Virus record (IMG/VR): IMGVR_UViG_2609459792_000007
Strand: one strand, 5' to 3'
Length of the DNA stretch: 64,000 nucleotides
DNA from: a virus
Taxonomy: Duplodnaviria > Heunggongvirae > Uroviricota > Caudoviricetes
The position numbers and the translations under genes were made by a program. How positions within the stretch are numbered: the first letter of the stretch is position 1; every line of letters starts with the position of its first letter. Positions 1-64,000 of this stretch are shown piece after piece. Below the pieces are notes generated by a model. It searched no databases. It saw nothing but the letters and a program-made list of their open reading frames with translations, and was not told the DNA's origin.

Positions 1-1160
1 ACTTCATCGGTAAAGATATTGTTTACTTCCACAGCCTGTTCTGGCCTGCCATGCTGGAAGGCAGCAACTTCCGCAAGCCGACCAACCTGTTTGTTCACGG
101 CTATGTGACGGTGAACGGCGCGAAGATGTCCAAGTCTCGCGGCACCTTTATTAAAGCCAGCACCTGGCTGAATCATTTTGACGCCGACAGCCTGCGTTAC
201 TACTACACTGCGAAACTCTCTTCGCGCATTGATGATATCGATCTCAACCTGGAGGATTTCGTTCAGCGCGTGAATGCCGATATCGTGAACAAAGTGGTTA
301 ACCTGGCCTCCCGTAATGCAGGCTTTATCAACAAGCGTTTTGACGGCGTGCTGGCAAGCGAACTGGCTGACCCGCAACTGTACAAAACCTTTACTGATGC
401 CGCTGAAGTGATTGGCGAAGCATGGGAAAGCCGCGAATTTGGTAAAGCTATCCGTGAAATCATGGCATTGGCTGACCTGGCTAACCGCTATGTCGATGAA
501 CAGGCTCCGTGGGTGGTGGCGAAGCAGGAAGGACGCGATGCCGATCTGCAGGCGATTTGCTCTATGGGCATTAACCTGTTCCGCGTGCTGATGACGTACC
601 TGAAGCCGGTACTGCCGAAACTGACTGAACGTGCAGAAGCATTCCTGAATACAGAACTGACCTGGGATGGTATCCAGCAACCGCTGCTGGGCCATAAAGT
701 GAATCCGTTCAAGGCACTGTATAACCGCATCGATATGAAGCAGGTTGAAGCACTGGTGGAAGCATCCAAAGAAGAAGTGAAAGCCACAGCCGCACCGGTA
801 ACTGGCCCACTGGCTGACGACCCGATTCAGGAAACTATCACCTTTGACGACTTCGCCAAAGTTGACCTGCGCGTGGCGCTGATTGAAAACGCAGAGTTTG
901 TAGAAGGTTCTGACAAACTGCTTCGTCTGACGCTGGATCTCGGTGGTGAAAAGCGTAATGTCTTCTCAGGCATCCGTTCCGCTTATCCAGATCCACAGGC
1001 ACTGATTGGTCGTCACACCATTATGGTGGCTAACCTGGCACCACGTAAAATGCGCTTCGGTATCTCCGAAGGCATGGTGATGGCTGCTGGCCCCGGCGGG
1101 AAAGATATCTTCCTGTTAAGCCCGGATGCTGGTGCTAAACCAGGCCACCAGGTTAAGTAA
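1..1160 (+). CDS. metG: methionyl-tRNA synthetase, C-terminal about 385 aa (5' end outside window)
   Basis: Frame is open from position 3; translation ([20 protein letters not shown]...KMSKSRGT...GAKPGHQVK) is recognisable as enterobacterial MetG including the KMSKS motif; stop TAA at 1158-1160. Confidence 0.95.
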
Positions 1161-1180
1161 TTAAACAACCTCTGTTCGCA

Positions 1181-1207
1181 ATGCCCGGCAACACGCTGGG
1201 CATTTTC
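1181..1207 (+). terminator. putative hairpin terminator downstream of metG
   Basis: atgccc-ggcaacacgct-gggcat stem-loop followed by tttc. Confidence 0.4.
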
Positions 1208-1243
1208 ATATAGACACAATCCCTTCTGATTTACGCATACCCT

Positions 1244-1258
1244 AAAACAATTTGTTTT
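1244..1258. promoter_or_regulatory. operator-like palindrome AAAACAA-T-TTGTTTT (family A)
   Basis: Perfect 15-bp dyad; overlaps presumed -35 region upstream of GATAAT at 1274-1279. Confidence 0.5.
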
Positions 1259-1293
1259 CTGCCTTTTGTTAATTGAGATAATAAGCCACATAA

Positions 1294-1309
1294 GAAAACA
1301 AATTGTTTC
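1294..1309. promoter_or_regulatory. operator-like palindrome GAAAACAAATTGTTTC (family A)
   Basis: Dyad between a GATAAT -10-like hexamer and the RBS of the 1322 gene. Confidence 0.55.
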
Positions 1310-1321
1310 GGAGTGGTTGAA

Positions 1322-1621
1322 ATGTTGAACATTACCCAAGCCTACCAGGTGGCATTGATCAGCTCATCTCATACATCAGAGGAAGATGCTCGCCGATTCA
1401 TGATCGCAAGCAATGAGCTGGATTGGGTTTCACAAATTGAGTACGGTTGCATTGTCCACGCCGGGTTACAGGACGATGACTGGAAAGATGAGTTGCGTCG
1501 ATATGGTATATCCGAGGGCGCGATTGCGAACATTCAGAAAGTACTTGATGTAGGCTTTGACTCTGTACATTTTGATTGTGGCGCACCGGTCGTTGAAGGG
1601 CTTGAGTGCTGGCAATGGTAA
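1322..1621 (+). CDS. hypothetical small acidic protein
   Basis: ORF with RBS ggagtgg 6-8 nt upstream of ATG 1322 (ORF track starts at 1313); preceded by family A operator. Confidence 0.6.
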   Translation: MLNITQAYQVALISSSHTSEEDARRFMIASNELDWVSQIEYGCIVHAGLQDDDWKDELRRYGISEGAIANIQKVLDVGFDSVHFDCGAPVVEGLECWQW

Positions 1622-1657
1622 TCCGGCAATCGCTTCATACTAGATAACGGAGAATTT

Positions 1658-1843
1658 ATGCTTAAAGAAGACTCATATCTACTAAAGGCGCTTGAAATGC
1701 GTGGCGTTGAACCTACAGTGAAAAACGCTCACGATATCTACCTTCAGTTTTCGCCAGAGCTGAAACAGCTCATAAATAAATATGGAGTGAATGACTCCAG
1801 CGTCAAAGCCATGATAGATGATGAATTAGACCATCTCATCTAA
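1658..1843 (+). CDS. hypothetical protein (61 aa)
   Basis: ORF with RBS acggag 7 nt upstream of ATG. Confidence 0.5.
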   Translation: MLKEDSYLLKALEMRGVEPTVKNAHDIYLQFSPELKQLINKYGVNDSSVKAMIDDELDHLI

Positions 1844-1859
1844 CCAAACCGTTGATAAT

Positions 1860-2790
1860 GGCGGTCACAATTTGATTCTTTTCTATAAGAATCCGTTGAT
1901 CGCCACTACTCCCCTTCCATACCCGCAATCACATCCTTAAATATCAATAAGTTATAGTTGTTTATACAATCAAGAAAACAACTGAATAACAGATCAACGA
2001 AACGTCAACGCTTTCACCCGATTTGGTCTAAAAAATTGACGTTTTCACACATCACTGCTTATACCCGTAATTCTACGCAGCAGACAGCGCCACAGCGTCC
2101 AATTTTCACCACAGACGACCCAACACACTACCAACAAAAACACACGCTCAAAATCGTTCCCGTTGCGTTACATAACCATATAAACAACTTATTTTCAGGC
2201 ATAACAAAACAACTAAATAACACATATGCCATTACCAAAAACAACCAACCTCTTTATGGCAGGCTACCGAAAAGACCCACCTCTTCTTCCCAGGCTACCG
2301 GACAACCAACCTAACTTTCACAGGCAATCCGAAAACATTCATACGCGCGATACCCACGATACGCCATTCCCCAAATAGCGAAGCACACCAGAATCACTGA
2401 AACCCCCAACGAAGCCTGTAACCGCAAGGTTTCTCTCAATCCCAAAAGACACGAAACAGAACAATCACGGGAAACGCCATTACCCAACACACGAATAACT
2501 ACAAAAGCCTTTCACGCACTCCAGACAAACACAATAACGAAAGGAATCGCCCACCTGCCATTACTCCATATACGGAGAAGAACAATCACCAAAACGACGA
2601 GAACCCCCCATAGAAGAACCACCGCAAAACGAACGAAACCACATACACCGACAGATAAAACAACACACCCAATTCACCAACAGAAATAGTCGTCGTATAG
2701 AACGTTCTGGAAGGAGTGAGCATTAACGCCTATAGAGAGGTTGAGACAGATAAAACACGAAGAAAACACAACATGTATAGCGAAGAAGCC
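1860..2790. repeat. A+C-rich, G/T-poor non-coding tract (strong strand compositional skew)
   Basis: About 900 bp dominated by A and C on the plus strand; only a low-complexity ORF (1958-2314) with no RBS; recurring caggctaccg words. Confidence 0.6.
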
Positions 2791-2899
2791 AGGTATGTAT
2801 AAGTGGGGAGGGAAGGAGGGGTGTCGCCTCCTTTTTCGTATTTATTCAACTCCTGATTTTATCCCCCGTAACACCCCTACGGTCAGCCTTCGGTCCATA

Positions 2900-3035
2900 C
2901 AGGGAAAAGGTTGCATCCCGCTACAGAAACGGCTGGGTTGCCTTCGGGGAACGGCTGGAGGTTTTCAGGGAAACGGTCGAGTTGCCTGTGTGGATTTCGG
3001 GAGAAGGCTCGATGCCGGTTCAGGAACGGTGGCGT
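2900..3035. repeat. iteron-like direct repeats G(G/A)AACGG(C/T), about 22-bp spacing, 5 copies
   Basis: cagaaacggctgg 2924, gggaacggctgg 2947, cagggaaacggtcg 2967, gggagaaggctcg 2998, caggaacggtggc 3021. Confidence 0.6.
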
Positions 3036-3364
3036 ACCGGTATAGCGAGAGGGAGAGTTGCGGCTACCCACCTGTAATGTGCGGGAAGAAGAGAGGCGCT
3101 CACGTAGGCGGACTTGCTTACCGCTGGATTCCCTCTGAATGCCCAGCTACAGCGTAATTGTGCCAGACAGTCAGCGGGTCACAATCGATTTCAGTAGGTT
3201 TTCGGGGAGGGGATTATTCTGCCCACCAGCCATCTTCGGCCACTAAATCAGAATAATGTAAAAAGTGTACTCGATACTGAACCTGAAAACTCACTGCCAA
3301 AACAACATTCACCGGAATAAAATCCTTTTTAGCCTGTGCGTTATTGCGATAATAACACCAACGA

Positions 3365-3380
3365 GAAAACAAGTTGTTTA
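3365..3380. promoter_or_regulatory. operator-like palindrome GAAAACAAGTTGTTTA (family A)
   Basis: Sits 10 nt downstream of GATAAT (3345-3350) and just upstream of RBS aagga. Confidence 0.55.
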
Positions 3381-3391
3381 AGGATTGCTTT

Positions 3392-3721
3392 ATGTTTGCA
3401 AATATCGACATCAACCAAATCAAGAAATTAACTCAAAAAGAGTTTGATCAGTTTTATGAGTTAGAAGGTTGGTCTTCCACTCTGATCAATTCGCGGTGGG
3501 TGCTTGAGCTGATGACTCGTGATGACGCACCTGCTTTGATGATCAGCGACCTGGGTGAAGATGCTGACTTTATGGATATGAGCGAATTTTGTGTGGACAC
3601 ATACAACCGCAGCCAGAAGTACTACTTCACATGCGATAGCGAAAATGACGTGATTTCTAAGGTCTATCTTCACCTCGTCCAGCATTGGGACGTTCAGGAG
3701 TTTCTTGAAGTATTCGAGTAA
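3392..3721 (+). CDS. hypothetical small acidic protein
   Basis: ATG 3392 with RBS aagga at 3380-3384; ORF track alternative start 3374 lies inside the operator; D/E-rich translation. Confidence 0.6.
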   Translation: MFANIDINQIKKLTQKEFDQFYELEGWSSTLINSRWVLELMTRDDAPALMISDLGEDADFMDMSEFCVDTYNRSQKYYFTCDSENDVISKVYLHLVQHWDVQEFLEVFE

Positions 3722-3728
3722 CCCCAAC

Positions 3729-3757
3729 CAAAGCCAGCATTGCTGGCTTAATTTCTC
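3729..3757 (+). terminator. hairpin terminator
   Basis: aagccagc-attg-ctggctt followed by aatttctc. Confidence 0.5.
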
Positions 3758-3848
3758 TATAGCCGCAGGGAAGAACCTGCATATCGCTCATGCACCTGAT
3801 CAATATGCTTTGTAGCCGTTTTCTTACTGGTATTATTTACGCCATTGA

Positions 3849-3864
3849 GAAAACAAGTTGTTTA
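3849..3864. promoter_or_regulatory. operator-like palindrome GAAAACAAGTTGTTTA (family A)
   Basis: Downstream of TATTAT -10-like hexamer, immediately before RBS acggag. Confidence 0.55.
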
Positions 3865-3874
3865 CGGAGTTGTG

Positions 3875-4186
3875 ATGAAAAAATCATTGGTTCTTGGTCT
3901 GGACAAAGACCAGAAGAGAAAAGAGAAGCCTGCGCTGGTTGCTCAATTAACTTTGCTGGACATCGTTGCCAATGGAACCTCTATTCGTCTGTTCCGTGAA
4001 ACAGCGGTGTCTTTCGATAAAAACACCTTTACTCGTTATGTAATGAATGTTCGTCGCCAGCGTGGAAAAGGCTGGGTGGCATTTCAAAGAATGTGGCCGG
4101 AACATCAGCTCGAACTGGCTTTGATGGAAGTTAACCGCGTGGCCCAGCAAGAGATTCAGAGAGCATCAGTGATGGCAATAGCCTGA
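3875..4186 (+). CDS. hypothetical basic protein
   Basis: ATG 3875 with RBS acggag; ORF track start 3845 lies inside the operator. Confidence 0.55.
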   Translation: MKKSLVLGLDKDQKRKEKPALVAQLTLLDIVANGTSIRLFRETAVSFDKNTFTRYVMNVRRQRGKGWVAFQRMWPEHQLELALMEVNRVAQQEIQRASVMAIA

Positions 4187-4220
4187 TAATGTGCAAGTGG
4201 TAATTAGTCGACAGTACGAC

Positions 4221-4249
4221 AGCCCCGCCATCCTTACGGGGCTTTTTTG
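4221..4249 (+). terminator. rho-independent terminator
   Basis: agccccg-ccatccttac-ggggct followed by tttttt. Confidence 0.8.
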
Positions 4250-4253
4250 TATT

Positions 4254-4269
4254 GTAAGTACATACTTAC
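4254..4269. promoter_or_regulatory. palindrome GTAAGTA-CA-TACTTAC (family B, TAAGTA type)
   Basis: Perfect inverted repeat directly after the terminator and upstream of the 4313 gene. Confidence 0.5.
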
Positions 4270-4312
4270 GATCATAGAATATAAAAATAACCAAAACACT
4301 ACGGAGAGTGAA

Positions 4313-4708
4313 ATGACCGTTAAACGCGAAAAACTGACAGTTGATGTTTACTATGCCTCTGAAACCGCCGAAGGTAAGAATGTGGCAAAAATCACCGTTG
4401 TTACGTACAACACCGAAACTGGTGCCGAAGTCCAGGCCAGTACGATTGTGCGTAAAGGTGATGCCTCCGGCGGCGAGTACGCGACTCAATACCAGTCCAT
4501 TCTCGATGCAACTGACCCGCTGCTGCTGAAAATCGAGAACTACTTCCGCCAGGTTGATGAAGAGGTGTTTGAAACCATGATGAATATGGTTAACACCGTA
4601 TTCGCCTCCAGCCTGAATACCAACACTACCTGGATTGGTCAGTACGGCCTGCGCATTACCTCTGGCATTCCTGCCGACACCTTAATCCCTGAAAGCGTAT
4701 TCGCTTAA
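4313..4708 (+). CDS. hypothetical protein
   Basis: ATG 4313 with RBS ggagag 5 nt upstream. Confidence 0.65.
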   Translation: MTVKREKLTVDVYYASETAEGKNVAKITVVTYNTETGAEVQASTIVRKGDASGGEYATQYQSILDATDPLLLKIENYFRQVDEEVFETMMNMVNTVFASSLNTNTTWIGQYGLRITSGIPADTLIPESVFA

Positions 4709-4720
4709 TCCTCTTTAAAT

Positions 4721-4748
4721 GGCGCGTAAACCGCGCCATTTTATTATG
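4721..4748 (+). terminator. rho-independent terminator
   Basis: ggcgcg-taaacc-gcgcc followed by attttatt. Confidence 0.75.
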
Positions 4749-4751
4749 CCC

Positions 4752-4768
4752 GATAACAATTTGTTTTC
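4752..4768. promoter_or_regulatory. operator-like palindrome GATAACAATTTGTTTTC (family A)
   Basis: Same word plus tctgcc flank as the copy at 1244. Confidence 0.5.
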
Positions 4769-4825
4769 TGCCTTATCTGATTTGTGAAAATGATTTCACT
4801 GAAGCAACTTAATAAGGAAACCATC

Positions 4826-5200
4826 ATGGGACTTGATATCTATATCGAGACGCAGCCTAAAAACGATCTGAATAACGAGGCATCCAGAAAGCAGGTTGCT
4901 TACTTCCGTAAGTTCAATGCGCTCGTTGGGTGGATGGAGCGCAACGTAGGTGAAGTCGAAAATTGTGAGCTTTTAGAATTAACGATGAATGACATTTGTT
5001 TTCTGAAGGCTCATTTGATGCACATAAACGAAAGTAATTGCGAAGAGTACTTGCCTACCCGGGAAGGTTTTTTCTTCGGCAGTCAGGAGTACGATGAAGG
5101 TTACTGGCATGATGTGGGGCAGTTGAAAGAGCTTGTGGAAGATCTGATTAAGAACCACGACTTTCACAATAACAGACTGACCTTCTGCGCCTGGTGGTAA
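4826..5200 (+). CDS. hypothetical protein
   Basis: ATG 4826 with RBS aaggaaac; ORF track start at 4784. Confidence 0.6.
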   Translation: MGLDIYIETQPKNDLNNEASRKQVAYFRKFNALVGWMERNVGEVENCELLELTMNDICFLKAHLMHINESNCEEYLPTREGFFFGSQEYDEGYWHDVGQLKELVEDLIKNHDFHNNRLTFCAWW

Positions 5201-5202
5201 AT

Positions 5203-5346
5203 ATGGGCGATTTCAAGAAACGCCTGAAGGAAAGAGCCGAGATGGTCAGAAAGCGAAACGCCTCTTCTGTCATCAGATACGCAAGGCAGTTTAGTCGCAA
5301 CAACAAATCAGTTGAGGAAAAGATCCTTAGCGTAATCGGGCGATAA
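5203..5346 (+). CDS. possible small basic protein (47 aa), below ORF-track size cutoff
   Basis: ATG 3 nt after the upstream stop; K/R-rich translation MGDFKKRLKERAEMVRKRNA...; ends just before terminator. Confidence 0.3.
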   Translation: MGDFKKRLKERAEMVRKRNASSVIRYARQFSRNNKSVEEKILSVIGR

Positions 5347-5349
5347 TTA

Positions 5350-5377
5350 TTAAGGCCACCAGCATTGGTGGCCTTAA
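5350..5377 (+). terminator. hairpin terminator, copy 1 of a twin element
   Basis: ttaaggccacca-gcat-tggtggccttaa. Confidence 0.6.
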
Positions 5378-5501
5378 ATGACTTTTAATAACCGAAGGTT
5401 AGTTTGAAACCTGGCTATCAACTTCCAGAACCTTTCTTGTGTATTCAGCCTGTATTAACTTCTTTTATGCCTTATCTACACTGCGATAATTACACCAACA
5501 A

Positions 5502-5518
5502 GAAAACAACATGTTTAC
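5502..5518. promoter_or_regulatory. operator variant GAAAACAACATGTTTAC (family A)
   Basis: Preceded by GATAAT (5485-5490) plus tacaccaac spacer as at 3345 and 5970. Confidence 0.5.
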
Positions 5519-5535
5519 GCAGTGAGGATATGCTC

Positions 5536-5817
5536 ATGACTGATTTCACCATTACCCCTAAAGCACAAAATGTATTCCTTGAATCATGGCTGGACTTGCC
5601 GGAAACAGAACAGCAAGAAATGGATCATGTGGATTATGACGAGCAGGTAAGCACGCGATTCTTCCACTTTGAGGGCTGCGTTTACGACATTGCCGACTTC
5701 ATGCGAGATGACCGCTTCCCTGAATGGCACGCCAGTTATCCACTAAACGCCTTTGCCATGCTGATGATCCGTGTGGATGATTCAGGGGATACCATCGACA
5801 TCGGTCTGCTCCACTAA
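5536..5817 (+). CDS. hypothetical small acidic protein
   Basis: ATG 5536 with RBS gagga 7 nt upstream; D/E-rich. Confidence 0.6.
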   Translation: MTDFTITPKAQNVFLESWLDLPETEQQEMDHVDYDEQVSTRFFHFEGCVYDIADFMRDDRFPEWHASYPLNAFAMLMIRVDDSGDTIDIGLLH

Positions 5818-5820
5818 AGA

Positions 5821-5848
5821 TTAAGGCCACCAATGCTGGTGGCCTTAA
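5821..5848 (+). terminator. hairpin terminator, copy 2 of twin element (loop inverted)
   Basis: ttaaggccacca-atgc-tggtggccttaa; same stem as 5350 with loop gcat changed to atgc. Confidence 0.6.
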
Positions 5849-5986
5849 ATGACCATCCTGTTTCCCGCAGGCTAAAAACACCAACCTCTTACCTCCAGGC
5901 AACCGACAAACCCACCTGTTCCCGTCCGGCTACCGCAACTTTCCACTTTGACGCCTTATTCGTACAACGATAATTAACACCAACAA

Positions 5987-6002
5987 GAAAACAATTTGTT
6001 AT
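5987..6002. promoter_or_regulatory. sigma70-like promoter plus family A operator GAAAACAATTTGTTAT
   Basis: TTTGAC (5946-5951), 16-nt spacer, GATAAT (5968-5973), then the dyad, then RBS aagga. Confidence 0.6.
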
Positions 6003-6021
6003 TTACGATAAGGAATTAATC

Positions 6022-6504
6022 ATGAATTTTATCGCTACTGTAAACGCACCCGCACATGGCAATATCGCTGTAACGTTCTCTGACATTGAAAAACGAGTAC
6101 TTGGTGCATGGCGCGACAATGAGACGGTAGAACTGTCAGCACAAGAAAAATGCATTATTGCACGCGACATCATTGGCAATCGTCGTTACTCGCGGGTATT
6201 TGAGAAAGCGTATGTGGTAAATTCTGGGTTCGGAACGTTCGTCTTTCCGGTGCGCTCCGGGCGATTCTGCCAGTCCAAGCTGATTGAGTTCGCTACGCAG
6301 ATTTCTGTCTGGATTAAAACTCAATCGTCGTTCAAATTTTCCGACGATGAAGCAGTATCGCAGGGGATGCGGATCGCCAACAATGCGATTAAATGCAAAA
6401 ACATTACGTATACCGCTGGCGTTGACACATGGAAACTGTTTTGCGCTAACTTTATGCTGAATGTATACGCAAGCAACCGCATCCACATCCTTGATGGCGT
6501 GTAA
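6022..6504 (+). CDS. hypothetical protein (160 aa)
   Basis: ATG with RBS aaggaa; preceded by promoter/operator module. Confidence 0.65.
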   Translation: MNFIATVNAPAHGNIAVTFSDIEKRVLGAWRDNETVELSAQEKCIIARDIIGNRRYSRVFEKAYVVNSGFGTFVFPVRSGRFCQSKLIEFATQISVWIKTQSSFKFSDDEAVSQGMRIANNAIKCKNITYTAGVDTWKLFCANFMLNVYASNRIHILDGV

Positions 6505-6513
6505 CTGAGAAGA

Positions 6514-6535
6514 GGGCCAGAAACGGCCCTTTCTC
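6514..6535 (+). terminator. hairpin terminator
   Basis: gggcc-agaaac-ggccc followed by tttctc. Confidence 0.6.
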
Positions 6536-6553
6536 TATAGCCACCAGCTGCCG

Positions 6554-6633
6554 CAGGGAAATTTTCAGAAACGGCGAGGAACGTATTCATGAGCCGACGG
6601 GAAACGGCCAGGATTTTTTCGGGAAACGGCTGC
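6554..6633. repeat. second iteron-like cluster TTTTC(A/G)GGAAACGGC
   Basis: cagaaacggcgagg 6566, cgggaaacggccagg 6598, cgggaaacggctgc 6620; last two exactly 22 bp apart. Confidence 0.55.
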
Positions 6634-7088
6634 ATTCGCCTTTATGTAGAAAAAACATCGGGAAGCTGGTGGAATCCAACCAGCGGTTGTCGGACAGGCG
6701 AGCGGGGAAAATTATGATGACTTTCGTCGCCTGATACATCCAGATTTCTTTCGTAGCGTAATCACATACGTGATTAAGTGGTGTGATTATGTGAAAAATC
6801 ACGCGCACATAATACGCGAGCGGACACAGAACAACACAAAATGCCGATCCGCGCCGACAAATAAACGCGGATCACATAGCAAGACTAAAAGCCAATGATT
6901 AACCATACGCTATAGCGCAATATAACGCGTTTTAAGCGCGTTAATGTGTTAAGTAATGGGTATGTACTGGCAAGGATATAAAAGCGCGTCTATGGCGTTA
7001 TTTTGGCGCTTATTTTTATGTTGTTGGAGTGAGTTAAAGACAATAAAAAACGCCCCATCATGGGCGGGTTATGGGGGGAGTATTGAAA

Positions 7089-7128
7089 AAAAAAAAAGCG
7101 CCCATGGGGGGCGCTCGATTTTATTTGT
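7089..7128. terminator. bidirectional hairpin terminator
   Basis: A-run, gcgccc-catgg-ggggcgc, T-run; ends the minus-strand 8274-7121 operon. Confidence 0.7.
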
Positions 7129-7351
7129 GTAAACTGATTTTAAATCCCATTTCTACAAACGCTTTTAACATTAAAAATATATCAGCGTCGTTCACGTCTG
7201 CTTTTTTTCGCTCCTGGTCGCTCAATAAATCAATTTTACGCGTTGTTTCATCGATAAACTCGACTGCGCGCCCAGCGTAACCAGCGATCCCAGCGATGCG
7301 ATTAACATAATATTCGTTATGGACGTTAACGCCAGCGATAAGAACAAACAT
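7121..7351 (-). CDS. hypothetical protein (76 aa)
   Basis: ORF in AT-rich minus-strand block. Confidence 0.4.
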   Translation of the reverse strand: MFVLIAGVNVHNEYYVNRIAGIAGYAGRAVEFIDETTRKIDLLSDQERKKADVNDADIFLMLKAFVEMGFKISLHK

Positions 7352-7371
7352 GATTAAGCTCCTTAAAAAAA

Positions 7372-7620
7372 TTAAATAGAATTTTGAAGTTTTCCGATTA
7401 ATGCGCTTAAACGTAAGTATTCACGTTTGCGCTTGCAATCTCGCTTGCTGTTAAGCAAATCAGAAAACGTAAAATTTAATTGGTCGCGTTGCGCGATTAA
7501 ATCATCGATTAATTCTAGTTTATAAGCGCGATACTTTGCGCGATATTCCGCGCGGATCTTGTCATAGCTGACCATTTTCAAAGCTCCTTTAAAGCGCCCA
7601 TAGTGGGCGCTTGATTCCAT
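7372..7620 (-). CDS. hypothetical protein (start uncertain)
   Basis: ORF in AT-rich minus-strand block; K/R-rich. Confidence 0.4.
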   Translation of the reverse strand: MESSAHYGRFKGALKMVSYDKIRAEYRAKYRAYKLELIDDLIAQRDQLNFTFSDLLNSKRDCKRKREYLRLSALIGKLQNSI

Positions 7621-7623
7621 TAA

Positions 7624-8274
7624 TTACGCTTTGAAAGCATCAGCTAAATAATTGTAGAAATCATTTTTAATGAAGCGATATTGCTGAGTACCAGCTTTCG
7701 CGCTCCCAGCTCCTTTGACTTTTTCAACAAGTCCAAGACGTTCGCAAAGATTGATCAACTGGTTGGCTTGAGTATAGCCAGCGTCCAATTTAATTTCACA
7801 CGCTTTTTTAGCTTCATTCATTAAATCGAAAACAGCGCCATTAGTGAACGTGTCGATCTCGTCGTTAATCATATCGATTAAAGCGAATACACGAGATCCT
7901 GACATATCAGCGACGGAATAAACACATTTGCCAGCTTTAATGGATTTAACCAGATAAACCAGTTTTTCCAGAGAATAACTATTAGTCATTGCATCACGGA
8001 AAAATACTTCTGGCGCTTGTTTGCTTGCTTTAATCGCATAGTAGAAAACAGAGCATAATTTTTCGTCTTCTACAGCGTTTACAACGTTGTTGATGAAGTA
8101 AGCAAGTTTAGTGGTCGCAGCTTGCATATTTGCTTTGTCTGCTTTAGTGTGCGTACCATTTTTATAATGTTCATTATATGTTTGAGTTGCCAGATCTGCT
8201 TTTTCGCGCAGTTCATCGGATACAATGGAAGCAGCTTCAACGATGGATTTTTTAGAAATGATAATGTTAGCCAT
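7624..8274 (-). CDS. hypothetical protein (216 aa)
   Basis: Long ORF in AT-rich block; no recognisable motif. Confidence 0.6.
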   Translation of the reverse strand: MANIIISKKSIVEAASIVSDELREKADLATQTYNEHYKNGTHTKADKANMQAATTKLAYFINNVVNAVEDEKLCSVFYYAIKASKQAPEVFFRDAMTNSYSLEKLVYLVKSIKAGKCVYSVADMSGSRVFALIDMINDEIDTFTNGAVFDLMNEAKKACEIKLDAGYTQANQLINLCERLGLVEKVKGAGSAKAGTQQYRFIKNDFYNYLADAFKA

Positions 8275-8558
8275 GATAATTTTTCCTTATGTAAATTTAA
8301 AATTTATTGTCGTTAGCGTCTTCGCTTTCGACGAGTTCAATTATCGATATGCGAAAAAAGATTGCAAGTGTTTTTTTTAAATTTTTTTGCAGGGATGAAA
8401 GTCCTAGAAATAAAAGCGAGATCGTCGAAGGTGTTCCCTAAATAAATAATTGATTGCGGCTTTAGACCTTATATATATTTAGGTTATTTGATTTGTAGAT
8501 ATAAAGAAGTGATGTGAAAAATAATAACCGGACTTAGCCGGTTATTAACCTTATAGAT

Positions 8559-8867
8559 TTATTGAACAGACTCTACAGCCTTACGATTGGTGTCAAATAG
8601 CGCATCAACGAACTGTGCCGATGACTCGCTAGATTCGCAATCCAACATTGCCCGTTCTTCATTTGCCACTTTCTTACACAGTTCCACATTCTCACCTATC
8701 GCTTTTCCTGCTTTTACGGCTGCCGAAAATTGATACATGCAAACTGATACATTCTGAGACGTTGAGCACACGTCATTCATCAGCGACTGAATGACAGGCT
8801 TATAGTCCATTGCATTTGCCGCAACTGAGCAAAGTAAAAATAATGGTGGTAACAATATCGATTTCAT
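8559..8867 (-). CDS. secreted cysteine-containing protein with N-terminal signal peptide
   Basis: MKSILLPPLFLLCSVAANA signal-peptide-like N-terminus; followed on minus strand by a terminator hairpin at 8523-8546. Confidence 0.55.
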   Translation of the reverse strand: MKSILLPPLFLLCSVAANAMDYKPVIQSLMNDVCSTSQNVSVCMYQFSAAVKAGKAIGENVELCKKVANEERAMLDCESSESSAQFVDALFDTNRKAVESVQ

Positions 8868-8870
8868 AAC

Positions 8871-9395
8871 TCAAAAAGGCAAAATTCGTTCAACCCAATC
8901 GAACAAAACAACTATTTTTCTACCGTTCTCGACACGTAGTGTAACCTGACAAGCATCTGCGCCTGCTGACACCCCCTCAATTTCACGGCCATCCGCCATG
9001 TACACCCTTATAGATTTGTTTGCTTTGTAGGCTTGGTTGCAAATTGCAAAAAAATCGCGGCGTGATGGCCGATTATCGACATAATCAGGGTGAACTGTTA
9101 GTCGACCTTTGAAATCGTGAGCGATACTGTCAACCACACCTGATTCAATTGTACTAATGCGTTCAAGTGGGAGCCTTATACGATTTTCTTTGTCAAAAGG
9201 GGCTGGGCAAAGGTCAACTTTGTTACGAGATGGCATGAGGCCATAAACGTACATGCAAAACGCCTGGCCATCTTCGAGAGTGACCCTTACAGGAATTTGT
9301 TCTCTGCGCCAGAACATCAGTAGTTTTTCAACGTTAGTGTAATCTCGCGGCCAGAGTTCAGCTTGGATACCGTAGGTAATATCTTTGGTTGTCAT
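8871..9395 (-). CDS. hypothetical protein
   Basis: ORF; likely start MTTKD at 9395 overlapping upstream stop. Confidence 0.5.
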   Translation of the reverse strand: MTTKDITYGIQAELWPRDYTNVEKLLMFWRREQIPVRVTLEDGQAFCMYVYGLMPSRNKVDLCPAPFDKENRIRLPLERISTIESGVVDSIAHDFKGRLTVHPDYVDNRPSRRDFFAICNQAYKANKSIRVYMADGREIEGVSAGADACQVTLRVENGRKIVVLFDWVERILPF

Positions 9396-9399
9396 GTCA

Positions 9400-9822
9400 T
9401 CACAGAGTTGTTGGCAGAATGTCGATGTCACCAGAATTGCTGGTGAACACCCTGAACGCTTTTGTGTCTCCATTCTTCAGAGTCGTTTCTCGCTCTTGAC
9501 GAGCGGGGTTTAGAGCACATAAACCTGCACCTTCAAGAGATGCACCCACAATTAATTCTCCGGCATTTAAATGGAAAGTCGCTTTTTCGCCTGTAGCCAG
9601 TTTTGCGACAGTTTCGCCATTGATGAAAATGGAAGCATCACATCCAGCTCCTACAAAACCTGTGTCTCTCATTACCACCAACGTAGCTGGCGCTGCGCTT
9701 TGATACTTGAACACTTTGGCCTGCGGTGCTGGTTTGGCGTCATGGATTGATATTGGACGTGATTGGCACGCGGTAAGCATCAACACTGGTAACGTTAGTA
9801 GAGGGAGAAGCGAGTATTTCAT
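9400..9822 (-). CDS. putative lipoprotein
   Basis: MKYSLLPLLTLPVLMLTAC: signal peptide with lipobox LTAC. Confidence 0.6.
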   Translation of the reverse strand: MKYSLLPLLTLPVLMLTACQSRPISIHDAKPAPQAKVFKYQSAAPATLVVMRDTGFVGAGCDASIFINGETVAKLATGEKATFHLNAGELIVGASLEGAGLCALNPARQERETTLKNGDTKAFRVFTSNSGDIDILPTTL

Positions 9823-9890
9823 GATAGTTTTAGAACAGAAAGTGAACAGTATGGGAGACTTCATCTTTGTCTCCCTAATTGATAGCGTGA

Positions 9891-10169
9891 TTATTTTAAT
9901 CTGCTTAATAGCGTTTCGAGATCTTCCTTTGTCATATTAGAGTTCTCATAGATACGCATGATTTTCTCACGAGTCTTAGCGGAAGCCCCGACAGAAGATA
10001 TAACCTTGTCAAAGTCGGCCATTGTCAATTGTTCCAGAATGGTATTTATGACTTCAGCCTTAGACATTTTGATATTTTTTTCTTTTAGTTTCACTTGAAA
10101 CTTTCCAAGTTTGTCATTGGCCTTATCAGACAATGCTACCTGACAGTAAGTTGTTTTCTTTTCACTCAT
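9891..10169 (-). CDS. hypothetical protein (92 aa)
   Basis: ORF directly downstream of helicase gene on minus strand. Confidence 0.5.
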   Translation of the reverse strand: MSEKKTTYCQVALSDKANDKLGKFQVKLKEKNIKMSKAEVINTILEQLTMADFDKVISSVGASAKTREKIMRIYENSNMTKEDLETLLSRLK

Positions 10170-10171
10170 AA

Positions 10172-11731
10172 CTAATCTCGTTTCAGAACTCCAAAATCGA
10201 ATGCTCCATCAATAGGCAATACACCTTCTGCAAAGCCAGGTGTGGTGTCGATGATGTGTTTTCGCTCATAAGAGTGAGACAACAGGTATTTGTTGCTAAT
10301 GTCAATGAAATCAGTGATAAAACACACGTTTGCCTGATTTTTTTTGGCTCGTAAGCCACGACCGACACGCTGTCTCATTTCAACTTCTGCTTTCCCACCA
10401 CCAGCAAGAATGACCGCACCAACGCTTGGCACATCAACACCAACATCCAGAATAGTCGAGCCTATTAAAACATCTATTTCACCAGACGCTAAACTATTCA
10501 GCTTTGCTTGCCTTGTCGTCTGGTTAGATTCCCCATAGATGAAATCAACTTTAAGACCTGACTCCTTCATCATCTCCATCAGGATTTGCCCGTGGCGTTT
10601 AAGACGAACCAGAGTCATGCAGTTGAGTGAATGTTGCTTATAAAGCAATGCCTCGCGCACTATGGCCTCGTTACGTCCCAAATTATACACGATCCCCAAC
10701 TGATAAGCCTTTTGGTAGGCGGTGCCCATACCAACTCTAAAATTGAGGTGTTTGTTGGCAAGTTCGGCCTTGATTCTGGCCTCGTCTGGCTTGTAGGCAA
10801 CTTTATGATAAAGGAAGTACGGCTTTGCCAGAATGCCTCGATCAATCAGGTACTTTTCTGTGACTTTAATTTCAATTCGCCCGGCCACCGCCATCAGGCG
10901 CATGTTGGCTTCCGTCGAATCCTTCATGAACGGCGTGGCTGTAAGCGCCAGACGATAGTCTGCGTTCACACATAATCTGGCAATGTCATAGAAATTAGAG
11001 CCTGAAGACTCATGCGCTTCTTCCAGAATAAGCAGAGACACACTTGAAAGGAAGCGTTTCACCAACTCCCGACGTTTGAGGTGGTAGCTCTTTTTATCTG
11101 GTGTTGCATCGCGTGGTGGTTCTTCAAGGAAACTTGCCAGAGTTTGAACTGTAGCGACGTTGATATGTCGTGATACCTGGAACTCACCCGAGCCAATGAC
11201 TCCAACCTTTTGGCCCTTTAACCACGGTTCGCCATTTTCGGCGCGGTAGTCGATGGATCTCTGGAAGTTTTCGGCCATTTGAAACATCAGAACAGAGCGG
11301 GTTGTTAAAAATAATGTCATTCGACCGATACGTGCAGCTGCTTTGCAGGCAACGTTAGATTTCCCGCCACCAGTAGCGATCTGCGCAATCATCATTCCCT
11401 CTCGAACCAGTGTTTCCACAGTCTGATCCTGATACGCATAATCAGGATTGTATGGGAATGGGTTAACCGCCGGATTTGGTTTACCAAGCGCCGGGGCTTT
11501 GTCTTTGCGGATATGAACACATTTGATGCCCGCCTTGTTCAAGTTCGCCGCTACAGGCTTGGCAAAGCCAGCAGGGAACGAGTTTTTACTCCAGTTGAAC
11601 ATCGTGCTTGTGCCCTTCCAGTCGCCAGTCTCGACTTCGTAGCTCAACATTTGCTGCACCAGTTGCTTTACCTTGTCATCTGCGCCAGAAATAAGCGCAT
11701 TTACTGCGTTAGATACAATCCGAACAGTCAT
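10172..11731 (-). CDS. superfamily 2 DNA/RNA helicase
   Basis: Walker A-like TGGGKS, motif II LILEEAH (DEAH-type), C-terminal helicase-domain-like region. Confidence 0.75.
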   Translation of the reverse strand: MTVRIVSNAVNALISGADDKVKQLVQQMLSYEVETGDWKGTSTMFNWSKNSFPAGFAKPVAANLNKAGIKCVHIRKDKAPALGKPNPAVNPFPYNPDYAYQDQTVETLVREGMMIAQIATGGGKSNVACKAAARIGRMTLFLTTRSVLMFQMAENFQRSIDYRAENGEPWLKGQKVGVIGSGEFQVSRHINVATVQTLASFLEEPPRDATPDKKSYHLKRRELVKRFLSSVSLLILEEAHESSGSNFYDIARLCVNADYRLALTATPFMKDSTEANMRLMAVAGRIEIKVTEKYLIDRGILAKPYFLYHKVAYKPDEARIKAELANKHLNFRVGMGTAYQKAYQLGIVYNLGRNEAIVREALLYKQHSLNCMTLVRLKRHGQILMEMMKESGLKVDFIYGESNQTTRQAKLNSLASGEIDVLIGSTILDVGVDVPSVGAVILAGGGKAEVEMRQRVGRGLRAKKNQANVCFITDFIDISNKYLLSHSYERKHIIDTTPGFAEGVLPIDGAFDFGVLKRD

Positions 11732-11777
11732 AAACCTCTTTCCTTAGTGCCTTTTGTATGTTATTTGGCTATTATAA

Positions 11778-11796
11778 TAAGTAAGTGATTACTTAG
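11778..11796. promoter_or_regulatory. family B motif TAAGTAAGTGATTACTTAG
   Basis: Inverted TAAGTA / TACTTA in divergent intergenic region between helicase and ParB-like genes. Confidence 0.45.
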
Positions 11797-11813
11797 TGGA
11801 TTGTAGCAATAAA

Positions 11814-12494
11814 ATGGATGTAAAAATCACGATTTTGCAGGTTGATGTTGCCAACCTTCGCCCGAATACCTGGAACACCAATTCGGTTGGTGCGCAGAAT
11901 TTTGAAAAACTGAAAGGTTCTATCGAAAAATTGGGCTTTTTTAAGCCAATTTTGGCTCGTGAACTTGAAGATGGATTTTTTGAAATCCTCGGCGGCGAAC
12001 ATCGCTGGCGTGCTGCTATTGAGCAAGGAATTTCAACGGTTCCGGTGCTTTCTGTGGGCAAAATTAGCGATGTCGTAGCTAAACAGATGTCACTGGTGGA
12101 CAACGAGCGATACGGTGAAGACGACCAAATCGCATTGCAACGCTTCATTGAAGAAATTCAGTCAGAACTTGACTATCAACTGTCTGAAATCGCCCCGTAT
12201 GACGACGAAATCTCGATGGTTTTAGCAAAAGAGGCGGCAATCGACCTTGAAGCACTGGAGGCGTTGTCTCGTGGTAGTGATGAGCCTGTCGATACCGACA
12301 AACGAGAGAAAACCGAACGTGTGGGTGCGGAACATCAGACCATGCGCTTCAAAGTAACTTTCGATGCGTCAGATCGTGTTGCAGAAACCATAAAAAACAT
12401 CATCAAAGAGCAGGCTATTAACACCGGTAATGAAATGGAGAACGCTGGTGAGGCTCTGGTGTGGCTGGTCGACTACTACAAGGAGCGTATGTAA
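11814..12494 (+). CDS. ParB N-terminal domain (ParB/Srx-like) protein
   Basis: ILGGEHRWRAA motif typical of ParB-NTD; ATG 11814 (track start 11796). Confidence 0.7.
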   Translation: MDVKITILQVDVANLRPNTWNTNSVGAQNFEKLKGSIEKLGFFKPILARELEDGFFEILGGEHRWRAAIEQGISTVPVLSVGKISDVVAKQMSLVDNERYGEDDQIALQRFIEEIQSELDYQLSEIAPYDDEISMVLAKEAAIDLEALEALSRGSDEPVDTDKREKTERVGAEHQTMRFKVTFDASDRVAETIKNIIKEQAINTGNEMENAGEALVWLVDYYKERM

Positions 12495-13162
12495 TGACCA
12501 AAAAGTTTGAAATCGTATATCGCGACCCGGCAGATCTTATTCCCTATGAGATGAATGCCAAAAAGCATGATGAACAGCAGATCAGAGATCTGGCCGCAGC
12601 CATTAAAAAGCGCGGATTTGACCAGCCAATTACGGTCGATAAGAACGACGTAATTATTACTGGCCACGGCCGCCGTGAGGCTGCAATTTTTGCTGGACTT
12701 GAGCGCGTACCGGTTATTGTTCGCGATGATCTCAGTGATGACGAGGTTCGTGCGAAGCGCCTTGAAGATAACCGACTTGCCAGCATTGATTACGATGCAA
12801 TTAAGCTACAGAAAGAGCTTGAGTCGCTTGTTCTGGACGATATCGAGGTTTTCGGCTTTGAAGAGCGTGAGTTGAATGTTCTCGTTGGCAGTATGACAGA
12901 AGAAATGGACACCGACTCGCTAGTTATCGATCTTGGCGAAGAAACTAAACGACAGAAGGATGAACACACCGAGATCAGTCGTGAAGTTGCAGCGGAAGAA
13001 GTACGTGTTGTCGACGTATTGGGCTTTAAAACGCTCCCTGCTGGCTCTGCCATTGTTGTTGGTGATTTGCTTGCCCATATGGAAGAAATGACGGGAGAAA
13101 GCGGGGTAGACGCATTTGTGGCATATGCGGAGAAGATCTCTTCCGGGGAGATGGCTGCATGA
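12494..13162 (+). CDS. ParB N-terminal domain protein, second copy
   Basis: ITGHGRREAA motif; ATG 12494 overlaps upstream stop (TAATG); RBS aggagcg. Confidence 0.7.
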   Translation: MTKKFEIVYRDPADLIPYEMNAKKHDEQQIRDLAAAIKKRGFDQPITVDKNDVIITGHGRREAAIFAGLERVPVIVRDDLSDDEVRAKRLEDNRLASIDYDAIKLQKELESLVLDDIEVFGFEERELNVLVGSMTEEMDTDSLVIDLGEETKRQKDEHTEISREVAAEEVRVVDVLGFKTLPAGSAIVVGDLLAHMEEMTGESGVDAFVAYAEKISSGEMAA

Positions 13163-13824
13163 GCAAATACATCATCAACGTATCGTTTCAGACACGCGTA
13201 AATAAAACCACGCGCACGTTGGAAATCGCTGAGTCGTTCGGGCTTGGCCTGGACGAAAAAGAGTGGACGCTTTACGACAATCTGGAGCTGGAAGTGAAGC
13301 AGGGCGATGTGGTGTACATCACCGGCCAATCCGGTTCCGGCAAATCCGTTGTGCTGCGCGAGTTGCAACGACAGATGAAGGATGAAGGGCTGTCTGTAGC
13401 CTCCATCGATGATTTTACCTTCGATAATGAGGTTAACGTCATCGATCAGTTGGGCAAAACGACCAGTGATGCGCTTGGGTTGTTATCTATGGCTGGTCTG
13501 AACGATGCATATCTGTTTGTTCGCAAGCCTTCTGAAATGTCAGACGGCCAGAAATATCGTCTCAAGATTGCCAAACTGATTGAGTCAGGCGCTAAAGTAT
13601 GGGCTGCTGACGAGTTCGGCGCTGTTCTCGACCGTGTAACCGCTCAGGTTGTGGCGTCTAACCTCCAGCGTGCCGCGCGAAAGGTTGGTGCGACGGTAAT
13701 GGTGGCGACGACTCACGAAGACCTGAAGAACGCGCTGCGCCCGGATATGCAGATCACCAAGCACTACAAAGAACGCGTGAAGGTGGAATATCACAATGGT
13801 AGTCATGATGAGGTCCATTCATGA
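13159..13824 (+). CDS. minimal ABC-type ATPase
   Basis: Walker A GQSGSGKS, signature-like MSDGQKYRL, Walker B VWAADEFG, H-loop ATTHE. Confidence 0.7.
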   Translation: MSKYIINVSFQTRVNKTTRTLEIAESFGLGLDEKEWTLYDNLELEVKQGDVVYITGQSGSGKSVVLRELQRQMKDEGLSVASIDDFTFDNEVNVIDQLGKTTSDALGLLSMAGLNDAYLFVRKPSEMSDGQKYRLKIAKLIESGAKVWAADEFGAVLDRVTAQVVASNLQRAARKVGATVMVATTHEDLKNALRPDMQITKHYKERVKVEYHNGSHDEVHS

Positions 13825-14711
13825 CGGACATCATCATTAAACGCTACCGCCCTGAAGAGTTTCCGCGTCATCTGGACTTTCTGGAGCGAATGACTGTTAC
13901 AAAGGGAACTGTAGAGGACTGGCACGCTCTTAAGTCGCTTCACTACAAAACAGACGGCAAACCTTTCGCGCCAACTTACTATCGCTGCGAACTTGATGAC
14001 CGTCTGGTGGGCGTCGTGGTTATGGCTTACCCGAAACTACTGTTGGCACCTCGCCACCGCATGTTTCCTAAGTTGAAACCAACCACTAATACCACCGTGG
14101 CTAACCAGTACTGGGGTCGGTACGTGAATAACAACTTTGCGGTGATCAGTCGCTCAGTTGTGGATACTCAGTATCGTGGCGTAGGCGTCTCTTATCGAAT
14201 GATTAACCTGGTTAGCAGGATGCATGACCGGCCAATCATTGAGATCCAGTCCTCGATGAGCAAATACAATCCCTTCGCCATGAAAGCAGGGTTTAAGTTC
14301 ATCCGCCCTGAGCGACCGAAGAGCTATGAAAGTGCACTGCGTGTGTTCCAGCGCCATTTCCGCTCCGACCCGGGTGATAACGAGGCGATCGTCAAAGAGT
14401 TGTTCGCTATGAGCGAGTCTCGTCGTCGCCGTGCGCTGCGCGATTTGGTGGCGGACTACCATAAGAACAGTTCCCTGGCAAAAGCTGGGCGGAATCGTGG
14501 CACGACGATTCAGGACATTGCCGACAGTCTGGTGGACGAGGCCAGCATTGTGAAGCTGCTCAAGGACATTCACAACCTGAGCTTTACGTCTCCGTTGTAT
14601 GGTGTGTACCGAAACCCTGACTTTGGCCGTCGACTGCCTGACACGCTGCCACTGCTGGCATTCGACAAACAACCTTTGGATAAACCGTTAGAAATTGCTT
14701 TACCAGCATAA
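13821..14711 (+). CDS. hypothetical protein, possible acetyltransferase-like fold
   Basis: Translationally coupled to ATPase; segment VVDTQYRGVGVSYRMI resembles GNAT motif A (weak). Confidence 0.5.
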   Translation: MTDIIIKRYRPEEFPRHLDFLERMTVTKGTVEDWHALKSLHYKTDGKPFAPTYYRCELDDRLVGVVVMAYPKLLLAPRHRMFPKLKPTTNTTVANQYWGRYVNNNFAVISRSVVDTQYRGVGVSYRMINLVSRMHDRPIIEIQSSMSKYNPFAMKAGFKFIRPERPKSYESALRVFQRHFRSDPGDNEAIVKELFAMSESRRRRALRDLVADYHKNSSLAKAGRNRGTTIQDIADSLVDEASIVKLLKDIHNLSFTSPLYGVYRNPDFGRRLPDTLPLLAFDKQPLDKPLEIALPA

Positions 14712-14720
14712 GGATTTGCC

Positions 14721-14987
14721 ATGACGTTAACCGACAAACAAAAGGACATCATCAAAACGCTCAATCTCGGTTATGAGCGAGGTCATCTACTTGACCTGGA
14801 CGAATTGCTTGAAGTTTTGCCGTACAAGACAACCAAGCAAAGTATCCAGTTCTCAATTCGCGCTCTGATAAAAAAGGGGCTGGTGGAGAAAGGGCATACG
14901 CGCCAACGCAGTGACAATCGCTATCACCGCCGGACTCTTGGGTTAACCACTTTAGGTCGAGCCAAAGCGAAGTTACTGGTGATGTAA
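14721..14987 (+). CDS. putative winged-helix DNA-binding protein
   Basis: 88-aa basic protein; helix-turn-wing-like segment SIQFSIRALIKKGLVEKGH. Confidence 0.45.
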   Translation: MTLTDKQKDIIKTLNLGYERGHLLDLDELLEVLPYKTTKQSIQFSIRALIKKGLVEKGHTRQRSDNRYHRRTLGLTTLGRAKAKLLVM

Positions 14988-15011
14988 TCGGTCTGGGAGC
15001 TTATTTAAAGA

Positions 15012-15066
15012 CCTGCATCTGTATATATAAATAATAAGTAACTTATTAAATATATACGGAAGCAGG
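15012..15066. repeat. 55-bp imperfect palindromic element, copy 1
   Basis: cctgcatctgtatatataaataataagtaacttattaaatatatacggaagcagg; near-identical copy at 47817-47871. Confidence 0.8.
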
Positions 15067-15102
15067 CTTCGTAAGACATGCCAGACCTAATTAAACACCC
15101 CA

Positions 15103-15144
15103 GAAAACAAGTTGGTTAGCAGATGCAGTAAACAAGTTGTTTTA
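15103..15144. promoter_or_regulatory. two family A operator copies upstream of terminase operon
   Basis: gaaaacaagttggtta (15103-15118) and taaacaagttgtttta (15129-15144), then hairpin gagcgc-atggac-gcgctc. Confidence 0.5.
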
Positions 15145-15182
15145 GAGCGCATGGACGCGCTCTGTGTGTTTTAGAGGGATCT

Positions 15183-15815
15183 ATGACGGTCGAAAAAGAC
15201 GAGGTAAAAACTCGCCTGACACCAGCGGAGTGGGCCGAAGCTGAAGCCAAATGGACGTCAGGCGAATATACACTCTCAAAGCTGGAGGAAGAGTACGGCA
15301 TTCGTCGTGAAACACTCTCCAGACATTTCAAAAAGCGAGGATTAGAGAAAGGCGCGGACTCTGTTGGGAAGATGGTTCGTGAGTCTCTTAAATCTGACGC
15401 AGAGCTTCGCGCTAAAGCCCGTGCGGAAAAGATAGAAGAACGTCGTACACGTTATGACGGCTGGGCGTATGCGTTGGGGCAGATGGTGATGGTCGAAGTC
15501 ACTACGGCCAAACGTGAGGGTAAGCCTTTAGGGGCGATTGAGGATTCTCTCAAGAGCTTACAGAGAGCCAGTAATACCCTTGCAAAATGCTTTGAAGTTT
15601 CGTCCAAAGCATTGGGCATGGATCATGCGGAAAATGACGAGGAAGAAATTCCGAACCTGGTATTTGGTGAGCTTACGCCTTCCCAGGTGGCGAAATTACG
15701 TCAGGAAGACGACGAGCCTGAAATCATCGATGACGAATTGCTTGAGACGTTGGAAGAAGAAGCTCTAAGCGAATTTGATGCGACAGATGATGGAAGTGAA
15801 GGGGAGGACGAATAA
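15183..15815 (+). CDS. putative terminase small subunit
   Basis: HTH-like N-terminus, acidic C-terminus, immediately upstream of and overlapping large terminase. Confidence 0.55.
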   Translation: MTVEKDEVKTRLTPAEWAEAEAKWTSGEYTLSKLEEEYGIRRETLSRHFKKRGLEKGADSVGKMVRESLKSDAELRAKARAEKIEERRTRYDGWAYALGQMVMVEVTTAKREGKPLGAIEDSLKSLQRASNTLAKCFEVSSKALGMDHAENDEEEIPNLVFGELTPSQVAKLRQEDDEPEIIDDELLETLEEEALSEFDATDDGSEGEDE

Positions 15816-17071
15816 TGGCAATCCCGTCCTCGCTCAGTCTTGTGCAACTGCATTCTGGACAGATGAAAGTCTTCCAGTCTCCGCATCGATTTAAAGTTGT
15901 TTGTGCTGGTCGACGCTGGGGAAAATCCCGGTTGTCGATCTCCACTATTATTCGTGCGGCGGCAAAGGAAAAAAAGCAAAGAGTCTGGTATGTCGCTCCT
16001 ACTTACCAGATGGCTCGCCAGATTTTGTGGGACGATCTACAGGAAGTTCTGCCTCGTAAGTGGGTTAGGAAAAAGAACGACACCACGATGACAATCGTGT
16101 TGAAGAACGGTTCGGAGATCGCCCTCAAAGGTGCTGATAAGCCTGACACTCTGCGCGGCGTAGCGTTGCATTTTGTAGTGCTTGATGAATTTCAGGATAT
16201 GAAGGCTGACACCTGGTACAAGGTGTTACGACCTACTCTTTCATCGACACGCGGCGGTGCACTGATCATTGGTACGCCAAAAGGCTTCTCGGAATTTCAC
16301 AAACTGTGGACTATAGGCCAGAACGTAGAGCTGCAAAGAAAGGGACAGTGGAAGAGCTGGCAGTTTGTAACTGCCGATTCTCCGTTTGTACCTACGGCGG
16401 AAATTGAAGCTGCTAAGAACGATATGGACCCGAAATCGTTCGCTCAGGAGTACCTGGCGAGCTTTGAGAACATGTCCGGGCGCGTTTACTACCCGTTCGA
16501 TCGTAACGTGCATGTAAAACCGCTTCAGTTCAACCCTCGGTTGCCTATATGGGTAGGGCAGGACTTCAACATTGACCCGATGTCTTCAGTAATTTTGCAA
16601 CCTCAGCCAAATGGTGAGCTATGGGCAATTGATGAATTGGTGCTCTTTTCCTCTAACACGGCAGAGGTTTGTGATGAGCTTGAGAGACGCTTCTGGCGCT
16701 GGAAATCACAGATAACGGTATTTCCAGATCCGGCAGGTGCTTATCGCCAACATGCTCGCGGGGAGTCTGACGTCGACATATTCAAAGAGAAGGGATTCTT
16801 ACGTGTCGATTATTCGAAAAAGCACCCGCCAATTGCGGATCGTGTTAATGCTGTTAACCGAATGCTGATGACCGCATCTGGAGATATCCGGCTGTATATC
16901 GATCCGAAGTGCAAGCATTTGATTGATTCACTGGAAAAAGTCATCTACAAGCCTGGAACACGAGATATGGATAAGACAGGTGGCATTGAGCATAGTGCAG
17001 ACGCATTGGGCTATCCAGTACATCGTAGGTATCCAGTCAAAAACCGTGTTATTCTTGGTGGTTCTCGATAG
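15815..17071 (+). CDS. terminase large subunit
   Basis: ATPase motif VVCAGRRWGKS, Walker B-like VVLDEF, C-terminal nuclease-like region; precedes portal. Confidence 0.8.
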   Translation: MAIPSSLSLVQLHSGQMKVFQSPHRFKVVCAGRRWGKSRLSISTIIRAAAKEKKQRVWYVAPTYQMARQILWDDLQEVLPRKWVRKKNDTTMTIVLKNGSEIALKGADKPDTLRGVALHFVVLDEFQDMKADTWYKVLRPTLSSTRGGALIIGTPKGFSEFHKLWTIGQNVELQRKGQWKSWQFVTADSPFVPTAEIEAAKNDMDPKSFAQEYLASFENMSGRVYYPFDRNVHVKPLQFNPRLPIWVGQDFNIDPMSSVILQPQPNGELWAIDELVLFSSNTAEVCDELERRFWRWKSQITVFPDPAGAYRQHARGESDVDIFKEKGFLRVDYSKKHPPIADRVNAVNRMLMTASGDIRLYIDPKCKHLIDSLEKVIYKPGTRDMDKTGGIEHSADALGYPVHRRYPVKNRVILGGSR

Positions 17072-17084
17072 GTAAGTAATTATC
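17067..17084. promoter_or_regulatory. family B motif GATAGGTAAGTAATTATC
   Basis: Between terminase stop and portal start. Confidence 0.45.
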
Positions 17085-17097
17085 TAAGGTTATTCAA

Positions 17098-18672
17098 ATG
17101 GAATTGAACGACAAACAAATTAAGGATCTGGTGGCGCGACGCCACCCGGAATACGAAAAGAAAAAAGAACATTGGGACTTCCTCGCCAGCACTTACGCTG
17201 GCGGGCGTGGTTGGTTTACAGACAATATCTTTCGTTACTTTAAAGAGGGAGATCAGGAGTTTAAGGAGCGAGTTGAACGTGCTTATCGCTTCAACCACAC
17301 TCGTGAGGTGGTAAACCTCATCAACAAATATCTCTTTAAAGAAGACATTCATAGAAATATCGAAGAGGCACCAGAGCAGATCCGCAATTTCTGGAAACGT
17401 GCGACTCGCCAGAATGCCTCTATTGACTCATTTATGGCCGCTATTGATTTGCAGTCGTCTATTTACGGTCGCATATGGGTTGTTGTCGATAGCACGATGA
17501 GTGGTGATGTTGAGTCAGTAGCTGACGAGAAAAAGAAAGATGCTCGCGCCTACGCCTACTGGATTTCACCTCAGCAAATGCTGGATGTGGCATGGGACGA
17601 CGACGGGAATATGTTGTGGGCGTTAATTGTGGAAGTCGCTCGTGATGACGCAGATCCTTTTACTTCTACAGGTCAGGAATACCAACGTTATCGTCTGTGG
17701 ACACAAAACGAGTGGTATCTGTTCCGTGAGGAAGTGAAGAAGGGCGCTGGTGGAGCAGGTCGCCGTCAGGCAAAAGTTATTTTAGAGGATAGCGGTGAGC
17801 ATAATCTCGGCGTAGTTCCTGTGTTTCCTGTTGATTGTATTGGAGAAAGTGAATCACCGTATTTCAGCCCATCGTTGATCGATGATATCGCTTATCTTGA
17901 TCGTGCGGTTGCAAACTATCTGTCAAACCTTGATGCCATTATTCAGGATCAGACATTTAGCCAGTTGGCTATACCGGTACAGTCGCTTTTACCTGGTGAT
18001 GAAAACCACACTAAAGTGCTTGAAATGGGCACAAAGCGAGTCTTCACCTACGATTCTGAAGGTGGAAACCAGCCGTTTTATCTGTCACCAGACCCGAAAC
18101 AAGCTCAGATGATCATCACTACGATTAAGACGGTGATTAACGAAATCTACCATTCAGTTGGTGTAGCTGGTGAGCGAACGAAGCAGGACAACGCACAGGG
18201 AATCGATAATTCATCTGGTGCCGCAAAAATGTATGACTTCCAGCGTGTAAATAGCTTGCTTGTCACAAAAGCAGAGCGTCTGGAAAGGGCTGAACGCCAA
18301 ATCATGCTACTGGTTGCGAAATGGATGGGGGTAGATCTGGACGAAGACCACTCTTTAATTGCATATCCAGAAAGTTTCGATATTCGTGGCCTTACTGATG
18401 AATTTTCTGTTGCCGAGAAACTGTCATTACTTCAGGCACCGGACTCTGTACGTCGTCACCAGATGGAAATGCTTATTGAGAAGATTTTCCCGAACATTAC
18501 TGAGGCGATGAAAAAGGAATTTGATAAAGATCTCTTGAATTTTCCTCCAAAAAATGATCTAAATACCCTTGAAAATAAGTCAGTACTTACTTATGATCGT
18601 GGTGCAGCCCAAGAAAGCGGGCAAGATCAACCCCGAGGGAATGGGGACTCATCTACTCAAGAGAACGAGTGA
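17098..18672 (+). CDS. portal protein
   Basis: 524-aa ORF between terminase and scaffold genes; RBS aaggttattcaaATG. Confidence 0.75.
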   Translation: MELNDKQIKDLVARRHPEYEKKKEHWDFLASTYAGGRGWFTDNIFRYFKEGDQEFKERVERAYRFNHTREVVNLINKYLFKEDIHRNIEEAPEQIRNFWKRATRQNASIDSFMAAIDLQSSIYGRIWVVVDSTMSGDVESVADEKKKDARAYAYWISPQQMLDVAWDDDGNMLWALIVEVARDDADPFTSTGQEYQRYRLWTQNEWYLFREEVKKGAGGAGRRQAKVILEDSGEHNLGVVPVFPVDCIGESESPYFSPSLIDDIAYLDRAVANYLSNLDAIIQDQTFSQLAIPVQSLLPGDENHTKVLEMGTKRVFTYDSEGGNQPFYLSPDPKQAQMIITTIKTVINEIYHSVGVAGERTKQDNAQGIDNSSGAAKMYDFQRVNSLLVTKAERLERAERQIMLLVAKWMGVDLDEDHSLIAYPESFDIRGLTDEFSVAEKLSLLQAPDSVRRHQMEMLIEKIFPNITEAMKKEFDKDLLNFPPKNDLNTLENKSVLTYDRGAAQESGQDQPRGNGDSSTQENE

Positions 18673-18693
18673 TAAGTAACAAAAGGAATTTTT

Positions 18694-19581
18694 ATGAATC
18701 TGTGGCAAATGCTTTTGGCCCGTCGTGGTCTGATGGATGTCGCTGAAGCGCATGAGCGTGGAGGCGCTGGCGGTGTAGCTGCTGATAATGAGCAGAGTAC
18801 ACAAGATCCTGACAAACAGGGTGAACAAAAAGAGCAGCCGAAGGGCGATGACGAATACGCTGGCATGACTCAGGAAGAGTTACTGGCCGAACTTCGTAAA
18901 ACCAAGAAAGCTGGTGCTGAACTGCTGAAGGAGAACATGAAGCGCAAAGAGAAAGAGCGCACATTGGCCGATCAGCTTGCTCAGTACGGTGATATCGATC
19001 CGGCTCGTGCTCGCCAGCTTTTAGAAGCTGAACAGGCCGCAGAAAACGCACGTCGTGAGGCGGAGCAAGCTGAACTGGAGCGTCGTGGTGAGTTCGATGC
19101 TGTTAAAAAACAGATGATCGAAGCACACCAGGCAGAGCTGGCACAGCGTGACGAACGTTATGCAGCACTGGAAAGTGAAAACGCATTACTGAAATCTCAA
19201 TTAGTCGAGATGACCGTGGGCGCTTCCTTCAGTAACTCTCTCTTCCTACGTGACAAAGTTCTGATGACCCCGGCAAAAGCCCGCGTGATCTACGGTTCTC
19301 ATTTTGAAGTGGGTGAAGACGGTAGCGTAGTGGGTTATGACAAACCGGCAGGTCACAAAGAACGAGCTGTTCTGGTTGACGGTGAAGGTAAGCCGTTGCC
19401 GTTTGAATCCGCGATTGAACGCATTGTGCGGGCAGATCCGGAAGCTGACGCATTGATGCGTAGCGAAGCCAAGCAGGGTGTAGGCTCACATTCCAAATCG
19501 ACCTACACAATATCCCAACCGAAGAACAAGTCGACTATGGATAAGTTGGCCTCCGGTCTGGGGAAAATTGGACTTAAGTAA
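18694..19581 (+). CDS. scaffolding protein
   Basis: Charged, coiled-coil-like 295-aa protein between portal and capsid genes. Confidence 0.6.
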   Translation: MNLWQMLLARRGLMDVAEAHERGGAGGVAADNEQSTQDPDKQGEQKEQPKGDDEYAGMTQEELLAELRKTKKAGAELLKENMKRKEKERTLADQLAQYGDIDPARARQLLEAEQAAENARREAEQAELERRGEFDAVKKQMIEAHQAELAQRDERYAALESENALLKSQLVEMTVGASFSNSLFLRDKVLMTPAKARVIYGSHFEVGEDGSVVGYDKPAGHKERAVLVDGEGKPLPFESAIERIVRADPEADALMRSEAKQGVGSHSKSTYTISQPKNKSTMDKLASGLGKIGLK

Positions 19582-19606
19582 CATCTAAATCAAAGGGAAT
19601 TGATAG

Positions 19607-20482
19607 ATGCCATTACTGCGTGAAGAAGCTGAAAAGCTGTCTAACAACGAACTTGAACAGGGTGTGATCGAAACTATCATCGATCGCGATGACCTGTTTG
19701 CCATCCTGCCTTTTATGAAAATTAATTCAAAGGCATATCTGTACAACCGTGAAAAAACGCTGAGTGAAGCTACCTTCATCGACGTTAACGACACCATCCC
19801 TGAAGGTGCAGCAACCTTCGAAGAATGCGTTGCGAAACTGCGTATTCTGGCTGGTGACGTAGACGTTGATAAATTCCTGGCGACCACTATGGCCGACACC
19901 AACAACCAGTTGGCTATTCAGGTTCGTCAGAAAGTTAAAGGTCTGGCTCGTGCGTTCCGTCGCAACCTGATTTTGGGTGACTCCAGCTCCAACAACAAGG
20001 CGTTTGACGGCATTCCACGCCTGATGCACGCAGATCAGAAGATCGATATCGCCGGTGCATCTATGACTTTCTCTATGTTCGACGAACTGGTCGATGCGGT
20101 GAAAGATCTTGGTGCTGACTGCATCATGATGCGTTCAGAGCACCTGCGTGCTTACCGTGCGCTGCTGCGTACAGTAAACGTAGGTCCGTCTGAAATCATG
20201 ATGGAGAACTTCGGTCGTCCGATGCTGTGTCATAACGGCGTTCCGTTCATCATCAACGACTTCATCCCGACCGATTCTGGCAAAGCAAGCATCTACTGCC
20301 TGCATCTGTCAGAAGAGAACGGCGTTACTGGTCTGTATGGCGGCGACAACGCAGGTATCGTTGTTGAAAACATTGGTACTGTACAGAACAAAGACGCAGT
20401 ACGTACCCGTGTGAAGTGGTACTGCTCTCTGGCGAATAAGCACGATAAGGCTATCGCTGCACTGACCAATGTAAAAATTTAA
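19607..20482 (+). CDS. major capsid protein
   Basis: Position after scaffold; RBS aaagggaattgatagATG; size consistent with a capsid subunit. Confidence 0.7.
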   Translation: MPLLREEAEKLSNNELEQGVIETIIDRDDLFAILPFMKINSKAYLYNREKTLSEATFIDVNDTIPEGAATFEECVAKLRILAGDVDVDKFLATTMADTNNQLAIQVRQKVKGLARAFRRNLILGDSSSNNKAFDGIPRLMHADQKIDIAGASMTFSMFDELVDAVKDLGADCIMMRSEHLRAYRALLRTVNVGPSEIMMENFGRPMLCHNGVPFIINDFIPTDSGKASIYCLHLSEENGVTGLYGGDNAGIVVENIGTVQNKDAVRTRVKWYCSLANKHDKAIAALTNVKI

Positions 20483-20493
20483 TCAGTGAAGTA

Positions 20494-20507
20494 GATAAGT
20501 AATTATC
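20494..20507. promoter_or_regulatory. family B motif GATAAGTAATTATC
   Basis: Same word as at 17067; sits between capsid stop and hairpin. Confidence 0.45.
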
Positions 20508-20515
20508 TATGTTAA

Positions 20516-20541
20516 AGGGTGGGCTATACGCCCACCCTTTT
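20516..20541 (+). terminator. rho-independent terminator after capsid gene
   Basis: gggtgggc-tatac-gcccaccc followed by ttttt. Confidence 0.8.
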
Positions 20542-20555
20542 TGTAGGAGCGAGAA

Positions 20556-21476
20556 ATGCCAGAACAAAAGATGAAGATTACGGAAGAGGCATTTTCGGAT
20601 TTTACGGGGCATATGTGCCGTGCCGGATTTACCAATTCTATCTCCGATGAACCTTTAACCGAGCGACAACAAAGTCAGCTATCTGCTTGTTTGCAGGCGG
20701 TTCCCTTCTCCCGATCCGTAAACATAACCCCGGCTTCACCGTCAGTTTTGGTTGGGAAAACTGTTCAACTTAGTGCAGGTATTACTATGGGTAAGAGTGC
20801 CAGTTCATTCACCTGGAAGTCAGCCAATGATCAAATTGCAACCGTCAACGGCACTGGATTAGTAACTGGCGTAGCACCAGGCAAAGTGAAAATTACCGCA
20901 ACTGATCAGGAAACCCAGCTTTCCGCGTCAGTGGAAGTCACCGTAAATCCGGTAGCCGTTCAATCCGTAACGGTAACGCCAGACTCAACCTCTGTTGAGA
21001 AAGGGAAATCAGTCAGTCTGAAAGCGAATGTTCAGCCGTCAAATGCGACGAATAAGGCAGTTACTTGGTCTTCCAAAAATGAAGACAAGGCAACGGTAGA
21101 CCAGAGCGGGAACGTTACTGGTGTAGAAGTTGGCACTGCGACGATTGAGATCGTTTCCCAAGATGGCAGCAAAAAGGGAACTGCAACGGTGGAAGTAACT
21201 GCGCCTGTTGTGGCTGTTACCGGCGTCGAAATCGACCCAAATAGCACAACCGTTGAGGCAAACAAAACTGTTCAGCTGACCGCAAATGTCGAGCCGGCAG
21301 GAGCAACAAATAAAACCGTTACTTGGGAATCCAAAAATACCGAGTTTGCAACGGTGGATAGCGAAACCGGTGTTGTAACTGGCGTTGCGGCTGGTACTGC
21401 CACAATCGAGGTTACTACCCAAGATGGTAGCCACAAAGCGACAGCGACCGTAGAAGTCACTGCTGCACAGGAATAA
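20556..21476 (+). CDS. Ig-like (BIG2-type) domain protein, likely capsid decoration
   Basis: Three repeated Ig-like segments (VTVTPDSTSVEKGKSVSL..., VEIDPNSTTVEANKTVQL...); follows capsid gene. Confidence 0.65.
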   Translation: MPEQKMKITEEAFSDFTGHMCRAGFTNSISDEPLTERQQSQLSACLQAVPFSRSVNITPASPSVLVGKTVQLSAGITMGKSASSFTWKSANDQIATVNGTGLVTGVAPGKVKITATDQETQLSASVEVTVNPVAVQSVTVTPDSTSVEKGKSVSLKANVQPSNATNKAVTWSSKNEDKATVDQSGNVTGVEVGTATIEIVSQDGSKKGTATVEVTAPVVAVTGVEIDPNSTTVEANKTVQLTANVEPAGATNKTVTWESKNTEFATVDSETGVVTGVAAGTATIEVTTQDGSHKATATVEVTAAQE

Positions 21477-21520
21477 TCAATATTGGGCGGCGAAAGCCGC
21501 CCATGTAGAGAGAATGCGTT

Positions 21521-21955
21521 ATGAAACCAGCAAAAATTGTTTTATTAGAACCGCAATTTTCCGGTTATTCGGGAATGTTGTGCGGCGTTCAGTTCGAGAA
21601 CGGGGTGTCCGTAGCGGAGTTGCCTTTTATCGATCAGCAAAGGATTTGTGCCTCAATGCGAGCATCAACAGTCGAGGGCAAAAATGTTTCTCCGTCTGCC
21701 GCATACAGTGATCGTGGCGAGTTGACCGCAGACCTGATTACCGAGCCAGCAGCACCTGACATTGTGCCAATGAAACGTGGGACACCAGATGAACCGGCCA
21801 AACAGATCCAGACTTTCACACGAGAAGAGTTGGAGTCAATTGCAGACAATGAAGGCATTGCCGGTCTACGTGTGATTGGTAATCAGGTTGGTGTCAAAGC
21901 GAAAGGAATTGTCGAGATGATTGAAGGCATCCTGAAAGCACAAGGCGGTGAGTAA
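21521..21955 (+). CDS. hypothetical head/neck protein
   Basis: ORF in morphogenesis block; preceded by hairpin gggcggc-gaaa-gccgccc at 21486-21503. Confidence 0.5.
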   Translation: MKPAKIVLLEPQFSGYSGMLCGVQFENGVSVAELPFIDQQRICASMRASTVEGKNVSPSAAYSDRGELTADLITEPAAPDIVPMKRGTPDEPAKQIQTFTREELESIADNEGIAGLRVIGNQVGVKAKGIVEMIEGILKAQGGE

Positions 21956-22788
21956 TGGCGCAGATCGACTCGTATCGTAGCGGTGAAGCTGTTTCCCTTT
22001 CATTTGCCTTCAACGTGCTGGATATCGAATCTGCTACCTACACAGTAAAGGACAGCACCGGGGCTATTCTCGTTGATGGCGAGCCGCTAGAAATTACCAG
22101 CGGTCAAATGTCGATTCCGGTTGTCGTGTCGGCTGAATATAACCAGCTCTCTGAGAAAGAACGCGATCTGCGGTACGTCATTGTGAAGGCTGTTGCATCG
22201 GGTCTGACGCATGAAGAGCGGCAAATGTATGTTCTGCTGAATAGTTTTGAACTGTCGATACCAGAACAGTCGTTTGCAACTGTCGCTGATGCTCAAATGC
22301 AGGCGATCGATATGCTGAATGGGGACACTTTGCTGTCGGATGGTGAAGGCTTAATGCGCAAGCGTCTCATTGAGGCTACCAGACGAATTAAAACTTTACC
22401 GTTCTCAATCCGCAAAATTCTACGTATCGACTTTGACCGATACGATCGCCCTCAAAATATGCTGAATGTGTATGACATTCCGTGGGGAGCAGATGGAGCG
22501 TACCGGCATGATTTAGTCGATTGGGAAAAGATGACGCAGGAGAAGTTTGAAGAGTTCCCTGACTACTTCAAAGAAGCGTTGATGCTTGCCGTTGTCAACG
22601 AAGCGTGTGAGATCGCAAATGGCAATGATGTTGCCGCAGCACGAGAGGATGGCATTTTGTCAGAGTCAATCGGTGAAACAACCAACATGTACCGTACCGG
22701 TAAAGCTGCAAACGTTCATGTGGCTCGCAGTACCTGGCGCTTGCTGGTCAGTTACATCAACAACCGTATGATTGTTCGCCGTGCGTAA
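21955..22788 (+). CDS. hypothetical head-tail joining protein
   Basis: ORF translationally coupled to upstream gene. Confidence 0.5.
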   Translation: MAQIDSYRSGEAVSLSFAFNVLDIESATYTVKDSTGAILVDGEPLEITSGQMSIPVVVSAEYNQLSEKERDLRYVIVKAVASGLTHEERQMYVLLNSFELSIPEQSFATVADAQMQAIDMLNGDTLLSDGEGLMRKRLIEATRRIKTLPFSIRKILRIDFDRYDRPQNMLNVYDIPWGADGAYRHDLVDWEKMTQEKFEEFPDYFKEALMLAVVNEACEIANGNDVAAAREDGILSESIGETTNMYRTGKAANVHVARSTWRLLVSYINNRMIVRRA

Positions 22789-22867
22789 CGCCAGTCGCAT
22801 TATTTACTTTTGGTCGAAAGGGTTTTTGGCCAGTAATGAGAGCGACCGACAACAACAGAGAGAGAGC

Positions 22868-23212
22868 ATGAATATTTCGTGGCAAACAGAAATTGCGATC
22901 TACCGCTTTGGCGCAAAGAACGTTTACGGCGAGGCGCAATTACAATTCGTCAGGAAGACGAATGTCGGCGTGGTTAAGTTCGAACAGAGTAATGAGAAAT
23001 CGTCAGTTCGTGCTGATAGCTCTGGTAGTCGTGGTAAGGCGAGTCTGGAGCTGTTTGATGCTGTGTTAGTTGTCCCTTTAGAAGCGGCTGTACAACTTGA
23101 TGATGTGCTGATCCTTGAAGGTCAAAAATTAAAGGTGTCCAGTGTTCATCGCCGCTGGGGGCTACGAGGAAGACCTGGGCATCTTGAAGTAGGGGCGAAT
23201 ATATGGGTCTGA
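22868..23212 (+). CDS. hypothetical head-tail protein
   Basis: ATG 22868 after RBS gagagagag; track start 22772 overlaps upstream gene. Confidence 0.45.
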   Translation: MNISWQTEIAIYRFGAKNVYGEAQLQFVRKTNVGVVKFEQSNEKSSVRADSSGSRGKASLELFDAVLVVPLEAAVQLDDVLILEGQKLKVSSVHRRWGLRGRPGHLEVGANIWV

Positions 23213-23676
23213 AATACGATGCGCATCAGTTCAAACGTGCGGGGAATCGACTCAACAACAGCCAGAAAGCATTTAAGCGATATCTTATCCGGGACATGGA
23301 AAAGCTGGCGCGTTTGGTTGAGCGTCTCAGCCGTGCAATGGCCCCGCTGGAAACCGGATCTCTGGAGACAGCCATCTTTGCCAGGGTGATTAAAGAAGGT
23401 TATTCAGGGCTGCGTATTGAGCTTTCTGTGTCTGGAGCAAAACCACGTCAGGGGCATCCGGGCGTAGAAGTAGGTGACTATGCTAAGTACATGGAGCTGG
23501 GTAAATACCGACTCGGTTATCTTTCTCGAATGAAGAACGTGACAAACCCACCAATTGCCGGTGTTAAACCCCGTGTTGGGCCACACTTTCTGGAAAGAGC
23601 GGTGGAAATTAGCGAGAAGCAGTTCTCAGAAGCGATTCTTGAGGCTGCCAGAAAAGCCGGATTTACGAGAGGTTAA
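23203..23676 (+). CDS. hypothetical head-tail protein
   Basis: ORF overlapping upstream stop. Confidence 0.5.
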   Translation: MGLKYDAHQFKRAGNRLNNSQKAFKRYLIRDMEKLARLVERLSRAMAPLETGSLETAIFARVIKEGYSGLRIELSVSGAKPRQGHPGVEVGDYAKYMELGKYRLGYLSRMKNVTNPPIAGVKPRVGPHFLERAVEISEKQFSEAILEAARKAGFTRG

Positions 23677-23677
23677 T

Positions 23678-24061
23678 GTGTTTATTGAAGCGTTTGCAAG
23701 TTTGATGCAGAAGGCAAAGATTGGCACGGTCGGGACTGACATTTTCTGTCACTACTTGCCTGCCAATGTGAAATCTGGCGTCCTGCTTATTAACCCAAAT
23801 ACCGGCATCAGCATCGATCATGAGCTACAGGGCTTTTATCACGAATCATTCACAATCATTGTGCGTGGTTCGTCAATTACTACGACGGTTGAGAAAGCCC
23901 ATAAAATCATTGAGATGTTTCCAGTAGAGGAAACGGAATCTGGTGGTGTTTATTTTCGACTTGTACGACCGATGGCGATGCCAATCATTTATCCCAAAAA
24001 TGATGGGGCATTAATAGAAGCAGGCATTCCTGTTGAATTTGCTGGCTATTTATTGAATTAA
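23678..24061 (+). CDS. hypothetical tail completion protein
   Basis: GTG 23678 two nt after upstream stop, RBS gagagg. Confidence 0.5.
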   Translation: MFIEAFASLMQKAKIGTVGTDIFCHYLPANVKSGVLLINPNTGISIDHELQGFYHESFTIIVRGSSITTTVEKAHKIIEMFPVEETESGGVYFRLVRPMAMPIIYPKNDGALIEAGIPVEFAGYLLN

Positions 24062-24066
24062 CTCAA

Positions 24067-24086
24067 TTAGTAAGTATATACTTACT
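24067..24086. promoter_or_regulatory. family B perfect palindrome TAGTAAGTATATACTTACTA
   Basis: 20-bp perfect dyad just upstream of major tail gene. Confidence 0.5.
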
Positions 24087-24134
24087 ATTAGCGCAATGAA
24101 TGCGTAGAATTAACGGAAAAAGGAGTTTTCCATC

Positions 24135-24882
24135 AATGTCTAATACCCATGTAAAAAACATCAAACTTGGTGCCTGTAAGGTATCGTTTGGTGGTGTGGA
24201 TTTGGGTTACACCAAAGGTGGTGTTCAGGTTGAAGTAGCCACTGAAACGCTGAAAGTCACCGTCGATCAGTTGGGGCAGACCGTAATTTCCGAATTAGTT
24301 CAGGGGCGCAACATTACCATCACCGCGCCTCTGGCTGAGTCTGTACTCCAAAACATGGTTGACCTGATGCCTGGTTCTACTCTGAGCGAAGATGACAACT
24401 CTGTCACGATCACATCTGCACAGGGCGTTAACCTGATTGATGTGGCGAAGGAGCTGGTTCTGACTCCGCAGGACACCACCGACTATGTGTTGACCATCCC
24501 GAAAGCGGCAACCGCGGGCAACTTCACTATGACCTACCAGTCTGATGATGTTCGTGTGTTCTCTGTTCAGTTCAGCGCATACCCGGATGATGAAGGCGTT
24601 CTGGGCAAAATGAGCGGTCCTAAACCGGTAAAAACTGTGTCGATCTCACCGGAATCTCCAACCGTAAAAGCTGGAGAAACTGTGCAACTGACAGCCGAAA
24701 TCACTCCAGCTGATGCCGCAGACAAAACCGGTGTTTGGGAATCCGAAGACCAGGAAAAGGCCACGGTAGATCAAACGGGTCTGGTACGTGGTGTGGCGCA
24801 GGGTTCTACAAATATCTCCTTCACCAGCAATAGCGGTGGTAAGAAGGCAACTAAGTCAGTAACGATTAACCCCGCAGATTAA
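24135..24882 (+). CDS. major tail protein with C-terminal Ig-like domain
   Basis: ATG 24135 with RBS aaaaaggag; C-terminal BIG2-like segment VSISPESPTVKAGETVQL...; followed by terminator. Confidence 0.7.
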
Positions 24883-24895
24883 TCAGTAATTAAGC

Positions 24896-24923
24896 AGAGG
24901 CTCAGGATGGGCCTCTCTTTTAA
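24896..24923 (+). terminator. rho-independent terminator after major tail gene
   Basis: agaggctc-aggatg-ggcctct followed by cttttaaaa. Confidence 0.7.
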
Positions 24924-24937
24924 AAGGATTTTAACCA

Positions 24938-25255
24938 ATGACCAAATTACTCGATCTCGATTCCATTCTGCCTCCGAAGAAAAGCATCAAATTTGGCGGT
25001 CAGGAATATCCCATCGTTGAAATGACGGTAGGTCTGTTCGTTTCCATCAAGCAGATGGAAGGCAAAGATCTCATGAACATGTCTCCTGTTGAGCAAGTGA
25101 CAGCTTATGCAGATCTGGTTCGTAAGGTTATCCCTTCAGTACCTGACGAAGTTCTTGAAAAACTGACTGTTCCGCAACTCCAGCAGATCTTCACCTTCGC
25201 TATGGAAGTGATTGATGAAGAAAACGAAAAAGCGGCTGGCGAAGGGGCAAAGTAA
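24938..25255 (+). CDS. tail assembly chaperone (G-like)
   Basis: Small acidic ORF immediately before tape measure gene. Confidence 0.6.
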   Translation: MTKLLDLDSILPPKKSIKFGGQEYPIVEMTVGLFVSIKQMEGKDLMNMSPVEQVTAYADLVRKVIPSVPDEVLEKLTVPQLQQIFTFAMEVIDEENEKAAGEGAK

Positions 25256-25605
25256 TTTCCCGCGATGAATCCGGGACAAGGACCGTCTCAATAGATCTCG
25301 GATTCTATTTCAGTCGTGTAGTTGCTCACTACGCCGTGTCGCCATTAGAGCTACTGAACGTTCCTCTCACGATGTTCTGGATGCTCAGTCGCAATATAGA
25401 CCGTCTGCGTGCGGAAGAGGATGTCCGCAACTTACAAGTCGCTCGTGCGTCCCAGGCGGATGGCGAGGCTGTGAAGGCGTTCATGGAGGGTTTGCAACTC
25501 AGGATTGGAAGACCAGTCGTAACAGATAAAGTCTACGATCCAAGCCAGGATAAGGCAGACCCTGACGCCAAAGAGCAACTGATGCAAATATTTGGCAGAG
25601 GATGA
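24938..25605 (+). other. putative G-T fusion via programmed -1 frameshift
   Basis: -1 frame is open from 25219 to 25605 overlapping the end of G; A-rich stretch gaa-aaa-gcg at 25226-25234 could allow slippage. Confidence 0.4.
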
Positions 25606-25612
25606 CAAGGGA

Positions 25613-28600
25613 ATGTCACAAAACGTAGAGTTTATCCTGTCGCTGGAAGACAAACAGTTTACAGCGTCAATCGATCGTGCGGGGAAACTGCTTACTCGAT
25701 TTGGTGAGCAGGTAACAAAGCCTGCTCAAAAAATCCAAACCTTTGAACGCTCTTTGGGTTCGGTCGCCCGTATCATTGGCGTTCTGGAAAGCAAGCTCGA
25801 TTCTACGGCAGATAAACTACAGGATGTAGCTGCCGGTTTTGAGCTTGCTTCAGATGCTACGCGTAAAATGCGTGGCAACATCACCAGCCTCAATTCTGGT
25901 CTTAAAGCCCTGATTGAGCGCGTCGATACGACAACTTCTTCAGTAGATAAACTCACCGCGTCATTACGTAAAGTGCAATCAGAGCTAAATGATTTCTCTG
26001 ATTGGGCGACCTATGCAAGCAAAAGCGCAAGCCGCTTTGGTACGGAGGCCAAAGAAGCCTCTGCGTCCGTGAGTGGCATGAATACGCGCCTTAATACCAC
26101 GACGAAGCGACTCAGTAATTGGGGTGTCACAACGAGTCAGGCTGCCGAGGGACTGAAAAAGGTTCGTGAGCAGATGGACGAAGTTATCGGACGTCAGCAA
26201 CTGATTAGCAAGCCGGTACGCGTTCGTACATCTGGAAGTGGCGATGGTGGTAGCGGGCGGCGTAGCGGCGCTTCTGGCCATAGCGGTAAAAGTAACGAAG
26301 GAGGTATGTTCTCTGGCCTTCGTGGCAACATTTTCCTGCTTGGCGAGATCGGAGATGCAGCCAGAACGGTTACTGACATCATGTTTGGGTGGCAGAAGCC
26401 TATTGTTGAAGCTGCGGCCGAAATGGAACGTATGCGGGTGATGCTTCGAGGGTTGAATAAGGAGAAGTCCAACCCGGGCCAGGCTGCCGCTGATGATATG
26501 AAGTACATCGTAGACATGGCGCAAAATGCGCCGTTCGCGATGCAGGCGTTAACAGATTCCTTCGTGAAGTTTCGTTCTGCTGGCTTAGATCCAACCGATG
26601 GTTCTCTGAAGGCGCTGGTGGACTCCGTTGCTCGTTTTGGTGGTGATAGTGAGCTGTTGAAACGTGCGGCTGTGGCCGTTCAGCAGATGTCCGGTAAGGG
26701 CGTTGTGTCAATGGAAGAGCTACGTCAGCAATTAGGTGAAGCCGTTCCTAACGCGATGCAGGCAATGGCAGACGCCGCAGGCATCACTATGGGGGAACTG
26801 ACTAAAGCCGTTGCCAGCGGTACGGTTGAGGCAAAACAGGCGTTGTCTCTGATGTTTGTTGGTCTGCGTGCGGAGAATGAGAACGCAGCGAAAGACATGA
26901 TGCAAACCTACACAGGTGCGCTGGCGCAACTTCAGACGTCATTCACGTTATTTGCTGATCGGGTTGGTCAGGCCGGATATCTGGATTCTCTATCGAAGGG
27001 GATGAAAGAACTGGCTTCAATCATGAATAGCGCCGAAGGGATTTCGTTTGCCAATTCTTTAGGCTCGGGGTTAACGACGGCAATCGATGGGTTGCGTCAG
27101 CTTGCTCAATGGTTAGCAAAGAACCAAGAGCTGGTAATTAATCTCGGTAAGGTCGTGGCCGCGATGGTTGCGTTCAAACTGATGCGAGCAGGGATCATGG
27201 GGGTAGTTGGCGCAGGCAGCCAGATGGTTAGCACCTTTGCCACGATGGCGACCGCCATACAGACTCCATTTAACCTCGGCGCTACAGCAGTAACCCGATT
27301 CAATCGTGCGGCACGTATGGGGCTGGCTCCGATCCCCTCTCTTATTTTCGCCATCCGTGGGGCGATTACGGGGCTTAAAGGCGCTTTTGCTGGATTAACG
27401 GCGTTCATTGCAGCAAACCCTATAGGGGCAGCATTTACAGTTGCCACTGTAGCTGTTGCTGGCCTAATCACGTACATGACCATGCTCCGCAGCGAAACTT
27501 CAAAGGTCGTTGACGAGATTAGGAAAATACCAGAGGCGATGACGGCGGCCAAACGTGCACAAATGGCCGACCGCGCAGAAAAGCTCGAAAAGCAGATTCT
27601 TGCTGATCAACGAGCATTAAAAACTGGTGAGGGTGTTAATTACGTATCTAACTCTGCCGGTGTTATTACTCACAAAGAGTCGAAGGCTGACATCGAAGCA
27701 CGCCTGAAAAAAAATCAGGAAGAGTATCAAAAGATAACCGGCACGATAGCTCTTGGTGACGGCGCTGTAGCAAAGCGTTTGGCTAAAGAGGCTGCCGAAT
27801 CTCAGATTGAGAAAATTCGAGCGGAAAACCAGATTTTCGCGGCAACATTCGTGAAAGCCCGGCAGGAGGCTCTGGATAAGATCCAGAAAATCAATGATGA
27901 CGGTTCACTTTCAGATGACGAAAAGAACAAGCTATTGGCACCGTTACGTGAAACGGTAAACAAAAGCTATCTGGAGCCTGCGCAAAAACTGGTTGATTCA
28001 CTTTCTTCTCGTAAGAATGCGACCGAGAAGCAAATTGCGACTCTTAATGATCAGCTTGAAAAAGCCAAAAAGGATGGAAATACCGAGCAGATCCAGAAAC
28101 TGCAAGGCAGTATTCGTGGTTATCAGGAGCATTTGGAAGCCGTTGCTCAGGAGCTGACTCAGGCAGAGTTCGAGAGAGATAACGCGGCCAAAACTGGTAA
28201 GGGCGTAATGTCAAACCAGGGGACTGTTCTTGGGTTAGGTACAACTGATAAAGCTGCTCAGAAGGCGTTGGCGCAATATATGCGAAACCAGATGGATTCT
28301 GCGACTTATCAGCGTACTTTGCCTGACGGCACTCCGATGATGGACTTCGAAGGTAAGCCGATTATTGGGCCTAAACAACTCAAGACGCAGCTTAATTTGC
28401 AGAAAGCATCCAGTGCCAGCTCTCTGGAGAAAATGAGCGATGAAGAGCGTGCCGCAGCCATTGCCGCACTTACTAAAGCTCGTGAACAGGATGCAGCAGC
28501 TGCCGAGAAAGCAGCCCAACGATCAGCTAACGCCTCGCAGCGTGCGGCCAAGAAGGAACAGGCAGCGCAACAGAAACTGGCAGCCGGATACCAGAAGGCT

Positions 28601-30184
28601 CTGGACAAAGCTGATCAGCTTATGGGGCAAATGGGTGAAAGCTCTAAGGCTACGGTATCGTTTGATCAGTCTCTTCGCGATACAACGAAATCGCTGACAG
28701 ATTTGGCTAATGCGGTACCTAACGAGTTCATCACTCAAGAGATGATCGACAAGGCGAAAAAACGTCTTGAAGACCTCAAAAATGCGACACCTGAATATCG
28801 CGAGATGTTTAATCGCCGCAATGTTGAGCAGATGATCTCCACTTGGGCACCGGAGGCGGATTCCATTATTAGTGCTGGCTATACGCCGTCTCGCGAAGAG
28901 AAAGTTGCTGATTTCGAAGACACCTACAACCGCAATCTCAAAGCGTTGATAGAACTTCGTGATAAGGCGTCTGATCCTAAAGTTGTGGCGCTTTATACAA
29001 AGAAAATCAATCAACTGATTGCTGCTGGCAATACCGCGCTTATTAAAGAGACGGGGACTGCGACGCAGAAGTTGGCACTGGAATACGAAAATCTGGCAGA
29101 GCAGATCGAAAGCACCTGGACTGATTTGTTTAGTGGCTTAACTGATGTCCTGACTGATTTCGTTATTAACGGGAAGATGAGCTTCTCCAGCCTATCTCAG
29201 TCCATTTTGAAAGATATCACCAATATGGTCGTGAAGTCGCAGATCACGCTGCCTCTAATGAACATGTTGGGGATGGGAACCACCGCAGCTGGTAGTTCAC
29301 AGAGTGGTAATTTGCTCACCGGGGTTGCTTCCGCAGTTGCCAATCAAGGTGTGCGCATAAGCAACACTGTTAATGGCGACAAGTCGGTAGGAGAAGCCAC
29401 GAAGGAGACGTCCAGTTCGGTAACTGGATTGGGGCAAACGACACAGCAGACCACCAGCGCAATTGGCACAGCAACAAATGCGATTGGTAGCTGGGTATCA
29501 GGGCTATTTAATAGCACCGAAGCCAAAGATGCTGAGACAAAAGCAGTGAAGGACTCCATCTTCTCGATGCAGAACCTCAGCTCTGTTACCGGCGCTCTGT
29601 CTGCCGCGTTTGCAATGCTTGGAGCTAATGCTTCCGGCTCTGGTAATAAGTGGTTGAATTTCGGCGCGACAGTTGCATCTGGTTTGGTTTCAGTATGGGC
29701 TGGTGGTGGATTCGATGGATTGATGTCCGGTTCTTCTGGCTCAACTTCCGGGTTCAACAATCTGACCAGTTCTGCTGCCGATGGCACGAATGGTATTCCT
29801 GCAATTCCGAAGTTTGCAAATGGTGGCATATTCGGAAAAGACGGCGTGATCCCGCTCCGGGCATACCAGAAAGGCGGTATCGCCAACTCACCTCAATTGG
29901 CGTTGTTTGGGGAAGGCGATATGAATGAGGCGTATGTTCCATTGCCTGATGGTCGAACAATCCCTGTAACGCTCAGTACCGATGGTATGAGTGGAGGAGG
30001 AAATGTTCTTTCTCCTGTATCAATTGAGATCAACGTCCATAGTGACGGTAGCACAACTGAATCCGGCGATACAGAAAGCATATGGAACAATGCCGCTCAA
30101 CGGATGAAAGCAATCGCGCTTGAGACTATCGCTCAAGAGAAACGCCCTGGCGGATCACTCAACCCAAACACTCAACGTAACTAA
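25613..30184 (+). CDS. tail tape measure protein
   Basis: About 1520-aa mostly alpha-helical protein downstream of G/GT; ATG 25613 with RBS aaggga. Confidence 0.85.
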   Translation: MSQNVEFILSLEDKQFTASIDRAGKLLTRFGEQVTKPAQKIQTFERSLGSVARIIGVLESKLDSTADKLQDVAAGFELASDATRKMRGNITSLNSGLKALIERVDTTTSSVDKLTASLRKVQSELNDFSDWATYASKSASRFGTEAKEASASVSGMNTRLNTTTKRLSNWGVTTSQAAEGLKKVREQMDEVIGRQQLISKPVRVRTSGSGDGGSGRRSGASGHSGKSNEGGMFSGLRGNIFLLGEIGDAARTVTDIMFGWQKPIVEAAAEMERMRVMLRGLNKEKSNPGQAAADDMKYIVDMAQNAPFAMQALTDSFVKFRSAGLDPTDGSLKALVDSVARFGGDSELLKRAAVAVQQMSGKGVVSMEELRQQLGEAVPNAMQAMADAAGITMGELTKAVASGTVEAKQALSLMFVGLRAENENAAKDMMQTYTGALAQLQTSFTLFADRVGQAGYLDSLSKGMKELASIMNSAEGISFANSLGSGLTTAIDGLRQLAQWLAKNQELVINLGKVVAAMVAFKLMRAGIMGVVGAGSQMVSTFATMATAIQTPFNLGATAVTRFNRAARMGLAPIPSLIFAIRGAITGLKGAFAGLTAFIAANPIGAAFTVATVAVAGLITYMTMLRSETSKVVDEIRKIPEAMTAAKRAQMADRAEKLEKQILADQRALKTGEGVNYVSNSAGVITHKESKADIEARLKKNQEEYQKITGTIALGDGAVAKRLAKEAAESQIEKIRAENQIFAATFVKARQEALDKIQKINDDGSLSDDEKNKLLAPLRETVNKSYLEPAQKLVDSLSSRKNATEKQIATLNDQLEKAKKDGNTEQIQKLQGSIRGYQEHLEAVAQELTQAEFERDNAAKTGKGVMSNQGTVLGLGTTDKAAQKALAQYMRNQMDSATYQRTLPDGTPMMDFEGKPIIGPKQLKTQLNLQKASSASSLEKMSDEERAAAIAALTKAREQDAAAAEKAAQRSANASQRAAKKEQAAQQKLAAGYQKALDKADQLMGQMGESSKATVSFDQSLRDTTKSLTDLANAVPNEFITQEMIDKAKKRLEDLKNATPEYREMFNRRNVEQMISTWAPEADSIISAGYTPSREEKVADFEDTYNRNLKALIELRDKASDPKVVALYTKKINQLIAAGNTALIKETGTATQKLALEYENLAEQIESTWTDLFSGLTDVLTDFVINGKMSFSSLSQSILKDITNMVVKSQITLPLMNMLGMGTTAAGSSQSGNLLTGVASAVANQGVRISNTVNGDKSVGEATKETSSSVTGLGQTTQQTTSAIGTATNAIGSWVSGLFNSTEAKDAETKAVKDSIFSMQNLSSVTGALSAAFAMLGANASGSGNKWLNFGATVASGLVSVWAGGGFDGLMSGSSGSTSGFNNLTSSAADGTNGIPAIPKFANGGIFGKDGVIPLRAYQKGGIANSPQLALFGEGDMNEAYVPLPDGRTIPVTLSTDGMSGGGNVLSPVSIEINVHSDGSTTESGDTESIWNNAAQRMKAIALETIAQEKRPGGSLNPNTQRN

Positions 30185-30226
30185 CTATCGACTGCCCCGA
30201 CCGGGGCAGTCTCACAAGGATGTGAG

Positions 30227-30562
30227 ATGGAAAGACAAACGTTTAATTGGTATCCAGATTACGAATCTGAAAAAAGCGTAAAACCGAATGTAACGGTACT
30301 TAATTTTGGTGATGACTACGAGCAGCGACAGGCTCAAGGTCTTAATCGTATTAAAGAAGAATGGTCGTTAACCTTTACCAGATCATACAACGAAATTAAT
30401 GCAATCGATGACTTCCTGACTGAGCGAGCAGGCGTTGAGTCGTTCTATTGGGTTAATCCAAGAGGAAAACGGATTGTAGTTGTATGTGACAGTCATACGG
30501 TCAAGCGATATCAGGGGTACTGTGTCTTAACTGCTACATTCAGACAAGTATTTGAGGCTTAA
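30227..30562 (+). CDS. minor tail protein (lambda M-like position)
   Basis: First ORF after tape measure; preceded by hairpin gactgcccc-gacc-ggggcagtc at 30189-30210. Confidence 0.6.
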   Translation: MERQTFNWYPDYESEKSVKPNVTVLNFGDDYEQRQAQGLNRIKEEWSLTFTRSYNEINAIDDFLTERAGVESFYWVNPRGKRIVVVCDSHTVKRYQGYCVLTATFRQVFEA

Positions 30563-30611
30563 GTATCTGGATAAGTAAGTACTAATTTACTATCATTGTG
30601 GCGCTGACAGG

Positions 30612-31343
30612 ATGTTAGCGCCTACTTATTTCAAGGATGAAACAATGGGAATTAAAGCTGATATTCAGAGCTTATCTCCCTCTGCACTCATTGAGTTGTT
30701 CGTACTGGATATGTCGAACACAACTTCAGGGGGGAAGTTATTCTTCCACGCCGGAACAAACGAACTGATGCAACCGGTCGTCTGGCAAGGAGTGACATAC
30801 GAGCCGTGGCCAATCAAAGCATCAGGCTTTGACAAAACTGGCCAGGGAACGTTGCCACGTCCAAAAATTCAGGTATCGAACTTTGCCGGAACCGTCTCTG
30901 CGGAAGTTCAGGCGAACGACGATCTTGTTGGCTGCCGCATTATTCGCAAGATGACGCTGGCTCGCTTCCTCGATGCCGTTAATTTTAAAGACGGCAACCC
31001 AACAGCAGATCCAAACCAACATTTCCCGGATGAAATGTGGTTTATCGAACAGAAAACTCTCGAAACTCATCAGGTTGTCGAGTTTGAATTGTCCAGTGTG
31101 TTCGATTTGATGGGGGTGCAACTGCCGTATCGTCAGATCATTAAAAACACCTGCCCGTGGAAATACCGAGGGCCAGAATGCGGCTATACCGGTCCATATT
31201 TCGACAAAAATAACCAGCAGACGTCTATGTCTGGTGCGGATTACTGCACAAAACGTTATGACGCCTGTAATGCGCGTCGGAATTATTTTGCCGACGGTGT
31301 GATCCATTTTGGCGGATTTATTGGAGCTACGCGGTATGGGTAA
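30612..31343 (+). CDS. minor tail protein (lambda L-like position)
   Basis: 243-aa ORF with several cysteines; start may be ATG 30645. Confidence 0.6.
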   Translation: MLAPTYFKDETMGIKADIQSLSPSALIELFVLDMSNTTSGGKLFFHAGTNELMQPVVWQGVTYEPWPIKASGFDKTGQGTLPRPKIQVSNFAGTVSAEVQANDDLVGCRIIRKMTLARFLDAVNFKDGNPTADPNQHFPDEMWFIEQKTLETHQVVEFELSSVFDLMGVQLPYRQIIKNTCPWKYRGPECGYTGPYFDKNNQQTSMSGADYCTKRYDACNARRNYFADGVIHFGGFIGATRYG

Positions 31344-32133
31344 TAAAGCAATCCCTGAGCTTGGCTCTGACGTTATGCAGCAAATCTATCTCTGCGCCAT
31401 AAATCGCTACCCTAATGAAGCGTGTGGCTTTCTGGTTAGAACTAATGGCGACAAATATCGCTTTATGGAAGCGCGGAATGTTTCGGAGAACCCGCAGAAC
31501 ACTTTTGTAATGCACGTTGACGACATTATGGCGGCAGAGGATGCGGGTGATGTTATCGCAATCTGGCATTCACATACTGATGAATCAGCAGAAGCATCTG
31601 ATGCCGATCGTGCAGGCTGTGAAGCGACGGAAGTTCCGTGGATGATTCTGGCTATTCGCAAGAATGTTGAGGGAGATGCCCCTTTCCATTTTAGCGAGAT
31701 GAATGTGATCACACCTGATGGTTTCGAAATGCCATACCTGGGCAGACCGTATGTATTTGGCGTATTCGATTGCTGGATGTTGTGTCGGGACTATTTGAAG
31801 CGTGAGTTTAACGTCAAACTAAACCCGAACGCACACCTGCATATTCCATCGTGGTACACCGGCGATAACGACATTCTCGATCAGAACTACCGAAACGAAG
31901 GATTGGTACGGCTTGCGCCCGGAACAGAACCTCAACGTGGGGACGTCTTCTTTATCCAATACGGAAAAATGCCTGACCACTGTGCGGTTTATATCGGCGA
32001 TGGAATGATTCTTCATCACCAGATCGACCGCCTTAGTTGTCGTGCTTATTACGGCGGGATGTATCAGAAACATACGACGCATCACTTGCGTCACAGAGAC
32101 TTGCTCAAGGGAGATGAGACGTGTCTGAGTTAG
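31309..32133 (+). CDS. tail tip assembly protein (lambda K-like; JAB/MPN plus NlpC/P60)
   Basis: JAB-like motif HSHTDESAEASDAD and Cys/His pair (DCWMLC ... HCAVYIGDGMILHH). Confidence 0.7.
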   Translation: MADLLELRGMGNKAIPELGSDVMQQIYLCAINRYPNEACGFLVRTNGDKYRFMEARNVSENPQNTFVMHVDDIMAAEDAGDVIAIWHSHTDESAEASDADRAGCEATEVPWMILAIRKNVEGDAPFHFSEMNVITPDGFEMPYLGRPYVFGVFDCWMLCRDYLKREFNVKLNPNAHLHIPSWYTGDNDILDQNYRNEGLVRLAPGTEPQRGDVFFIQYGKMPDHCAVYIGDGMILHHQIDRLSCRAYYGGMYQKHTTHHLRHRDLLKGDETCLS

Positions 32134-32711
32134 TTCATGTGCAGCTTGGCGGCCCTATGGCCAAACATTTTGGCCGCCACTGGCATCTAAAGGTGCGCAA
32201 TACAAAACAGGCTCTGGATTTAATTGAGGCCAACAAGCCAGGGTTTAAAGCATGGATGAAGCGCAACATCAAAACCTATGACAGATACCACATCCAGATC
32301 ACCAATAAACAGGGCCACAAGTGGTCTGTGGACGAGAGTGAATATCAGATGATGGGGCAGTCTGACAATATTGCAAAAATCCGCATTACCCCTGTTCCGC
32401 GAGGAAGTGGTGGATCTGCTTTTGGATGGTTTCAGACGGTTGTTGGAGCAGTATTAATGGTTGCCTCGATATGGGTGCCCGCTCTTGCGCCTCTCGGTTT
32501 GTCACTGATGATGGGCGGTATAGCGCAAATCATATCTCCGCAAGCCACTAACGAAAGTGTGAGGCAGGCGGATAACTCGAACTCTTATTACTTTGATGGA
32601 CCTCAAAACACAACAAACCAGGGGAACCCTGTACAGCTTATCTATGGCGAGGAAATTTTAGTTGGCTCACAGGTCGTGAGTTCTTCTATCACCATCGACC
32701 AGCTTATGTAA
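32121..32711 (+). CDS. tail assembly protein (lambda I-like)
   Basis: Position between K-like and J-like genes; hydrophobic central segment. Confidence 0.6.
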   Translation: MSELVHVQLGGPMAKHFGRHWHLKVRNTKQALDLIEANKPGFKAWMKRNIKTYDRYHIQITNKQGHKWSVDESEYQMMGQSDNIAKIRITPVPRGSGGSAFGWFQTVVGAVLMVASIWVPALAPLGLSLMMGGIAQIISPQATNESVRQADNSNSYYFDGPQNTTNQGNPVQLIYGEEILVGSQVVSSSITIDQLM

Positions 32712-32722
32712 TCAAGGATTTT

Positions 32723-35700
32723 TTGGACATGGAACAGTTCAAGAAGAAAAAATTACCGCTTCTTATTGCCGGTGCTGGTGGCAAGAAAAGTAAAAGCTCC
32801 AGCCGTACCCCGGTTGAAGCTGATGATACTGTCAATTCTCGTGCTATGGCAGCCATCCTCGACCTTCTTGGCGAGGGGGTTATCGGTGGCCTGGTAAATG
32901 GCGCAAAGTCGATCTTCATCGACGATTTACCGATCTTGAATGAAGATGGCTCTTCCAACTTCAGCGGTATTACATGGGATTTTCGTGACGGCTCACAAGA
33001 CCAGACGCCAATGGCTGGTTTTGATTTTGTTGAAACGCCTAAGTCCGTAAATATTCAGCTTAAAAAAACACACGACGTTACGGTTTCAATCGATAACGAT
33101 GAAGCTGATCGCGTTCGTGTCATCATGAAATTCCCCTCTTTACGTAGCGTTGATAAAAGCTCTGGCGATACAAATGGCACTACGGTGAAGTACAAATTCC
33201 AGATCGCCAACGGAGACGCAACATTTTCTGATGTAGTGGCAGAAGGTGAGAAAAGCGTTGATATCACGCTAACGGCAAAGAAAACAGGCGTGTATTACCG
33301 TAGCTATGAGCTGAAACTACCTAAGCCTGGTCGTGCATACAAGGTTAGGGTGATTCGTCTTACAGATGATAACAGTAGCCAGTACCTCTACAACGACACA
33401 TGGGTTGATTCCATAGGTGAGATTGTCGACACGCCAATGAACTACCCTAACTCTGCTCTTGTTGGCTTGAAGGTCAATTCAGAGCAGTTTGGTAGCACAA
33501 TGCCTTCCCGTTCGTATTTGGTGCGCGGTATCAAAATCCGAGTACCGTCAAACTACAACGAATACACCAATACTTATGTCGGCGTATGGGACGGTACTTT
33601 TAAGCTGTTGTCTTCTTCAAACCCTGCGTGGATTCTCTACGATTTGCTTACCAATACTCGGTATGGTCTTGGGCAATTTGTGTCGGAATCCATGATTGAC
33701 CTCGGCCAGCTCTACCAGATTGGTCGATATTGTGACGAAGAGGTCGATGATGGCTTTGGGGGTAAAGAGAAACGCTTTGCAATCAATACGCAGATCACCA
33801 GTCGACAAGACGCATACCGATTAATTCAGGATATTGCCGGTGCATTCCGCGGCATGGTGTTTTGGGCTGGTGGCATGGTTAACATCATGCAGGATAGCCC
33901 ATCAGATCCGGTAATGATGTTTACCAACTCCAACGTCAAAGATGGACTGTTTACCTATAAAGGTTCTGCGCGTAAAGATCGCCCATCCGTTGCGCTCGTA
34001 ACCTACAACAACAAGGAGGACGGTTATAAGCAAAATATCGAGTACGTTGAAGATCAGGACGCAATGCGCCGTTATGGTGAGCGTAAAACAGAAGTCGTAG
34101 CATTTGGATGTACAAGCCGAGGCCAGGCTCACCGAGTTGGTTTGTGGCTTTTGTATACCGCCAGAATGGAGTCGGATGTAATTACATTTACTGCCGGCTT
34201 AGACGCCTCATTTCTGATGCCCGGTGAAACCGTTCTGATTCAGAACAAATATCGTGCAGGTAAACGTAACTCCGGTCGAATTGTGGAGTTTACCAAAAAC
34301 AGCATCACTCTCGATGCGCCTGTGTCGTTAGCTAAAAGCGGCAGCTTTATTCGGATATTGAATCAGGAAGGCAAAATCGTTGAACGTGATGTTCTTGAAA
34401 CTGGCGAAAACATAACAAAGGTTACGTTTTCAAAAGCTCTGTCGTCAGCGGAAACGCCTGTTTTGAACGGTGTCTGGACAATTACAGAACCAGATCTCGA
34501 ACCTATGCGCGTTCGCATCGTTAACATCGCGCAGGGGGAAACGCCGGGTAGCTTTGACATCACCGCTGTTGAGAACAATCCGTCTAAATATGAGGCAATC
34601 GACAATGGTGCAACGCTTATCCCGCAGAATACGACGGTATTGGACCCGACTTACTCTAAGCCATCTAATTTGCAAATCACTGAAGGGACTTATCTCTCAA
34701 GCCCGGGCAACCTGTCAGTAAAACTGACTGCAACATGGGAAGGAAAATCTCCAGAGTATTGGATCAGTTGGCGACGTTCTGATGAAAACAATGTATCGAA
34801 CTGGCAATCGGCGCGTGTAACCGAAGAGCAATACGAAATCGTTAATGTCGCGGAGAATGGACGCTACGACTTCCAACTGTATGCGGTTTCATTCAACGGT
34901 AAAAAAACAGAGATTATCAGTACCGTTTATCAGGTGTTGGGCACAATGACACCGCCGGATGCCCCAACGTCATTAACGGCCGTTGGAGACTATCGTAATG
35001 TGATACTGAATTGGGTTAATCCAGATTCGGTAGACCTTGATCACATTAATGTTTACGCATCCCAGACCAACAATCTGGATACGGCGAAACTGATCGCAGA
35101 GTCTGCAAGCACCACCTTTACACATGCTGGTCTTGGGGATAGCGAAACGTGGTATTACTGGGTTCGAGCATCGAACAAGCGAGGTATGTTAAGCCCTCCG
35201 AACTCAAACTTGGGTACAGAGGCGACAACTCGCGATGTACTGTCGTTCCTGGCTGGCAAAATTACATCTTCCGAGCTTGGTCAGGCTCTGCTTGAGGACA
35301 TCAACAGTAAAGCCTCTCAAGAAGCAGTTGACGAGTTAAATGAGCATATCAACCAGAGCGTCGAATCTTTGGAGGGGTCGGTAAACGACGTTAAGGAAGA
35401 TATAGCTGAATTAGATAAGCAGTTCAGCGATAACCTCGCGGGTTTTGAAATAAAATTCAACGAGCGTAGCGATGCTTTGGAGAACGCACAAACCGAGCTT
35501 AAAGGTGAGGTTTCGGCAACGATCGACAAGGTCAATGAAGCGTTTGAAAAAATTGATGCTACTGATGCTGCAATTGTTGAAATCGAAAACACCGTATCTG
35601 AACACGATAAAGCTCTCGCTAATACAGTCGAGGCAATAAAGGCTGCAAGAGACGAAGCGGCGGCTCTTATTGCTAAGGAAAGCGAGGCTCGTGTAGAAGG

Positions 35701-37453
35701 TGATGCCGCAAACGCTAAACAACTGGAAGTGTTGCAGTCGACGGTAGAGGAAAGTTCCGCAGCTGTTGAAGAAATGAAAAAGACGGTTGCAGAGGTCGAT
35801 CGTGCCAGTGCAGAACTGACTACGAACATTGAGGCGTTAGCCAAAACAAATATTGACCTGGCTCTTCGTCAAGATGAAGACCAGCACAAGCAGATGGTCA
35901 ATAACGCGAAGATCGCAACAACACAGAAAACCTTTGCTGATGATATGTCTGCAATGGCCACGAAGGTTGAGGAAATTCGCGTAGAAATTGGCGAAGACAT
36001 TAAGGCCAGTATTCTGGAAGAGTCCACCGCTCGTGCCGATGGCGATGAAGCGTTGGCAAAGCGTGTCACTCAGCTGCAATCTAAGTTTGAAGGAGATATC
36101 AGCGCGGCGATTAGTACAGAACAGGAGGCTCGTACATCTGCCGATGAAGCTTTGACGAAACAAATAACTCAGCTTGAGTCGAAAGTAAGCAACGATATTG
36201 TCGCAGCCATTAAGGAAGAGCAAGAAGCCCGAGCAACGGAAGATTCGGCTCTGGCAAGCCAGATCACCCAACTTCAGGCAAAAGTTGATGATGATATTTC
36301 TGCTGCAATACGCAGTGAGCAGGAGGCGCGTGCGAGCGGAGACTCTGCGTTAGCTAAACAAATAAACCAGCTTCAAGCAAAGGTTGACGGTGATATATCC
36401 GCCGCCATCACTCAGGAGCAGGAGGCCAGAGCAAGTGCTGACGAGGCGCTCTCACGAGAAATTAACAGCCTGCGGGCGCAGACCGGAACTGACATTGCCG
36501 CAGCCGTTGCTGTAGAGACAAAGGCAAGGACTGACGCCGATAGTGCATTGTCCAGCCAGATTACATCTCTTACAGCAAAAGCTAATGATCTCGAGGCGTC
36601 TCTTGCCAAAGAAACAACGGCTCGTGCAGATGGCGATACCGCTTTAACAAAAGAGGTTTCAAGTTTAAAAGCACAGACTGCGAAAGATATTAGTGCGGCC
36701 GTTGCAGTGGAAACGCAGGCTCGAACTGATGCTGACTCGGCGCTATCGTCTCAGATCACCAAGCTGACCTCTCAATACAAAGAGGATATTAAAGCGGCTG
36801 TAGCAACCGAAACGAAAACGCGTACAGAGCAAGATGCGGCACTGGCGACTCAAATCACAAACTTAGAGTCTCAAACAGCAGCCAACATTTCTGCGGCGGT
36901 CACAACTGAAACGACAGCGAGAACGCAGGCAGATAATGCACTAAGTGGGCGAATCGATACTCTGAAAGCAGAGGTGGATGGAAATACCGCGACAATTCAA
37001 CAGCAGGCAACAGCCATTGCTGATACCAACAAAAAAGTCTCAACCGCGTGGACGTTGAAAATGGAGACTTCAACGAGCGGAGGGCAGAAGTATGTTGCCG
37101 GTATTGCGCTTGGTATCGACACCACCGGTCTTTCTCAGTTTTTGGTGCAGGCGGACAGATTTGGTTTGGTCAACTCTGTTAACGGGAAGATCACCACGCC
37201 ATTTGTTATCGAAAACAGTATCGCCTATATGAATGGTGCGTATATCAAGGATGGCACAATCACCAATGCAAAAGTAGGCGATCTGCAATCTACCAATTTT
37301 GTTAGCGGTAGATCTGGATGGCGGTTCGGCAAAAATGGAACGCTTGAGATCAACGGTAATAGCGGCGGCAATGGGCGACTGGTCATAAATGGTCAGCGGA
37401 TTGACGTTTATGACGATAACAACGTCCTACGAGTAAGAATTGGCCTTCTGTGA
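32723..37453 (+). CDS. tail tip / host specificity protein (lambda J-like) with internal tandem repeats
   Basis: 1576-aa ORF after the M/L/K/I-like series; central block of about ten 33-aa repeats. Confidence 0.8.
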   Translation: MDMEQFKKKKLPLLIAGAGGKKSKSSSRTPVEADDTVNSRAMAAILDLLGEGVIGGLVNGAKSIFIDDLPILNEDGSSNFSGITWDFRDGSQDQTPMAGFDFVETPKSVNIQLKKTHDVTVSIDNDEADRVRVIMKFPSLRSVDKSSGDTNGTTVKYKFQIANGDATFSDVVAEGEKSVDITLTAKKTGVYYRSYELKLPKPGRAYKVRVIRLTDDNSSQYLYNDTWVDSIGEIVDTPMNYPNSALVGLKVNSEQFGSTMPSRSYLVRGIKIRVPSNYNEYTNTYVGVWDGTFKLLSSSNPAWILYDLLTNTRYGLGQFVSESMIDLGQLYQIGRYCDEEVDDGFGGKEKRFAINTQITSRQDAYRLIQDIAGAFRGMVFWAGGMVNIMQDSPSDPVMMFTNSNVKDGLFTYKGSARKDRPSVALVTYNNKEDGYKQNIEYVEDQDAMRRYGERKTEVVAFGCTSRGQAHRVGLWLLYTARMESDVITFTAGLDASFLMPGETVLIQNKYRAGKRNSGRIVEFTKNSITLDAPVSLAKSGSFIRILNQEGKIVERDVLETGENITKVTFSKALSSAETPVLNGVWTITEPDLEPMRVRIVNIAQGETPGSFDITAVENNPSKYEAIDNGATLIPQNTTVLDPTYSKPSNLQITEGTYLSSPGNLSVKLTATWEGKSPEYWISWRRSDENNVSNWQSARVTEEQYEIVNVAENGRYDFQLYAVSFNGKKTEIISTVYQVLGTMTPPDAPTSLTAVGDYRNVILNWVNPDSVDLDHINVYASQTNNLDTAKLIAESASTTFTHAGLGDSETWYYWVRASNKRGMLSPPNSNLGTEATTRDVLSFLAGKITSSELGQALLEDINSKASQEAVDELNEHINQSVESLEGSVNDVKEDIAELDKQFSDNLAGFEIKFNERSDALENAQTELKGEVSATIDKVNEAFEKIDATDAAIVEIENTVSEHDKALANTVEAIKAARDEAAALIAKESEARVEGDAANAKQLEVLQSTVEESSAAVEEMKKTVAEVDRASAELTTNIEALAKTNIDLALRQDEDQHKQMVNNAKIATTQKTFADDMSAMATKVEEIRVEIGEDIKASILEESTARADGDEALAKRVTQLQSKFEGDISAAISTEQEARTSADEALTKQITQLESKVSNDIVAAIKEEQEARATEDSALASQITQLQAKVDDDISAAIRSEQEARASGDSALAKQINQLQAKVDGDISAAITQEQEARASADEALSREINSLRAQTGTDIAAAVAVETKARTDADSALSSQITSLTAKANDLEASLAKETTARADGDTALTKEVSSLKAQTAKDISAAVAVETQARTDADSALSSQITKLTSQYKEDIKAAVATETKTRTEQDAALATQITNLESQTAANISAAVTTETTARTQADNALSGRIDTLKAEVDGNTATIQQQATAIADTNKKVSTAWTLKMETSTSGGQKYVAGIALGIDTTGLSQFLVQADRFGLVNSVNGKITTPFVIENSIAYMNGAYIKDGTITNAKVGDLQSTNFVSGRSGWRFGKNGTLEINGNSGGNGRLVINGQRIDVYDDNNVLRVRIGLL
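35990..36980 (+). repeat. about ten tandem 99-bp (33-codon) repeats inside the J-like gene
   Basis: Repeating EQEARxxADxALxxQITxLxxKVxxDISAAI units. Confidence 0.8.
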
Positions 37454-37482
37454 TGGTAGAAAAAAATATTTATATCGGTAAA

Positions 37483-37525
37483 AATAAGTAGGTACTTACT
37501 TAATGGTGGGCAAGGATAGCCCACC
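37483..37525. promoter_or_regulatory. family B motif plus GGTGGGC hairpin upstream of fibre gene
   Basis: aaataagtaggtacttactta then ggtgggc-aaggata-gcccacc, then RBS aaggag. Confidence 0.5.
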
Positions 37526-37546
37526 AAATCAAGGAGCATATTCAAC

Positions 37547-40500
37547 ATGTGGTACAGGGAAGGTACTATCACATTTACACAGGGTAGTAATACTCTGGTT
37601 GGGGTTGGGACAGCCTGGAACGTAACAGCTAATGGTGTGTTGCCGGGGATGATCGTCATTGGCCCCGACAATAAGCTGTATGAGATCAAGCGCGTAACAA
37701 GCGATACGAACATTGTTCTCTCAGAACCTTATACCGGTGAAACTCAGTCTGAAGTTCCGTGCCGAATCATTACTACCTATGAAGGCGACTTAACACAGTT
37801 TAGCGCGCGCTTTACCGCGCTAATGTCGCGTATGTCGGCTGATTCCAAGTCCATGCGTAGTTGGTTGACTGCTCTGGATGAGGTGACAATCGAGCGTGAA
37901 GACGGTACAGAAGTGACCGTTAAGCCGCTGATGCAGATCGTCAACGAGCACAACGAAAACGTTGAGTGGTATAAAAATAACACTGACGCGATTGATGCCG
38001 CTGGTGACAAAGCTCGTGAGGCGGCGGCCAGTGCTGCCGCAGCAGCAGAAAGCGCCAATACCGCTGGAGAAAAAGCATCTCAAGCGTCTCAAAGTGCATC
38101 CGCTGCGGCATCCTCACAAAGTGCCGCAAGTGCGAGTGCAACTGCTGCGAAAAAATCTGAAACGAACGCAGAATCAGCATATCTATCGGCAGCAGAATCA
38201 GCGTCTGTAGCGTCGACCAAAGCATCGGAGGCAGCAACATCTGCGTCCAGTGCCTCTGCATCTAAGGATGCAGCCAAAGCATCAGAGACTAACGCTTCAT
38301 CGAGTGCAAACGCGGCTGCATCATTTGCAACAGAAGCTGAAAATTCGTCTAAGGCAGCAAAAGCGTCAGAGACAAACGCAAAAGCATCTGAAACGGCAGC
38401 CGGGCAGAGTGCATCGTCTGCAAACAGTTCGAAATCTGCGGCAGAAGCGTCAGCAAGCGCAGCCTCAGCAAGTGCGGATAGTGCTTCATCAAGTGCAACT
38501 GCGGCAGGAAAATCTGCGGAAAGCGCGTCGTCATCAGCGACAACAGCTACCGCAAAAGCGACTGAGGCGACGAATCAGGCTACAGCTGCTAAAAATTCAG
38601 CATCGGCAGCAAAATCCTCTGAAACAAATGCAAAGGCTTCTGAAGATAATGCCGCTTCCTCTAAAGAGGCAGCTGCTGAATCTGCAAGTTCTGCGTCTGC
38701 ATCAGCCACCTCGGCATCTGCTTCAAAAGATGAGGCGACCAAGCAGGCATCAGCTGCGAAGGGGAGTGCTTCAACGGCATCCACGAAAGCAACAGAGGCG
38801 GCAGGTAGTGCGACGGCTGCATCTCAGAGCAAAGCTGCTGCTGAATCCGCTGCGACCCGTGCAGAAGCTGCCGCTGATCGTGCTGAAGAGATCGCCGGTG
38901 CAGTTGCGATGGAAGACGCAAGCCTTACCACCAAAGGTGTTGTGAAACTTAGCAGTGCTGTCGATAGCACCAGTGAATCGCTGGCCGCAACGCCAAAGGC
39001 AGTTAAAGCAGTCAATGACAATGCGAACAGCAGGGTGCCATCTAACCGAAAAATTAACGGGAAAGCACTGACTGCGGATATCACATTAACGCCGAAAGAT
39101 ATTGGTACTTTAAATTCAATAACGATGTCTTTCTCTGGCGGGGCCGGGTGGTTCAAACTGGCTACTGTTACAATGCCACAAGCGAGTTCCATCGTTTACA
39201 TCGCATTGATTGGTGGCGCTGGTTACAACGTCGGCTCCCCACATCAGGCAGGCATTTCAGAACTGGTTCTACGAGCAGGCAATGGAAACCCCAAAGGGAT
39301 TACAGGTGCTTTGTGGAAGCGTACAGCTGTCGGATTAACGAATTTCGCCTGGATCAACACATCCGGCGATACATATGATATTTACGTTGAAATTGGCAAT
39401 TATGCGACGAGTGTAAATATCCATTGGGATTGTACTGCAAATGCGTCAGTTTCTATTTATACATCGCCAACATATTCAGCGAGTAAGCCTTCCAGCGTTA
39501 CCGATGGTGTTGTTTATACGTTGTATAGCACACATCAGAAACCGACGCCGTTAGATATTGGAGCACTGCCAACAACCGGAGGAACAGTTTCAGGTCCGTT
39601 GTCTGTTACTGGTGGGATCACCGGAACATTAAATGGTAATGCAAGTACAGCAACGAAATTGCAGACGGCAAGATCTATCGGTGGAGTTGTTTTCGACGGT
39701 TCTGCAAATATTAACCTTCCAGGTGTAAACACTACGGGTAATCAGAACACCACTGGTAATGCTGCAACTGCTACAAAACTTCAGACGGCACGCACAATTG
39801 GCGGGGTAGCATTTGATGGCAGTGTCAATATCGACCTGCCGGGCGTGAATAAAGCAGGCAATCAGAGCACTACCGGCAATGCTGCAACCGCTACAAAACT
39901 ACAGACAGCGCGTACAATCAACGGTGTTAAGTTTGATGGTTCTGCGGACATAACGCTGACTCCTGCGAACCTTGACGTATACAGCAAAAGCGAAATAGAC
40001 AATAAAAAAGGGATGAGAAAATACACTTTTTCAGCGCCTGCAAATGCAGTAAGCGGTAAGTGGTATCCTATAGTCTTTCGCCGATCTGGAGGCAGTACCG
40101 ATGAATTAGCCTCACGAGTTGTGATAACTACTTATTCCTCAGCTGGCGGATACGCCATGAATAATTGTGAATTTAATGGGTTTGTTATGCCTGGCGGTTG
40201 GTCTGATCGCGGTTCATATGCGGCTGGTTTTTTCTCAATATATTCTACTGCTGAGCGAGCTATACACTCGATTATTTCAAGTGTGAAAGATGACGATTTG
40301 TGTAGTGTATTTTACGTTGAAGCCAGAGCATTCCCTATCAAGATATTTGCTGAGGAGGGCTTGAACGTAATTGTTCCAACGGCTGATTATGCAGTTGGTC
40401 AAACCACTTATAAGTGGGGGGCAACTGATCCTTTATCAGAAAGTACGAATGCACAGATAATTTTGGACTTTAAAAATGGACGAGGTTATTACTGTTCACA

Positions 40501-41704
40501 TCCATTTATTTCAAGTCTTTCAGGAAATGCTGCTACAGCAACGAAATTGCAGACTGCAAGAACTATCGGCGGCGTGGCCTTCGATGGATCTGCGAACATA
40601 AATTTGCCTGGTGTAAACACGGCAGGTAATCAGAATACAACGGGCAACGCGGCTACTGCTACGAAGTTGCAAACAGCGAGAAACATCAATGGTGTTAAGT
40701 TTGATGGCTCAGGCGATATCAACATTAATACATTGGTATCTCGTGGCCGAGTTACGGCGTTAAGCGGCTCTACTCAAGGCACTGCTGGCATTCAAATGTA
40801 CGAGGCGTACAACAATAGTTATCCGACCACGTATGGCAACGTATTGCACATGAAAGGTGCGAGTGCTGCTGGTGAGGGCGAGTTGCTTATTGGCTGGAGT
40901 GGTACGAGCGGTGCACATGCGCCGGTTTTCATTCGCTCCCGAAGAGATACCACTGATGCGGCATGGTCAGCGTGGGCGCAGGTATATACCGCTAAGGATT
41001 CAATCCCTGGTGTGAATACAACCGGTAATCAGAACACTACTGGTAATGCCGCAACCGCCACAAAATTGCAGACAGCAAGGAAAATTGCTGGTGTGGCGTT
41101 TGATGGCTCTGCCGATATTACTTTGACTGCGGCTAACCTTAATGCTTACACGAAAACAGAGGTAACAAACCTTCTAAGTTCCTATGCAAGCAGATCATCA
41201 CTGACAGGCTATAGTGGCAACCTGGATATTATTGCTGAAACACTGGTTGTCAAATCAGGCGGTAGTGGAGGGTTTGCTATATGGGATATTGGCACAACTA
41301 CTAGCGGTGCCAATATGTACATTGATCCAAACCCAGGTATCAATACAGTTTGGCGTTCAACATCTTCAAGGCGCTATAAAAAGGATATTGAAACATTACA
41401 AGATCGATATGCTGATGAACTTTTGTCATTAAGACCTGTTTGGTATCGTTCAATTTGTCGAGGTGACCGAAAGGATTGGGGGTATTACGGCCTTATTGCT
41501 GAAGAGGTTGGTGAGATTGCCCCGCAATATGTCCATTGGCGTGAACCAACAAATAATGATTCTCCAGAAGATATTTCCTCCAATGGTATGGTCGCTGAAG
41601 GAGTGATGTATGAACGTTTGGTTGTACCACTCATTCATCATATTCAGCAATTGACCAAAAGGGTTGAGGAGCTTGAAAAGAAGTTAAATTCACCTAAAGA
41701 ATAA
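37547..41704 (+). CDS. long tail fibre with C-terminal intramolecular chaperone (peptidase S74-like)
   Basis: 1385 aa; Ala/Ser-rich segment; repeats NTTGNQNTTGNAATATKLQTAR; C-terminus ...DWGYYGLIAEEVGEIAPQYV... typical of autoproteolytic chaperone domains. Confidence 0.8.
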   Translation: MWYREGTITFTQGSNTLVGVGTAWNVTANGVLPGMIVIGPDNKLYEIKRVTSDTNIVLSEPYTGETQSEVPCRIITTYEGDLTQFSARFTALMSRMSADSKSMRSWLTALDEVTIEREDGTEVTVKPLMQIVNEHNENVEWYKNNTDAIDAAGDKAREAAASAAAAAESANTAGEKASQASQSASAAASSQSAASASATAAKKSETNAESAYLSAAESASVASTKASEAATSASSASASKDAAKASETNASSSANAAASFATEAENSSKAAKASETNAKASETAAGQSASSANSSKSAAEASASAASASADSASSSATAAGKSAESASSSATTATAKATEATNQATAAKNSASAAKSSETNAKASEDNAASSKEAAAESASSASASATSASASKDEATKQASAAKGSASTASTKATEAAGSATAASQSKAAAESAATRAEAAADRAEEIAGAVAMEDASLTTKGVVKLSSAVDSTSESLAATPKAVKAVNDNANSRVPSNRKINGKALTADITLTPKDIGTLNSITMSFSGGAGWFKLATVTMPQASSIVYIALIGGAGYNVGSPHQAGISELVLRAGNGNPKGITGALWKRTAVGLTNFAWINTSGDTYDIYVEIGNYATSVNIHWDCTANASVSIYTSPTYSASKPSSVTDGVVYTLYSTHQKPTPLDIGALPTTGGTVSGPLSVTGGITGTLNGNASTATKLQTARSIGGVVFDGSANINLPGVNTTGNQNTTGNAATATKLQTARTIGGVAFDGSVNIDLPGVNKAGNQSTTGNAATATKLQTARTINGVKFDGSADITLTPANLDVYSKSEIDNKKGMRKYTFSAPANAVSGKWYPIVFRRSGGSTDELASRVVITTYSSAGGYAMNNCEFNGFVMPGGWSDRGSYAAGFFSIYSTAERAIHSIISSVKDDDLCSVFYVEARAFPIKIFAEEGLNVIVPTADYAVGQTTYKWGATDPLSESTNAQIILDFKNGRGYYCSHPFISSLSGNAATATKLQTARTIGGVAFDGSANINLPGVNTAGNQNTTGNAATATKLQTARNINGVKFDGSGDININTLVSRGRVTALSGSTQGTAGIQMYEAYNNSYPTTYGNVLHMKGASAAGEGELLIGWSGTSGAHAPVFIRSRRDTTDAAWSAWAQVYTAKDSIPGVNTTGNQNTTGNAATATKLQTARKIAGVAFDGSADITLTAANLNAYTKTEVTNLLSSYASRSSLTGYSGNLDIIAETLVVKSGGSGGFAIWDIGTTTSGANMYIDPNPGINTVWRSTSSRRYKKDIETLQDRYADELLSLRPVWYRSICRGDRKDWGYYGLIAEEVGEIAPQYVHWREPTNNDSPEDISSNGMVAEGVMYERLVVPLIHHIQQLTKRVEELEKKLNSPKE

Positions 41705-41764
41705 ACAACTTCAATCGGGGCTGGAACTAAACCAGCCCCTGCTTAAAAGTATAAGGATATATTT

Positions 41765-42019
41765 ATGAGCTATGGTGCACAGGTTTGGTCGCCATCAAGA
41801 CAGGAGATGGTCGATGCGTTGGCCCCTGTTTATTACCTCGATTATTTTACTCCCTCTGGTTCTGGAAGTAGAACATATGAGGTTGAGGCGGGATTGGGAA
41901 TCGACTATTACATAATGGACGTAACCAATGGGAAATACACAAGTCTTACGGTTTCTGGAAATACCATTTCATGGTCTGGAGCTAGTGGCAATTTAAACAT
42001 ATTGGTTTTTCAAAAATAA
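41765..42019 (+). CDS. hypothetical protein (84 aa)
   Basis: AT-rich ORF after fibre gene; RBS aaggatatatttATG. Confidence 0.5.
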   Translation: MSYGAQVWSPSRQEMVDALAPVYYLDYFTPSGSGSRTYEVEAGLGIDYYIMDVTNGKYTSLTVSGNTISWSGASGNLNILVFQK

Positions 42020-42627
42020 TGTACGGAAGCAAGATATATCGATCTGACGGGAAGGTCTGGATGTCTCCTTCTTTGTCTCCTATCGTTTTTCAGAGAAAGC
42101 AGGTTGTTTCTTTGTCTGGCGGGACAGAGTTTAACACCCAAATATCTCCAGATCGTTCACCGATGATTTTTGTTGCCTATTCGAAAGCTGTTTCATTAAT
42201 AGCCAACAGAATAGTGCGTAACAACCAGGTGATTTACAGTTTCGGAGGTCAGGGTAGCGACTCTAGTGCCACGATATACGTATTTTCGAAAGGTATAGCC
42301 AAAAAAGAAACTTGGGGCATGAGTTTTTTCAATGCGCGAGGAGAGGAGATCTATAATACGGCAAATATCCCACTTTCATTTACCTTTCTTAATAATACGG
42401 AGTGGAACAGTTCTGGAGGGCATGTTTTTGATTACCCGCCAGCGATAATCCCAACATATGCAAATGTGTTCGCGGTTCCAGTACCGGGCGGGGCCATGAC
42501 AATGGTTTATGGATATGCGGCATATGGAAATACTGTTAGTTCCATATTCGTAAACCAACTTAATGGCGGCCATAGTTTTAGCGTAAATGGCAGAGTACCG
42601 GTAATAAATAGAAATCTGTATAACTGA
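42019..42627 (+). CDS. hypothetical protein (202 aa)
   Basis: AT-rich ORF coupled to upstream gene. Confidence 0.5.
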   Translation: MYGSKIYRSDGKVWMSPSLSPIVFQRKQVVSLSGGTEFNTQISPDRSPMIFVAYSKAVSLIANRIVRNNQVIYSFGGQGSDSSATIYVFSKGIAKKETWGMSFFNARGEEIYNTANIPLSFTFLNNTEWNSSGGHVFDYPPAIIPTYANVFAVPVPGGAMTMVYGYAAYGNTVSSIFVNQLNGGHSFSVNGRVPVINRNLYN

Positions 42628-42637
42628 TGAGTAAACG

Positions 42638-42868
42638 ATGAAAAGATTATTTCTAACAATAGCTGTTGTTCTCTCTCTTACTGGCTGTCAGAAATTGCCG
42701 ACACCCATATGTTATGGTGAGGCTATCATTGGTGGACAGGAGACAGTCATACCTATATATGCTGTTAAAAAGGTTAACGGCTATACCTTATACAAAGCGG
42801 GTAGCATCTATAACTGGCGATGGGTTGGAGTAGGTGCTTTCTCATCAGTGCGTTGCAATGCTGAATGA
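42638..42868 (+). CDS. small lipoprotein
   Basis: MKRLFLTIAVVLSLTGC: signal peptide with lipobox LTGC. Confidence 0.6.
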   Translation: MKRLFLTIAVVLSLTGCQKLPTPICYGEAIIGGQETVIPIYAVKKVNGYTLYKAGSIYNWRWVGVGAFSSVRCNAE

Positions 42869-42888
42869 TAAGTAAGTACACACCTACA
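42864..42888. promoter_or_regulatory. family B motif GATAAGTAAGTAC
   Basis: Upstream of lysis genes; followed by TTGACT -35-like hexamer at 42925. Confidence 0.45.
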
Positions 42889-42949
42889 ACAAAAGGGTGA
42901 AATGTGATATAAATCCGCCATCCCGATTTGACTTTTCATGGAGGAAAAC

Positions 42950-43273
42950 ATGTCGAACGAGATGGCGGGCGTTACAACAGAGCAAGTTGAGCGTATTGCC
43001 GCGATCGTTGCTCGGGAGGTTGTTGGCAAATTAGGTAAAGAGCTACGTGAAGAAATTGGCCAGGAGGTCAATGATCAGCTGAAAACCTACTTTGGTGATA
43101 TGACCCCGGCGCAACATAGTATTCAACACTCCAATCTGGACAAACTCCTTAACCGGTTAGATTCCATCTCCAGTGGGTTCTTTGGCGGCATTGTTTCTAA
43201 AATAACGTCGTTCATTATTACCGCACTGCTTTTGGGGTTAGCCGCGTATGGCGTAAAAAATGGACTGCAATAA
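42950..43273 (+). CDS. putative holin-like membrane protein
   Basis: Single C-terminal hydrophobic helix (ITSFIITALLLGLAAYGV); first gene of lysis cluster; start uncertain (42938 or 42950). Confidence 0.4.
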   Translation: MSNEMAGVTTEQVERIAAIVAREVVGKLGKELREEIGQEVNDQLKTYFGDMTPAQHSIQHSNLDKLLNRLDSISSGFFGGIVSKITSFIITALLLGLAAYGVKNGLQ

Positions 43274-43286
43274 CAGGAGATCAAGG

Positions 43287-43979
43287 ATGAAGACTCCGAG
43301 AGGCATTCGTAATAATAACCCCGGTAATCTTGATAAAGGATCACCGTGGCAAGGTCTGGTTGCGAATCCAGACGAACCGCGTTTTTGCACGTTTAAAGAC
43401 CCTGTTTGGGGGATTCGTGCGCTGGCGGTGACTCTAATTACCTACCACGACAAACGTCGCGCAAAAGACGGCTCAAGTATCGATACCATTCGTGAAGTTA
43501 TTGAACGTTGGGCACCGCCGAATGAAAACAACACTGACGCCTACATTAATGAGGTGTCTAAAGCCGTTGGTGTAACCGCAGACATGATCATCGATCTGCA
43601 TGATTACGACATCCTTCGACCTTTGGTTGAGGCAATCATTCGCCACGAGAATGGCCGGGGTCCGCTAAAAACGCTGAACACCTGGTATGCGGCAGAAGTT
43701 ATTGAGGAAGGTCTGCGTCGAGCTGGCGTTGTTAAGCCGGTGAAAACCGTGAAGGCTGTTCCTGTAACTAAAGAAACAGCAGGCGCAACTGTTACAGCAG
43801 GTATTGGTCTGGCGCAACTGGCCGATGTTATGCCGCAGGTTTCCGCTGCTATGGATAAGGCACAAGGCCATATCTCTAGCGGGGATACAGTACGCATCAT
43901 CTTCGGTATTGCCACTATTGTTGTGGCCGGATTCATTGCCTGGTCGCAGGTAAGAAAACACCAGAAAGGGATGGTCTAA
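43287..43979 (+). CDS. putative endolysin with C-terminal membrane anchor
   Basis: ATG 43287 with RBS caggaga; position between holin-like and spanin genes; C-terminal hydrophobic helix; catalytic class not assignable. Confidence 0.45.
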   Translation: MKTPRGIRNNNPGNLDKGSPWQGLVANPDEPRFCTFKDPVWGIRALAVTLITYHDKRRAKDGSSIDTIREVIERWAPPNENNTDAYINEVSKAVGVTADMIIDLHDYDILRPLVEAIIRHENGRGPLKTLNTWYAAEVIEEGLRRAGVVKPVKTVKAVPVTKETAGATVTAGIGLAQLADVMPQVSAAMDKAQGHISSGDTVRIIFGIATIVVAGFIAWSQVRKHQKGMV

Positions 43980-43980
43980 T

Positions 43981-44232
43981 ATGCTAGGCAGCCTGATGAC
44001 AAAGCTAAAAGTTGCTTTGATTACGCTGGCTGCCGTTCTTTTCGTTCTGGTCGGCGCTTACACGATGGGCGGGAATGCAGCACGACGAGCAATGGAAGAG
44101 AAGGCAAAACAGGAAGACAGAAAACGACTTCAAAGCACAGTGGACGTCAAAAATGAAACACTTGATGAGTTACGGCGCAAGGATGCTTCTTCTGTTCATC
44201 ATGAGTTGCACAATAAGTGGTTGCGTGATTAA
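43981..44232 (+). CDS. i-spanin (Rz-like)
   Basis: N-terminal TM helix then charged periplasmic region. Confidence 0.6.
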   Translation: MLGSLMTKLKVALITLAAVLFVLVGAYTMGGNAARRAMEEKAKQEDRKRLQSTVDVKNETLDELRRKDASSVHHELHNKWLRD

Positions 44233-44383
44233 GCCTCAACCCGCTGGTGTGCTTTTCTGCGATGCGGCTACACCGCTATACATCAGCCGTGATGATCTCA
44301 TGACCGAAGAGACTGAAAGAGAGGTGCTTTTTCACAATATGATAGGGGAGCGATTGTGTGGATGGGGCAGAAAAGTACCATAA
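44153..44383 (+). CDS. o-spanin (Rz1-like lipoprotein), overlapping i-spanin in another frame
   Basis: MKHLMSYGARMLLLFIMSCTISGC lipobox; begins inside i-spanin gene. Confidence 0.55.
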   Translation: MKHLMSYGARMLLLFIMSCTISGCVIKPQPAGVLFCDAATPLYISRDDLMTEETEREVLFHNMIGERLCGWGRKVP

Positions 44384-44560
44384 CAGAAGAGGAGTTTTCT
44401 AACATAAAATTTGCATATTATTAGAGCACAAGGTAGATTTGGCACATGGATGTCAAGTAAATCATCCCTTGCATTAATGCTGCGACGCATACTCGTAGCC
44501 TCTAAACCCTGACAAGGGTCGCCGCTATGACATTAAGTTAATACCGGCTAAGGTGGACAC

Positions 44561-44944
44561 ATGCTGAACGAAAAACGTTCTATACAAACAATTCGCGATT
44601 GCACGAGTGTTATCGCAACTCATGTGCTGAATAAGCGCAAACTTGAGGTGCGTAAACTTAACAACGATGCGACTGCGCCAAAAGACACTCGCTTCATCGT
44701 AACTTTCAAAGACGATGTTGAGAATGCTGGTGCCAGTGTAAAACCGTTGGCTGAAGCGATTTTCCTGAACGATCGTGTTCGTTTCATTGTGAAGCCAGCA
44801 AAACAATACCCTGAATTAGCACGGTTTAGTGACCAATTCTCTGAAATTATTGAGAGTGCAATTCGCCGCTTTCTTAATACTCATGGTAGCATTGTCAGCA
44901 ATACAACTGCTGATGGTACTGCTCTAAGATGGCACCTACACTAG
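44561..44944 (+). CDS. hypothetical protein
   Basis: ORF with RBS aaggtggacacATG. Confidence 0.5.
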   Translation: MLNEKRSIQTIRDCTSVIATHVLNKRKLEVRKLNNDATAPKDTRFIVTFKDDVENAGASVKPLAEAIFLNDRVRFIVKPAKQYPELARFSDQFSEIIESAIRRFLNTHGSIVSNTTADGTALRWHLH

Positions 44945-45681
44945 AACGCACATACTCTAAAAATCTTTATGAGTTTCCTCACCGTGGGGAAACTCGCGTT
45001 TCACGTTTTGGCTACCTCATCAACGAAGCATCGCTTTTCAAAATATCTGAAATAACCATTATCGAGCCTGATGATGATATCTGTCTGTATATCCTGATGG
45101 AGAAAGTTGGAGCACGAGATCAGGGTGAACTGATGGACTTCATTCTGGACAGAGGCGAAGATGGAATGTCTGATTCGGACATTATTCAAGCAATTCTGCG
45201 TTCCGACATGCTCGATCAGAGCAGAAACACGATAGCAGGCAGAATTGCATTGCGTGAATACACATTCATCGAGGATGGGGTAGAGATTGACTGCTATCAG
45301 ATTGCAGGTGTTGAAACAGAAAGAGCAATAAGGCAAAGGGGACTGTGCAACCTCACGTATCGCTTCCTCCTTCATTGGTACGAACATCTTGTCTGTGATT
45401 ACAATCAGACCATTCCTGGCGCAAAAATCTGGGCCGGTCCATTAATGCGAACAGGTGATGTAAGAATTTACAACGCAAAAACTGAGACGTTCGAGGATGT
45501 GTTAGGCGAATATGGGATGGGAAAAGAAACCGGCTTTTTGCCGTGGAACAGAGGATTGTTACTTGATCCAGAATTAAGCTCTTGGTTTCCAAATAAGGTG
45601 CAAGTTAACGTTGAGAAATTTATCGTACTTATCATCTCCCGCAAAACAAGAACCCCAGTTGGTTTATATCTAAAAGATTAA
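44929..45681 (+). CDS. hypothetical protein (250 aa)
   Basis: ORF followed by terminator. Confidence 0.55.
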   Translation: MAPTLERTYSKNLYEFPHRGETRVSRFGYLINEASLFKISEITIIEPDDDICLYILMEKVGARDQGELMDFILDRGEDGMSDSDIIQAILRSDMLDQSRNTIAGRIALREYTFIEDGVEIDCYQIAGVETERAIRQRGLCNLTYRFLLHWYEHLVCDYNQTIPGAKIWAGPLMRTGDVRIYNAKTETFEDVLGEYGMGKETGFLPWNRGLLLDPELSSWFPNKVQVNVEKFIVLIISRKTRTPVGLYLKD

Positions 45682-45685
45682 CAAT

Positions 45686-45708
45686 TAGGCGACTTCTGTC
45701 GCCTTTTT
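45686..45708 (+). terminator. rho-independent terminator
   Basis: aggcgac-ttct-gtcgcct followed by tttttt. Confidence 0.8.
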
Positions 45709-45807
45709 TGTTAACAGCCATTGATTCTCGCCTAAAAATTCTAAGGCAGCACCTACCATTTAACCTTTACACAGCAGCCGTAGGCATTTAGGCTATATCA
45801 CATATAA

Positions 45808-45823
45808 GAAAACAAGTTGTTTC
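45808..45823. promoter_or_regulatory. family A operator GAAAACAAGTTGTTTC upstream of partition operon
   Basis: Dyad between promoter-like sequence and RBS of ParA-like gene. Confidence 0.55.
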
Positions 45824-45857
45824 AGACAATAATAATAGACGCAAAGGGAACTCTCCA

Positions 45858-46526
45858 ATGACCAAGATCTTTGTGGTTGGCGGCACAAAGGGCGGGCCTG
45901 GCAAATCCACCGTTGCCCAGCAAATTGCCGTTTGCCTGAAAGTCAAAAAGAAGAAGAAGGTTTATATCACTGATATAGATATTCAGCGCACGACAACAAG
46001 CTGGTGTGAAGACCGTCGACAGAACGAAGACCTTGAGCTGATTCCTTTTGCATACGTTCAGGATGACATCATTAAGCACCTAAAATCGCTTCAGGGTAGA
46101 GCTGAGTTTGTAGTGGTAGATGCTGGTGGCTTTGACTCCGAAATTCAGCGACAAGCGATGCTGATGGCCGACGTTATCATTATCCCGCTTCGTCCTAAGC
46201 GTCGTGATTTGAAATCTCTGCGTGACATCGATCCTATTATCGACAATGTTCGTAATGTAAACGATAAAGTGAAGGTCCGCGCGGTCATGAACCAGTGCCC
46301 GGCTTTGCCATCACAAGTGTCTCGCATTCTGGCGGCTAAAGAGATTGTCGAGACGTTTGGCATCGAGTCTGCGCCAGTCAATCTATATAACCGCAACGTC
46401 TACGATGATGCGGAAGAGTCAGGTCGTTCTATCTTTGAAATGACCGGTAGCGAGCGCGACAAAAAGGCGGAAGCCGAGTTTGAAGAATTTGTAGATTATC
46501 TGTTGAGTCTGGAGGAAGAAGAATAA
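45858..46526 (+). CDS. ParA/MinD-family partition ATPase (small type)
   Basis: Deviant Walker A GGTKGGPGKST; about 220 aa. Confidence 0.8.
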   Translation: MTKIFVVGGTKGGPGKSTVAQQIAVCLKVKKKKKVYITDIDIQRTTTSWCEDRRQNEDLELIPFAYVQDDIIKHLKSLQGRAEFVVVDAGGFDSEIQRQAMLMADVIIIPLRPKRRDLKSLRDIDPIIDNVRNVNDKVKVRAVMNQCPALPSQVSRILAAKEIVETFGIESAPVNLYNRNVYDDAEESGRSIFEMTGSERDKKAEAEFEEFVDYLLSLEEEE

Positions 46527-46885
46527 TGTCCATGAAAATGGGTGACCTAGCAAAGCGCAAAGAGCCTGATGCACCGGCTAAGAACACAACTCCTTTGCGC
46601 CAACCAGTCAGACCACAAGGACGCCCGACTCGTGGCAAAGAGAAAATTAAAAGCCGCACTATGTCACTGGAAGACGAATACTTCGAGCTTCTGGAAATGA
46701 TGAAGTTTATCCCTCGTTTCGAGAAGTTCACCCGCTCTGATGTGATTCGTGCTGCTATTTTCCATCTGGCAGAGAAGTCACCGCAGGAAATCGAGGACAT
46801 CGTGAAACTTAACGAGGCGATCACCGCTGCCGATGTCACGATGCGTACCGATGAAATCAAACGAGAGTTGATGAAGAAAGGTTAA
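46526..46885 (+). CDS. putative partition centromere-binding protein
   Basis: Coupled to ParA-like gene (ATGTCCATG overlap); basic N-terminus and ribbon-helix-helix-like C-terminal half. Confidence 0.5.
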   Translation: MSMKMGDLAKRKEPDAPAKNTTPLRQPVRPQGRPTRGKEKIKSRTMSLEDEYFELLEMMKFIPRFEKFTRSDVIRAAIFHLAEKSPQEIEDIVKLNEAITAADVTMRTDEIKRELMKKG

Positions 46886-46890
46886 AAATC

Positions 46891-46921
46891 ATGCATTGGC
46901 GCGTACATTGCGCCAATGCAT
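46891..46921. repeat. perfect 12-bp inverted repeat atgcattggcgc-N7-gcgccaatgcat
   Basis: Directly downstream of partition operon, between convergent genes. Confidence 0.7.
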
Positions 46922-46937
46922 AACTACAGTGTCAGCT

Positions 46938-47705
46938 TTATGCCGCGCTAACACTATGTTCAGTCCTAACCACCCCAACCTTCACAAAAGGGCTACCGTA
47001 GCTTGGTGGCTTCTTGATTAATTTGCCTACATACAGTTTTCTAATATGCTCATCGGCTATTCTGCCAACAAATTCATATCGTTTTGTGTCGGGGCCAAGA
47101 GCTATATCCCTTGTAAAGTACTGCTGAGAACCGGCTTTGACCCAGCATTCAATCTGATAAACTTCCATTATTAGCCCACCATATGTAGCGTAGGCATATT
47201 TGAGATTCTCGTCTCTTGGAACCTTTGCCCATACGCCACGCGTAGCTTCATATAATGCCAGAGCGGACATTCCTGATTTGTAGGTGCTGTTTAGCAGGAA
47301 GGCAAGACCGGCGTGCTCAGGAGCAATTTCAGTTTCCTCTTGCAGCACTAAGTGATGGTAGGCGTCCAGTGATATTCTGCCCATCATGGAACCACTTCCT
47401 CGAACCTTATTCGTAAGCTCTCCGACCCCCATAAGGTCGATGCATGTCGCCTCAACAAGTTTGGCTGTGGTTTCATCCATACCATGACGAAGAATATCTA
47501 TGCCTAATTTTTTATTAGCCAAAAGTTCTTTGATCCGCATGGATTTGGGAGAGTCATCGGGATACTTGATGTGATCGAGACAACGAGTCGATTTGCCTTT
47601 TCCTATGTAAAACGGTCTTTTCATCTTGTCTTCTGTATCATAGAGACAGTAAACATAGTATTTAGCCTTATCCAAGGATCTCGCGTATACCGATAAATCG
47701 TCCAT
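46938..47705 (-). CDS. GIY-YIG nuclease domain protein
   Basis: N-terminal YYVYCLY ... FYIGKGK motif. Confidence 0.6.
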   Translation of the reverse strand: MDDLSVYARSLDKAKYYVYCLYDTEDKMKRPFYIGKGKSTRCLDHIKYPDDSPKSMRIKELLANKKLGIDILRHGMDETTAKLVEATCIDLMGVGELTNKVRGSGSMMGRISLDAYHHLVLQEETEIAPEHAGLAFLLNSTYKSGMSALALYEATRGVWAKVPRDENLKYAYATYGGLIMEVYQIECWVKAGSQQYFTRDIALGPDTKRYEFVGRIADEHIRKLYVGKLIKKPPSYGSPFVKVGVVRTEHSVSAA

Positions 47706-47816
47706 TATTGCATCTCTTAGCTACTGACTAATGCGTTCTATTTTACACATAAGTTTTTAATCAATTTAACAGGCTCAAAGTGTAGAGCTTCTGGGCGTCT
47801 AAGACGACAAGTTATG

Positions 47817-47871
47817 CCTGCTTCTGTATATATAAATAATAAGTAACTTATTAAATATATACGGAAGCAGG
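47817..47871. repeat. 55-bp imperfect palindromic element, copy 2
   Basis: Identical to copy at 15012 except one base (cctgcTtctg vs cctgcAtctg). Confidence 0.8.
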
Positions 47872-47952
47872 TCTTTTAAAAGACACCACCAGAACAACTC
47901 CCTTCCGTTTCCACTTCCAAAAACTGCCACCAGTCGCTATCATCCGCTCATT

Positions 47953-47976
47953 GTGATAAGTAAGTAACTACCTACC
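47953..47976. promoter_or_regulatory. family B motif GATAAGTAAGTAAC
   Basis: About 25 nt upstream of the 47988 gene. Confidence 0.45.
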
Positions 47977-47987
47977 AGGTGAGCCAC

Positions 47988-48728
47988 ATGAGCCAAATCT
48001 TTTTCGATACCATCGACAACGACCAGTACGACTTCATGACAGAGTGGAATACCGCTGTTATGGACAAGTGGGTCGCTGAAAACATTGGTTTGTCGCGCTG
48101 TAAAGACGAGGCTGAACTCTTCGAGACGAAGTGGTTTGATTACCGCGACATGCATCCTCTCATGGCCACCTGTCTTTTTACGGAGGCATACAAACGTCAG
48201 TACTCAAATATCATGCTGACGCACGGTCGCGAACACTTTGAAACAGCTCCGTTCACCACCGGGTTAAAACGCCTGCCTTATCAGGAGTTGTCGACTGCCA
48301 ATAAAACGTCGCTATGGAAAGCACGCCAGTTTGCGGATCGCTATTGCTGCTCATACGACTATTTTATCTCCACCGTTCTTTCCGCAGCTGCACGACGGCT
48401 GTGGGACAAGCTGCCGCGCCCACAGCATTTATGGCAGCCAGAGCTGGTTGAGATATTCGAAGAGAAATTAGCCAGACGCGCAACAACCCGTCTGGATGAC
48501 TCTCTGGTTAGTTTTAAGCATATGGGAGACATGCAGTTCAACCCGATTCAGGAAAGCTATTTTGAGTGGATTCTGGAGCGTTTACGCGCCATCCCCCGCA
48601 GCAAGCGCATACGCGCAATTTTCTCCGCTATCTGGCTAATGGAAATCGTTCCAGAGCGCCTTATTTCCGCCCACTTTCCAGAAGAACTGGAAGAAGCACG
48701 GCGGTTTATTGATCCCCTATCTAATTAA
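47988..48728 (+). CDS. hypothetical protein upstream of replicative helicase
   Basis: ATG 47988 with RBS aggtgag; position suggests a replication accessory role. Confidence 0.55.
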   Translation: MSQIFFDTIDNDQYDFMTEWNTAVMDKWVAENIGLSRCKDEAELFETKWFDYRDMHPLMATCLFTEAYKRQYSNIMLTHGREHFETAPFTTGLKRLPYQELSTANKTSLWKARQFADRYCCSYDYFISTVLSAAARRLWDKLPRPQHLWQPELVEIFEEKLARRATTRLDDSLVSFKHMGDMQFNPIQESYFEWILERLRAIPRSKRIRAIFSAIWLMEIVPERLISAHFPEELEEARRFIDPLSN

Positions 48729-48737
48729 CTAATACTA

Positions 48738-48753
48738 GAAAACAATTTGTTTA
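48738..48753. promoter_or_regulatory. family A operator GAAAACAATTTGTTTA upstream of helicase gene
   Basis: Dyad followed by RBS aaaggaaag. Confidence 0.55.
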
Positions 48754-48771
48754 AAAAACAAAGGAAAGCAC

Positions 48772-50112
48772 ATGACCGAACTTTGCCATACAGGACGCGG
48801 GCTGTCCGAAGAGTTTGATGAAGATTTCCAGAACAGACTGACGGCATATTTTTGTCGTGATCACGAGTTTCTTACTCGTGCGGGAGATCTGGTTGTGCCT
48901 AGCCAATTTGCCAATGCGGCCAATGCCATATTGGTTAATATGGTTTCGGGCTATTACCGTATGTACAAGAGCGCGCCCTCTTCATCTGCAATTCTGGATA
49001 TGCTTAAGCGTGCGAAACGCGATAAGACTATCCGTGAGGAACTATTCGCCGATGTTGTTGCTGCGTTTAAGCGCATCCTTGCAGAAAAATTGTCCGATAC
49101 CTCGTACATGGTTGACCAGGTATCAACCTTCGCAAAAAGCGTAGCGTTTGATGATGCTCTGATTAAGGCTGCTGAACTGAAAGAGAAAGGCGACTTTCAG
49201 GGGGCGATGGCAATCATGGCCAAGGTTCAGCAGATTGGATCGAACGAAGCGACCGGAATCTATGACTACTACACCTCCGCAAGTGAGCGATTGAAAGCGC
49301 GTGAATATGAGGCTTCAGAGGAGTATGTGCCAAACAGCATTACAACTGGACTCCCTCTGCTCGATAGGTTGCTGTACCAAAAAGGCTGGGCGAAGCGTGA
49401 AATGGTGCTCTTCATGGGGTTCGCTAAATCCGGTAAATCGACCGCAATGGGTGAGTTTTCCATAAACGCAACGCTTGCTGGCTACAATGTTCTGTATCTC
49501 TCGCTGGAGGTTCACACCAACATTTTGTCCGACCGTTTTGATGCAAGATTGTCGGAGACGGAAATGTCCAAGTTGGTGGAACGGCGCGATGAAGTTCATC
49601 GTAAGTTGGCAGAGTTGGGAGCCTCTAAGGGGATTGGTAGTTTGTGGGTTGTTGAGCGTCCGTCAGGAAGTATGTCACCGGCAGATCTGGACCGTATGCT
49701 TAACAGCATGAAAGCCAACGGCATGGTGCCTGACATGGTTGTTGTCGACTACGCAGATTTGATGCGTGCCAGTTATGACCTTCGTGATGATCGCGCCAAC
49801 ATTCGTAGTATCTACACCGATTTACGTGCTCTTTATGACAAGCATAACGTTGCTGGTATCACGGCGTCGCAAACAAACCGTGAAGGTGGCGCGTCAGAAG
49901 TTGCCACAATGATGCACGCTGCCGACAACATCGAAAAAGTACGTATTGCTGACCTGGTAATAACGATCAACAAAACCGAAGAAGAAGAAGCGAAAGGAGA
50001 GGCTCGTCTCTACTTTGCTGGTTCGCGTAACCAGCAGGGAGGGATCAGCATTCGCGTTAAACAAAACCTCGAACAAATGCGCTTCATTGAGCGGATCTTA
50101 GACGTTACCTAA
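48772..50112 (+). CDS. DnaB-family replicative helicase
   Basis: RecA-like C-terminal domain with Walker A GFAKSGKST and Walker B VVVDYADLM. Confidence 0.75.
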   Translation: MTELCHTGRGLSEEFDEDFQNRLTAYFCRDHEFLTRAGDLVVPSQFANAANAILVNMVSGYYRMYKSAPSSSAILDMLKRAKRDKTIREELFADVVAAFKRILAEKLSDTSYMVDQVSTFAKSVAFDDALIKAAELKEKGDFQGAMAIMAKVQQIGSNEATGIYDYYTSASERLKAREYEASEEYVPNSITTGLPLLDRLLYQKGWAKREMVLFMGFAKSGKSTAMGEFSINATLAGYNVLYLSLEVHTNILSDRFDARLSETEMSKLVERRDEVHRKLAELGASKGIGSLWVVERPSGSMSPADLDRMLNSMKANGMVPDMVVVDYADLMRASYDLRDDRANIRSIYTDLRALYDKHNVAGITASQTNREGGASEVATMMHAADNIEKVRIADLVITINKTEEEEAKGEARLYFAGSRNQQGGISIRVKQNLEQMRFIERILDVT

Positions 50113-50121
50113 AAAATAAGC

Positions 50122-51375
50122 GTGGAGAACACCTCCACGCTTGATTCATTGGTGAAACAACTTTTCTTTTGCCAAACCACAAAAGAAAAACACATGAGCC
50201 TTTATGTTATATCAACATTTAGGTTGGTCACAATATTGCCTGTTAAAAGTGGAATTATCGTGAGCGAGCTGAAAGAGCTAATTACCGAATTAGATTTTGA
50301 ACAATGGTTGGACACTGAAGGTATCGTTTATCGACGTGGAGGCGTGAGTGCTCGCGGTCGTGAAGTGAATATCAAGGAGTGTCCGGTATGCGGCAGCTCC
50401 AACTGGAAGGTATATTTCAATCTGACCAGTGGCGTCGGCAAATGCTTTGCTGGTGATCATCCCGAAGAGATTCAGTTCAATAAGCTGGTCTTCCTCAAGC
50501 ACTACAGCGGTAAATCACGACGACAGTTCGAGGAATATGTGCAGAACGCTCTTCTTTCCCAGGGGTGGGCACCAAAGAAAGAAGAGCTAGTGCTTGCAAG
50601 CACAGTCGAGTTAGAGGGGCCAGTTGCACTCCCTCGTCATTACGAGCTTCCTATAGATGGCCGTCTTCCAGACTATCTGGTTGAACGAAACATATCACCT
50701 GAAATGGCAAAGTATTTTGACCTACGATACTGCGTCGAAGGCAAGCACGCTTATGTAGATCCGTATACAGATCAGGTAAAAGGGCAGATATTCGATATGC
50801 GAGTACTGATACCGGTTTACGATCTGGATGGGGTAATGAAGACATTTCAGGGACGAGACATTACCGGTACAGCAGAACGCCGCTACCTCTTTCCTATGCA
50901 GCTTCCAGCTTCAGGTAAATTTCTCTACAACGGCCATAATGCAGTCGGCAAACAGACTGTAGTTGTCTGTGAGGGTGCGTTCGATGTTATGGGGGTCAAA
51001 CGAGCTATTTTCGACGAAGAAACATTACGTGATTACGTGGAGCCAATAGGAACGTTCGGGATGCATCTATCTGGTAACACCACTCAGGATGCAGAAGATC
51101 AGTTAGGCGCGTTCCTGACGCTCAAGGCGCGTGGGTTACGTAATGTGATCATGATGTGGGATAGTGAAAAGCAAGCTATACGCAACACTATGGCCGCAGC
51201 CAGGCGACTGACCAGTATCGGTCTTAATGTCAAAGTTGCGTGTTTGGGTGAGGAAGGACTCGACCCGGGCGGTGCAACGCCAGAACAAATTATCAAAGCC
51301 TATTATCGGGCAAAACCGTATACCAAACAGTTGGAGTTGCAAAGCAAGGTTTTGGGCATTAAGGCGCTATCGTAA
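50122..51375 (+). CDS. DNA primase (zinc-binding plus TOPRIM)
   Basis: CPVCGSS...KCF zinc-ribbon-like segment and TOPRIM-like VVVCEGAFD; start codon uncertain. Confidence 0.7.
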   Translation: MENTSTLDSLVKQLFFCQTTKEKHMSLYVISTFRLVTILPVKSGIIVSELKELITELDFEQWLDTEGIVYRRGGVSARGREVNIKECPVCGSSNWKVYFNLTSGVGKCFAGDHPEEIQFNKLVFLKHYSGKSRRQFEEYVQNALLSQGWAPKKEELVLASTVELEGPVALPRHYELPIDGRLPDYLVERNISPEMAKYFDLRYCVEGKHAYVDPYTDQVKGQIFDMRVLIPVYDLDGVMKTFQGRDITGTAERRYLFPMQLPASGKFLYNGHNAVGKQTVVVCEGAFDVMGVKRAIFDEETLRDYVEPIGTFGMHLSGNTTQDAEDQLGAFLTLKARGLRNVIMMWDSEKQAIRNTMAAARRLTSIGLNVKVACLGEEGLDPGGATPEQIIKAYYRAKPYTKQLELQSKVLGIKALS

Positions 51376-51386
51376 CAAGTGCCGCT

Positions 51387-51410
51387 AAAATAAGTAGATG
51401 ATTACTTATC
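51387..51410. promoter_or_regulatory. family B motif, reverse orientation
   Basis: aataagtagatgattacttatc. Confidence 0.45.
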
Positions 51411-51450
51411 TTTCTGTAAGAATACTTTCATCTGTTAGCTAGGAGTTGGT

Positions 51451-52233
51451 ATGAAAGACGAAATTCACAAATTAGCCTGCGACATCATTGATAAAACTGG
51501 TTTAGAAATCAGCGAGAGCAATCGACTAGACATCATTGAAAAAGCGGTAAAAACAGCAATGGATCATATCGCCACTCGTTTGGTTGAGATCCCGCTACCA
51601 GGGCTACCTTATCTGAAAGTTGAGTTACACGTATGGGGTGAACCTTCTTGTGCACGGCGTTCTGCATTAGTTGTTTTTATTAGCAAAGAAAACCCGCTCA
51701 GTCTTAAAGTGCAGGTTGGTGCATGGATGGATGGCAAAGTGATCTACACAAATACCGTTTTTTGTGCGCCAAACGACAGTATTATTGAAGAGGCTATTCA
51801 GGAATCACTTCTAACTATGCATAGCTTAGTTTTGCTGGAAGACAAGCAAAACTACGAAGAGTACTTACGGTCGATAAAAGGTGAGAGAACATTGTCACTT
51901 AGAGCCGATTTCGTTACCCCGACAAACCTGTTGGAAGTCTTGCTTAATAAAGGGGCTAATGATGCCGTAAATGTAATCAGAGAGAGTGAGTATGCGTCTC
52001 TTTGCGACATGTGCAAAAGCCAGTTGGATCTGGTGCATATCGTTATTGATGCTGGGAAGGCATGTGATGGCGTAATGGCGGAATTTGCTGGGAAGATGGT
52101 CAGGATTGCTAACGAATTACCGATGATAGAGCAAGAGGCTAAATCATACGCCACCAATCATGTCACAGAGCTTCTTGTCCCCTATCGCTTAGAAAGCAAT
52201 CAGCGCAAGATGATTAGCTGGGGAAGTTGGTAA
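51451..52233 (+). CDS. hypothetical protein (260 aa)
   Basis: ORF with RBS aggag. Confidence 0.55.
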   Translation: MKDEIHKLACDIIDKTGLEISESNRLDIIEKAVKTAMDHIATRLVEIPLPGLPYLKVELHVWGEPSCARRSALVVFISKENPLSLKVQVGAWMDGKVIYTNTVFCAPNDSIIEEAIQESLLTMHSLVLLEDKQNYEEYLRSIKGERTLSLRADFVTPTNLLEVLLNKGANDAVNVIRESEYASLCDMCKSQLDLVHIVIDAGKACDGVMAEFAGKMVRIANELPMIEQEAKSYATNHVTELLVPYRLESNQRKMISWGSW

Positions 52234-52265
52234 TCTCTCCGCGCGTCGTTTTTTTACGCAAACAA

Positions 52266-52285
52266 TGATAGGTAAGTACAAGATT
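52266..52285. promoter_or_regulatory. family B motif GATAGGTAAGTAC
   Basis: Ends about 12 nt before the ATG of the 52290 gene. Confidence 0.45.
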
Positions 52286-52289
52286 ATTT

Positions 52290-52772
52290 ATGGCGATAGT
52301 TGTGAAAGCTGATTTGTCAAAAATCCCCTCTATTTCAGGAAATAATGGTTATTCACTTCGTTGTGAGGAAGTAAAGATAAACGGTGAGTCGGCATATTGC
52401 AGTTACTCCGTTTGCCAGCACACCATTCTTGCCTTCAAAGAAAACCGTCTTCCTCGAACTTCTTTCCAGTCGTGCGCAACCGCTATTAAAGCAGGCAAAT
52501 GCAAGGCGTTAAAAATGATGGTTGAAGAGATTCGTAAAGGAGAATCTCTGTATTTCGAAGATATGACCGCACTCATTAAGGAGGTTGAAGAACGGAATAA
52601 ACAAGCCAGAACTATAAAACGAAAACGTGACAGTGTAACGATTAATAGCATGGTTAAGAAGAGCGCCACATCACAAACAGCGATCACTGACGTGTATGCG
52701 GCGTTGCTTGAAGAAACAACAAAAGAAACACATGAGCAAATCGATCAACATATGGAGGCAAAACAACAATGA
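52290..52772 (+). CDS. hypothetical cysteine-containing protein
   Basis: ORF between primase and ligase genes. Confidence 0.5.
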   Translation: MAIVVKADLSKIPSISGNNGYSLRCEEVKINGESAYCSYSVCQHTILAFKENRLPRTSFQSCATAIKAGKCKALKMMVEEIRKGESLYFEDMTALIKEVEERNKQARTIKRKRDSVTINSMVKKSATSQTAITDVYAALLEETTKETHEQIDQHMEAKQQ

Positions 52773-54091
52773 AAAAGTTGATCGCACTTAAGCATAAGCT
52801 GGACGAAATGAAAGCTATGGGAACCAATGCAAAAAAAGAGGCATTGGCCAACATGGATGACTTTGAACAAAGCATGGTTTCATTGATGCTCAACCCTTTC
52901 ATCCGTTTTGGGGTAAAGAAATACAAAGTGGCAGAGCCGCTTAGTGAGTCCGTCCCAAGTGACGAAAAAGCCATTGATGTACTGAATAAGCTGGCCTCTC
53001 GCGAGCTGACGGGGAACGCAGCAATAGTTGCTGTTGAGTCTATCGTAGCGTCAATGTGCGCCGATGGGCAGGACGTGTTCCGTCGTTTCCTCTTAAAAGA
53101 CCCGAAAGCAGGTGTTGGGATTAGCCTATGCAACAAGGTTTTTGAGAATCCCATTCCGAAATTCGAGGTGCAGCTGGCGTCACCGTATAAAGAAAAAGGC
53201 GACAAATACCCCTTCAAGCCAAATCCTAAAGCAAAATGGCCGATGATTGGCAGTCTTAAGCTCGATGGTTTGCGAGTAATTTGCGAGGTTATTGTTGACG
53301 AGGAAGAGGTTAACTTCCTTTCTCGTACTGGTAATCCAATCACGTCTCTCGATCACCTAAAGCCAGCAATGCTCGAATTAGGCAAACTTTCAGGCCACAA
53401 ACACATCTTCTTCGATGGTGAAGGAACAGCCGGTTCATTTAACCAGTCCGTATCTGCATTGCGCAAAAAGAACGTGCAGGCAATTGGCGCTATTTATCAT
53501 GTTTTCGACTTCTTCCTACCGGAATGGCGGGCACAGGCTAAATCCAAAGAGTATGCAAAGACAGGTATGAAGCTGAAAGAGCGCCTGGCTATGCTGGTGG
53601 CGTTGTTCAAAAACGATCGCAGTGAAGGCTACGGACAAGACATTCACCTGCATCCGTTCTATATCATCCATAGCCACGAAGATTTCATCGAACGCTTTAT
53701 GAAACGCCTGGACGATAACGAAGAAGGGGAGATGGGCAAAGATCCGAACTCTGTTTACGAGTTTAAACGTACCCGCAGCTGGTGGAAGTTAAAAGACGAA
53801 GATTCAGAAGATGGTGAAATTATCGACTTTGAGCCGGGCGACCCGGACTCTGGTTTTGCCAACACACTTGGAAAAATTGTTATTCGTCTTGAAAACGGCG
53901 TCATCGTTCGTGCGAGCGGCATTAAGCATAAATATCTGGACGAGATCTGGAACAACAAAGAGAAGTACCGTGGTCGTATTGTTGAGGTTCATTGTCACGA
54001 GAAAACGCCGGATGGCAGCTTACGCCACCCACGACTGAAATGGCCGCGTTGCTTACGCGATACAGAAGATCGAATCGGAGATAAAGAATGA
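52769..54091 (+). CDS. ATP-dependent DNA ligase
   Basis: Adenylation motif KLDGLR (SLKLDGLRVICEV) and downstream nucleotidyltransferase-like motifs. Confidence 0.8.
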   Translation: MKKLIALKHKLDEMKAMGTNAKKEALANMDDFEQSMVSLMLNPFIRFGVKKYKVAEPLSESVPSDEKAIDVLNKLASRELTGNAAIVAVESIVASMCADGQDVFRRFLLKDPKAGVGISLCNKVFENPIPKFEVQLASPYKEKGDKYPFKPNPKAKWPMIGSLKLDGLRVICEVIVDEEEVNFLSRTGNPITSLDHLKPAMLELGKLSGHKHIFFDGEGTAGSFNQSVSALRKKNVQAIGAIYHVFDFFLPEWRAQAKSKEYAKTGMKLKERLAMLVALFKNDRSEGYGQDIHLHPFYIIHSHEDFIERFMKRLDDNEEGEMGKDPNSVYEFKRTRSWWKLKDEDSEDGEIIDFEPGDPDSGFANTLGKIVIRLENGVIVRASGIKHKYLDEIWNNKEKYRGRIVEVHCHEKTPDGSLRHPRLKWPRCLRDTEDRIGDKE

Positions 54092-54267
54092 TGCTCGGCT
54101 GGATGATTGCATTTTTAGCGGTTGGTTTTTTAATCGGTATTGTGGTGATGTCCAGTTGCATCAATGACTACATTAAAAGCGGTGTTATAGAACGACGCGG
54201 TCGTATTTATCGCATTGTAGAAATAACCCACACAGTGAAGGAGATTAAGGATGATCGTATTAAGTAA
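54088..54267 (+). CDS. small membrane protein (59 aa), not in ORF track
   Basis: ATGA overlap with ligase stop; N-terminal TM helix; C-terminal RIYRIVEIT resembles the ORF at 54463. Confidence 0.35.
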   Translation: MMLGWMIAFLAVGFLIGIVVMSSCINDYIKSGVIERRGRIYRIVEITHTVKEIKDDRIK

Positions 54268-54466
54268 GCGGGAGAAGGAAACGCTTCATGAAATCAGTAA
54301 GTGGCCGGAGTTCCCTGAGTACTGGAAGCCTAAAACGCGGGCTAAGTTAGAGCGGTTAGGGTTGGTTGCAAACGTTTCTGAAACGTGGTGTTCGGCCAAC
54401 TACCAGTTAACTGATAAAGGGAAAGTATTGCTACAGCAATTAGTAGAATCAGGAGCGTTAAAATGA
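54251..54466 (+). CDS. hypothetical protein (71 aa)
   Basis: ORF with RBS gaaggag. Confidence 0.45.
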   Translation: MIVLSKREKETLHEISKWPEFPEYWKPKTRAKLERLGLVANVSETWCSANYQLTDKGKVLLQQLVESGALK

Positions 54467-54615
54467 TTCCATACATCTCATTAGCTTTTATGGGTGGCTT
54501 CCTTATTGGCTTCGGCATCTGTCGTGATTTAATTAAGCAGGAACTTAAAACCAAAACACTGTGCATCGGAAAGCGTGTGTATCGGGTAGTTCATGAAACA
54601 AAGGTTAGAAAATGA
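54463..54615 (+). CDS. small membrane protein (50 aa), paralogue-like, not in ORF track
   Basis: RBS aggagcg; starts with the ATGATTCCATACATC word; TM helix then RVYRVVHET. Confidence 0.35.
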   Translation: MIPYISLAFMGGFLIGFGICRDLIKQELKTKTLCIGKRVYRVVHETKVRK

Positions 54616-54902
54616 GCAATTTAACTTCTTGGGACTGGTGGTTGGTCACCTATTTCTTAGCGGCTGGAGTAGCATTCGCCTTTTACGTAGGTCAGTTAGT
54701 CGTAAAACTGTTGCTGATTAAATTTGCTAGTCATAAACGTATCGATGATGGTCTGTGGCGTCTTGGCACCTTGGTGGAAACTCGCTACGGGCAACTTAAG
54801 GAGAACGAAACCATTACTATCCAAGCGAAACGATTCACTGCCACCATCACAAGAACACCTAGTCGTAGAGTGGCCTTGATCAAAAAAGTCACAACCGAAT
54901 AA
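54612..54902 (+). CDS. membrane protein (96 aa)
   Basis: N-terminal TM helix WWLVTYFLAAGVAFAFYV. Confidence 0.45.
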   Translation: MSNLTSWDWWLVTYFLAAGVAFAFYVGQLVVKLLLIKFASHKRIDDGLWRLGTLVETRYGQLKENETITIQAKRFTATITRTPSRRVALIKKVTTE

Positions 54903-54910
54903 AAATACAA

Positions 54911-54933
54911 TGATAAGTATTTACTTACTTATC
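54911..54933. promoter_or_regulatory. family B motif GATAAGTA-N7-ACTTATC
   Basis: Inverted GATAAGT arms at the start of the structured region before the tRNAs. Confidence 0.45.
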
Positions 54934-55681
54934 TTATATGTATAAGATGACTTTGTTTTCGTTGAGACGCGACTGTTTGAACTTAAATACAAGTGCAAAC
55001 GAAGAAGTCTATCTGGCAGTAGCCTAATAAGCCAAACACCAGCGAGGTCAGTTTCCAGCCTCGTTACCGAAATGGGACACACTGAGCGAGTGTGATTGCA
55101 GAACGCAGGAGGGAACATTCATGTTCCCTCCGATGAAGTAACAGAATGGGCGGTTGGTATATTTTCAACTCCATATGACTCCCGGATTCTTAGCCACTGA
55201 CCGCCCATTCTGTTACGTCATTTTGTTCAATTATGTCGTTTATACTGGGTTAAAAAGCGGCGACGTAGCCCGGCTGGTATGGTCAGCCAGCACACAACGT
55301 TGAGGCCATTACATTTTTATCAATTCTAAGGTTCTATTCACAGAGATACCGGCGAGCGTTGATATGTAACATGTTGGGCAAACATTCAATCGGAGTAGTG
55401 GCCTCAACGTTGTGAAAATAGGATAGTTGTGTAGGTTTAACCACTGTTGCCATTGGTACCTGTTTTCACAACAAATGATTCCATACATCACATTGTATAA
55501 ATTACAAAGTAGGTGCTGTCCTCAGAAACATCATCTACTTAAATAATTTGCCTTCTACTATTGAGCGAAGTCGAAAGCGTCTGGCACTAACGAAAAGTGC
55601 AAGTAGCGGTGCGTTTCCTGGCAGAAACTAACACCGCCGCGATTGGCACTGTTGAGTAATAAATACTGGCAGTGCTGAATT

Positions 55682-55756
55682 GATGGTGTAGCTCAGCGGT
55701 AGAGCAGTTGGCTGTTAACCAACTGGTCGGTGGTTCGAATCCACCCACCATCGCCA
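55682..55756 (+). tRNA. tRNA-Asn (anticodon GTT)
   Basis: Manual cloverleaf: acceptor gatggtg/caccatc, D arm gctc-agcggta-gagc, anticodon loop ctGTTaa, T loop ttcgaat. Confidence 0.85.
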
Positions 55757-55761
55757 ATTTA

Positions 55762-55848
55762 GGGGAGTTAGTCCGTAGAGGTAGCGGGGTAGACTGTAAA
55801 TCTACTGTCATGGAGACTCGGGTGGTTCGACTCCATCACTCCCCACCA
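55762..55848 (+). tRNA. tRNA-Tyr (anticodon GTA), long variable arm
   Basis: Acceptor ggggagt/actcccc, anticodon stem-loop gtaga-ctGTAaa-tctac, long variable arm, T loop ttcgact, 3' CCA. Confidence 0.7.
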
Positions 55849-55852
55849 AATT

Positions 55853-55928
55853 GCCGGTTTAGCTCAGTTGGTAGAGCGCCTGCCTTGTAAGCAGGATGTC
55901 AGCGGTTCGAGTCCGTTAACCGGCACCA
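55853..55928 (+). tRNA. tRNA-Thr (anticodon TGT)
   Basis: Acceptor gccggtt/aaccggc, D arm gctc-agttggta-gagc, anticodon loop ctTGTaa, T loop ttcgagt, 3' CCA. Confidence 0.8.
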
Positions 55929-56152
55929 ATACAACGATAAGATCATTACGGTTAATCGTCGTTCATGTGCACAATGACTGGTCGAAAGGTAGTGATCTTA
56001 CCGTTGTGGTGGATTCGCAGACTGATGCGATAGCTTTCTTGGATGTTAGGGAAATGCGGCCGCAAATCTTCCCTTTCGCGAGCGGTGATCGTCCGTAGTC
56101 CTAATTGGCTGCACCGTATGCCGGAGATTCAGTACCGGCCACCACAACGGCC

Positions 56153-56239
56153 GGAGAGTAGGGAGCATGGTGCTCAAGCGGTCTTGAAAACCGTCCCATT
56201 GCGCAAGCGATGATGGTTCGATTCCATTACTCTCCGCCA
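56153..56239 (+). tRNA. tRNA-Ser (anticodon TGA), long variable arm
   Basis: Acceptor ggagagt/actctcc, anticodon stem-loop gcggt-ctTGAaa-accgt, long variable arm, T loop ttcgatt, 3' CCA. Confidence 0.7.
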
Positions 56240-56396
56240 GACACAGCGTTGAGCGGTTTGGCCTTTTAATCAACTCGATTAAGACTCCGCTAACATAAAC
56301 CAGACCGCTCAACGCTGTGATAGACAATTACGGCAGACGTTCTTAACCATAGCTTGCTAACATCCTAGCAACACTTTTTTTCAGCGCAAAATTCAA

Positions 56397-56423
56397 AGGG
56401 GCTTCGGCCCCTTTTTTGCAACT
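56397..56423 (+). terminator. rho-independent terminator after tRNA cluster
   Basis: aaaggggc-ttcg-gcccctttt followed by ttgc. Confidence 0.85.
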
Positions 56424-56460
56424 GAAAGAGTCAAGTCTACGAACTTTGTAGGGAGAAATA

Positions 56461-56811
56461 ATGACCAGCAAAGAGAACACACCACTAAAAGTCACCCCTG
56501 AACACATTGAACAACTCATTCAAAGTGAACATTATTTCACTGCATATGATGCCAGCCACGGGGATAACTTCATCTCTGTTTACAATTCAAAAACAGATAT
56601 CGACAAAGGTCATGAGTCGTTAAAACTCTTAACGTTCTGCGTTATGGTTCTCAAAAATGGATATACCGTAACGGGAAAATCTGCGTGCGTAAGACCAGAA
56701 ATCTTCAACTTTGATGTTGGTCGTGAGTACGCTCGAAAAGATGCTATCGATCAAATCTGGCCCCTGGAAGGCTATCTCCTGAAGCAAAAGTGGCATGAGG
56801 CAAAGCAATGA
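56461..56811 (+). CDS. hypothetical protein (116 aa)
   Basis: ORF with RBS gggagaaataATG; coupled to glutaredoxin gene. Confidence 0.5.
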   Translation: MTSKENTPLKVTPEHIEQLIQSEHYFTAYDASHGDNFISVYNSKTDIDKGHESLKLLTFCVMVLKNGYTVTGKSACVRPEIFNFDVGREYARKDAIDQIWPLEGYLLKQKWHEAKQ

Positions 56812-57053
56812 CGATCACTATCTACGGACGAGATAACTGCTCATACTGCAAACGTGCGGTCGAGCTGGCGAAGCAACTAAAGGGACATGGCTACGGTGAT
56901 TATGAGTACATAGACATCACCACTGCCGGTATCGACAAGAAAAAACTAAGTGAAATTGTTGGTAAACCGGTAGAGACTATCCCCCAAGTACTGATCGATG
57001 GTCAACCGATTGGCGGATACACAGAACTGGCTGCATACGTCAGCACCCTCTGA
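56808..57053 (+). CDS. glutaredoxin-like (NrdH-type) redox protein
   Basis: CSYC active-site motif near N-terminus; 81 aa. Confidence 0.75.
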   Translation: MTITIYGRDNCSYCKRAVELAKQLKGHGYGDYEYIDITTAGIDKKKLSEIVGKPVETIPQVLIDGQPIGGYTELAAYVSTL

Positions 57054-57131
57054 TTTTAACGGCTCACAGGAGCCGTTTTTATTACCACCAAACTCACTCC
57101 CATTTCCCTTAAAATTCAAAAAACAACGTCA

Positions 57132-57164
57132 AAATGATTCCATACCTACTATGTATGGAATCAT
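57132..57164. other. candidate site-specific recombination site: perfect 13-7-13 inverted repeat
   Basis: AATGATTCCATAC-ctactat-GTATGGAATCATT, 100 bp upstream of tyrosine recombinase gene. Confidence 0.55.
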
Positions 57165-57217
57165 TAGTGAAAATGAGTTACTTTTACTCTTGATCCTATA
57201 AGAATCTATGCCTAATA

Positions 57218-57237
57218 TACTGTTTACTTATACAGTG
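57218..57237. promoter_or_regulatory. LexA-box-like sequence upstream of recombinase gene
   Basis: TACTGT-ttacttat-ACAGTG fits CTGT-N8-ACAG; 27 bp upstream of ATG 57264. Confidence 0.45.
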
Positions 57238-57263
57238 AATCGGCGTAACTCGGTGATTGTCAT

Positions 57264-58367
57264 ATGAAAAATAGCTTTGACAGAGCACGCGCTGCGGAGA
57301 ACACCTCAAAAGAGGCGATTGAGTATCTCGAAAGAGCATCTCAAATGCAGGCCGTTATGATCTCGCAGGTTAGCATTGATATGAGATTCTCGGACGCATT
57401 CATGTTATTCACTCGCTTATCTCTGCTGATAACCAGACGTCGGCCAGAGATCGCTGTTCATTGTATTTTGATACATGTTTTGCCGCACATTGCCGATGTA
57501 AAAGTAAGTGACATTAATAGGTTCATGGTGAACCAGCTGGTCAACCCACTAATACTGGATGGCAAAATTGTTATGGGCCGCCGCGTTTTCTCTCTGATGA
57601 AACAGTTCCTTAGCTGGTGCGCCTTCCAGGGGATGATAGACGTGTCACCGTTAAACGATATGTCACTAAACAAAGTTGCCGGTGGCGCAAAGCCCACACC
57701 TCGCGAGCGGAAGCTGACCGACGCAGAGGTATGGGTGTTCTGGAATATATGGGACTACTTCAATGTGTGCGCTGGTACAAAATGGGCGGCCAGGCTGTGT
57801 CTTGTATCAGCAAGACGACCTGACGAAGTACTGCGGGCTAAAAAAAGTGAGTTCAATCTTAAGCGTGGGGTTTGGAATCAAGGCAAGAGAAACAAGTCAG
57901 CACGTGAGCATTCGCTGCCTTTAAGCACATTAATGCGCACATGCATTGAAGAGTTGTTCGAATACGGTAAAGACAGCCAGTGGCTCGTGCCTTCGAATAA
58001 AAAAATCGGGAAAGACCTTCCTATGTCTAAAGTGGCAATAGCCCAGGCATTACGTCGTATTCTGGAACGACCAGAACTGATGGAGCTTGAGCCATTTACA
58101 CCCCGAGATTTGCGCCGTACTGCGCGTAGTTACTTCCCAGCATTAGGCATAAGCCAGGAGGTATCACGCAAAATCATGAACCACAGTCTTGAGGGGATAG
58201 ATCGGGTCTACGACCGGCACGATTATATGGACGAGATGCGAGACGCCTTAGAAAGTTTCTCGACGTACATCGCATCAATCGTAGAGCAACCGGATTTAGA
58301 CGAAATTGACCACAAATTCAAGGGAGATCGTCTATCAACAGAGCTTATTCGTGTAAATTTTTCATAG
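57264..58367 (+). CDS. tyrosine recombinase / integrase family protein
   Basis: C-terminal catalytic-domain-like residues (ARRPDE, DLRRTARSY, MNHS, RVYDRHDY). Confidence 0.7.
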   Translation: MKNSFDRARAAENTSKEAIEYLERASQMQAVMISQVSIDMRFSDAFMLFTRLSLLITRRRPEIAVHCILIHVLPHIADVKVSDINRFMVNQLVNPLILDGKIVMGRRVFSLMKQFLSWCAFQGMIDVSPLNDMSLNKVAGGAKPTPRERKLTDAEVWVFWNIWDYFNVCAGTKWAARLCLVSARRPDEVLRAKKSEFNLKRGVWNQGKRNKSAREHSLPLSTLMRTCIEELFEYGKDSQWLVPSNKKIGKDLPMSKVAIAQALRRILERPELMELEPFTPRDLRRTARSYFPALGISQEVSRKIMNHSLEGIDRVYDRHDYMDEMRDALESFSTYIASIVEQPDLDEIDHKFKGDRLSTELIRVNFS

Positions 58368-58748
58368 AGACTTTATGGCCTCAACAACCTTTTGTGATGC
58401 GCCTTTCTCTTTACCGAATCGCTCGTTATACGCAGCAAGAACCTGTTTTTCGTCCTCGTTAAGAGGAGCGGTGCCTTCTTTGTATAAAAATGCTGCGAGT
58501 TCAGGTTGGCGTTCTTCCAGCACCATCATCATAAGACGACTTGGTTCAATACCCAGCGCCAGCGCCAGCGGACGAACCTTATCGATAGGCAAAGGAATTT
58601 TGCCACTTTTAATTAAAGAAAGGTTGTTGGCATTTTTATAACCAATAAGTCTGGCTATTTGGGCCTGACTCATAGGTGAGGATTCAATCAGCCCTGCGAT
58701 AAAAGCAGCATAGCGACTTTCTATAAATTCAATCTTGTTGTCAGACAT
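58362..58748 (-). CDS. XRE-family helix-turn-helix transcriptional regulator
   Basis: HTH-like segment SQAQIARLIGYKNANNLSLIKSGK in a 128-aa protein. Confidence 0.7.
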   Translation of the reverse strand: MSDNKIEFIESRYAAFIAGLIESSPMSQAQIARLIGYKNANNLSLIKSGKIPLPIDKVRPLALALGIEPSRLMMMVLEERQPELAAFLYKEGTAPLNEDEKQVLAAYNERFGKEKGASQKVVEAIKSL

Positions 58749-58786
58749 TGTTACAACCTTTGCGCGTTTAATTCTCTCTGGTAAGT

Positions 58787-58800
58787 GCTTACCGATATTA
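58787..58800. promoter_or_regulatory. palindrome GGTAAG-TG-CTTACC upstream of regulator gene
   Basis: Perfect dyad about 40 bp upstream of the regulator start; related to family B. Confidence 0.45.
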
Positions 58801-58999
58801 CATCAAAGGTTAGGGTTGTAAAGCTATTATCATTTTTTTCGGCAGGCACTTGTAAGACCGAGCAAAGGTCCATGCATGGAGAAAAACTAGCCCAAAATAG
58901 GTAAGAAAATTAACTTGCATCTGATATAGATGTATTCAGTATTGATACAAATTTTAGTAGTATTCCTTACCATAGTATAAGTTAGAATGGATTGATTGA

Positions 59000-59212
59000 A
59001 TGAAAACCACTATTTCCAGCCTAATCGCTCTTGAGATCGGACACGTACAGAAATTAGCTGATGAGTGTGTAGCTGACATCCTCACCGATCTACCGAATGA
59101 GCAGATTCAGGTTGGTGTGAATGACACAACTGGCTTTATATTCGAACTTAACAACAAACGCTTCACGCTTCTCAATACCGGCTCCGGGTCTTTAGCCGTC
59201 AGAATCTGTTAA
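59000..59212 (+). CDS. possible small protein (70 aa)
   Basis: ORF in AT-rich intergenic region; followed by hairpin ctgcgcgaa...ttcgcgcag. Confidence 0.3.
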   Translation: MKTTISSLIALEIGHVQKLADECVADILTDLPNEQIQVGVNDTTGFIFELNNKRFTLLNTGSGSLAVRIC

Positions 59213-59310
59213 CCCCTCTTCTCCCTGCGCGAATGGCTTAGTTCCCTGTTCGCGCAGTGCTACATTAAACACACTAGTAAATAATTTGTTTTCATAACAA
59301 AGGATTAGCC

Positions 59311-61419
59311 ATGTCTAAAAAACGTTCCATCAAAGAGGTTCAGGACTTCCGTGACAGTGTAAAACGAGTAGTCGCTCTCCTTTCAGGTAAAAACATCCCT
59401 GTTGCAGAACGAGGGGACGACGCTTATGTACGCTATAACGATGATGGAGAGCCAATTCTCGTAAACATCCCATCAATCCCGGATAACGCAACACCGGCAT
59501 TGATGAATGCTGTGCGCGGATTTCTCGATCATGAGGTTGCTCACATTTTGTTTACCGATATTCGTGTGTCCAACAAAATGAGAGAAAAAGGACGCGTTCC
59601 TTCCTGGTCGCTATGGAATGCCTTAGAAGACGTGTTCATCGAGCGAAAAATGGGTCAGGTCTTTAACGGAACAAGACGTAATCTGATGGCAACTCAGCGC
59701 CTTATAATCGAAAAAGTCTTTAAACCAAAGGCTTCAGAGGCTATTGCTTATTGTGGCAAAGATCAGCGCGCGCTTTTTCTAAACTTCTTTCTCTGTCCGG
59801 TTGTAAGAGCCTGGGATGGCCAAGCACCGTTCGTAGATTTCATGGATGAATATTGGCCTGTCATTGAGAAACCAATTTCATTATTAAAAGAACATGGTAT
59901 CGATGTGGCCGTGCGTAACATGTCTTGCACCGAGGATTGTGTAAAGGTGGCTGCGACCATAGCTAAGATCCTCAAAGACACTGAAAGTGAAAGCAAAGGT
60001 AAGGAGTCAGCTCCGGGAAAAACTTCCGATCCTTCAGACGCTGACCAGACGGATGCCTCTGGAGAAAACAATGAAGACAACGAAGATCATGAGACACCCT
60101 CATCGTTAGATAATCACAAATCTATTAAATCAGAGTCACATAGTAAGCACAAACATGATAATAACGACAGTGATGATTCAGATAATCCTGAATCATCAGA
60201 AACAATATTCGATGATACAGAAAATGATAAAGCGGTATCAGATTCTGATGCTTCTGATAACGCGGCGTCAGAATCATTAACCGCTGACCACGAAAAAAGA
60301 AAAACGACAGAAGACGGCTCTTCAGACATTCCAACTCCGTCAAAAATGAGTCTGGAAGAGGCTTTAGAGGAGTTGGATAGCATGGAAGATGAAGTCGGAG
60401 GCATGACAGAAGATGCGCTATCCGAAACGATTAAAAGCGAGTTAACAGAAAGCTCGAAAAGCGAATACAGGCCATACAATCGCTCATACGACTTCATCGG
60501 CTCGATTGATCAGGCAGAAGCCCATATCAAACGGCTTATTAAAACATTCTCCGATATTGATTTAGGTGGATATCCAATCAGCCGTTATCGCATCGTTCCT
60601 GAAGGCAACCAACTCTTCGACAAATATATTGAAAAGCACCTTTCGTCAGGTGTTTCGTCGACGCTGGCAAAAGACCTGGAACGTGCAATAGCAAGCAGAA
60701 ACAGAGTTCAGTTTATACCTGGCCAGCGTCGGGGGCGCATTCATGGTTCAAGTATCTACAGATTAACAATGAATGATGATCGCGTGTTTCGTAAAAAAGA
60801 AGAATCTAAAGCCGTTAACGCCTGTGTTCAACAAGTGATTGATTTATCGGGTTCAATGAGTGGCGAAACGATAAAACTAGCTCTTGCAAGTGCATATACC
60901 ATCGCCGATGCACTTGATCGAATAAATGTTCCCAACATTATCACCGGCTTCACTACATTTGGCAGTCATATGGCAGCAGGAGAACTTAAGGCTATCAAAT
61001 ATGAGTTCTCTCGCTTTGAATCTTTAATGCTACCTATCATCAAAAATTGGAATGAAAAAGCAAATTCTCGCGAAGTTCGCTCACGTATGGGGTGCGTAGG
61101 CTACACATTCCCACTTCTTAATAACGTGGATGGTGAAAGCATAGCCAGCCTTGCATCGTTATTTTCCGGTCGCTTGGAGGACAGGAAGATCATGCTTGTT
61201 CTGAGCGATGGCGCGCCGTGGGCTGTTGGGAGAGGTTTTGACGCCCATTTGCGTTCGGTTACGAAGCAAATTGAAACGCAGACTGACATTGATTTGATGG
61301 CAATTGGCATCATGACTGATGCACCGGAGAGATTTTACGCAAATCATGCCCTGGTAACTAGTGTTGATAGTCTTGGTTCATCTGTAGTTACTGAACTATC
61401 TCGTATCATTTTGAAGTAA
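59311..61419 (+). CDS. CobT-like von Willebrand factor A domain protein with acidic linker
   Basis: MIDAS-like motif VIDLSGSMSG; long D/E/S-rich low-complexity region. Confidence 0.65.
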   Translation: MSKKRSIKEVQDFRDSVKRVVALLSGKNIPVAERGDDAYVRYNDDGEPILVNIPSIPDNATPALMNAVRGFLDHEVAHILFTDIRVSNKMREKGRVPSWSLWNALEDVFIERKMGQVFNGTRRNLMATQRLIIEKVFKPKASEAIAYCGKDQRALFLNFFLCPVVRAWDGQAPFVDFMDEYWPVIEKPISLLKEHGIDVAVRNMSCTEDCVKVAATIAKILKDTESESKGKESAPGKTSDPSDADQTDASGENNEDNEDHETPSSLDNHKSIKSESHSKHKHDNNDSDDSDNPESSETIFDDTENDKAVSDSDASDNAASESLTADHEKRKTTEDGSSDIPTPSKMSLEEALEELDSMEDEVGGMTEDALSETIKSELTESSKSEYRPYNRSYDFIGSIDQAEAHIKRLIKTFSDIDLGGYPISRYRIVPEGNQLFDKYIEKHLSSGVSSTLAKDLERAIASRNRVQFIPGQRRGRIHGSSIYRLTMNDDRVFRKKEESKAVNACVQQVIDLSGSMSGETIKLALASAYTIADALDRINVPNIITGFTTFGSHMAAGELKAIKYEFSRFESLMLPIIKNWNEKANSREVRSRMGCVGYTFPLLNNVDGESIASLASLFSGRLEDRKIMLVLSDGAPWAVGRGFDAHLRSVTKQIETQTDIDLMAIGIMTDAPERFYANHALVTSVDSLGSSVVTELSRIILK

Positions 61420-61432
61420 TTAAAACAGCCTT

Positions 61433-61457
61433 AATGATAAGTAACTACTTACCATAG
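61433..61457. promoter_or_regulatory. family B motif GATAAGTAACTAC
   Basis: Between the CobT-like and CobS-like genes. Confidence 0.45.
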
Positions 61458-61514
61458 TTAATGGTATATTTATATAAGAACTTGAACGCTCATTAGAGAA
61501 CAAAGGAAAAGCGC

Positions 61515-62750
61515 ATGACTACTACTGCACTGCAAAATGATAAAAATCCTTCTGATTACCTTGTTTGCAAGTGGTGCGGCAAATCATTTCACTATTTTAA
61601 GTCCCATGTAGCCAATGGTAATTGCGAGGGCATTCCTGAGTCAGTAAAAGATGCCGATCCTGACACCGTACTGAAAATGTACACAACGCAGTTTCCAGAT
61701 GAACCAACGCTATCGAAAAAGGCACTTGATGCAATTCAAGCTAAACGTGCCGAGCAAAAAAGCGAAATGGCGAAATCTTCTGGCTTGACCAGTAGCCCAG
61801 GCTACACAGGCACAGTTGAGTACAAGACAGATCTGGTCGCAGCTCACGAACTGCTAAACGTAACGGTGGAAGAACTCGGAACAAAACGTGGGACGCCGCT
61901 CATGGTTAGCGTCAACGTCAATACGCCGTATCCAGAGTTCGTTCCAGAAGTGAAGAAGGGCTACGTATATGGCGACTTCGAACTTATCAAAGATATTTTC
62001 ATGATGCTTGAACTTGGCATACCTGGCTATTTGTGGGGTCATGCAGGAACAGGCAAATCGTCATTGCCTACACAGCTATGTGCTTTGCTCAATCGTCCGT
62101 TGATCCGTGCCCAACATACAGCATCAATGGAAGAGGCACATGTTACGGGGCAAATTCTGGCGCGTGATGGCTCTACGTATTTCGAGCCTGGCTTGCTTGC
62201 GCTCGCAATGAAGCATGGCTGGGTTTACCTCGCGGATGAATACGACTTTGCGTTTCCACAAATTCTTGGCGTGTATCAGCCAGTGCTGGAAGGTGAGGCG
62301 TTGGTCATCAAAGAGGCAACTCCAGAATGGCGTCGCATTACTCCGCATGAACGGTTTGCTTTCATTGGCACTGGCAACACAAACGGTTCTGGTGATGAAA
62401 CCGGCTTGTACCAGGGTACAAACATCCAGAACGCCGCGAACTTTTCACGTTTTGGCATCGTTTCGAATGTGAAATACATGAGCAAAGAGGCAGAGATCAA
62501 CATGTTGATAAATGCCGGTATCGTGGATGAATACGCAGAAAAGATGGTTAAGTTTGCCGGTATCGTTCGCGATGGATACGAAGAACACCTTATCAGTCAG
62601 CCAATTGGCCCTCGTGAACTTTTGTTGTCGGCCAAGATTGGAATGATGCGAGGCGACTTTGTGACAGGTATTGAGCGTTCTTTCATTAACAAACTCCCTT
62701 CAGCTTCTGCACAAGCGGCTCGTGAAGTTGTTCAAAAAATATTTGGTTAA
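61515..62750 (+). CDS. CobS/MoxR-like AAA+ ATPase
   Basis: Walker A GHAGTGKSS, Walker B VYLADEYD. Confidence 0.7.
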   Translation: MTTTALQNDKNPSDYLVCKWCGKSFHYFKSHVANGNCEGIPESVKDADPDTVLKMYTTQFPDEPTLSKKALDAIQAKRAEQKSEMAKSSGLTSSPGYTGTVEYKTDLVAAHELLNVTVEELGTKRGTPLMVSVNVNTPYPEFVPEVKKGYVYGDFELIKDIFMMLELGIPGYLWGHAGTGKSSLPTQLCALLNRPLIRAQHTASMEEAHVTGQILARDGSTYFEPGLLALAMKHGWVYLADEYDFAFPQILGVYQPVLEGEALVIKEATPEWRRITPHERFAFIGTGNTNGSGDETGLYQGTNIQNAANFSRFGIVSNVKYMSKEAEINMLINAGIVDEYAEKMVKFAGIVRDGYEEHLISQPIGPRELLLSAKIGMMRGDFVTGIERSFINKLPSASAQAAREVVQKIFG

Positions 62751-62929
62751 TCGTGCGTAAAGGATGTTTCGGCTCTCTTATCGCTGCTTCTGAAACTGGT
62801 AAGGCTTGTCTGGTGTGTCCAGACAAGCCCGATTGTCACCAATCAGCAAAAGAAGTTGCGATTTCGATGCATGGGAAGTTCGTAGGCTTCCCCAATGACA
62901 AAATCAAAAAACCAGAAAGGTAAAAACAC

Positions 62930-64000
62930 ATGAAGGCACTGATGGTTCGAACTGACTTCTCACTTGGGGAGTCGGCTCTAAAAGCAGAAAACGCGGTGAA
63001 GATTGCCAGAGAAGCTGGCTACACCGCTGTAATTTCAGCAGATAGCATGAATATTGCGAGCGTTATTCCACTACAACGTGCCGCTGGTGACGACATGGCG
63101 GTTATTTGTGGTGTGAAACTAAACATTGTTGATGATCCCACATACGAGCACCGGGCTAAACTTGCTAAAGAATCTATGAGATGTATGGAATCATTAGAGC
63201 GGGGACGTAACTACTCGTTTACCGCTCTAATTAAAAATGAGCAAGGATATCGCGACATCTGCGAACTAATGACGGCGGCCAACACACGAGAACAGTTCTA
63301 CTTTGTACCGCGTCTCTCGCTCGAACAGTTGGTTTCTACATATGCCAAAGGCAACATCATCCTGCTTACTTCCGACATCGGTAGCGTGTTCCAACGCAAC
63401 GATTTTGCAAAAATCATAAGCACACTGATTACAGCGGGTGGAAAAGACAACTTCTATAGTGTGGTTTATCCGCACCCTACCCCATTCTACGACCAGATTA
63501 ACGTCCGGGCGATGAAAGTCGCCAGCGCATTGAAAATAGAGCCAGTGGCGTTCTATCCCGCTTATTACGAATCGATCGACGATGCAGACATTAAAGACAT
63601 TGCGCACATGGTTACGAACAACATAAAAATCGACCAGCCGCATCGTCTGCGTATCCCCCACCAGCGAGATAACGCCGTCAATGGTCGCCGCCATCTCCTT
63701 GAGGCGCTTAAAGCCTTCTCCGTTCGCATGGATGTGCCGGTAACAGCTGCAATGGCCTCAACAACGCAGGACTCCATTATCGAAGCCTGTACATGGCGCT
63801 GGCATGAATTGCCACCAGCACTGCCCAAGATGGCAGACGACGAGCCTGCAACGCTGATGAAACTGGCTGTTGCAGGGCTGCGCAAACGTCTTACCACAAA
63901 AGAGTTTGGCTACACACCACCGGCTTCTGAGAACAGGGTTTATGTTGAGCGACTTAAGTACGAAATGGACACGCTTACTCGCCTGGGATTTTGTGGTTAC
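62930..64000 (+). CDS. DNA polymerase III alpha-like protein, N-terminal PHP region (3' end outside window)
   Basis: Open frame from ATG 62930 (RBS aaagg) to window end, absent from ORF track because it has no stop; layout resembles DnaE N-terminus. Confidence 0.6.
   Translation, partial: MKALMVRTDFSLGESALKAENAVKIAREAGYTAVISADSMNIASVIPLQRAAGDDMAVICGVKLNIVDDPTYEHRAKLAKESMRCMESLERGRNYSFTALIKNEQGYRDICELMTAANTREQFYFVPRLSLEQLVSTYAKGNIILLTSDIGSVFQRNDFAKIISTLITAGGKDNFYSVVYPHPTPFYDQINVRAMKVASALKIEPVAFYPAYYESIDDADIKDIAHMVTNNIKIDQPHRLRIPHQRDNAVNGRRHLLEALKAFSVRMDVPVTAAMASTTQDSIIEACTWRWHELPPALPKMADDEPATLMKLAVAGLRKRLTTKEFGYTPPASENRVYVERLKYEMDTLTRLGFCGY

Follow-up and report, generated by a model that had tools for sequence, protein, structure and literature searches.

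An SSU5-like phage-plasmid appears to place its tyrosine recombinase under the direct control of the host SOS response, through a LexA operator that overlaps the recombinase promoter. We estimate a probability of about 80% that this box is a genuine LexA operator that works on the recombinase promoter. Directly shown are the motif, its conservation, its position, the plasmid-only occurrence of the recombinase module and correlated expression in a near-identical element. The first-pass annotation had proposed that a LexA operator on this promoter ties the recombinase to DNA damage, and the proposal gains support from the strength of the motif, from a footprint of at least 25 distinct boxes, from the position of the box relative to a conserved -10 hexamer and from published expression of a 97%-identical element. 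A literature search found no paper describing a LexA box at this recombinase gene, which is not proof that none exists; in one paper, pHCM2, pMT1 and LexA appear solely as input genomes (PMC1525208).

The element and the surroundings of the recombinase gene

By sequence comparison the window, that is, the whole 64-kb stretch of viral DNA that was analysed and to which all positions refer, belongs to the SSU5-like phage-plasmids and shares 97% identity with Escherichia phage Cyrano. E. coli LF82 carries Cyrano as its plasmid prophage pLF82, at ~5.5 copies per cell (PMC9928086). Over the 3 kb around the box, identity is 94-98% to Cyrano (OV696614), two CMS-2020a records and PhiR41_1, and ~74% to Klebsiella phage-plasmids of 110 kb, among them pJN2-26 and vB_Kpn_1825-KPC53. 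Four tRNA genes, a gp49-like gene and a glutaredoxin gene (ending at 57053) are followed by a terminator, a 210-bp intergenic region and the recombinase gene, beyond which lie a convergent gene for an HTH regulator, a divergent 70-aa ORF and cobT. Three tRNA genes are annotated in Cyrano (Asn, Thr, Ser) and one in SSU5. The features of the region are these, with column counts taken over 53 distinct aligned upstream sequences that have a long leader:

55682-56239: tRNA cluster of four genes (Asn, Tyr, Thr, Ser), 5' of the gp49-like and glutaredoxin genes
57058-57087, + strand: intrinsic terminator after the glutaredoxin gene; 8-pair stem AACGGCTC/GAGCCGTT, loop of 4, then TTTATTACCA
57133-57165, no strand: 33-bp palindrome AATGATTCCATAC-CTACTAT-GTATGGAATCATT, a perfect 13-bp inverted repeat with a 7-bp spacer
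57190-57195, + strand: putative -35 hexamer TTGATC (T53 T52 G52 A53 T44 C51 of 53; adjacent columns vary)
57213-57218, + strand: putative -10 hexamer TAATAT (T52 A43 A53 T41 A52 T52 of 53)
57218-57237, no strand: putative LexA operator (SOS box) TACTGTTTACTTATACAGTG, called from motif score and conservation; spans the predicted transcription start region
57252-57256, + strand: Shine-Dalgarno-like GGTGA, 7 nt before the ATG (G57255 in 53/53, A57256 in 49/53)
57264-58367, + strand: tyrosine recombinase gene, 367 aa, Pfam PF00589, annotated as 'integrase' in relatives
58362-58748, - strand: HTH regulator gene, 128 aa, without an S24 domain; convergent, its 3' end overlapping the recombinase gene by 6 nt

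The terminator insulates the recombinase gene against transcription from upstream, which argues that the gene needs a promoter of its own. An Rfam search of 57000-57300 returned no RNA element.

Salmonella phage SSU5 (8743-8804, compared with window 55758-59212) is without a 3.45-kb block that comprises three tRNA genes, the gp49-like and glutaredoxin genes, the palindrome, the recombinase gene, the HTH repressor candidate and the 70-aa ORF. Because SSU5, which was isolated as a phage, is without the whole of this block, the comparison is consistent with a lysogeny and maintenance module that SSU5, as a derivative without its lysogeny module, no longer carries.

A strong LexA-type motif at a putative -10 hexamer

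The 20-mer at 57218-57237 reads TACTGT-TTACTTAT-ACAGTG, with CTGT at 57220-23 and ACAG at 57232-35, and its sequence is exactly the CTGT-N8-ACAG match that had been described in the first-pass annotation. The eight-base spacer contains seven A or T residues, and a 16-bp core within a 20-bp palindrome fits an E. coli-type LexA operator. The distance from the box to the recombinase start, given earlier as 27 bp, is right within one base: 26 nt separate the box from the ATG at 57264. Taken alone, the bare 16-mer pattern is weak evidence, because the window contains 2 matches where 0.8 are expected and 20 of 100 shuffled sequences also reach at least 2. The other match, at 3989-4004 (CTGTTCCGTGAAACAG), has a GC-rich spacer, lies outside the top 25 matrix scores and is most likely a chance occurrence.

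For a full-length comparison, 27 E. coli LexA operators described in the literature served to construct a position weight matrix, whose scores are approximate. On that approximate scale the box reaches 22.0-22.3 bits, near the middle of the 12-25 bits spanned by the 27 training operators, and an analogue of the heterology index, calculated with the same approximate matrix, is ~5.4. The runner-up 20-mer in the 64 kb reaches 11.9 bits, which makes the box the sole strong LexA-type site in the window. The best score over 30 mononucleotide shuffles of the window was 17.9 bits, and 2 of 1000 first-order Markov simulations of the window reached the score of the box. A search of the window with the idealised 20-mer TACTGTATATATATACAGTA, allowing 3 mismatches, returned no match because the box differs from that sequence at 4 positions, all of them of low information.

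The two hexamers upstream of the recombinase gene are 17 bp apart. Across the 53 aligned sequences the spacer between them drifts while TTGA(T/C)C and TAATAT are near-invariant, and it is from this conservation that we infer a sigma-70 promoter for the recombinase gene. TTGATC-17-TAATAT agrees with the consensus at 8 of 12 positions (4/6 + 4/6), and a promoter scan with a threshold of 9/12 did not list it because 8/12 falls under that threshold. The last T of the -10 hexamer is the first base of the LexA box. Because the box begins there, the predicted start of transcription (~57225) would lie within the operator, in the classic LexA geometry.

The half-sites are conserved while the spacer drifts

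We scanned IMG/VR for the upstream palindrome and obtained 114 stretches, which with earlier loci make 121 oriented sites; these collapse to 61 distinct upstream sequences whose recombinases are 57-100% identical. Of the 61, 53 have a box that scores 19.6-28.4 bits and is always placed 52-55 nt beyond the palindrome core, and the relatives together carry more than 25 distinct box sequences. Conservation within the box, over the 53 long-leader sequences, is as follows:

57220-22, CTG: 53/53
57223, T: 49/53
57226, A (box position 9): 53/53
57227-29, spacer columns: three alleles each
57230, A (box position 13): 53/53
57232, A: 52/53
57233-35, CAG: 53/53

Invariant half-sites around a variable spacer are the signature expected of selection on the bases that LexA reads. 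Elements from Escherichia, Klebsiella, Kluyvera and Yersinia pestis retain TACTGT...ACAG(T/C) with differing spacers. When the Klebsiella pJN2-26 box (TACTGTATATAAACACAGTA) is aligned with those of Cyrano and PhiR41_1, its half-sites are identical and its spacer is different; the Kluyvera box reads TACTGTTTATACATACAGTA and the Y. pestis box TACTGTTCATGCATACAGTT. Further, a Klebsiella plasmid with a 59%-identical recombinase has TACTGTATATGCATACAGTT amid otherwise diverged DNA, and Buttiauxella has a weakened CTGA-N8-ACAG of 13 bits.

Seven distinct sequences carry no box; they belong to a clade in which the recombinases are ~56-61% identical and the leader is 47-62 nt long. The Moellerella and Pantoea homologues have no LexA box either. 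Because these three groups are without it, the box would be a regulatory add-on of one large Enterobacteriaceae clade and not part of the recombination machinery, and LexA control appears not to be essential to this recombinase family. At the box position, Moellerella pW18-2-b (~2462-2480; 47%-identical homologue) carries another palindrome, TTACTTCAATAAGTAA / ATTTACTTCAATAAGTAAT. The corresponding place in the promoter may there be used by another regulator; the Pantoea plasmids have no palindrome at that position.

We also examined a complete close relative, the 109,910-bp replicon pG749_2, whose recombinase is 99.7% identical. Two of its sites exceed 15 bits: the recombinase box and TACTGTATATGCATACAGTA (25.6 bits; L016 ~6130-6149, record 56030-56049). 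The second site lies immediately 5' of a gene whose 129-aa product, a UmuD'-like protein, hits the HumD equivalog of NCBIfam; the locus is ~2.2 kb outside the window. UmuD'-like proteins such as that encoded by humD serve a canonical SOS function. Because close relatives carry this very strong LexA box before humD, the replicon as a whole appears to be wired into the host SOS regulon.

The recombinase transcript rises with the SOS regulon in Cyrano

Published RNA-seq data for Cyrano allow the recombinase to be followed under conditions that the authors describe as genotoxic and SOS-inducing, namely the interior of macrophages (PMC9928086). The log2 values below, from tables S1 and S4 of that paper, compare bacteria alone at 6 h with bacteria inside macrophages at 6 h; the libraries may not be strand-specific.

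Recombinase CYRAN_44: 6.07 to 10.3 (PMC9928086)
dinI: 5.8 to 10.2 (PMC9928086)
umuD: 4.1 to 8.9 (PMC9928086)
umuC: 3.4 to 6.4 (PMC9928086)
sulA: 7.3 to 9.85 (PMC9928086)
Cyrano humD (CYRAN_98): 9.1 to 12.2 (PMC9928086)

CYRAN_44 rises by 4.2 log2, or ~19-fold, alongside dinI, umuDC and sulA, which is a correlation (PMC9928086). Most structural and replication genes of Cyrano shift by less than 1.5 log2 in macrophages, a few structural genes (e.g. those for the major capsid protein and two tail proteins) rise by ~4 log2, and no Cyrano virions appear above background (PMC9928086). Because no virions are made there, the rise of CYRAN_44 is not a by-product of productive lytic growth. About 10 of the 123 Cyrano genes rise by at least 4 log2, among them the box-less hicAB, CYRAN_46 and CYRAN_60/61 (PMC9928086). 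Other inputs to the recombinase exist, since CYRAN_44 is also raised at 1 h in medium (7.9) while umuD is not, and repression is leaky, since basal expression of CYRAN_44 in overnight LB is ~5x the prophage median (49.5 vs 9.8) (PMC9928086).

The recombinase and its putative target site

The 367-aa protein matches Pfam PF00589 (Phage_integrase) at 39.7 bits against a cutoff of 27.1. Residues R184, K211, R281-D-L-R284, H307 and Y316 are invariant among 7 homologues that are 45-100% identical; the first residue of the HxxR motif is R in place of H, a deviation. A PDB search with the recombinase gave no sequence match to any solved structure. Its sole NCBIfam match is the generic P4-type integrase domain PRK09692 (33.7 bits against a cutoff of 434, profile positions 137-393), in which the N-terminal arm-binding domain of P4-type integrases is unmatched; no integron-integrase model in NCBIfam matched, and no attC-like array was seen. 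Among 5426 complete E. coli genomes, 252 carry the module, at 255 places, all 255 of them on plasmids and none in a chromosome. We considered chromosomal integration as the role of the enzyme and, because 0 of 255 copies are chromosomal, rejected it for E. coli. On the strength of this plasmid-only occurrence, the adjacent palindrome and the profile matches, the enzyme is probably a plasmid recombinase of the lox/dif kind, for which the resolution of multimers is the first guess, and not a chromosomal integrase.

The palindrome lies 53 bp upstream of the box and 24 bp upstream of the -35 hexamer. Every recombinase homologue examined has a 12/13-7-12/13 site 5' of its gene, and the arm sequence changes in step with the recombinase clade: the arms are GATTCCATAC in elements of E. 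coli, Klebsiella and Yersinia, and GACTCC(A/C)GAC in a Moellerella phage-plasmid and Pantoea megaplasmids, whose proteins are ~46% identical. With two inverted arms, a spacer in the 6-8 bp range, no arm-type sites and a place beside the gene, the layout fits a site of the Cre/lox or Xer/dif type, and the palindrome is probably the lox-like core target of the adjacent recombinase. Its position also suggests possible autoregulation.

Several further observations concern the palindrome and the DNA around it. The 7-bp spacer (57146-57152) occurs in both orientations among close relatives (L002, which is PhiR41_1, L009, L011 and L072), in the pairs CTACTAT/ATAGTAG, CTATTAA/TTAATAG and TCTATAG/CTATAGA. 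Simple inversion, deletion or integration between sites does not yield such a flip; antiparallel synapsis and hairpin-mediated template switching are possibilities. The DNA left of the palindrome (window ~57030-57132; L001-L131) is hypervariable, with 31 unrelated contexts at 114 loci and at least 6 left contexts among elements whose recombinases are at least 98% identical; in some E. coli plasmids the edge of the palindrome is exactly where homology begins. A recurrent loose motif, CAGATTTnAAAAAA, stands 10-28 bp left of the palindrome. In Cyrano, window 57032-57114 is replaced by 879 bp carrying CYRAN_43, its most highly expressed moron. We considered crossover within the palindrome as the source of the left-flank variation and did not retain it: because the replaced segment stops 18 bp short of the palindrome, the Cyrano case at least is not a clean site-specific event.

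Exact 12-mers of the arm occur five times in the window against 0.29 expected. Three are isolated copies of the form AATGATTCCATACATC(T/A)CAT, at 54461-54480 (+), 55473-55492 (+) and 63176-63195 (-); these are the sole extra copies in a 110-kb relative, and their positions are kept in Klebsiella and other clades. One of them starts a small ORF (MIPYI...) and another lies inside the 5' part of dnaE. They were considered as accessory sites of the recombinase and set aside, as SSU5 retains them though it is without recombinase and palindrome. In several relatives (L003, L006, L007 and L011), the recombinase gene encodes the invariant VWNQG motif of the enzyme, ~745 nt beyond the palindrome, with codons that read GTATGGAATCAA. 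On the opposite strand these nearly reproduce the enzyme's own binding arm, which may be a coincidence arising from coding constraint.

A proposed scheme for damage-responsive recombination

In the following scheme, the binding of LexA, the promoter with its start, the target of the enzyme and the type of reaction are inferred. In an undamaged cell, a LexA dimer on the box would keep the recombinase promoter at a low basal level. Upon DNA damage, RecA would be activated, LexA would cleave itself and the promoter would open, such that the recombinase would climb roughly 10-20-fold together with the SOS regulon. The recombinase would most likely act on the palindrome at 57133-57165 as a simple lox/dif-like site. 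With the host element replicating, as proposed, as a low-copy plasmid, the likely reaction would be recombination at the plasmid level (the resolution of multimers and, possibly, an exchange of the variable DNA on the left) and not chromosomal integration.

The repressor switch and alternative readings of the box

The first-pass annotation had also held that the recombinase would respond to damage without a CI-type switch. No lambda-type autocleavable S24 repressor is visible, and to that extent the statement stands; however, the convergent neighbour is a putative repressor. This 128-aa regulator, for which profile searches returned weak HTH matches and no S24 peptidase domain, is a homologue of Cyrano CYRAN_45, which is annotated as a putative (lysogeny) repressor and whose RNA in lysogens is ~10-fold above the prophage background (PMC9928086). 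Because of that annotation and that expression, the element does possess a repressor switch, beside which the LexA box would be a further direct input, not a substitute. The convergent arrangement of recombinase and regulator is kept in both box-bearing and box-less clades.

Between the HTH regulator gene and the 70-aa ORF, GGTAAG/CTTACC motifs, including the palindrome GGTAAGTGCTTACC, occur at 58780-58793, 58899-58905 and 58965-58971 and are candidate operators for the HTH repressor. A minus-strand promoter-like sequence, TTTACA-16-TAATAT at 58822-58795, overlaps this region.

It is doubtful that the promoter does more than serve resolvase housekeeping. Two wider roles can be imagined: (a) it could be the damage sensor of the phage-plasmid, through read-through into the gene for the non-cleavable HTH repressor, or (b) it could time an integron-like, stress-dependent exchange of cargo at the palindrome. 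The hypervariable left flank (31/114), the homology break at the palindrome and the occurrence of the spacer in both orientations fit the second of these.

The read-through role can also be taken as the main output of a real LexA operator, a reading that partly overlaps the one we prefer. Transcription from the recombinase promoter would continue into the convergent repressor gene, interference or antisense RNA would cut the repressor, and prophage induction would have its SOS sensor in the box. The 3' ends of the two genes share 6 nt, and beyond the recombinase gene the + strand offers a single terminator-like hairpin, a weak one within the repressor gene (58588-58604). Relatives conserve the convergent pair, and the phage-isolated SSU5 is without the whole recombinase-repressor block. 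Further, the whole related genome contains two strong LexA boxes, of which the other serves humD, and ciprofloxacin raises Cyrano virions 39-fold (PMC9928086), yet the repressor candidate has no S24 domain. By contrast, the box-less clade and Moellerella keep the convergent pair without LexA control, and in macrophages the ~19-fold rise of the recombinase is accompanied by no fall in repressor RNA (7.5 to 9.9) and by no virions. An undetected antirepressor or another route could mediate induction. The read-through reading is speculative throughout, and we judge it unlikely because nothing tested here demands it.

A LexA-box lookalike is a still less probable reading, and one that we consider quite unlikely: the palindrome at the box would be the operator of a phage regulator, such as the HTH neighbour, or an accessory site of the recombinase. 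Promoter-overlapping palindromes are common among phage operators, the gene next door encodes an HTH regulator, and TTACTTCAATAAGTAA at the equivalent place in Moellerella points to a position that is used by non-LexA regulation. However, what is conserved in the present clade is what LexA reads (CTG-N10-CAG, the T/A flanks and the A residues at positions 9 and 13), the scores equal those of bona fide LexA operators, and the only other such site in the related genome stands at humD. Moreover, the sequence of the box bears no relation to that of the recombinase arms (GATTCCATAC), and a phage repressor would be expected to bind in the immunity region (58749-58999), which contains no other copy of the box. 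That the palindrome arose by chance in AT-rich DNA between genes and regulates nothing is highly improbable: the bare pattern is indeed expected ~0.8 times per window, and 20/100 shuffles give at least 2, but the full-length score came up in 2/1000 simulations, and over 53 distinct sequences, in which recombinase identity goes down to 57%, both half-sites stay unchanged at a fixed offset while the DNA between and around them drifts.

Significance and comparison with known systems

SSU5-like phage-plasmids are common in clinical Enterobacteriaceae and carry resistance and toxin cargo. The module studied here is present in 4.6% of complete E. coli genomes and in KPC-carrying Klebsiella elements, and it matched a contig of Y. 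pestis NCTC5923. If the sole recombinase of such elements is SOS-induced, fluoroquinolones and trimethoprim would raise site-specific recombination while inducing the phage, with effects on plasmid stability, on multimer state and possibly on cargo exchange. Integrons being the first example, a LexA operator at this gene would also give a second and independent instance in which LexA directly controls the tyrosine recombinase of a mobile element.

LexA-dependent control is known for antC of N15, which encodes the antirepressor of that linear phage-plasmid, and for GIL01 (both cited in the review PMC11652158). As in those elements, a plasmid prophage would here use host LexA directly as its damage sensor, with no autocleavable CI. 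The LexA target in N15 and GIL01 is the lysis-lysogeny switch (the antirepressor or the lytic promoters), whereas here it would be the recombinase, and the link to induction is hypothetical.

As a phage-plasmid with a single tyrosine recombinase beside an inverted-repeat site that has 13-bp arms and an asymmetric spacer, the element finds what appears to be its closest analogue in the Cre-loxP system of P1. There, a 13-8-13 site stands next to cre and serves plasmid dimer resolution and genome cyclisation. The element studied here is likewise extrachromosomal (0/255 chromosomal copies). Its spacer is 7 bp where that of P1 is 8, its enzyme has no detectable relation to solved recombinases and the activity of that enzyme is putative; to our knowledge, cre of P1 is not under LexA control. 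A humD-type SOS gene, known from P1, is also carried by close relatives of our element, there with a second, very strong LexA box before it; it is another gene with another function, outside the window.

For the regulation itself, the integron intI genes appear to be the closest analogue. LexA-controlled integron integrase promoters were reportedly described by Guerin and colleagues in 2009. In intI1 and in intIA of the Vibrio cholerae superintegron, the LexA box overlaps the -10 hexamer and derepression is 6.5- to 9.3-fold (Cambray et al. 2011, PMC3108266), of the same order as the rise in Cyrano. In both systems a mobile element carries a LexA box of the E. coli type at a tyrosine recombinase promoter, in partial overlap with its -10 hexamer (here a putative one), and the gene is closely preceded by a recombination site (here the palindrome, as a putative one). 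Here the box is widespread and not universal, and integrons too show its loss and disruption (PMC3108266). The protein in our element differs in that it is not an integron integrase and has only a generic P4-type core match; its site is a double-stranded 13-7-13 palindrome, not attI/attC, and its gene is co-directional with site and promoter, where intI is divergent from the cassette array. The host is a phage-plasmid. The two would thus share the same regulatory logic while differing in recombinase family, type of site and host element.

Follow-up and report, generated by a model that had tools for sequence, protein, structure and literature searches.

The 128-aa helix-turn-helix (HTH) protein encoded on the minus strand at positions 58362..58748 is, on balance, probably the lysogeny (immunity) repressor of an SSU5-like phage-plasmid, and a short dyad at the promoter of its gene would be its autoregulatory operator. 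The window, that is the whole stretch of 64,000 nucleotides analysed, belongs to the SSU5-like phage-plasmids and shares 97% identity with Escherichia phage Cyrano. SSU5-like phage-plasmids, which include pHCM2 (S. Typhi), pMT1 (Y. pestis), and the pKpn and pSLy3 groups, are frequent in clinical Enterobacteriaceae and have resistance genes on board. No description of their lysogeny control was found in the literature searched. If the proposal is true, it identifies the immunity repressor, an operator code made up of four 4-bp units, and ~25-30 genome-wide silencing sites, and it offers handles for curing or inducing these plasmids.

The regulator and its genomic context

The regulator gene starts at an ATG (58748-58746, minus strand), and a Shine-Dalgarno-like AAGG can be read from the sequence 9 nt 5' of it (58758..58761, minus strand). 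Its product is orthologous to CYRAN_45 of Cyrano, annotated as a “putative repressor”, and 98% identical to it. The initial annotation had called the protein XRE-type. This label is borne out by the fold and not by Pfam: the HTH_19 match stays below the gathering cutoff (18.9 vs. 30.2 bits, E 1.5e-3) and HTH_37 reaches 16.4 bits for a cutoff of 27. A search of NCBIfam gave no match and a PDB sequence search found nothing. The protein has no place in any curated Pfam or NCBIfam family. In PHROG, phrog_8, described as “transcriptional regulator”, matches it with an E-value of 6.6e-12. The AlphaFold (AF2) model (pLDDT 73.5; 84-90 across residues 11-80) predicts a five-helix bundle with a helix 2-turn-helix 3 arrangement. 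Using Foldseek, the N-terminal 60-75 residues of the model superpose at 1.5-1.9 Å on C.AhdI (rmsd 1.5 Å over 60 residues, TM 0.78 on the target), 434 Cro (1.7 Å over 61 residues), and SinR. The Foldseek matches, which also include the 434 repressor, have weak E-values of ~1e-2, and 5d4z is another fold match. Four short helices are predicted in the C-terminal part.

On one side, the gene is convergent with a tyrosine integrase gene (57264..58367, plus strand; PF00589, E 5e-10; phrog_1), which it overlaps by 6 bp. On the other side it is indeed divergent from the CobT-like operon, as annotated, with the minus-strand gene (58362-58748) opposed to plus-strand genes over 59000-62750. A 70-aa ORF (59000..59212, plus strand; phrog_2627) leads this operon, at the far end of a 251-bp intergenic spacer. 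It is followed, over 59311..62750, by the genes for a CobT-like vWA protein (59311-61419, plus strand; PF11775, E 6e-83) and a CobS/MoxR-like AAA protein (61515-62750, plus strand; Pfam). The synteny of the 70-aa ORF is kept in Acinetobacter and Klebsiella lineages; its single-sequence AF2 model, with a pLDDT of 47, is too poor for use.

The regulator gene was found in 792 plasmids at a coverage of at least 80%, and the neighbouring CobS-like gene in ~798 at an identity of at least 60%. In all, ~790 of ~800 related plasmids carry the regulator gene, and only the lytic isolate SSU5 lacks it. Scanning genome contigs gave 4 close relatives only. In the LF82 lysogen, CYRAN_45 is transcribed 10-fold over the local background (PMC9928086). 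Together with the XRE fold, this expression in a lysogen points indirectly to the 128-aa protein as the putative binder of the dyad and of the related sites dispersed over the element.

The dyad at the promoter of the regulator gene

The dyad that had been reported about 40 bp upstream of the gene is present: GGTAAGTGCTTACC occupies 58780-58793, 32-45 nt 5' of the ATG, its 6-bp arms being perfect and 2 bp apart. It starts 2 nt past the −10 element of a sigma-70 promoter, TTTACA-16-TAATAT. In the promoter scan, the −35 TTTACA (58817..58822, minus strand) scores 5/6 and is separated by 16 nt from the −10 TAATAT (58795..58800, minus strand), whose alignment columns are invariant. Hence, the dyad covers the transcription start, where a bound protein would block initiation. 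As a putative operator, it would thus overlap its own core promoter, and any binder should repress the regulator gene. The dyad is contained in an 18-bp site, CTGGTAAGTGCTTACCGA (58778..58795), which is nearly invariant among relatives; position 1 of this site is the final T of the −10.

On its own, a 6+2+6 palindrome is weak evidence: if spacers of 0-10 nt are allowed, we estimate that ~0.7 would be expected by chance in the 251-bp spacer. That the dyad is non-random follows from its place in a conserved block, from its being the sole perfect match to GGTAAGNNCTTACC within the 64 kb, and from its membership in an over-represented family (see below). The block was seen in 80 IMG/VR relatives, with 43 distinct upstream sequences and proteins 57-100% identical. 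It reads CTTTACA-N16-TAATAT-C-[G/A]GTAAG[C/T]ACTTACC and is near-invariant, both promoter hexamers being invariant and the sequence of the spacer between them variable, and its flanks diverge. Another pair of half-sites in the same intergenic spacer, GGTAAG at 58900 and CTTACC at 58966, was rejected, as it is kept in close relatives only.

The dyad would be placed at the very start of the transcript and might instead act in the RNA, the mRNA forming a 5'-terminal hairpin (predicted stem of 5 bp, loop of 4 nt) that affects stability or translation. The window even carries an FljA-like gene (8871-9473; PF03614, E 2.5e-84), whose product is the kind of RNA-binding protein that could be a partner. 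However, the predicted folding energy of the 5'-UTR is −6.8 kcal/mol vs. −7.8 for shuffles (z = 0.43). The variants AGTAAG.. and GATAAG.. of the relatives break pairs and no compensation is seen; the halves of the family sites vary independently, combinations such as A/C at positions 3/16 being common. Conservation is of the sequence, not of the pairing, and a function in the RNA appears extremely improbable.

A host protein, SlmA (TetR family, nucleoid occlusion), could also bind the dyad, together with some of the family, and repress the regulator gene at +1; with SlmA sites at such density, the element would also be coupled to host cell-division control. The SlmA-binding site (SBS) was reported as GTGAGTACTCAC, in which positions 1, 2, 4, and 5 must be G, T, A, and G, position 3 may be any purine (Kd ~60 nM for G to A vs. 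~50 nM), and position 6 any pyrimidine (Tonthat et al., 2011; PMC3020112). Inside the 18-bp site, GTAAGTGCTTAC (58781-58792) fits 12 of the 12 positions of GTRAGYRCTYAC and is the sole perfect fit in 64 kb. SSU5 has three such fits vs. 0.0 expected, and a shared SBS is predicted for all enterobacterial hosts of these elements (PMC3020112). Nevertheless, with at least 100 known palindromic specificities, we estimate that coincidence is not negligible for a 1-in-1024 match. Moreover, none of the chromosomal SBSs is located in a promoter, and no role of SlmA in transcription regulation is known.

Finally, the site position predicts repression by any binder, so that the regulator gene could be the shut-off target of a different element-encoded factor, a Cro-like or lytic-phase regulator binding both the dyad and the family. 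Candidates include the 70-aa protein encoded by the first gene of the divergent operon, whose ORF is in a cro-like position and syntenic across all lineages, or a regulator encoded outside the window. Against this, a scan of ~20 small, minus-strand or intergenic-flanking ORFs of the window detected no second XRE-type regulator, and the regulator expressed in lysogens is the HTH gene.

The dispersed 18-bp sites and their putative binder

The initial annotation had assigned the dyad to a family of TAAGTA-type sites (family B) dispersed across the element. This assignment is upheld when the family is re-registered as an 18-bp palindrome built from four 4-bp units, TA[A/G]G TAAG YR CTTA C[Y]TA, the dyad corresponding to its inner 14 bp in perfect form; under the earlier 14-mer definition, the dyad scores 10/12. 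The spacing TARG-k-CYTA has peaks at k = 2, 6, and 10, in a ratio as expected for four independently degenerate units. The objection that a 4-bp mismatch in half-site spacing left the dyad and family B with no common binder was dropped once this phasing was seen, since the 18-mer holds the earlier 14-mer in two registers. With at most 3 mismatches, the 18-mer has 13 matches in the window vs. 0.2 in shuffles; the 14-mer has 31 vs. 4.0. Over-representation thus goes from ~8- to 65-fold, varying with the pattern and the mismatch threshold. Twelve of the 13 sites are intergenic, for an intergenic fraction of 10.8% (p = 3e-11).

Along the window, ATTGTAAGTACATACTTA (4251..4268) is preceded by a terminator hairpin and overlaps TTGTAA-17-TAGAAT at its −35 and spacer; its positional orthologue in SSU5 is at 93166. 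TAAGTAAGTGATTACTTA (11778..11795) is 5' of a gene with a ParB_N domain. TAGGTAAGTAATTATCTA (17069..17086) lies in the 26-bp terminase/portal junction, and in SSU5 the orthologous site, at 2032, is a perfect 18-mer. The sole site centred within a gene, TAAGTCAGTACTTACTTA (18576..18593), is at the 3' end of the portal ORF. TAGATAAGTAATTATCTA (20492..20509), with a hairpin following it, is 3' of the capsid gene, and TAAGTAGGTACTTACTTA (37485..37502) is flanked by tail genes; TTAGTAAGTATATACTTA (24067..24084) and TAAGTAAGTACTAATTTA (30572..30589) are further motif matches. The SSU5 orthologue of TAAGTAAGTACACACCTA (42869..42886), at 27475 and 5' of the holin gene, is also a perfect 18-mer. TAAGTAAGTAACTACCTA (47957..47974) has an ATG 13 nt downstream, and TAAGTAGATGATTACTTA (51391..51408) is followed 9 nt on by the extended −10-like TGTAAGAAT. 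TAGGTAAGTACAAGATTA (52269..52286) is weaker, with 4 mismatches; TAAGTATTTACTTACTTA (54914..54931) is 5' of a tRNA cluster. In the gap between the CobT-like and CobS-like genes, TAAGTAACTACTTACCAT (61438..61455) precedes TGgTATATT, which is also extended −10-like.

The distance of the sites to start codons ranges from 2 to ~80 nt, the dispersed sites give no −35 signal over background, and a −10-like element is found 15-20 nt downstream of only ~11 of 40 sites. For these reasons, it was rejected that the sites are activator boxes with a constant distance to a −10. Peaks of −10-like sequence at offsets −14 and +7 correspond to the mirror-image flanks of the palindrome. About 1/4 of the dispersed sites coincide in part with the −35 region of (extended) −10 promoters; the others are at gene junctions where no promoter can be recognised.

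As a lysogeny repressor, the 128-aa protein would bind either as one dimer or as two offset ones, the motif TARG TAAG / CTTA CYTA offering TARG-N6-CYTA pairs 10 bp apart, centre to centre. It would also occupy the dispersed 18-bp sites, in short gaps among virion, lysis, and DNA-metabolism genes. At junctions with no recognisable promoter, the bound protein could be a roadblock, as at mycobacteriophage stoperators. The own-promoter site is atypical. Indeed, the best-conserved positions of the dispersed sites are T1, A2, T17, and A18, and it is devoid of T1, A2, and T17. Having the inner two units only, it is likely to be a weaker site, one that limits the repressor level. The same feature counts against the repressor reading, because each dimer would have one good half-site if TARG-N6-CYTA is needed, and it speaks for a different factor. 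For SlmA, the conserved T1, A2, T17, and A18 are unfavourable as they fall outside the 12-bp SBS, and most dispersed sites are mismatched at some SlmA-required position.

Other lineages help to discriminate between these binders. In A. baumannii, two phage-plasmid lineages that share this synteny carry dispersed motifs that differ, TCAGTCAGTACTGACTGA and TTAGTAAGCGCTTACTAA, and the recognition helices of their HTH proteins are RPNVLSMIKSGE and NQNMVSFIVRGK vs. NANNLSLIKSGK in the window. Different motifs within one host species argue that the primary binder is element-encoded. They argue against SlmA, as does the pyrimidine at SBS position 3 in Acinetobacter lineage 1 (GTCAGTACTGAC), and we consider repression by SlmA quite improbable. 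A variant in which the operator family doubles as SlmA-binding sites in enterobacterial hosts, the phage-plasmid recruiting SlmA, is suggested by the invariant, perfect SBS at the repressor promoter and the SBS-like cores of the 18-mers; we hold it to be just as doubtful. If true, repressor expression may be tied to SlmA or plasmid copies may be protected or segregated, and cell division may be blocked during lytic amplification.

A family-type site is found 5' of the HTH gene in 5 of the 5 lineages examined and, where the promoter is readable, it is in or just after the promoter. In the two Acinetobacter lineages, the motif follows the element and not the host, and it shifts together with the recognition helix, which indirectly supports the HTH protein as the putative binder. 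However, the covariation concerns five lineages only and reveals no simple code: Acinetobacter lineage 2 has the most diverged helix, yet its motif is near the enterobacterial one. The motif would covary just as well with another DNA-binding protein of the element, whichever it is. The lack of a simple code and the exact fit of the dyad to SlmA both count against the HTH protein. The element-specific motif variants suggest heteroimmunity groups.

The phage isolate SSU5 is informative in this respect. Compared with one of the plasmids, it has a 6.66-kb deletion that takes out the integrase gene, the HTH gene, the 70-aa ORF, and both divergent promoters, with flanks that are 99% (left) and 92% (right) identical. 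By sequence, it is a recent deletion derivative of the module-bearing plasmids. It retains 26 family sites, among which are the perfect 18-mers at 2032 and 27475. Sites equal to or better than those of the window in an element devoid of the HTH gene would favour a different factor, but the close identity of the flanks means that they may reflect recent loss, and the 70-aa candidate fares no better since its ORF is deleted too. The argument drawn from SSU5 against the HTH protein is thus weakened. Growth of SSU5 shows that the sites need no HTH protein for lytic growth, without pointing to any particular binder. Overall, a gene that is near-universal in the plasmid relatives, and deleted with the sites kept in SSU5, is consistent with the HTH protein as the binder, and we judge a different element-encoded factor unlikely.

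SOS induction and comparison with known systems

Cyrano is ciprofloxacin-inducible (PMC9928086). Pfam gives no Peptidase_S24 match in the 128-aa protein, which therefore does not have the features of repressors undergoing RecA-stimulated self-cleavage, and SOS induction must be indirect. The integrase promoter (57190..57237, plus strand) has a −35 TTGATC (57190-57195) and a −10 TAATAT (57213-57218) abutted by TACTGTTTACTTATACAGTG (57218-57237, plus strand). This putative LexA (SOS) box has an AT-rich spacer, overlaps the promoter, and is conserved: CTGT-N8-ACAG recurs in 68 of 72 relatives, and the sequence of its spacer varies freely. A candidate SOS route is that the LexA-controlled integrase promoter fires convergently through the repressor gene.

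SPC32H Rep (Salmonella phage, PDB 5d4z) and N15 CB resemble the HTH protein: an XRE-fold N-terminal domain is joined to a short helical C-terminal one and an S24 domain is absent. The element is SOS-inducible (Cyrano, PMC9928086). Such small repressors are inactivated by antirepressors under LexA control. N15 uses a LexA-regulated antirepressor (PMC11652158). Here, in contrast, no antirepressor partner was found, and the conserved LexA box is at the convergent integrase gene.

With SlmA sites, the family shares the 12-bp palindrome GTRAGYRCTYAC; the dyad core agrees with it at 12/12 positions. It differs from them by its length of at least 18 bp with conserved outer bases and by its changes between elements within one host species; chromosomal SBSs, for their part, are not in promoters.

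The C1 master repressor of P1, a plasmid prophage, controls many operators over ~100 kb, its own gene included. The present element is likewise a plasmid prophage with a proposed master repressor and scattered operators, one of them at its own gene. P1 operators are asymmetric 17-mers, C1 is a 283-aa non-XRE protein, and P1 uses the Coi/Ant antirepressors; palindromes and an XRE fold are found here. No sequence relationship was found between P1 C1 and the HTH protein.

As presented in two reports (PMC9283540, PMC5712189), gp71 of L5 (Cluster A) is a small HTH repressor with dozens of dispersed intergenic stoperators, many of them off promoters, and D29 is a lytic deletion derivative that has lost the repressor and kept the stoperators. 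The likeness is in the single small HTH gene of the proposed repressor and in the sites in short intergenic gaps, many of which are not at promoters; SSU5, repressor-less with its sites kept, recalls D29. The window thus has the stoperator pattern of many dispersed sites in short intergenic gaps, most of them without a promoter. In contrast, stoperators are asymmetric 13-bp sites, monomer-bound and orientation-dependent in stopping elongation, and the window sites are 18-bp palindromes of four units. The fold is here of the Cro/C1 type and the hosts are Gram-negative. If the proposed reading is true, the 128-aa protein and its sites are a Gram-negative, palindromic counterpart to mycobacteriophage stoperators.

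The HTH gene and its surroundings

Region 56400-63000 shares 97% identity with Escherichia phage Cyrano, which is the pLF82 phage-plasmid of E. coli LF82; within the region, the CobT/CobS part is 75% identical to Salmonella phage SSU5. Four tRNAs (55682-56239) are followed by a Gp49-family gene, a glutaredoxin gene, a tyrosine integrase gene (57264-58367, plus strand) and the HTH gene (58362-58748, minus strand), which encodes a 128-aa regulator. Beyond a 251-bp spacer come, in order, a 70-aa ORF, a CobT-like vWA gene, a CobS/MoxR-like AAA gene and DNA polymerase III alpha. Cyrano has an additional minus-strand gene between grx and int, CYRAN_43 (Cyrano locus 3839-4393), which window 57053-57264 lacks; it shows the top expression among LF82 prophage genes, 723-fold over background (PMC9928086).

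The initial annotation described the regulator as XRE-type. This holds for the fold: an AlphaFold model made with 16 homologues (pLDDT 73.5, ~84-90 over residues 11-80) contains a five-helix Cro/C1 bundle that superposes on C.AhdI, 434 Cro, 434 repressor and SinR at 1.5-1.9 Å, followed by four short helices of lower confidence. Pfam did not back the assignment, HTH_19 scoring below threshold, and NCBIfam gave no match. PHROG returned phrog_8 “transcriptional regulator” (E 7e-12), close homologues are labelled “XRE family transcriptional regulator” in their sources, and the Cyrano orthologue, CYRAN_45, is annotated “putative repressor”. An S24 peptidase domain is absent.

Elsewhere in the window, 8871-9473 (minus strand) encodes a 200-aa product with a strong FljA-family match (PF03614 “Repressor of phase-1 flagellin”, E 2.5e-84). 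Salmonella FljA is an RNA-binding translational repressor of fliC, and the gene could be a candidate for lysogenic conversion acting on host flagellin. A long imperfect palindrome, CCTGC(A/T)TCTGTATATATAAATAATAAGTAACTTATTAAATATATACGGAAGCAGG, precedes both the small-terminase region and the block of replication genes (window ~15010-15075 and ~47815-47880; SSU5 ~33455 and ~78305); it is possibly a bidirectional terminator, or else a cis site of another kind.

The dyad at the HTH promoter

A dyad had been noticed in the upstream region of the HTH gene, and GGTAAGTGCTTACC is indeed found at 58780-58793, 32-45 nt before the ATG. On the coding strand, the HTH promoter (P_HTH) reads TTTACA-16 nt-TAATAT-C-GGTAAGCACTTACC, so that the dyad covers the expected transcription start. 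Among the upstream regions of 80 IMG/VR relatives (protein 57-100% identical), the block CTTTACA...TGTAATATC[G/A]GTAAG[C/T]ACTTACCA is near-invariant in all 43 distinct sequences, while the spacer between the -35 and -10 hexamers and the flanks of the block vary. This pattern indicates a real promoter that carries a real site for protein binding. A TA centre in the Klebsiella and E. fergusonii relatives makes the palindrome perfect over 14 bp (GGTAAGTACTTACC). Action of the dyad in RNA is unlikely, since the rare variants AGTAAG.. and GATAAG.. lose pairing with no compensating change and the predicted 5'-UTR fold is not more stable than those of shuffled sequences (z = 0.43).

In most relatives at 64-70% protein identity, a half-site, TAGATAAGT, abuts the -35 of P_HTH on its upstream side (ATAGATAAGTCTTTACA) and may be a second, weaker putative operator; the window lineage is without it and carries ATGATAATAGC there. 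The divergent spacer holds a second conserved block at 58920-58965 (ATCTGATATAGA..ATTCC.TATTGATACAATAGGTAGTAGTATT in relatives), with an extended -10-like TGATACAAT in relatives and TGATACAAA in the window. It contains no family site and presumably serves the 70-aa-ORF/CobT operon as promoter or regulatory region.

A dispersed motif family and its binder

The dyad was also thought to belong to a dispersed family of TAAGTA-type palindromes. The first form of the motif, TAAGTA-NN-TACTTA, occurs 25 times in the window at up to two mismatches (1.7 expected), and its R/Y-degenerate form, with 31 occurrences vs 4.0, picks up 58782-58795. Comparison with SSU5 gave the full motif, an 18-bp palindrome TA[A/G]G TAAG YR CTTA C[Y]TA, with 13 sites in the window and 26 in SSU5 at up to three mismatches (0.2 in shuffles of each). 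TARG...CYTA pairs have peak spacings of 2, 6, and 10 nt (10, 23, and 15 pairs in SSU5), and these counts fit four independently degenerate 4-bp units. Because pairs spaced by 6 nt place half-sites 10 bp apart, the usual geometry of an HTH dimer, two dimers shifted by 4 bp could fit on one 18-mer. In the own-promoter site (58778-58795, CTGGTAAGTGCTTACCGA) both inner units are perfect but the outer TA..TA, the best-conserved positions at the other family sites, is missing; this inner-only form is retained in all relatives.

Sites are intergenic in 12 of 13 cases in the window, for an intergenic fraction of 10.8% (p = 3e-11), and nearly every one has a positional orthologue in SSU5. They lie at the terminase/portal junction, past the capsid gene, among tail genes and ahead of the holin gene, and also precede the DnaB-like helicase, ligase, CobS, SSB, NrdA, and ThyA genes, 2 to ~80 nt from the next ATG. 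At the geometry of P_HTH, no -35 signal above background was found at dispersed sites. At ~11 of 40 sites, a -10-like element, often TGn-extended, lies 15-20 nt downstream of the centre, which puts the site over the -35 region; site 4251 and its SSU5 orthologue 93166 have a clear terminator-promoter-operator layout. The others resemble promoter-less junction sites.

SlmA, the nucleoid-occlusion factor of the host, is one conceivable binder. Its published specificity, GTGAGTACTCAC, leaves position 3 open to either purine and position 6 to either pyrimidine (PMC3020112), giving GTRAGYRCTYAC; the dyad core GTAAGTGCTTAC (58781-58792) fits this at 12/12 positions, as the sole perfect fit in the 64-kb window, and SSU5 has three such fits (2035, 27478, 78713; 0.0 expected). 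Against SlmA as the main binder, dispersed sites usually violate a position that SlmA requires, their strongest conservation falls outside the SlmA 12-mer, and chromosomal SlmA-binding sequences are not in promoters. Differences among Acinetobacter motifs also speak for an element-encoded binder, and SlmA is a low-probability candidate.

Indeed, two A. baumannii phage-plasmid lineages share cobS-cobT-smallORF<>HTH-int synteny but differ both in dispersed motif, TCAG TCAG TA CTGA CTGA (9-mers 14 times vs 0.8 expected) or TTAGTAAG CG CTTACTAA, and in HTH recognition helix, which points to an element-encoded rather than host-encoded binder. A Klebsiella lineage, with a near-identical helix (NANNISLIKSGR), keeps TAAGTAAGT half-sites; in the PO552 lineage the helix is NVNTLSIIKAGK and the motif is shifted towards TATG units. 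Each lineage examined has a family-type site ahead of its HTH gene, in or just past the promoter where hexamers are readable by eye. We infer that the HTH protein binds the dyad and the dispersed sites, to which its expression in lysogens, its spread among plasmids and its loss from SSU5 (below) also point. However, helix and motif yield no clean recognition code across five lineages, other element-encoded regulators would covary with the motif equally, and the own-promoter site is an atypical family member. In the two Acinetobacter lineages, represented by A. baumannii plasmid NZ_CP140436.1 and by NZ_CP043456.1, the four-unit palindrome has altered units, TCAGTCAGTACTGACTGA and TTAGTAAGCGCTTACTAA, respectively; in the latter lineage, a sigma-70-family sigma factor gene adjoins the MoxR/CobS-like gene.

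Lysogeny, induction and known systems

In LF82 lysogens, CYRAN_45 is transcribed 10-fold over background, and ciprofloxacin induces Cyrano 39-fold (PMC9928086). A LexA box, TACTGT-N8-ACAGTG (TACTGTTTACTTATACAGTG, 57218-57237), adjoins the -10 of the integrase promoter P_int (TTGATC-17-TAATAT; 57190-57237); 68 of 72 relatives retain the box, with an invariant CTGT/ACAG and a freely varying N8 spacer. Since the integrase and HTH genes converge with a 6-bp overlap, SOS-induced transcription from P_int would run antisense through the HTH gene towards P_HTH. Such antisense transcription or transcriptional interference could be an induction route, plausibly one suited to a repressor without a cleavage domain.

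The HTH gene is present at 80% coverage or more in 792 plasmids, close to the number that have the adjacent CobS-like gene at an identity of at least 60% (~798). No homologue occurs in SSU5, which was isolated as a plaque-forming phage. Compared with Enterobacter plasmid pMB2617_2, with flank identities of 99% (left) and 92% (right), SSU5 misses a 6.66-kb stretch (plasmid region 1818-8473) that starts just past the tRNA and stops where the 70-aa ORF ends. Gone with it are phoH, gp49, grx, yafO, int, the HTH gene, the 70-aa ORF and both divergent promoters. Yet its 26 family sites remain, and these include perfect 18-mers. By this alignment, SSU5 is a deletion derivative of plasmid-state relatives.

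The dyad is thus best described as a genuine, conserved putative operator at the P_HTH start point and a member of an element-wide motif family. In the best-supported model, held with moderate confidence, the lysogeny repressor of a stoperator-like network of dispersed operators regulates its own gene through the dyad. Taken alone, the HTH gene would be of an ordinary kind, encoding a phage repressor and carrying an operator in the promoter. What stands out is the combination of network architecture, Enterobacteriaceae-to-Acinetobacter conservation with altered units, the SSU5 deletion, a convergent integrase with predicted LexA control and the SlmA look-alike, of which no description was found in the literature searched.

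The mixed promoter and junction placement observed here resembles that of P1 C1 operators. It comes closer still to mycobacteriophage stoperators, the dispersed repressor sites of these phages (PMC9283540, PMC5712189). The lytic phage D29 is, among Cluster A mycobacteriophages, a deletion derivative that lost its repressor and retained its sites (PMC9283540, PMC5712189), and SSU5 would be its counterpart, a repressor-less deletion derivative with its sites kept.

Follow-up and report, generated by a model that had tools for sequence, protein, structure and literature searches.

The two adjacent genes at positions 59311 to 62750 of the analysed stretch of viral DNA (64,000 nucleotides, hereafter the window) are related to the genes for the cobaltochelatase subunits CobT and CobS, and the locus raises the question of whether such a pair serves vitamin B12 synthesis or some other task of the virus. 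The window represents an SSU5/Cyrano-type E. coli phage-plasmid with 97.8% nucleotide identity to phage Cyrano. The question extends beyond this element: viral 'cobS/cobT' are core genes of marine T4-like cyanophages, and they are routinely counted in viromics as vitamin B12 auxiliary metabolic genes.

Both ORFs are located on the + strand at exactly 59311..61419 (CobT-related protein, 702 aa) and 61515..62750 (CobS-like MoxR-class AAA+ ATPase, 411 aa), and are separated by a 95-nt gap. Comparison with SSU5 revealed purifying selection on both ORFs (pN 0.12-0.22) at saturated synonymous sites (pS 0.73-0.85), and homologues form 1148 clusters at 50% identity; thus, these are real genes rather than chance ORFs. 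The two proteins of the window are 98-99% identical to already annotated proteins, tblastn matches were obtained in 494 phage records, and BFVD fold matches support its membership in a viral family. Among 5426 complete E. coli genomes, the pair was found in 219 (~4%), on plasmids every time, and its carriers as a whole span very different hosts and polymerase types.

The CobT-like protein comprises (i) a zincin-like N-domain (aa 1-225, 59311..59985, +), for which a gluzincin-like fold is predicted, (ii) an acidic low-complexity linker (aa 226-385, 59986..60465, +), (iii) a connector, and (iv) a VWA domain with a MIDAS motif (60781..61416, +). The protein matches PHROG 1576 (E=6e-301) and two Pfam families, CobT (PF06213, E=3e-27, aa 9-292) and the CobT_C VWA family (PF11775, E=5.7e-83, aa 492-701); its VWA domain also matches the solved CobT VWA structures 21vt_A and 9uka_G. 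The MIDAS sequence DLSGS (aa 511-515, 60841-60855, +) is accompanied by the further MIDAS residues GFTT at aa 546 and LSDGAP at aa 631, and D511, S513, and S515 of the DxSGS motif are invariant among six divergent viral homologues. The long, disordered linker consists of 30% D+E, 27% S+T, and only 17% hydrophobic residues; its pN of 0.42, against 0.15-0.17 in the folded domains, corresponds to an approximately 2.5-fold higher rate of evolution.

The N-domain carries the full gluzincin-type signature HExxH...NxxED...E. The predicted zinc-binding and catalytic HExxH motif is HEVAH (aa 74-78, 59530..59544, +; translation checked), and the helix NALEDVFIE (aa 103-111, 59617..59643, +) contains the near-invariant residues N103, E106, D107, and E111, one of which is a candidate third zinc ligand. 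In 146 diverse representatives, H74, E75, and H78 are kept in 144-145, and N103, E106, D107, E111, and G120 in at least 140. HExxH is found in ~144 of these 146 relatives, whereas none of 75 genuine CobTs has it, the hhalign alignment placing [SA][MI]AL[RK] of genuine CobT at this position. In a confident AF2 model (pLDDT 91), HExxH lies in helix 62-81 and N103/E106/D107/E111 in helix 99-117, so that the HExxH and Glu-rich motifs occupy consecutive helices following a small sheet. Based on this signature and model, the N-domain is predicted to be a gluzincin-like peptidase domain. The Pfam scan of the N-domain at E up to 1 returned the CobT family alone and no peptidase family, the PDB sequence searches with a single sequence and with a 15-sequence profile returned neither the solved CobT N-region nor a peptidase, and Foldseek against PDB gave no significant match. 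The lineage of phage Nican01 has SEISK in place of HExxH, which suggests that proteolysis is dispensable at least in this lineage. The PDB search also gave a borderline match of 45 aa between the NxxEDxFIE helix and AcrIIA26 (E=0.01), which was treated as chance.

The second ORF matches Pfam AAA_5 (PF07728, E=2.1e-15) and PHROG 249 (E=2e-106), and its best PDB match is the solved CobS 9ujv (E=1.8e-25), followed by Midasin, CbbQ, and NorQ. The Walker A motif GHAGTGKSS (62037..62063, +), with invariant G175, G178, G180, and K181, and the invariant Walker B motif YLADEYD (62226..62246, +), with D241 and E242, were checked by coordinates. The Walker A and B residues, as well as the sensor-1 N288 and the arginines R312, R352, and R367, are invariant among six divergent homologues. 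Judged by these motifs, the protein is a MoxR-class AAA+ ATPase with all of its catalytic residues intact. Its N-terminal extension of 140 aa is missing from genuine CobS and contains a C-x2-C-x4-H-x4-H element (CKWCGKSFHYFKSH, 61566..61607, +) that is conserved in the DnaE-linked lineage only. The identification of the two proteins as a CobT-like VWA protein and a CobS-like AAA+ ATPase in the sequence-only reading, as well as the long acidic low-complexity linker that it described, were borne out by the profile searches (PF11775, PF06213, PF07728) and by the composition given above, respectively.

Although the window protein has a C-terminal VWA domain with a MIDAS, an acidic linker, and a CobT-type N-domain, both ORFs fall far below the thresholds of the NCBIfam equivalogs, missing them approximately 7- to 11-fold: the CobT-like protein scores 69.1 bits against TIGR01651 (cut-off 759), with only aa 297-697 aligned, and the CobS-like protein scores 84.9 bits against TIGR01650 (cut-off 558.55). 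By these scores, the two proteins are distant relatives of CobT and CobS and not their orthologues. The ORFs longer than 1000 aa in the window encode the tape measure, tail-tip J, and tail fibre proteins only, none of them CobN, and the part of the near-identical Cyrano genome beyond the window contains no CobN or corrin gene. Thus, the absence of CobN and other cobalamin genes, claimed earlier for the window, holds there, and the CobN outside the window that would have spoken against that claim was not found in the rest of the Cyrano genome. The ribonucleotide reductase (RNR) of phage Cyrano is the class I enzyme NrdAB and not the B12-dependent class, so this enzyme creates no demand for B12. 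To our knowledge, E. coli has neither CobN nor the aerobic corrin pathway (Lawrence & Roth 1995; Roth et al. 1996), and Salmonella likewise lacks both.

The genomic context of the pair points to DNA replication. The conserved downstream neighbour is the gene for a DnaE-type DNA polymerase III alpha subunit (Cyrano CYRAN_49), whose 5' part occupies 62930..64000 (+) and which runs off the window. Upstream are a 70-aa ORF (PHROG 2627; 59000..59212, +), the first gene of the rightward unit, and a divergent HTH repressor-like gene homologous to CYRAN_45 (58362..58748, -). In five divergent phage lineages, the genes occur in the T-then-S order among replication and recombination genes, and the adjacency of the VWA and ATPase genes is kept in every lineage examined. 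In Cyrano, SSU5, Nican01, a Rhizobium phage, and metagenomic relatives, the pair lies beside genes for primase, ligase, DnaE, SSB, exonuclease, and RecA, and this synteny persists in the metagenomic relatives down to 33% identity. In the ICP2-like phage, the pair is upstream of helicase and PolA genes with several small ORFs between, and in S-PM2 and P-HM2 it is located between gp46/47 and gp45/44/62/43. The structural module of the window, at ~12-42 kb, does not include the pair. Such synteny may reflect a shared temporal class rather than a shared function. A scan of the region 58.2-63.1 kb for promoter and terminator consensus sequences gave counts not above those in shuffled sequence. A candidate attenuator hairpin lies at 59225-59257.

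Expression data from uninduced lysogens and from a distant homologue point to the lytic cycle. In the uninduced lysogen, CYRAN_47 and CYRAN_48 have 7.8 and 6.7 normalized counts, respectively, vs 96 for the repressor; in the plasmid-prophage state, the repressor-like gene is expressed and the pair is silent. The distant homologues in cyanophage P-HM2, PHM2_135 and PHM2_136, belong to the Early class in light and to the Mid class in dark. In myocyanophages, cobS is present at approximately one copy per genome whatever the depth.

On balance, we consider it somewhat probable that the pair works as a machine that remodels proteins in the lytic cycle of the SSU5/Cyrano-type phage-plasmid and is not a cobalt chelatase. 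As the best reading of the two sequences, it would combine a MoxR-class AAA+ motor with a VWA/MIDAS adaptor that carries a putative peptidase. The proposed mechanism includes the following steps: (i) the ATPase would assemble into a ring onto which the VWA adaptor docks, in the manner of CobST, BchID, and NorQD, (ii) the MIDAS would capture an acidic residue of a protein client standing in for CobN, (iii) ATP hydrolysis would pull on or remodel this client, and (iv) the zincin domain on its flexible linker would cleave the client or a partner. These steps would take place early to mid in lytic development, and the client would most probably be a replication or recombination component or a host factor that interferes with this machinery. 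The earlier suggestion, that the two proteins may act as a chaperone or remodelling pair driven by ATP, agrees with the whole of the evidence and is the reading preferred here; it overlooked the intact HExxH signature. The sequence-only reading also missed that the module was known among viruses, that it belongs to a lytic replication module, and that it is silent in lysogeny.

A narrower version of this machine is conceivable but, in our estimate, unlikely: a two-component, ATP-driven, MIDAS-targeted protease for phage DNA replication and recombination, analogous to FtsH or Cdc48-Wss1/SPRTN, that would strip and cleave a DNA-bound or replisome-associated protein. If so, removal of a host replisome or roadblock protein would allow the phage polymerase to take over, and the widespread marine marker gene 'cobS' would be unrelated to vitamin B12. 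Two further roles were considered and rejected. An ImmA/IrrE-type repressor-cleaving protease was considered given the adjacent HTH repressor, and was rejected because SSU5 and most relatives lack an adjacent repressor and the pair is silent in lysogeny. A role in plasmid maintenance was rejected because RepA and the partition genes are encoded at other sites and the plasmid state shows no expression of the pair.

The early and lytic expression, in P-HM2 and by its silence in lysogens, would also suit a host-takeover or counter-defence effector with no role in replication itself, which would recognise a protein of the host, for instance one of its defence or stress factors, and remodel or cleave it, thereby inactivating it at an early lytic stage. 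The conserved protease site and the spread of the pair over very different hosts and polymerase types are consistent with this possibility, and bacterial vWA-MoxR systems are conflict systems, as far as described in PMC7159879. Genes of this kind, however, are usually variable or patchy, whereas the pair is a syntenic core gene even at 33% identity, and a single conserved host target would be required across E. coli, cyanobacteria, Vibrio, and haloarchaea. The sole match in a PADLOC scan, a weak one to DrmE, fell on the acidic linker and was judged spurious; thus, the defence-system reading was dropped, and we regard a counter-defence role as improbable.

Another proposal is that the pair acts as a virion-assembly chaperone and protease that folds, assembles, and proteolytically processes structural proteins. 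This role was published for the same domain architecture by analogy with p618/p892 of Acidianus two-tailed virus (ATV; Iyer et al. 2021, PMC7824862), and a precedent, as cited there, is a viral MoxR/VWA pair in tail development. In no lineage examined does the pair lie within the structural module; it is placed with replication genes throughout. Moreover, the P-HM2 pair is Early/Mid and not Late, P-HM2 encodes its own head protease gp21, and neither T4-GC 146 nor T4-GC 150, which represent the pair, is one of the two cyanophage core proteins assigned to the virion by experiment. A role in assembly is therefore rather unlikely.

Many characterised MoxR/VWA pairs mature metal centres, and this common function makes a metallochaperone worth weighing. 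Like NorQD, CoxDE, and the chelatases, the pair would insert or exchange the metal cofactor of a phage metalloenzyme, for example in class I RNR or in the DnaE PHP domain. NorQ and CbbQ are among the PDB matches of the ATPase, the gene right next to the pair in the SSU5-type lineage encodes DnaE with its PHP domain, and NrdAB is encoded in Cyrano. Nevertheless, ICP2-like and T4-like phages have the pair without DnaE, no one metalloenzyme was identified as common to all carriers, and the conserved HExxH would be left unexplained; we find this reading quite improbable.

Very improbable, finally, is a genuine cobaltochelatase motor, in which viral CobST would hijack a host CobN or ChlH-type subunit and raise cobalamin synthesis for the phage: the homology to CobS/CobT, with solved CobS as the best structural match, is in its favour, and it could hold where a host has CobN but not CobST, as in cyanobacteria and haloarchaea, but against it stand the equivalog scores far under the cut-offs, the lack of CobN in the element and of CobN or the aerobic pathway in its E. 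coli and Salmonella hosts, the absent B12 demand of the class I RNR, an intact HExxH that plays no part in chelation and is missing from all 75 genuine CobTs checked, the silence of the pair in lysogeny, when a metabolic gain to the host would matter, and a core-gene behaviour indifferent to environment, unlike that of an auxiliary metabolic gene. In its support, this hypothesis has already been published for viral CobST (Liu et al. 2021, PMC8651126).

Some records mislabel viral cobS/cobT as cobalamin synthase or DMB phosphoribosyltransferase. Several observations speak against the B12 label, at least for the SSU5/Cyrano-type element and probably more widely: a cobalt chelatase would be of no use to the E. 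coli host, the pair is embedded in a replication module and is not expressed in lysogeny, and the predicted zinc-protease site is lost in genuine CobT. Both Cyrano/LF82 and SSU5/Salmonella lend themselves to genetics, which makes possible a first functional test for a pair present in hundreds of phage genomes; no published experimental study of viral CobST function was found in literature searches.

Comparison with known systems revealed both shared and distinctive features of the pair. The aerobic cobaltochelatase CobS/CobT (EC 6.6.1.2; P. denitrificans/Brucella type; PDB 9ujv, 9uka) has homologous AAA+ and VWA/MIDAS domains, an acidic linker in CobT, and adjacent partner genes, and the CobT and viral N-domains share a homologous scaffold, in which RG..D.....,.A.E....E, and G...NL align. 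The bacterial gene order is cobS then cobT, whereas that of the viral pair is reversed, and the cobaltochelatase uses a CobN partner that the element of the window lacks. An AAA_5-type ATPase with a MIDAS-bearing VWA partner is also characteristic of BchI/BchD (Mg-chelatase), NorQ/NorD, CbbQ/CbbO, RavA/ViaA, and Rea1/Midasin, and the presumed common logic is that a client gripped by the MIDAS is remodelled by the ATPase. The clients of these other systems are a porphyrin-binding subunit, NOR, Rubisco, respiratory complexes, and pre-ribosomes, and their VWA subunits have no zincin domain, in contrast to the zincin-like N-domain of the viral CobT-like protein.

FtsH and Cdc48/p97 with Wss1/SPRTN resemble the pair conceptually only, as an AAA+ ring with an HExxH protease, Wss1/SPRTN acting at replication forks; no sequence or fold relation of the pair to FtsH or Wss1/SPRTN-type zinc proteases was detected, and we know of no MoxR-class ring that threads its substrates. 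Among viruses, ATV p618 (MoxR) and p892 (VWA) are the sole MoxR/VWA pair with experimental data, as cited in PMC7824862. As far as that source describes them, they have no peptidase domain and act in extracellular tail development of an archaeal non-tailed virus.

The closest relatives of the pair are already known: the viral cobST cluster and the MoxR-vWA-metallopeptidase architecture have both been published, and the viral pair is a long known, widely conserved module (PMC3037004, PMC8651126, PMC7824862). This group includes the cyanophage T4-GC146 'peptidase' with cobS, ORF41/42 of Vibrio phage ICP2, and SSU5_049/050, and the window pair is a member of it by the same PHROGs, the T-then-S order, the HExxH, MIDAS, and AAA+ motifs, and the placement among replication genes. 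Within the group, the SSU5/Nickievirus branch is distinguished by the gain of the N-terminal Cys2His2 element in the ATPase and by tight linkage to a DnaE-type polymerase in place of gp43 or PolA.

The two genes lie on the plus strand of the window, ORF1 at 59311-61419 (702 aa) and ORF2 at 61515-62750 (411 aa), separated by a gap of 95 nt. The sequence-only reading had placed a CobT-like VWA protein and a CobS-like AAA+ ATPase here, and the profile searches bear out both identities: ORF1 matches the CobT N-terminal family at aa 9-292 (PF06213, E=3e-27) and the CobT_C/VWA family at aa 492-701 (PF11775, E=5.7e-83), and ORF2 matches AAA_5 (PF07728, E=2.1e-15). The long acidic low-complexity linker described in the VWA protein is real as well, residues 226-385 of ORF1 comprising 30% Asp+Glu, 27% Ser+Thr and 17% hydrophobic residues; the observation was correct. 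ORF1 belongs to PHROG family 1576 (E=6e-301), labelled 'unknown function', and ORF2 to family 249 (E=2e-106), labelled 'porphyrin biosynthesis'. Purifying selection acts on both genes. Relative to Salmonella phage SSU5, their synonymous sites are saturated (pS 0.73-0.85), and pN is 0.12 in the ATPase; within ORF1 it is 0.15-0.17 for the two folded domains, compared with 0.42 for the linker.

The window region shares 97.8% identity with Escherichia phage Cyrano (OV696614), 97-98% with phages CMS-2020a and PhiR41_1, and 74% with SSU5. Cyrano is pLF82, a phage-plasmid that adherent-invasive E. coli LF82 keeps at ~5.5 copies per cell and that makes siphovirus particles (PMC9928086). Of 5426 complete E. 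coli genomes, 219 carry the pair at an identity of at least 95%, always on plasmids of ~110 kb and never on the chromosome, and the nearest protein cluster comprises 3307 sequences. Phage CobT/CobS homologues were first noted in ICP2 in 2011 (PMC3037004), and the cobST cluster has since proved widespread among tailed viruses that infect bacteria or archaea (Liu et al. 2021, PMC8651126); the pair is an already described and already annotated viral module. PGAP names the E. coli copies 'cobaltochelatase CobT-related protein' and 'AAA family ATPase', cyanophage cobT is mostly annotated as a peptidase (PMC8651126), and the Cyrano record labels the two genes (CYRAN_47 and CYRAN_48) 'dimethylbenzimidazole phosphoribosyltransferase' and 'cobalamin synthetase'. 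The Cyrano labels are an annotation error from a name collision with the unrelated CobT and CobS of the Salmonella nomenclature, which are nucleotide-loop assembly enzymes (PMC8749415); cyanophage cobS is likewise called 'cobalamin synthetase' in PMC9983427. Elsewhere in the window, ~90 bp at 57025-57115 replace ~886 bp of Cyrano (6230-7116 of its record, L001), so that CYRAN_43, by far the highest-expressed Cyrano gene in lysogeny, is missing. The tRNA cluster at 55682-56239 comprises four genes (Asn-GTT, Tyr-GTA, Thr-TGT and Ser-TGA); three tRNAs, Tyr not among them, are annotated in Cyrano, and only tRNA-Asn in SSU5.

By profile score, the two proteins are homologues, not orthologues, of the cobaltochelatase subunits: ORF1 reaches 69 bits against the NCBIfam equivalog TIGR01651 (cut-off 759), and ORF2 reaches 85 bits against TIGR01650 (cut-off 559). 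The best solved relatives of ORF1 are CobT VWA domain structures (21vt_A, E=6e-16; 9uka_G, E=2e-13), and that of ORF2 is CobS (9ujv, E=1.8e-25, aa 142-411 only), followed by Midasin, CbbQ and NorQ.

The N-terminal domain of ORF1 carries HEVAH, an HExxH motif, at aa 74-78 (nt 59530-59544). A full HMMER scan of 1.8 billion cluster representatives returned 1148 clusters at E<=1e-3. Of the best 146 representatives, which were aligned and span 33-73% identity, 145 have H74, 144 have E75, 144 have H78, and at least 140 have each of N103, E106, D107, E111 and G120. Very distant homologues also keep HExxH, as HECYH in the ICP2-like proteins and HEVGH in cyanophage S-PM2. For comparison, 80 genuine cobT loci were recovered and 75 full-length CobTs scored; none of the 75 has HExxH in its N-terminal 300 residues, the homologous position reading [SA][MI]AL[RK]. 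The profile-sequence alignment sets viral RGFLDHEVAH opposite RGLGDSMALR of genuine CobT, and viral NALEDVFIERKM...G...NL opposite DAVEQARVEAIG...G...NL; therefore, the scaffold is common to both groups and the metal/catalytic residues are not. Judged by these residues, ORF1 keeps a predicted zinc-protease site that genuine CobT lost. The CobT-like protein of Pseudomonas phage Nican01 (L003:5844-7925) has SEISK in place of HExxH and retains the VWA metal site (MIDAS) and the remaining scaffold. It is a putative natural protease-dead variant, which implies that a peptidase step is not always required; genuine CobT evidently came to do without it too.

AlphaFold2 models the N-domain confidently (pLDDT 91.4, pTM 0.86), with two short strands, the HExxH helix (62-81) and, after it, a helix with the N/E/D/E motif (99-117). 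Foldseek found the same domain fused to VWA among viral models of siphoviruses, podoviruses, haloarchaeal tailed viruses and actinophages. The zincin assignment is thus strong at the motif level, where the signature is conserved, and weakly supported at the fold level, where Foldseek against PDB gave no significant match. The NxxEDxFIE helix (ORF1 aa 97-141, window ~59599-59733) gives a borderline profile match over 45 aa to the anti-CRISPR AcrIIA26 (PDB 9zq6_B, E=0.01), probably by chance.

In ORF2, Walker A (GHAGTGKSS), Walker B (DE at 241-242), N288, R312, R352 and R367 are invariant in six homologues at identities down to 22%, and in ORF1 the MIDAS residues D511, S513 and S515 are invariant too; both sites are intact. 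The N-terminal extension of the ATPase contains a Cys2His2-like element, CKWCGKSFHYFKSH (C-x2-C-x4-H-x4-H; aa 18-31, window 61566-61607), with a conserved Y..FP..P.LS motif after it. Conservation of this element is confined to the DnaE-linked lineage; it is degenerate in Rhizobium phage RHph_N2_6 and absent from the ICP2-like and cyanophage ATPases.

Gene order around the pair in Cyrano and SSU5 is helicase/primase, ligase, tRNAs, the T-like and S-like genes, DnaE-type polymerase, UvsY, gp32-like SSB, exonuclease and RecA. The same replication module surrounds the pair in Nican01 and RHph_N2_6 and in metagenomic relatives that share 33-40% identity; one of these is an integrated prophage adjoining pheST-rplT-infC. 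The ICP2-like podophage JSF27 carries the pair upstream of helicase and PolA genes with several small ORFs between, and the T4-like cyanophages S-PM2 and P-HM2 carry it between gp46/gp47 and gp45/gp44/gp62/regA/gp43. The link of the pair with replication and recombination genes thus survives three changes of polymerase family. The phage DnaE adjoining the pair has a C-terminal UDG-like Pfam match (loci L088:7198-10524, L091:14615-17989 and L090:3914-8847), and in L090 three small genes divide the polymerase into two ORFs.

Window 57264-58748, immediately upstream of the pair, encodes a tyrosine integrase and a divergently oriented HTH repressor. Both genes occur in Cyrano-type elements, and neither is present at this position in SSU5; an integrase in a plasmid-maintained element is unexpected. 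The repressor gene diverges from a 70-aa ORF that precedes the pair. Between the repressor gene and the rightward unit, at 58776-58975, repeated GGTAAG/CTTACC half-sites, including the near-palindrome GGTAAGTGCTTACC at ~58780-58793, are candidate operators. A perfect 9-bp inverted repeat with a 15-nt loop, CTGCGCGAA / TTCGCGCAG (59225-59233 / 59249-59257), separates the 70-aa ORF from the cobT-like start. In LF82 macrophage 6-h samples, expression falls from log2 10.7 for CYRAN_46 to 5.9 for CYRAN_47 (PMC9928086), and the repeat and the drop together suggest an attenuator or terminator.

In the LF82 RNA-seq data, normalized counts are 7.8 for CYRAN_47, 6.7 for CYRAN_48 and 10.1 for the DnaE gene CYRAN_49, compared with 96 for the repressor and 7084 for the moron CYRAN_43 (S1 Table, PMC9928086). 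Therefore, the pair is silent in the plasmid-prophage state, as is the polymerase, which rules out a plasmid-maintenance or lysogenic-conversion gene. During P-HM2 infection, PHM2_135 and PHM2_136, verified as 'peptidase' (T4-GC 146) and cobS, both fall in the Early class in light and the Mid class in dark, and in neither case in the Late class (PMC5082946, supplementary file 3). In ocean metagenomes, cobS is present at ~1 copy per myocyanophage genome at any depth, its function in infection being stated as unknown (PMC9983427). It is one of 25 cyanophage core genes; two of these were experimentally shown to be virion proteins, cobS not among them (PMC3037559).

Taken together, the results are consistent with a MoxR-class motor whose VWA/MIDAS adaptor bears a tethered zincin, acting early to middle in the lytic cycle alongside replication and recombination genes: the ATPase, MIDAS and strongly conserved zincin signatures are intact, the acidic tether is flexible, the proteins are not orthologous to CobST, CobN is absent, expression is lytic only and the pair sits in the replication module. 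By analogy with the characterised relatives CobST, BchID, NorQD, CbbQO and Rea1, the ATPase would form a ring, the MIDAS would capture an acidic residue on a protein client, and the client would be remodelled at the expense of ATP and cleaved. The ATP-driven chaperone or remodelling pair cautiously guessed in the sequence-only reading was reasonable. A role in host takeover or counter-defence is possible, as is metal-cofactor maturation of a phage enzyme. Virion assembly is possible but disfavoured by gene position and timing; it was proposed by Iyer et al. (2021, PMC7824862) for the same architecture in T4-like jumbo phages, which they described as paired MoxR AAA+ and vWA chaperones bearing a metallopeptidase at the N-terminus.

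Liu et al. (2021) proposed that viral CobST hijacks host CobN (PMC8651126); we found no experimental test of this or the virion-assembly idea in the literature. The window encodes no CobN, its only ORFs >1000 aa being the tape measure, the tail-tip J protein and the tail fibre, and the 46 kb of the Cyrano genome beyond it contain neither CobN nor a corrin gene. The CobN partner nearby but beyond the window that would have refuted the sequence-only reading is therefore absent from Cyrano. The same 46 kb carry genes for a class I ribonucleotide reductase (NrdA/NrdB), ThyX and DHFR, and because the reductase is class I, the element creates no B12 demand such as is invoked for class II enzymes. 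Neither E. coli nor Salmonella is known to possess CobN or an aerobic pathway for cobalt insertion (Lawrence & Roth 1995; Roth et al. 1996), and we argue that a B12 annotation cannot hold in enterobacterial hosts. With no CobN in phage or host, no B12-dependent enzyme, a protease site without a role in chelation and no expression in lysogeny, chelatase hijack is very unlikely for this element.

The pair is unsurprising to specialists, yet it is a widespread mis-annotated core gene pair, and its function is now directly testable in E. coli. To the published descriptions we add how widely the synteny with replication genes extends, expression data that place the pair as silent in lysogeny and early/middle in infection, an argument against a B12 annotation in enterobacterial hosts, and a quantified comparison of the zincin site in viral and genuine CobT (144/146 versus 0/75). 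The pair also differs from genuine CobS and CobT in that the phage ATPase has an extra 140-aa N-terminal extension, and in gene order: cobS precedes cobT in alphaproteobacterial loci, whereas the T-like gene precedes the S-like gene in every phage examined.
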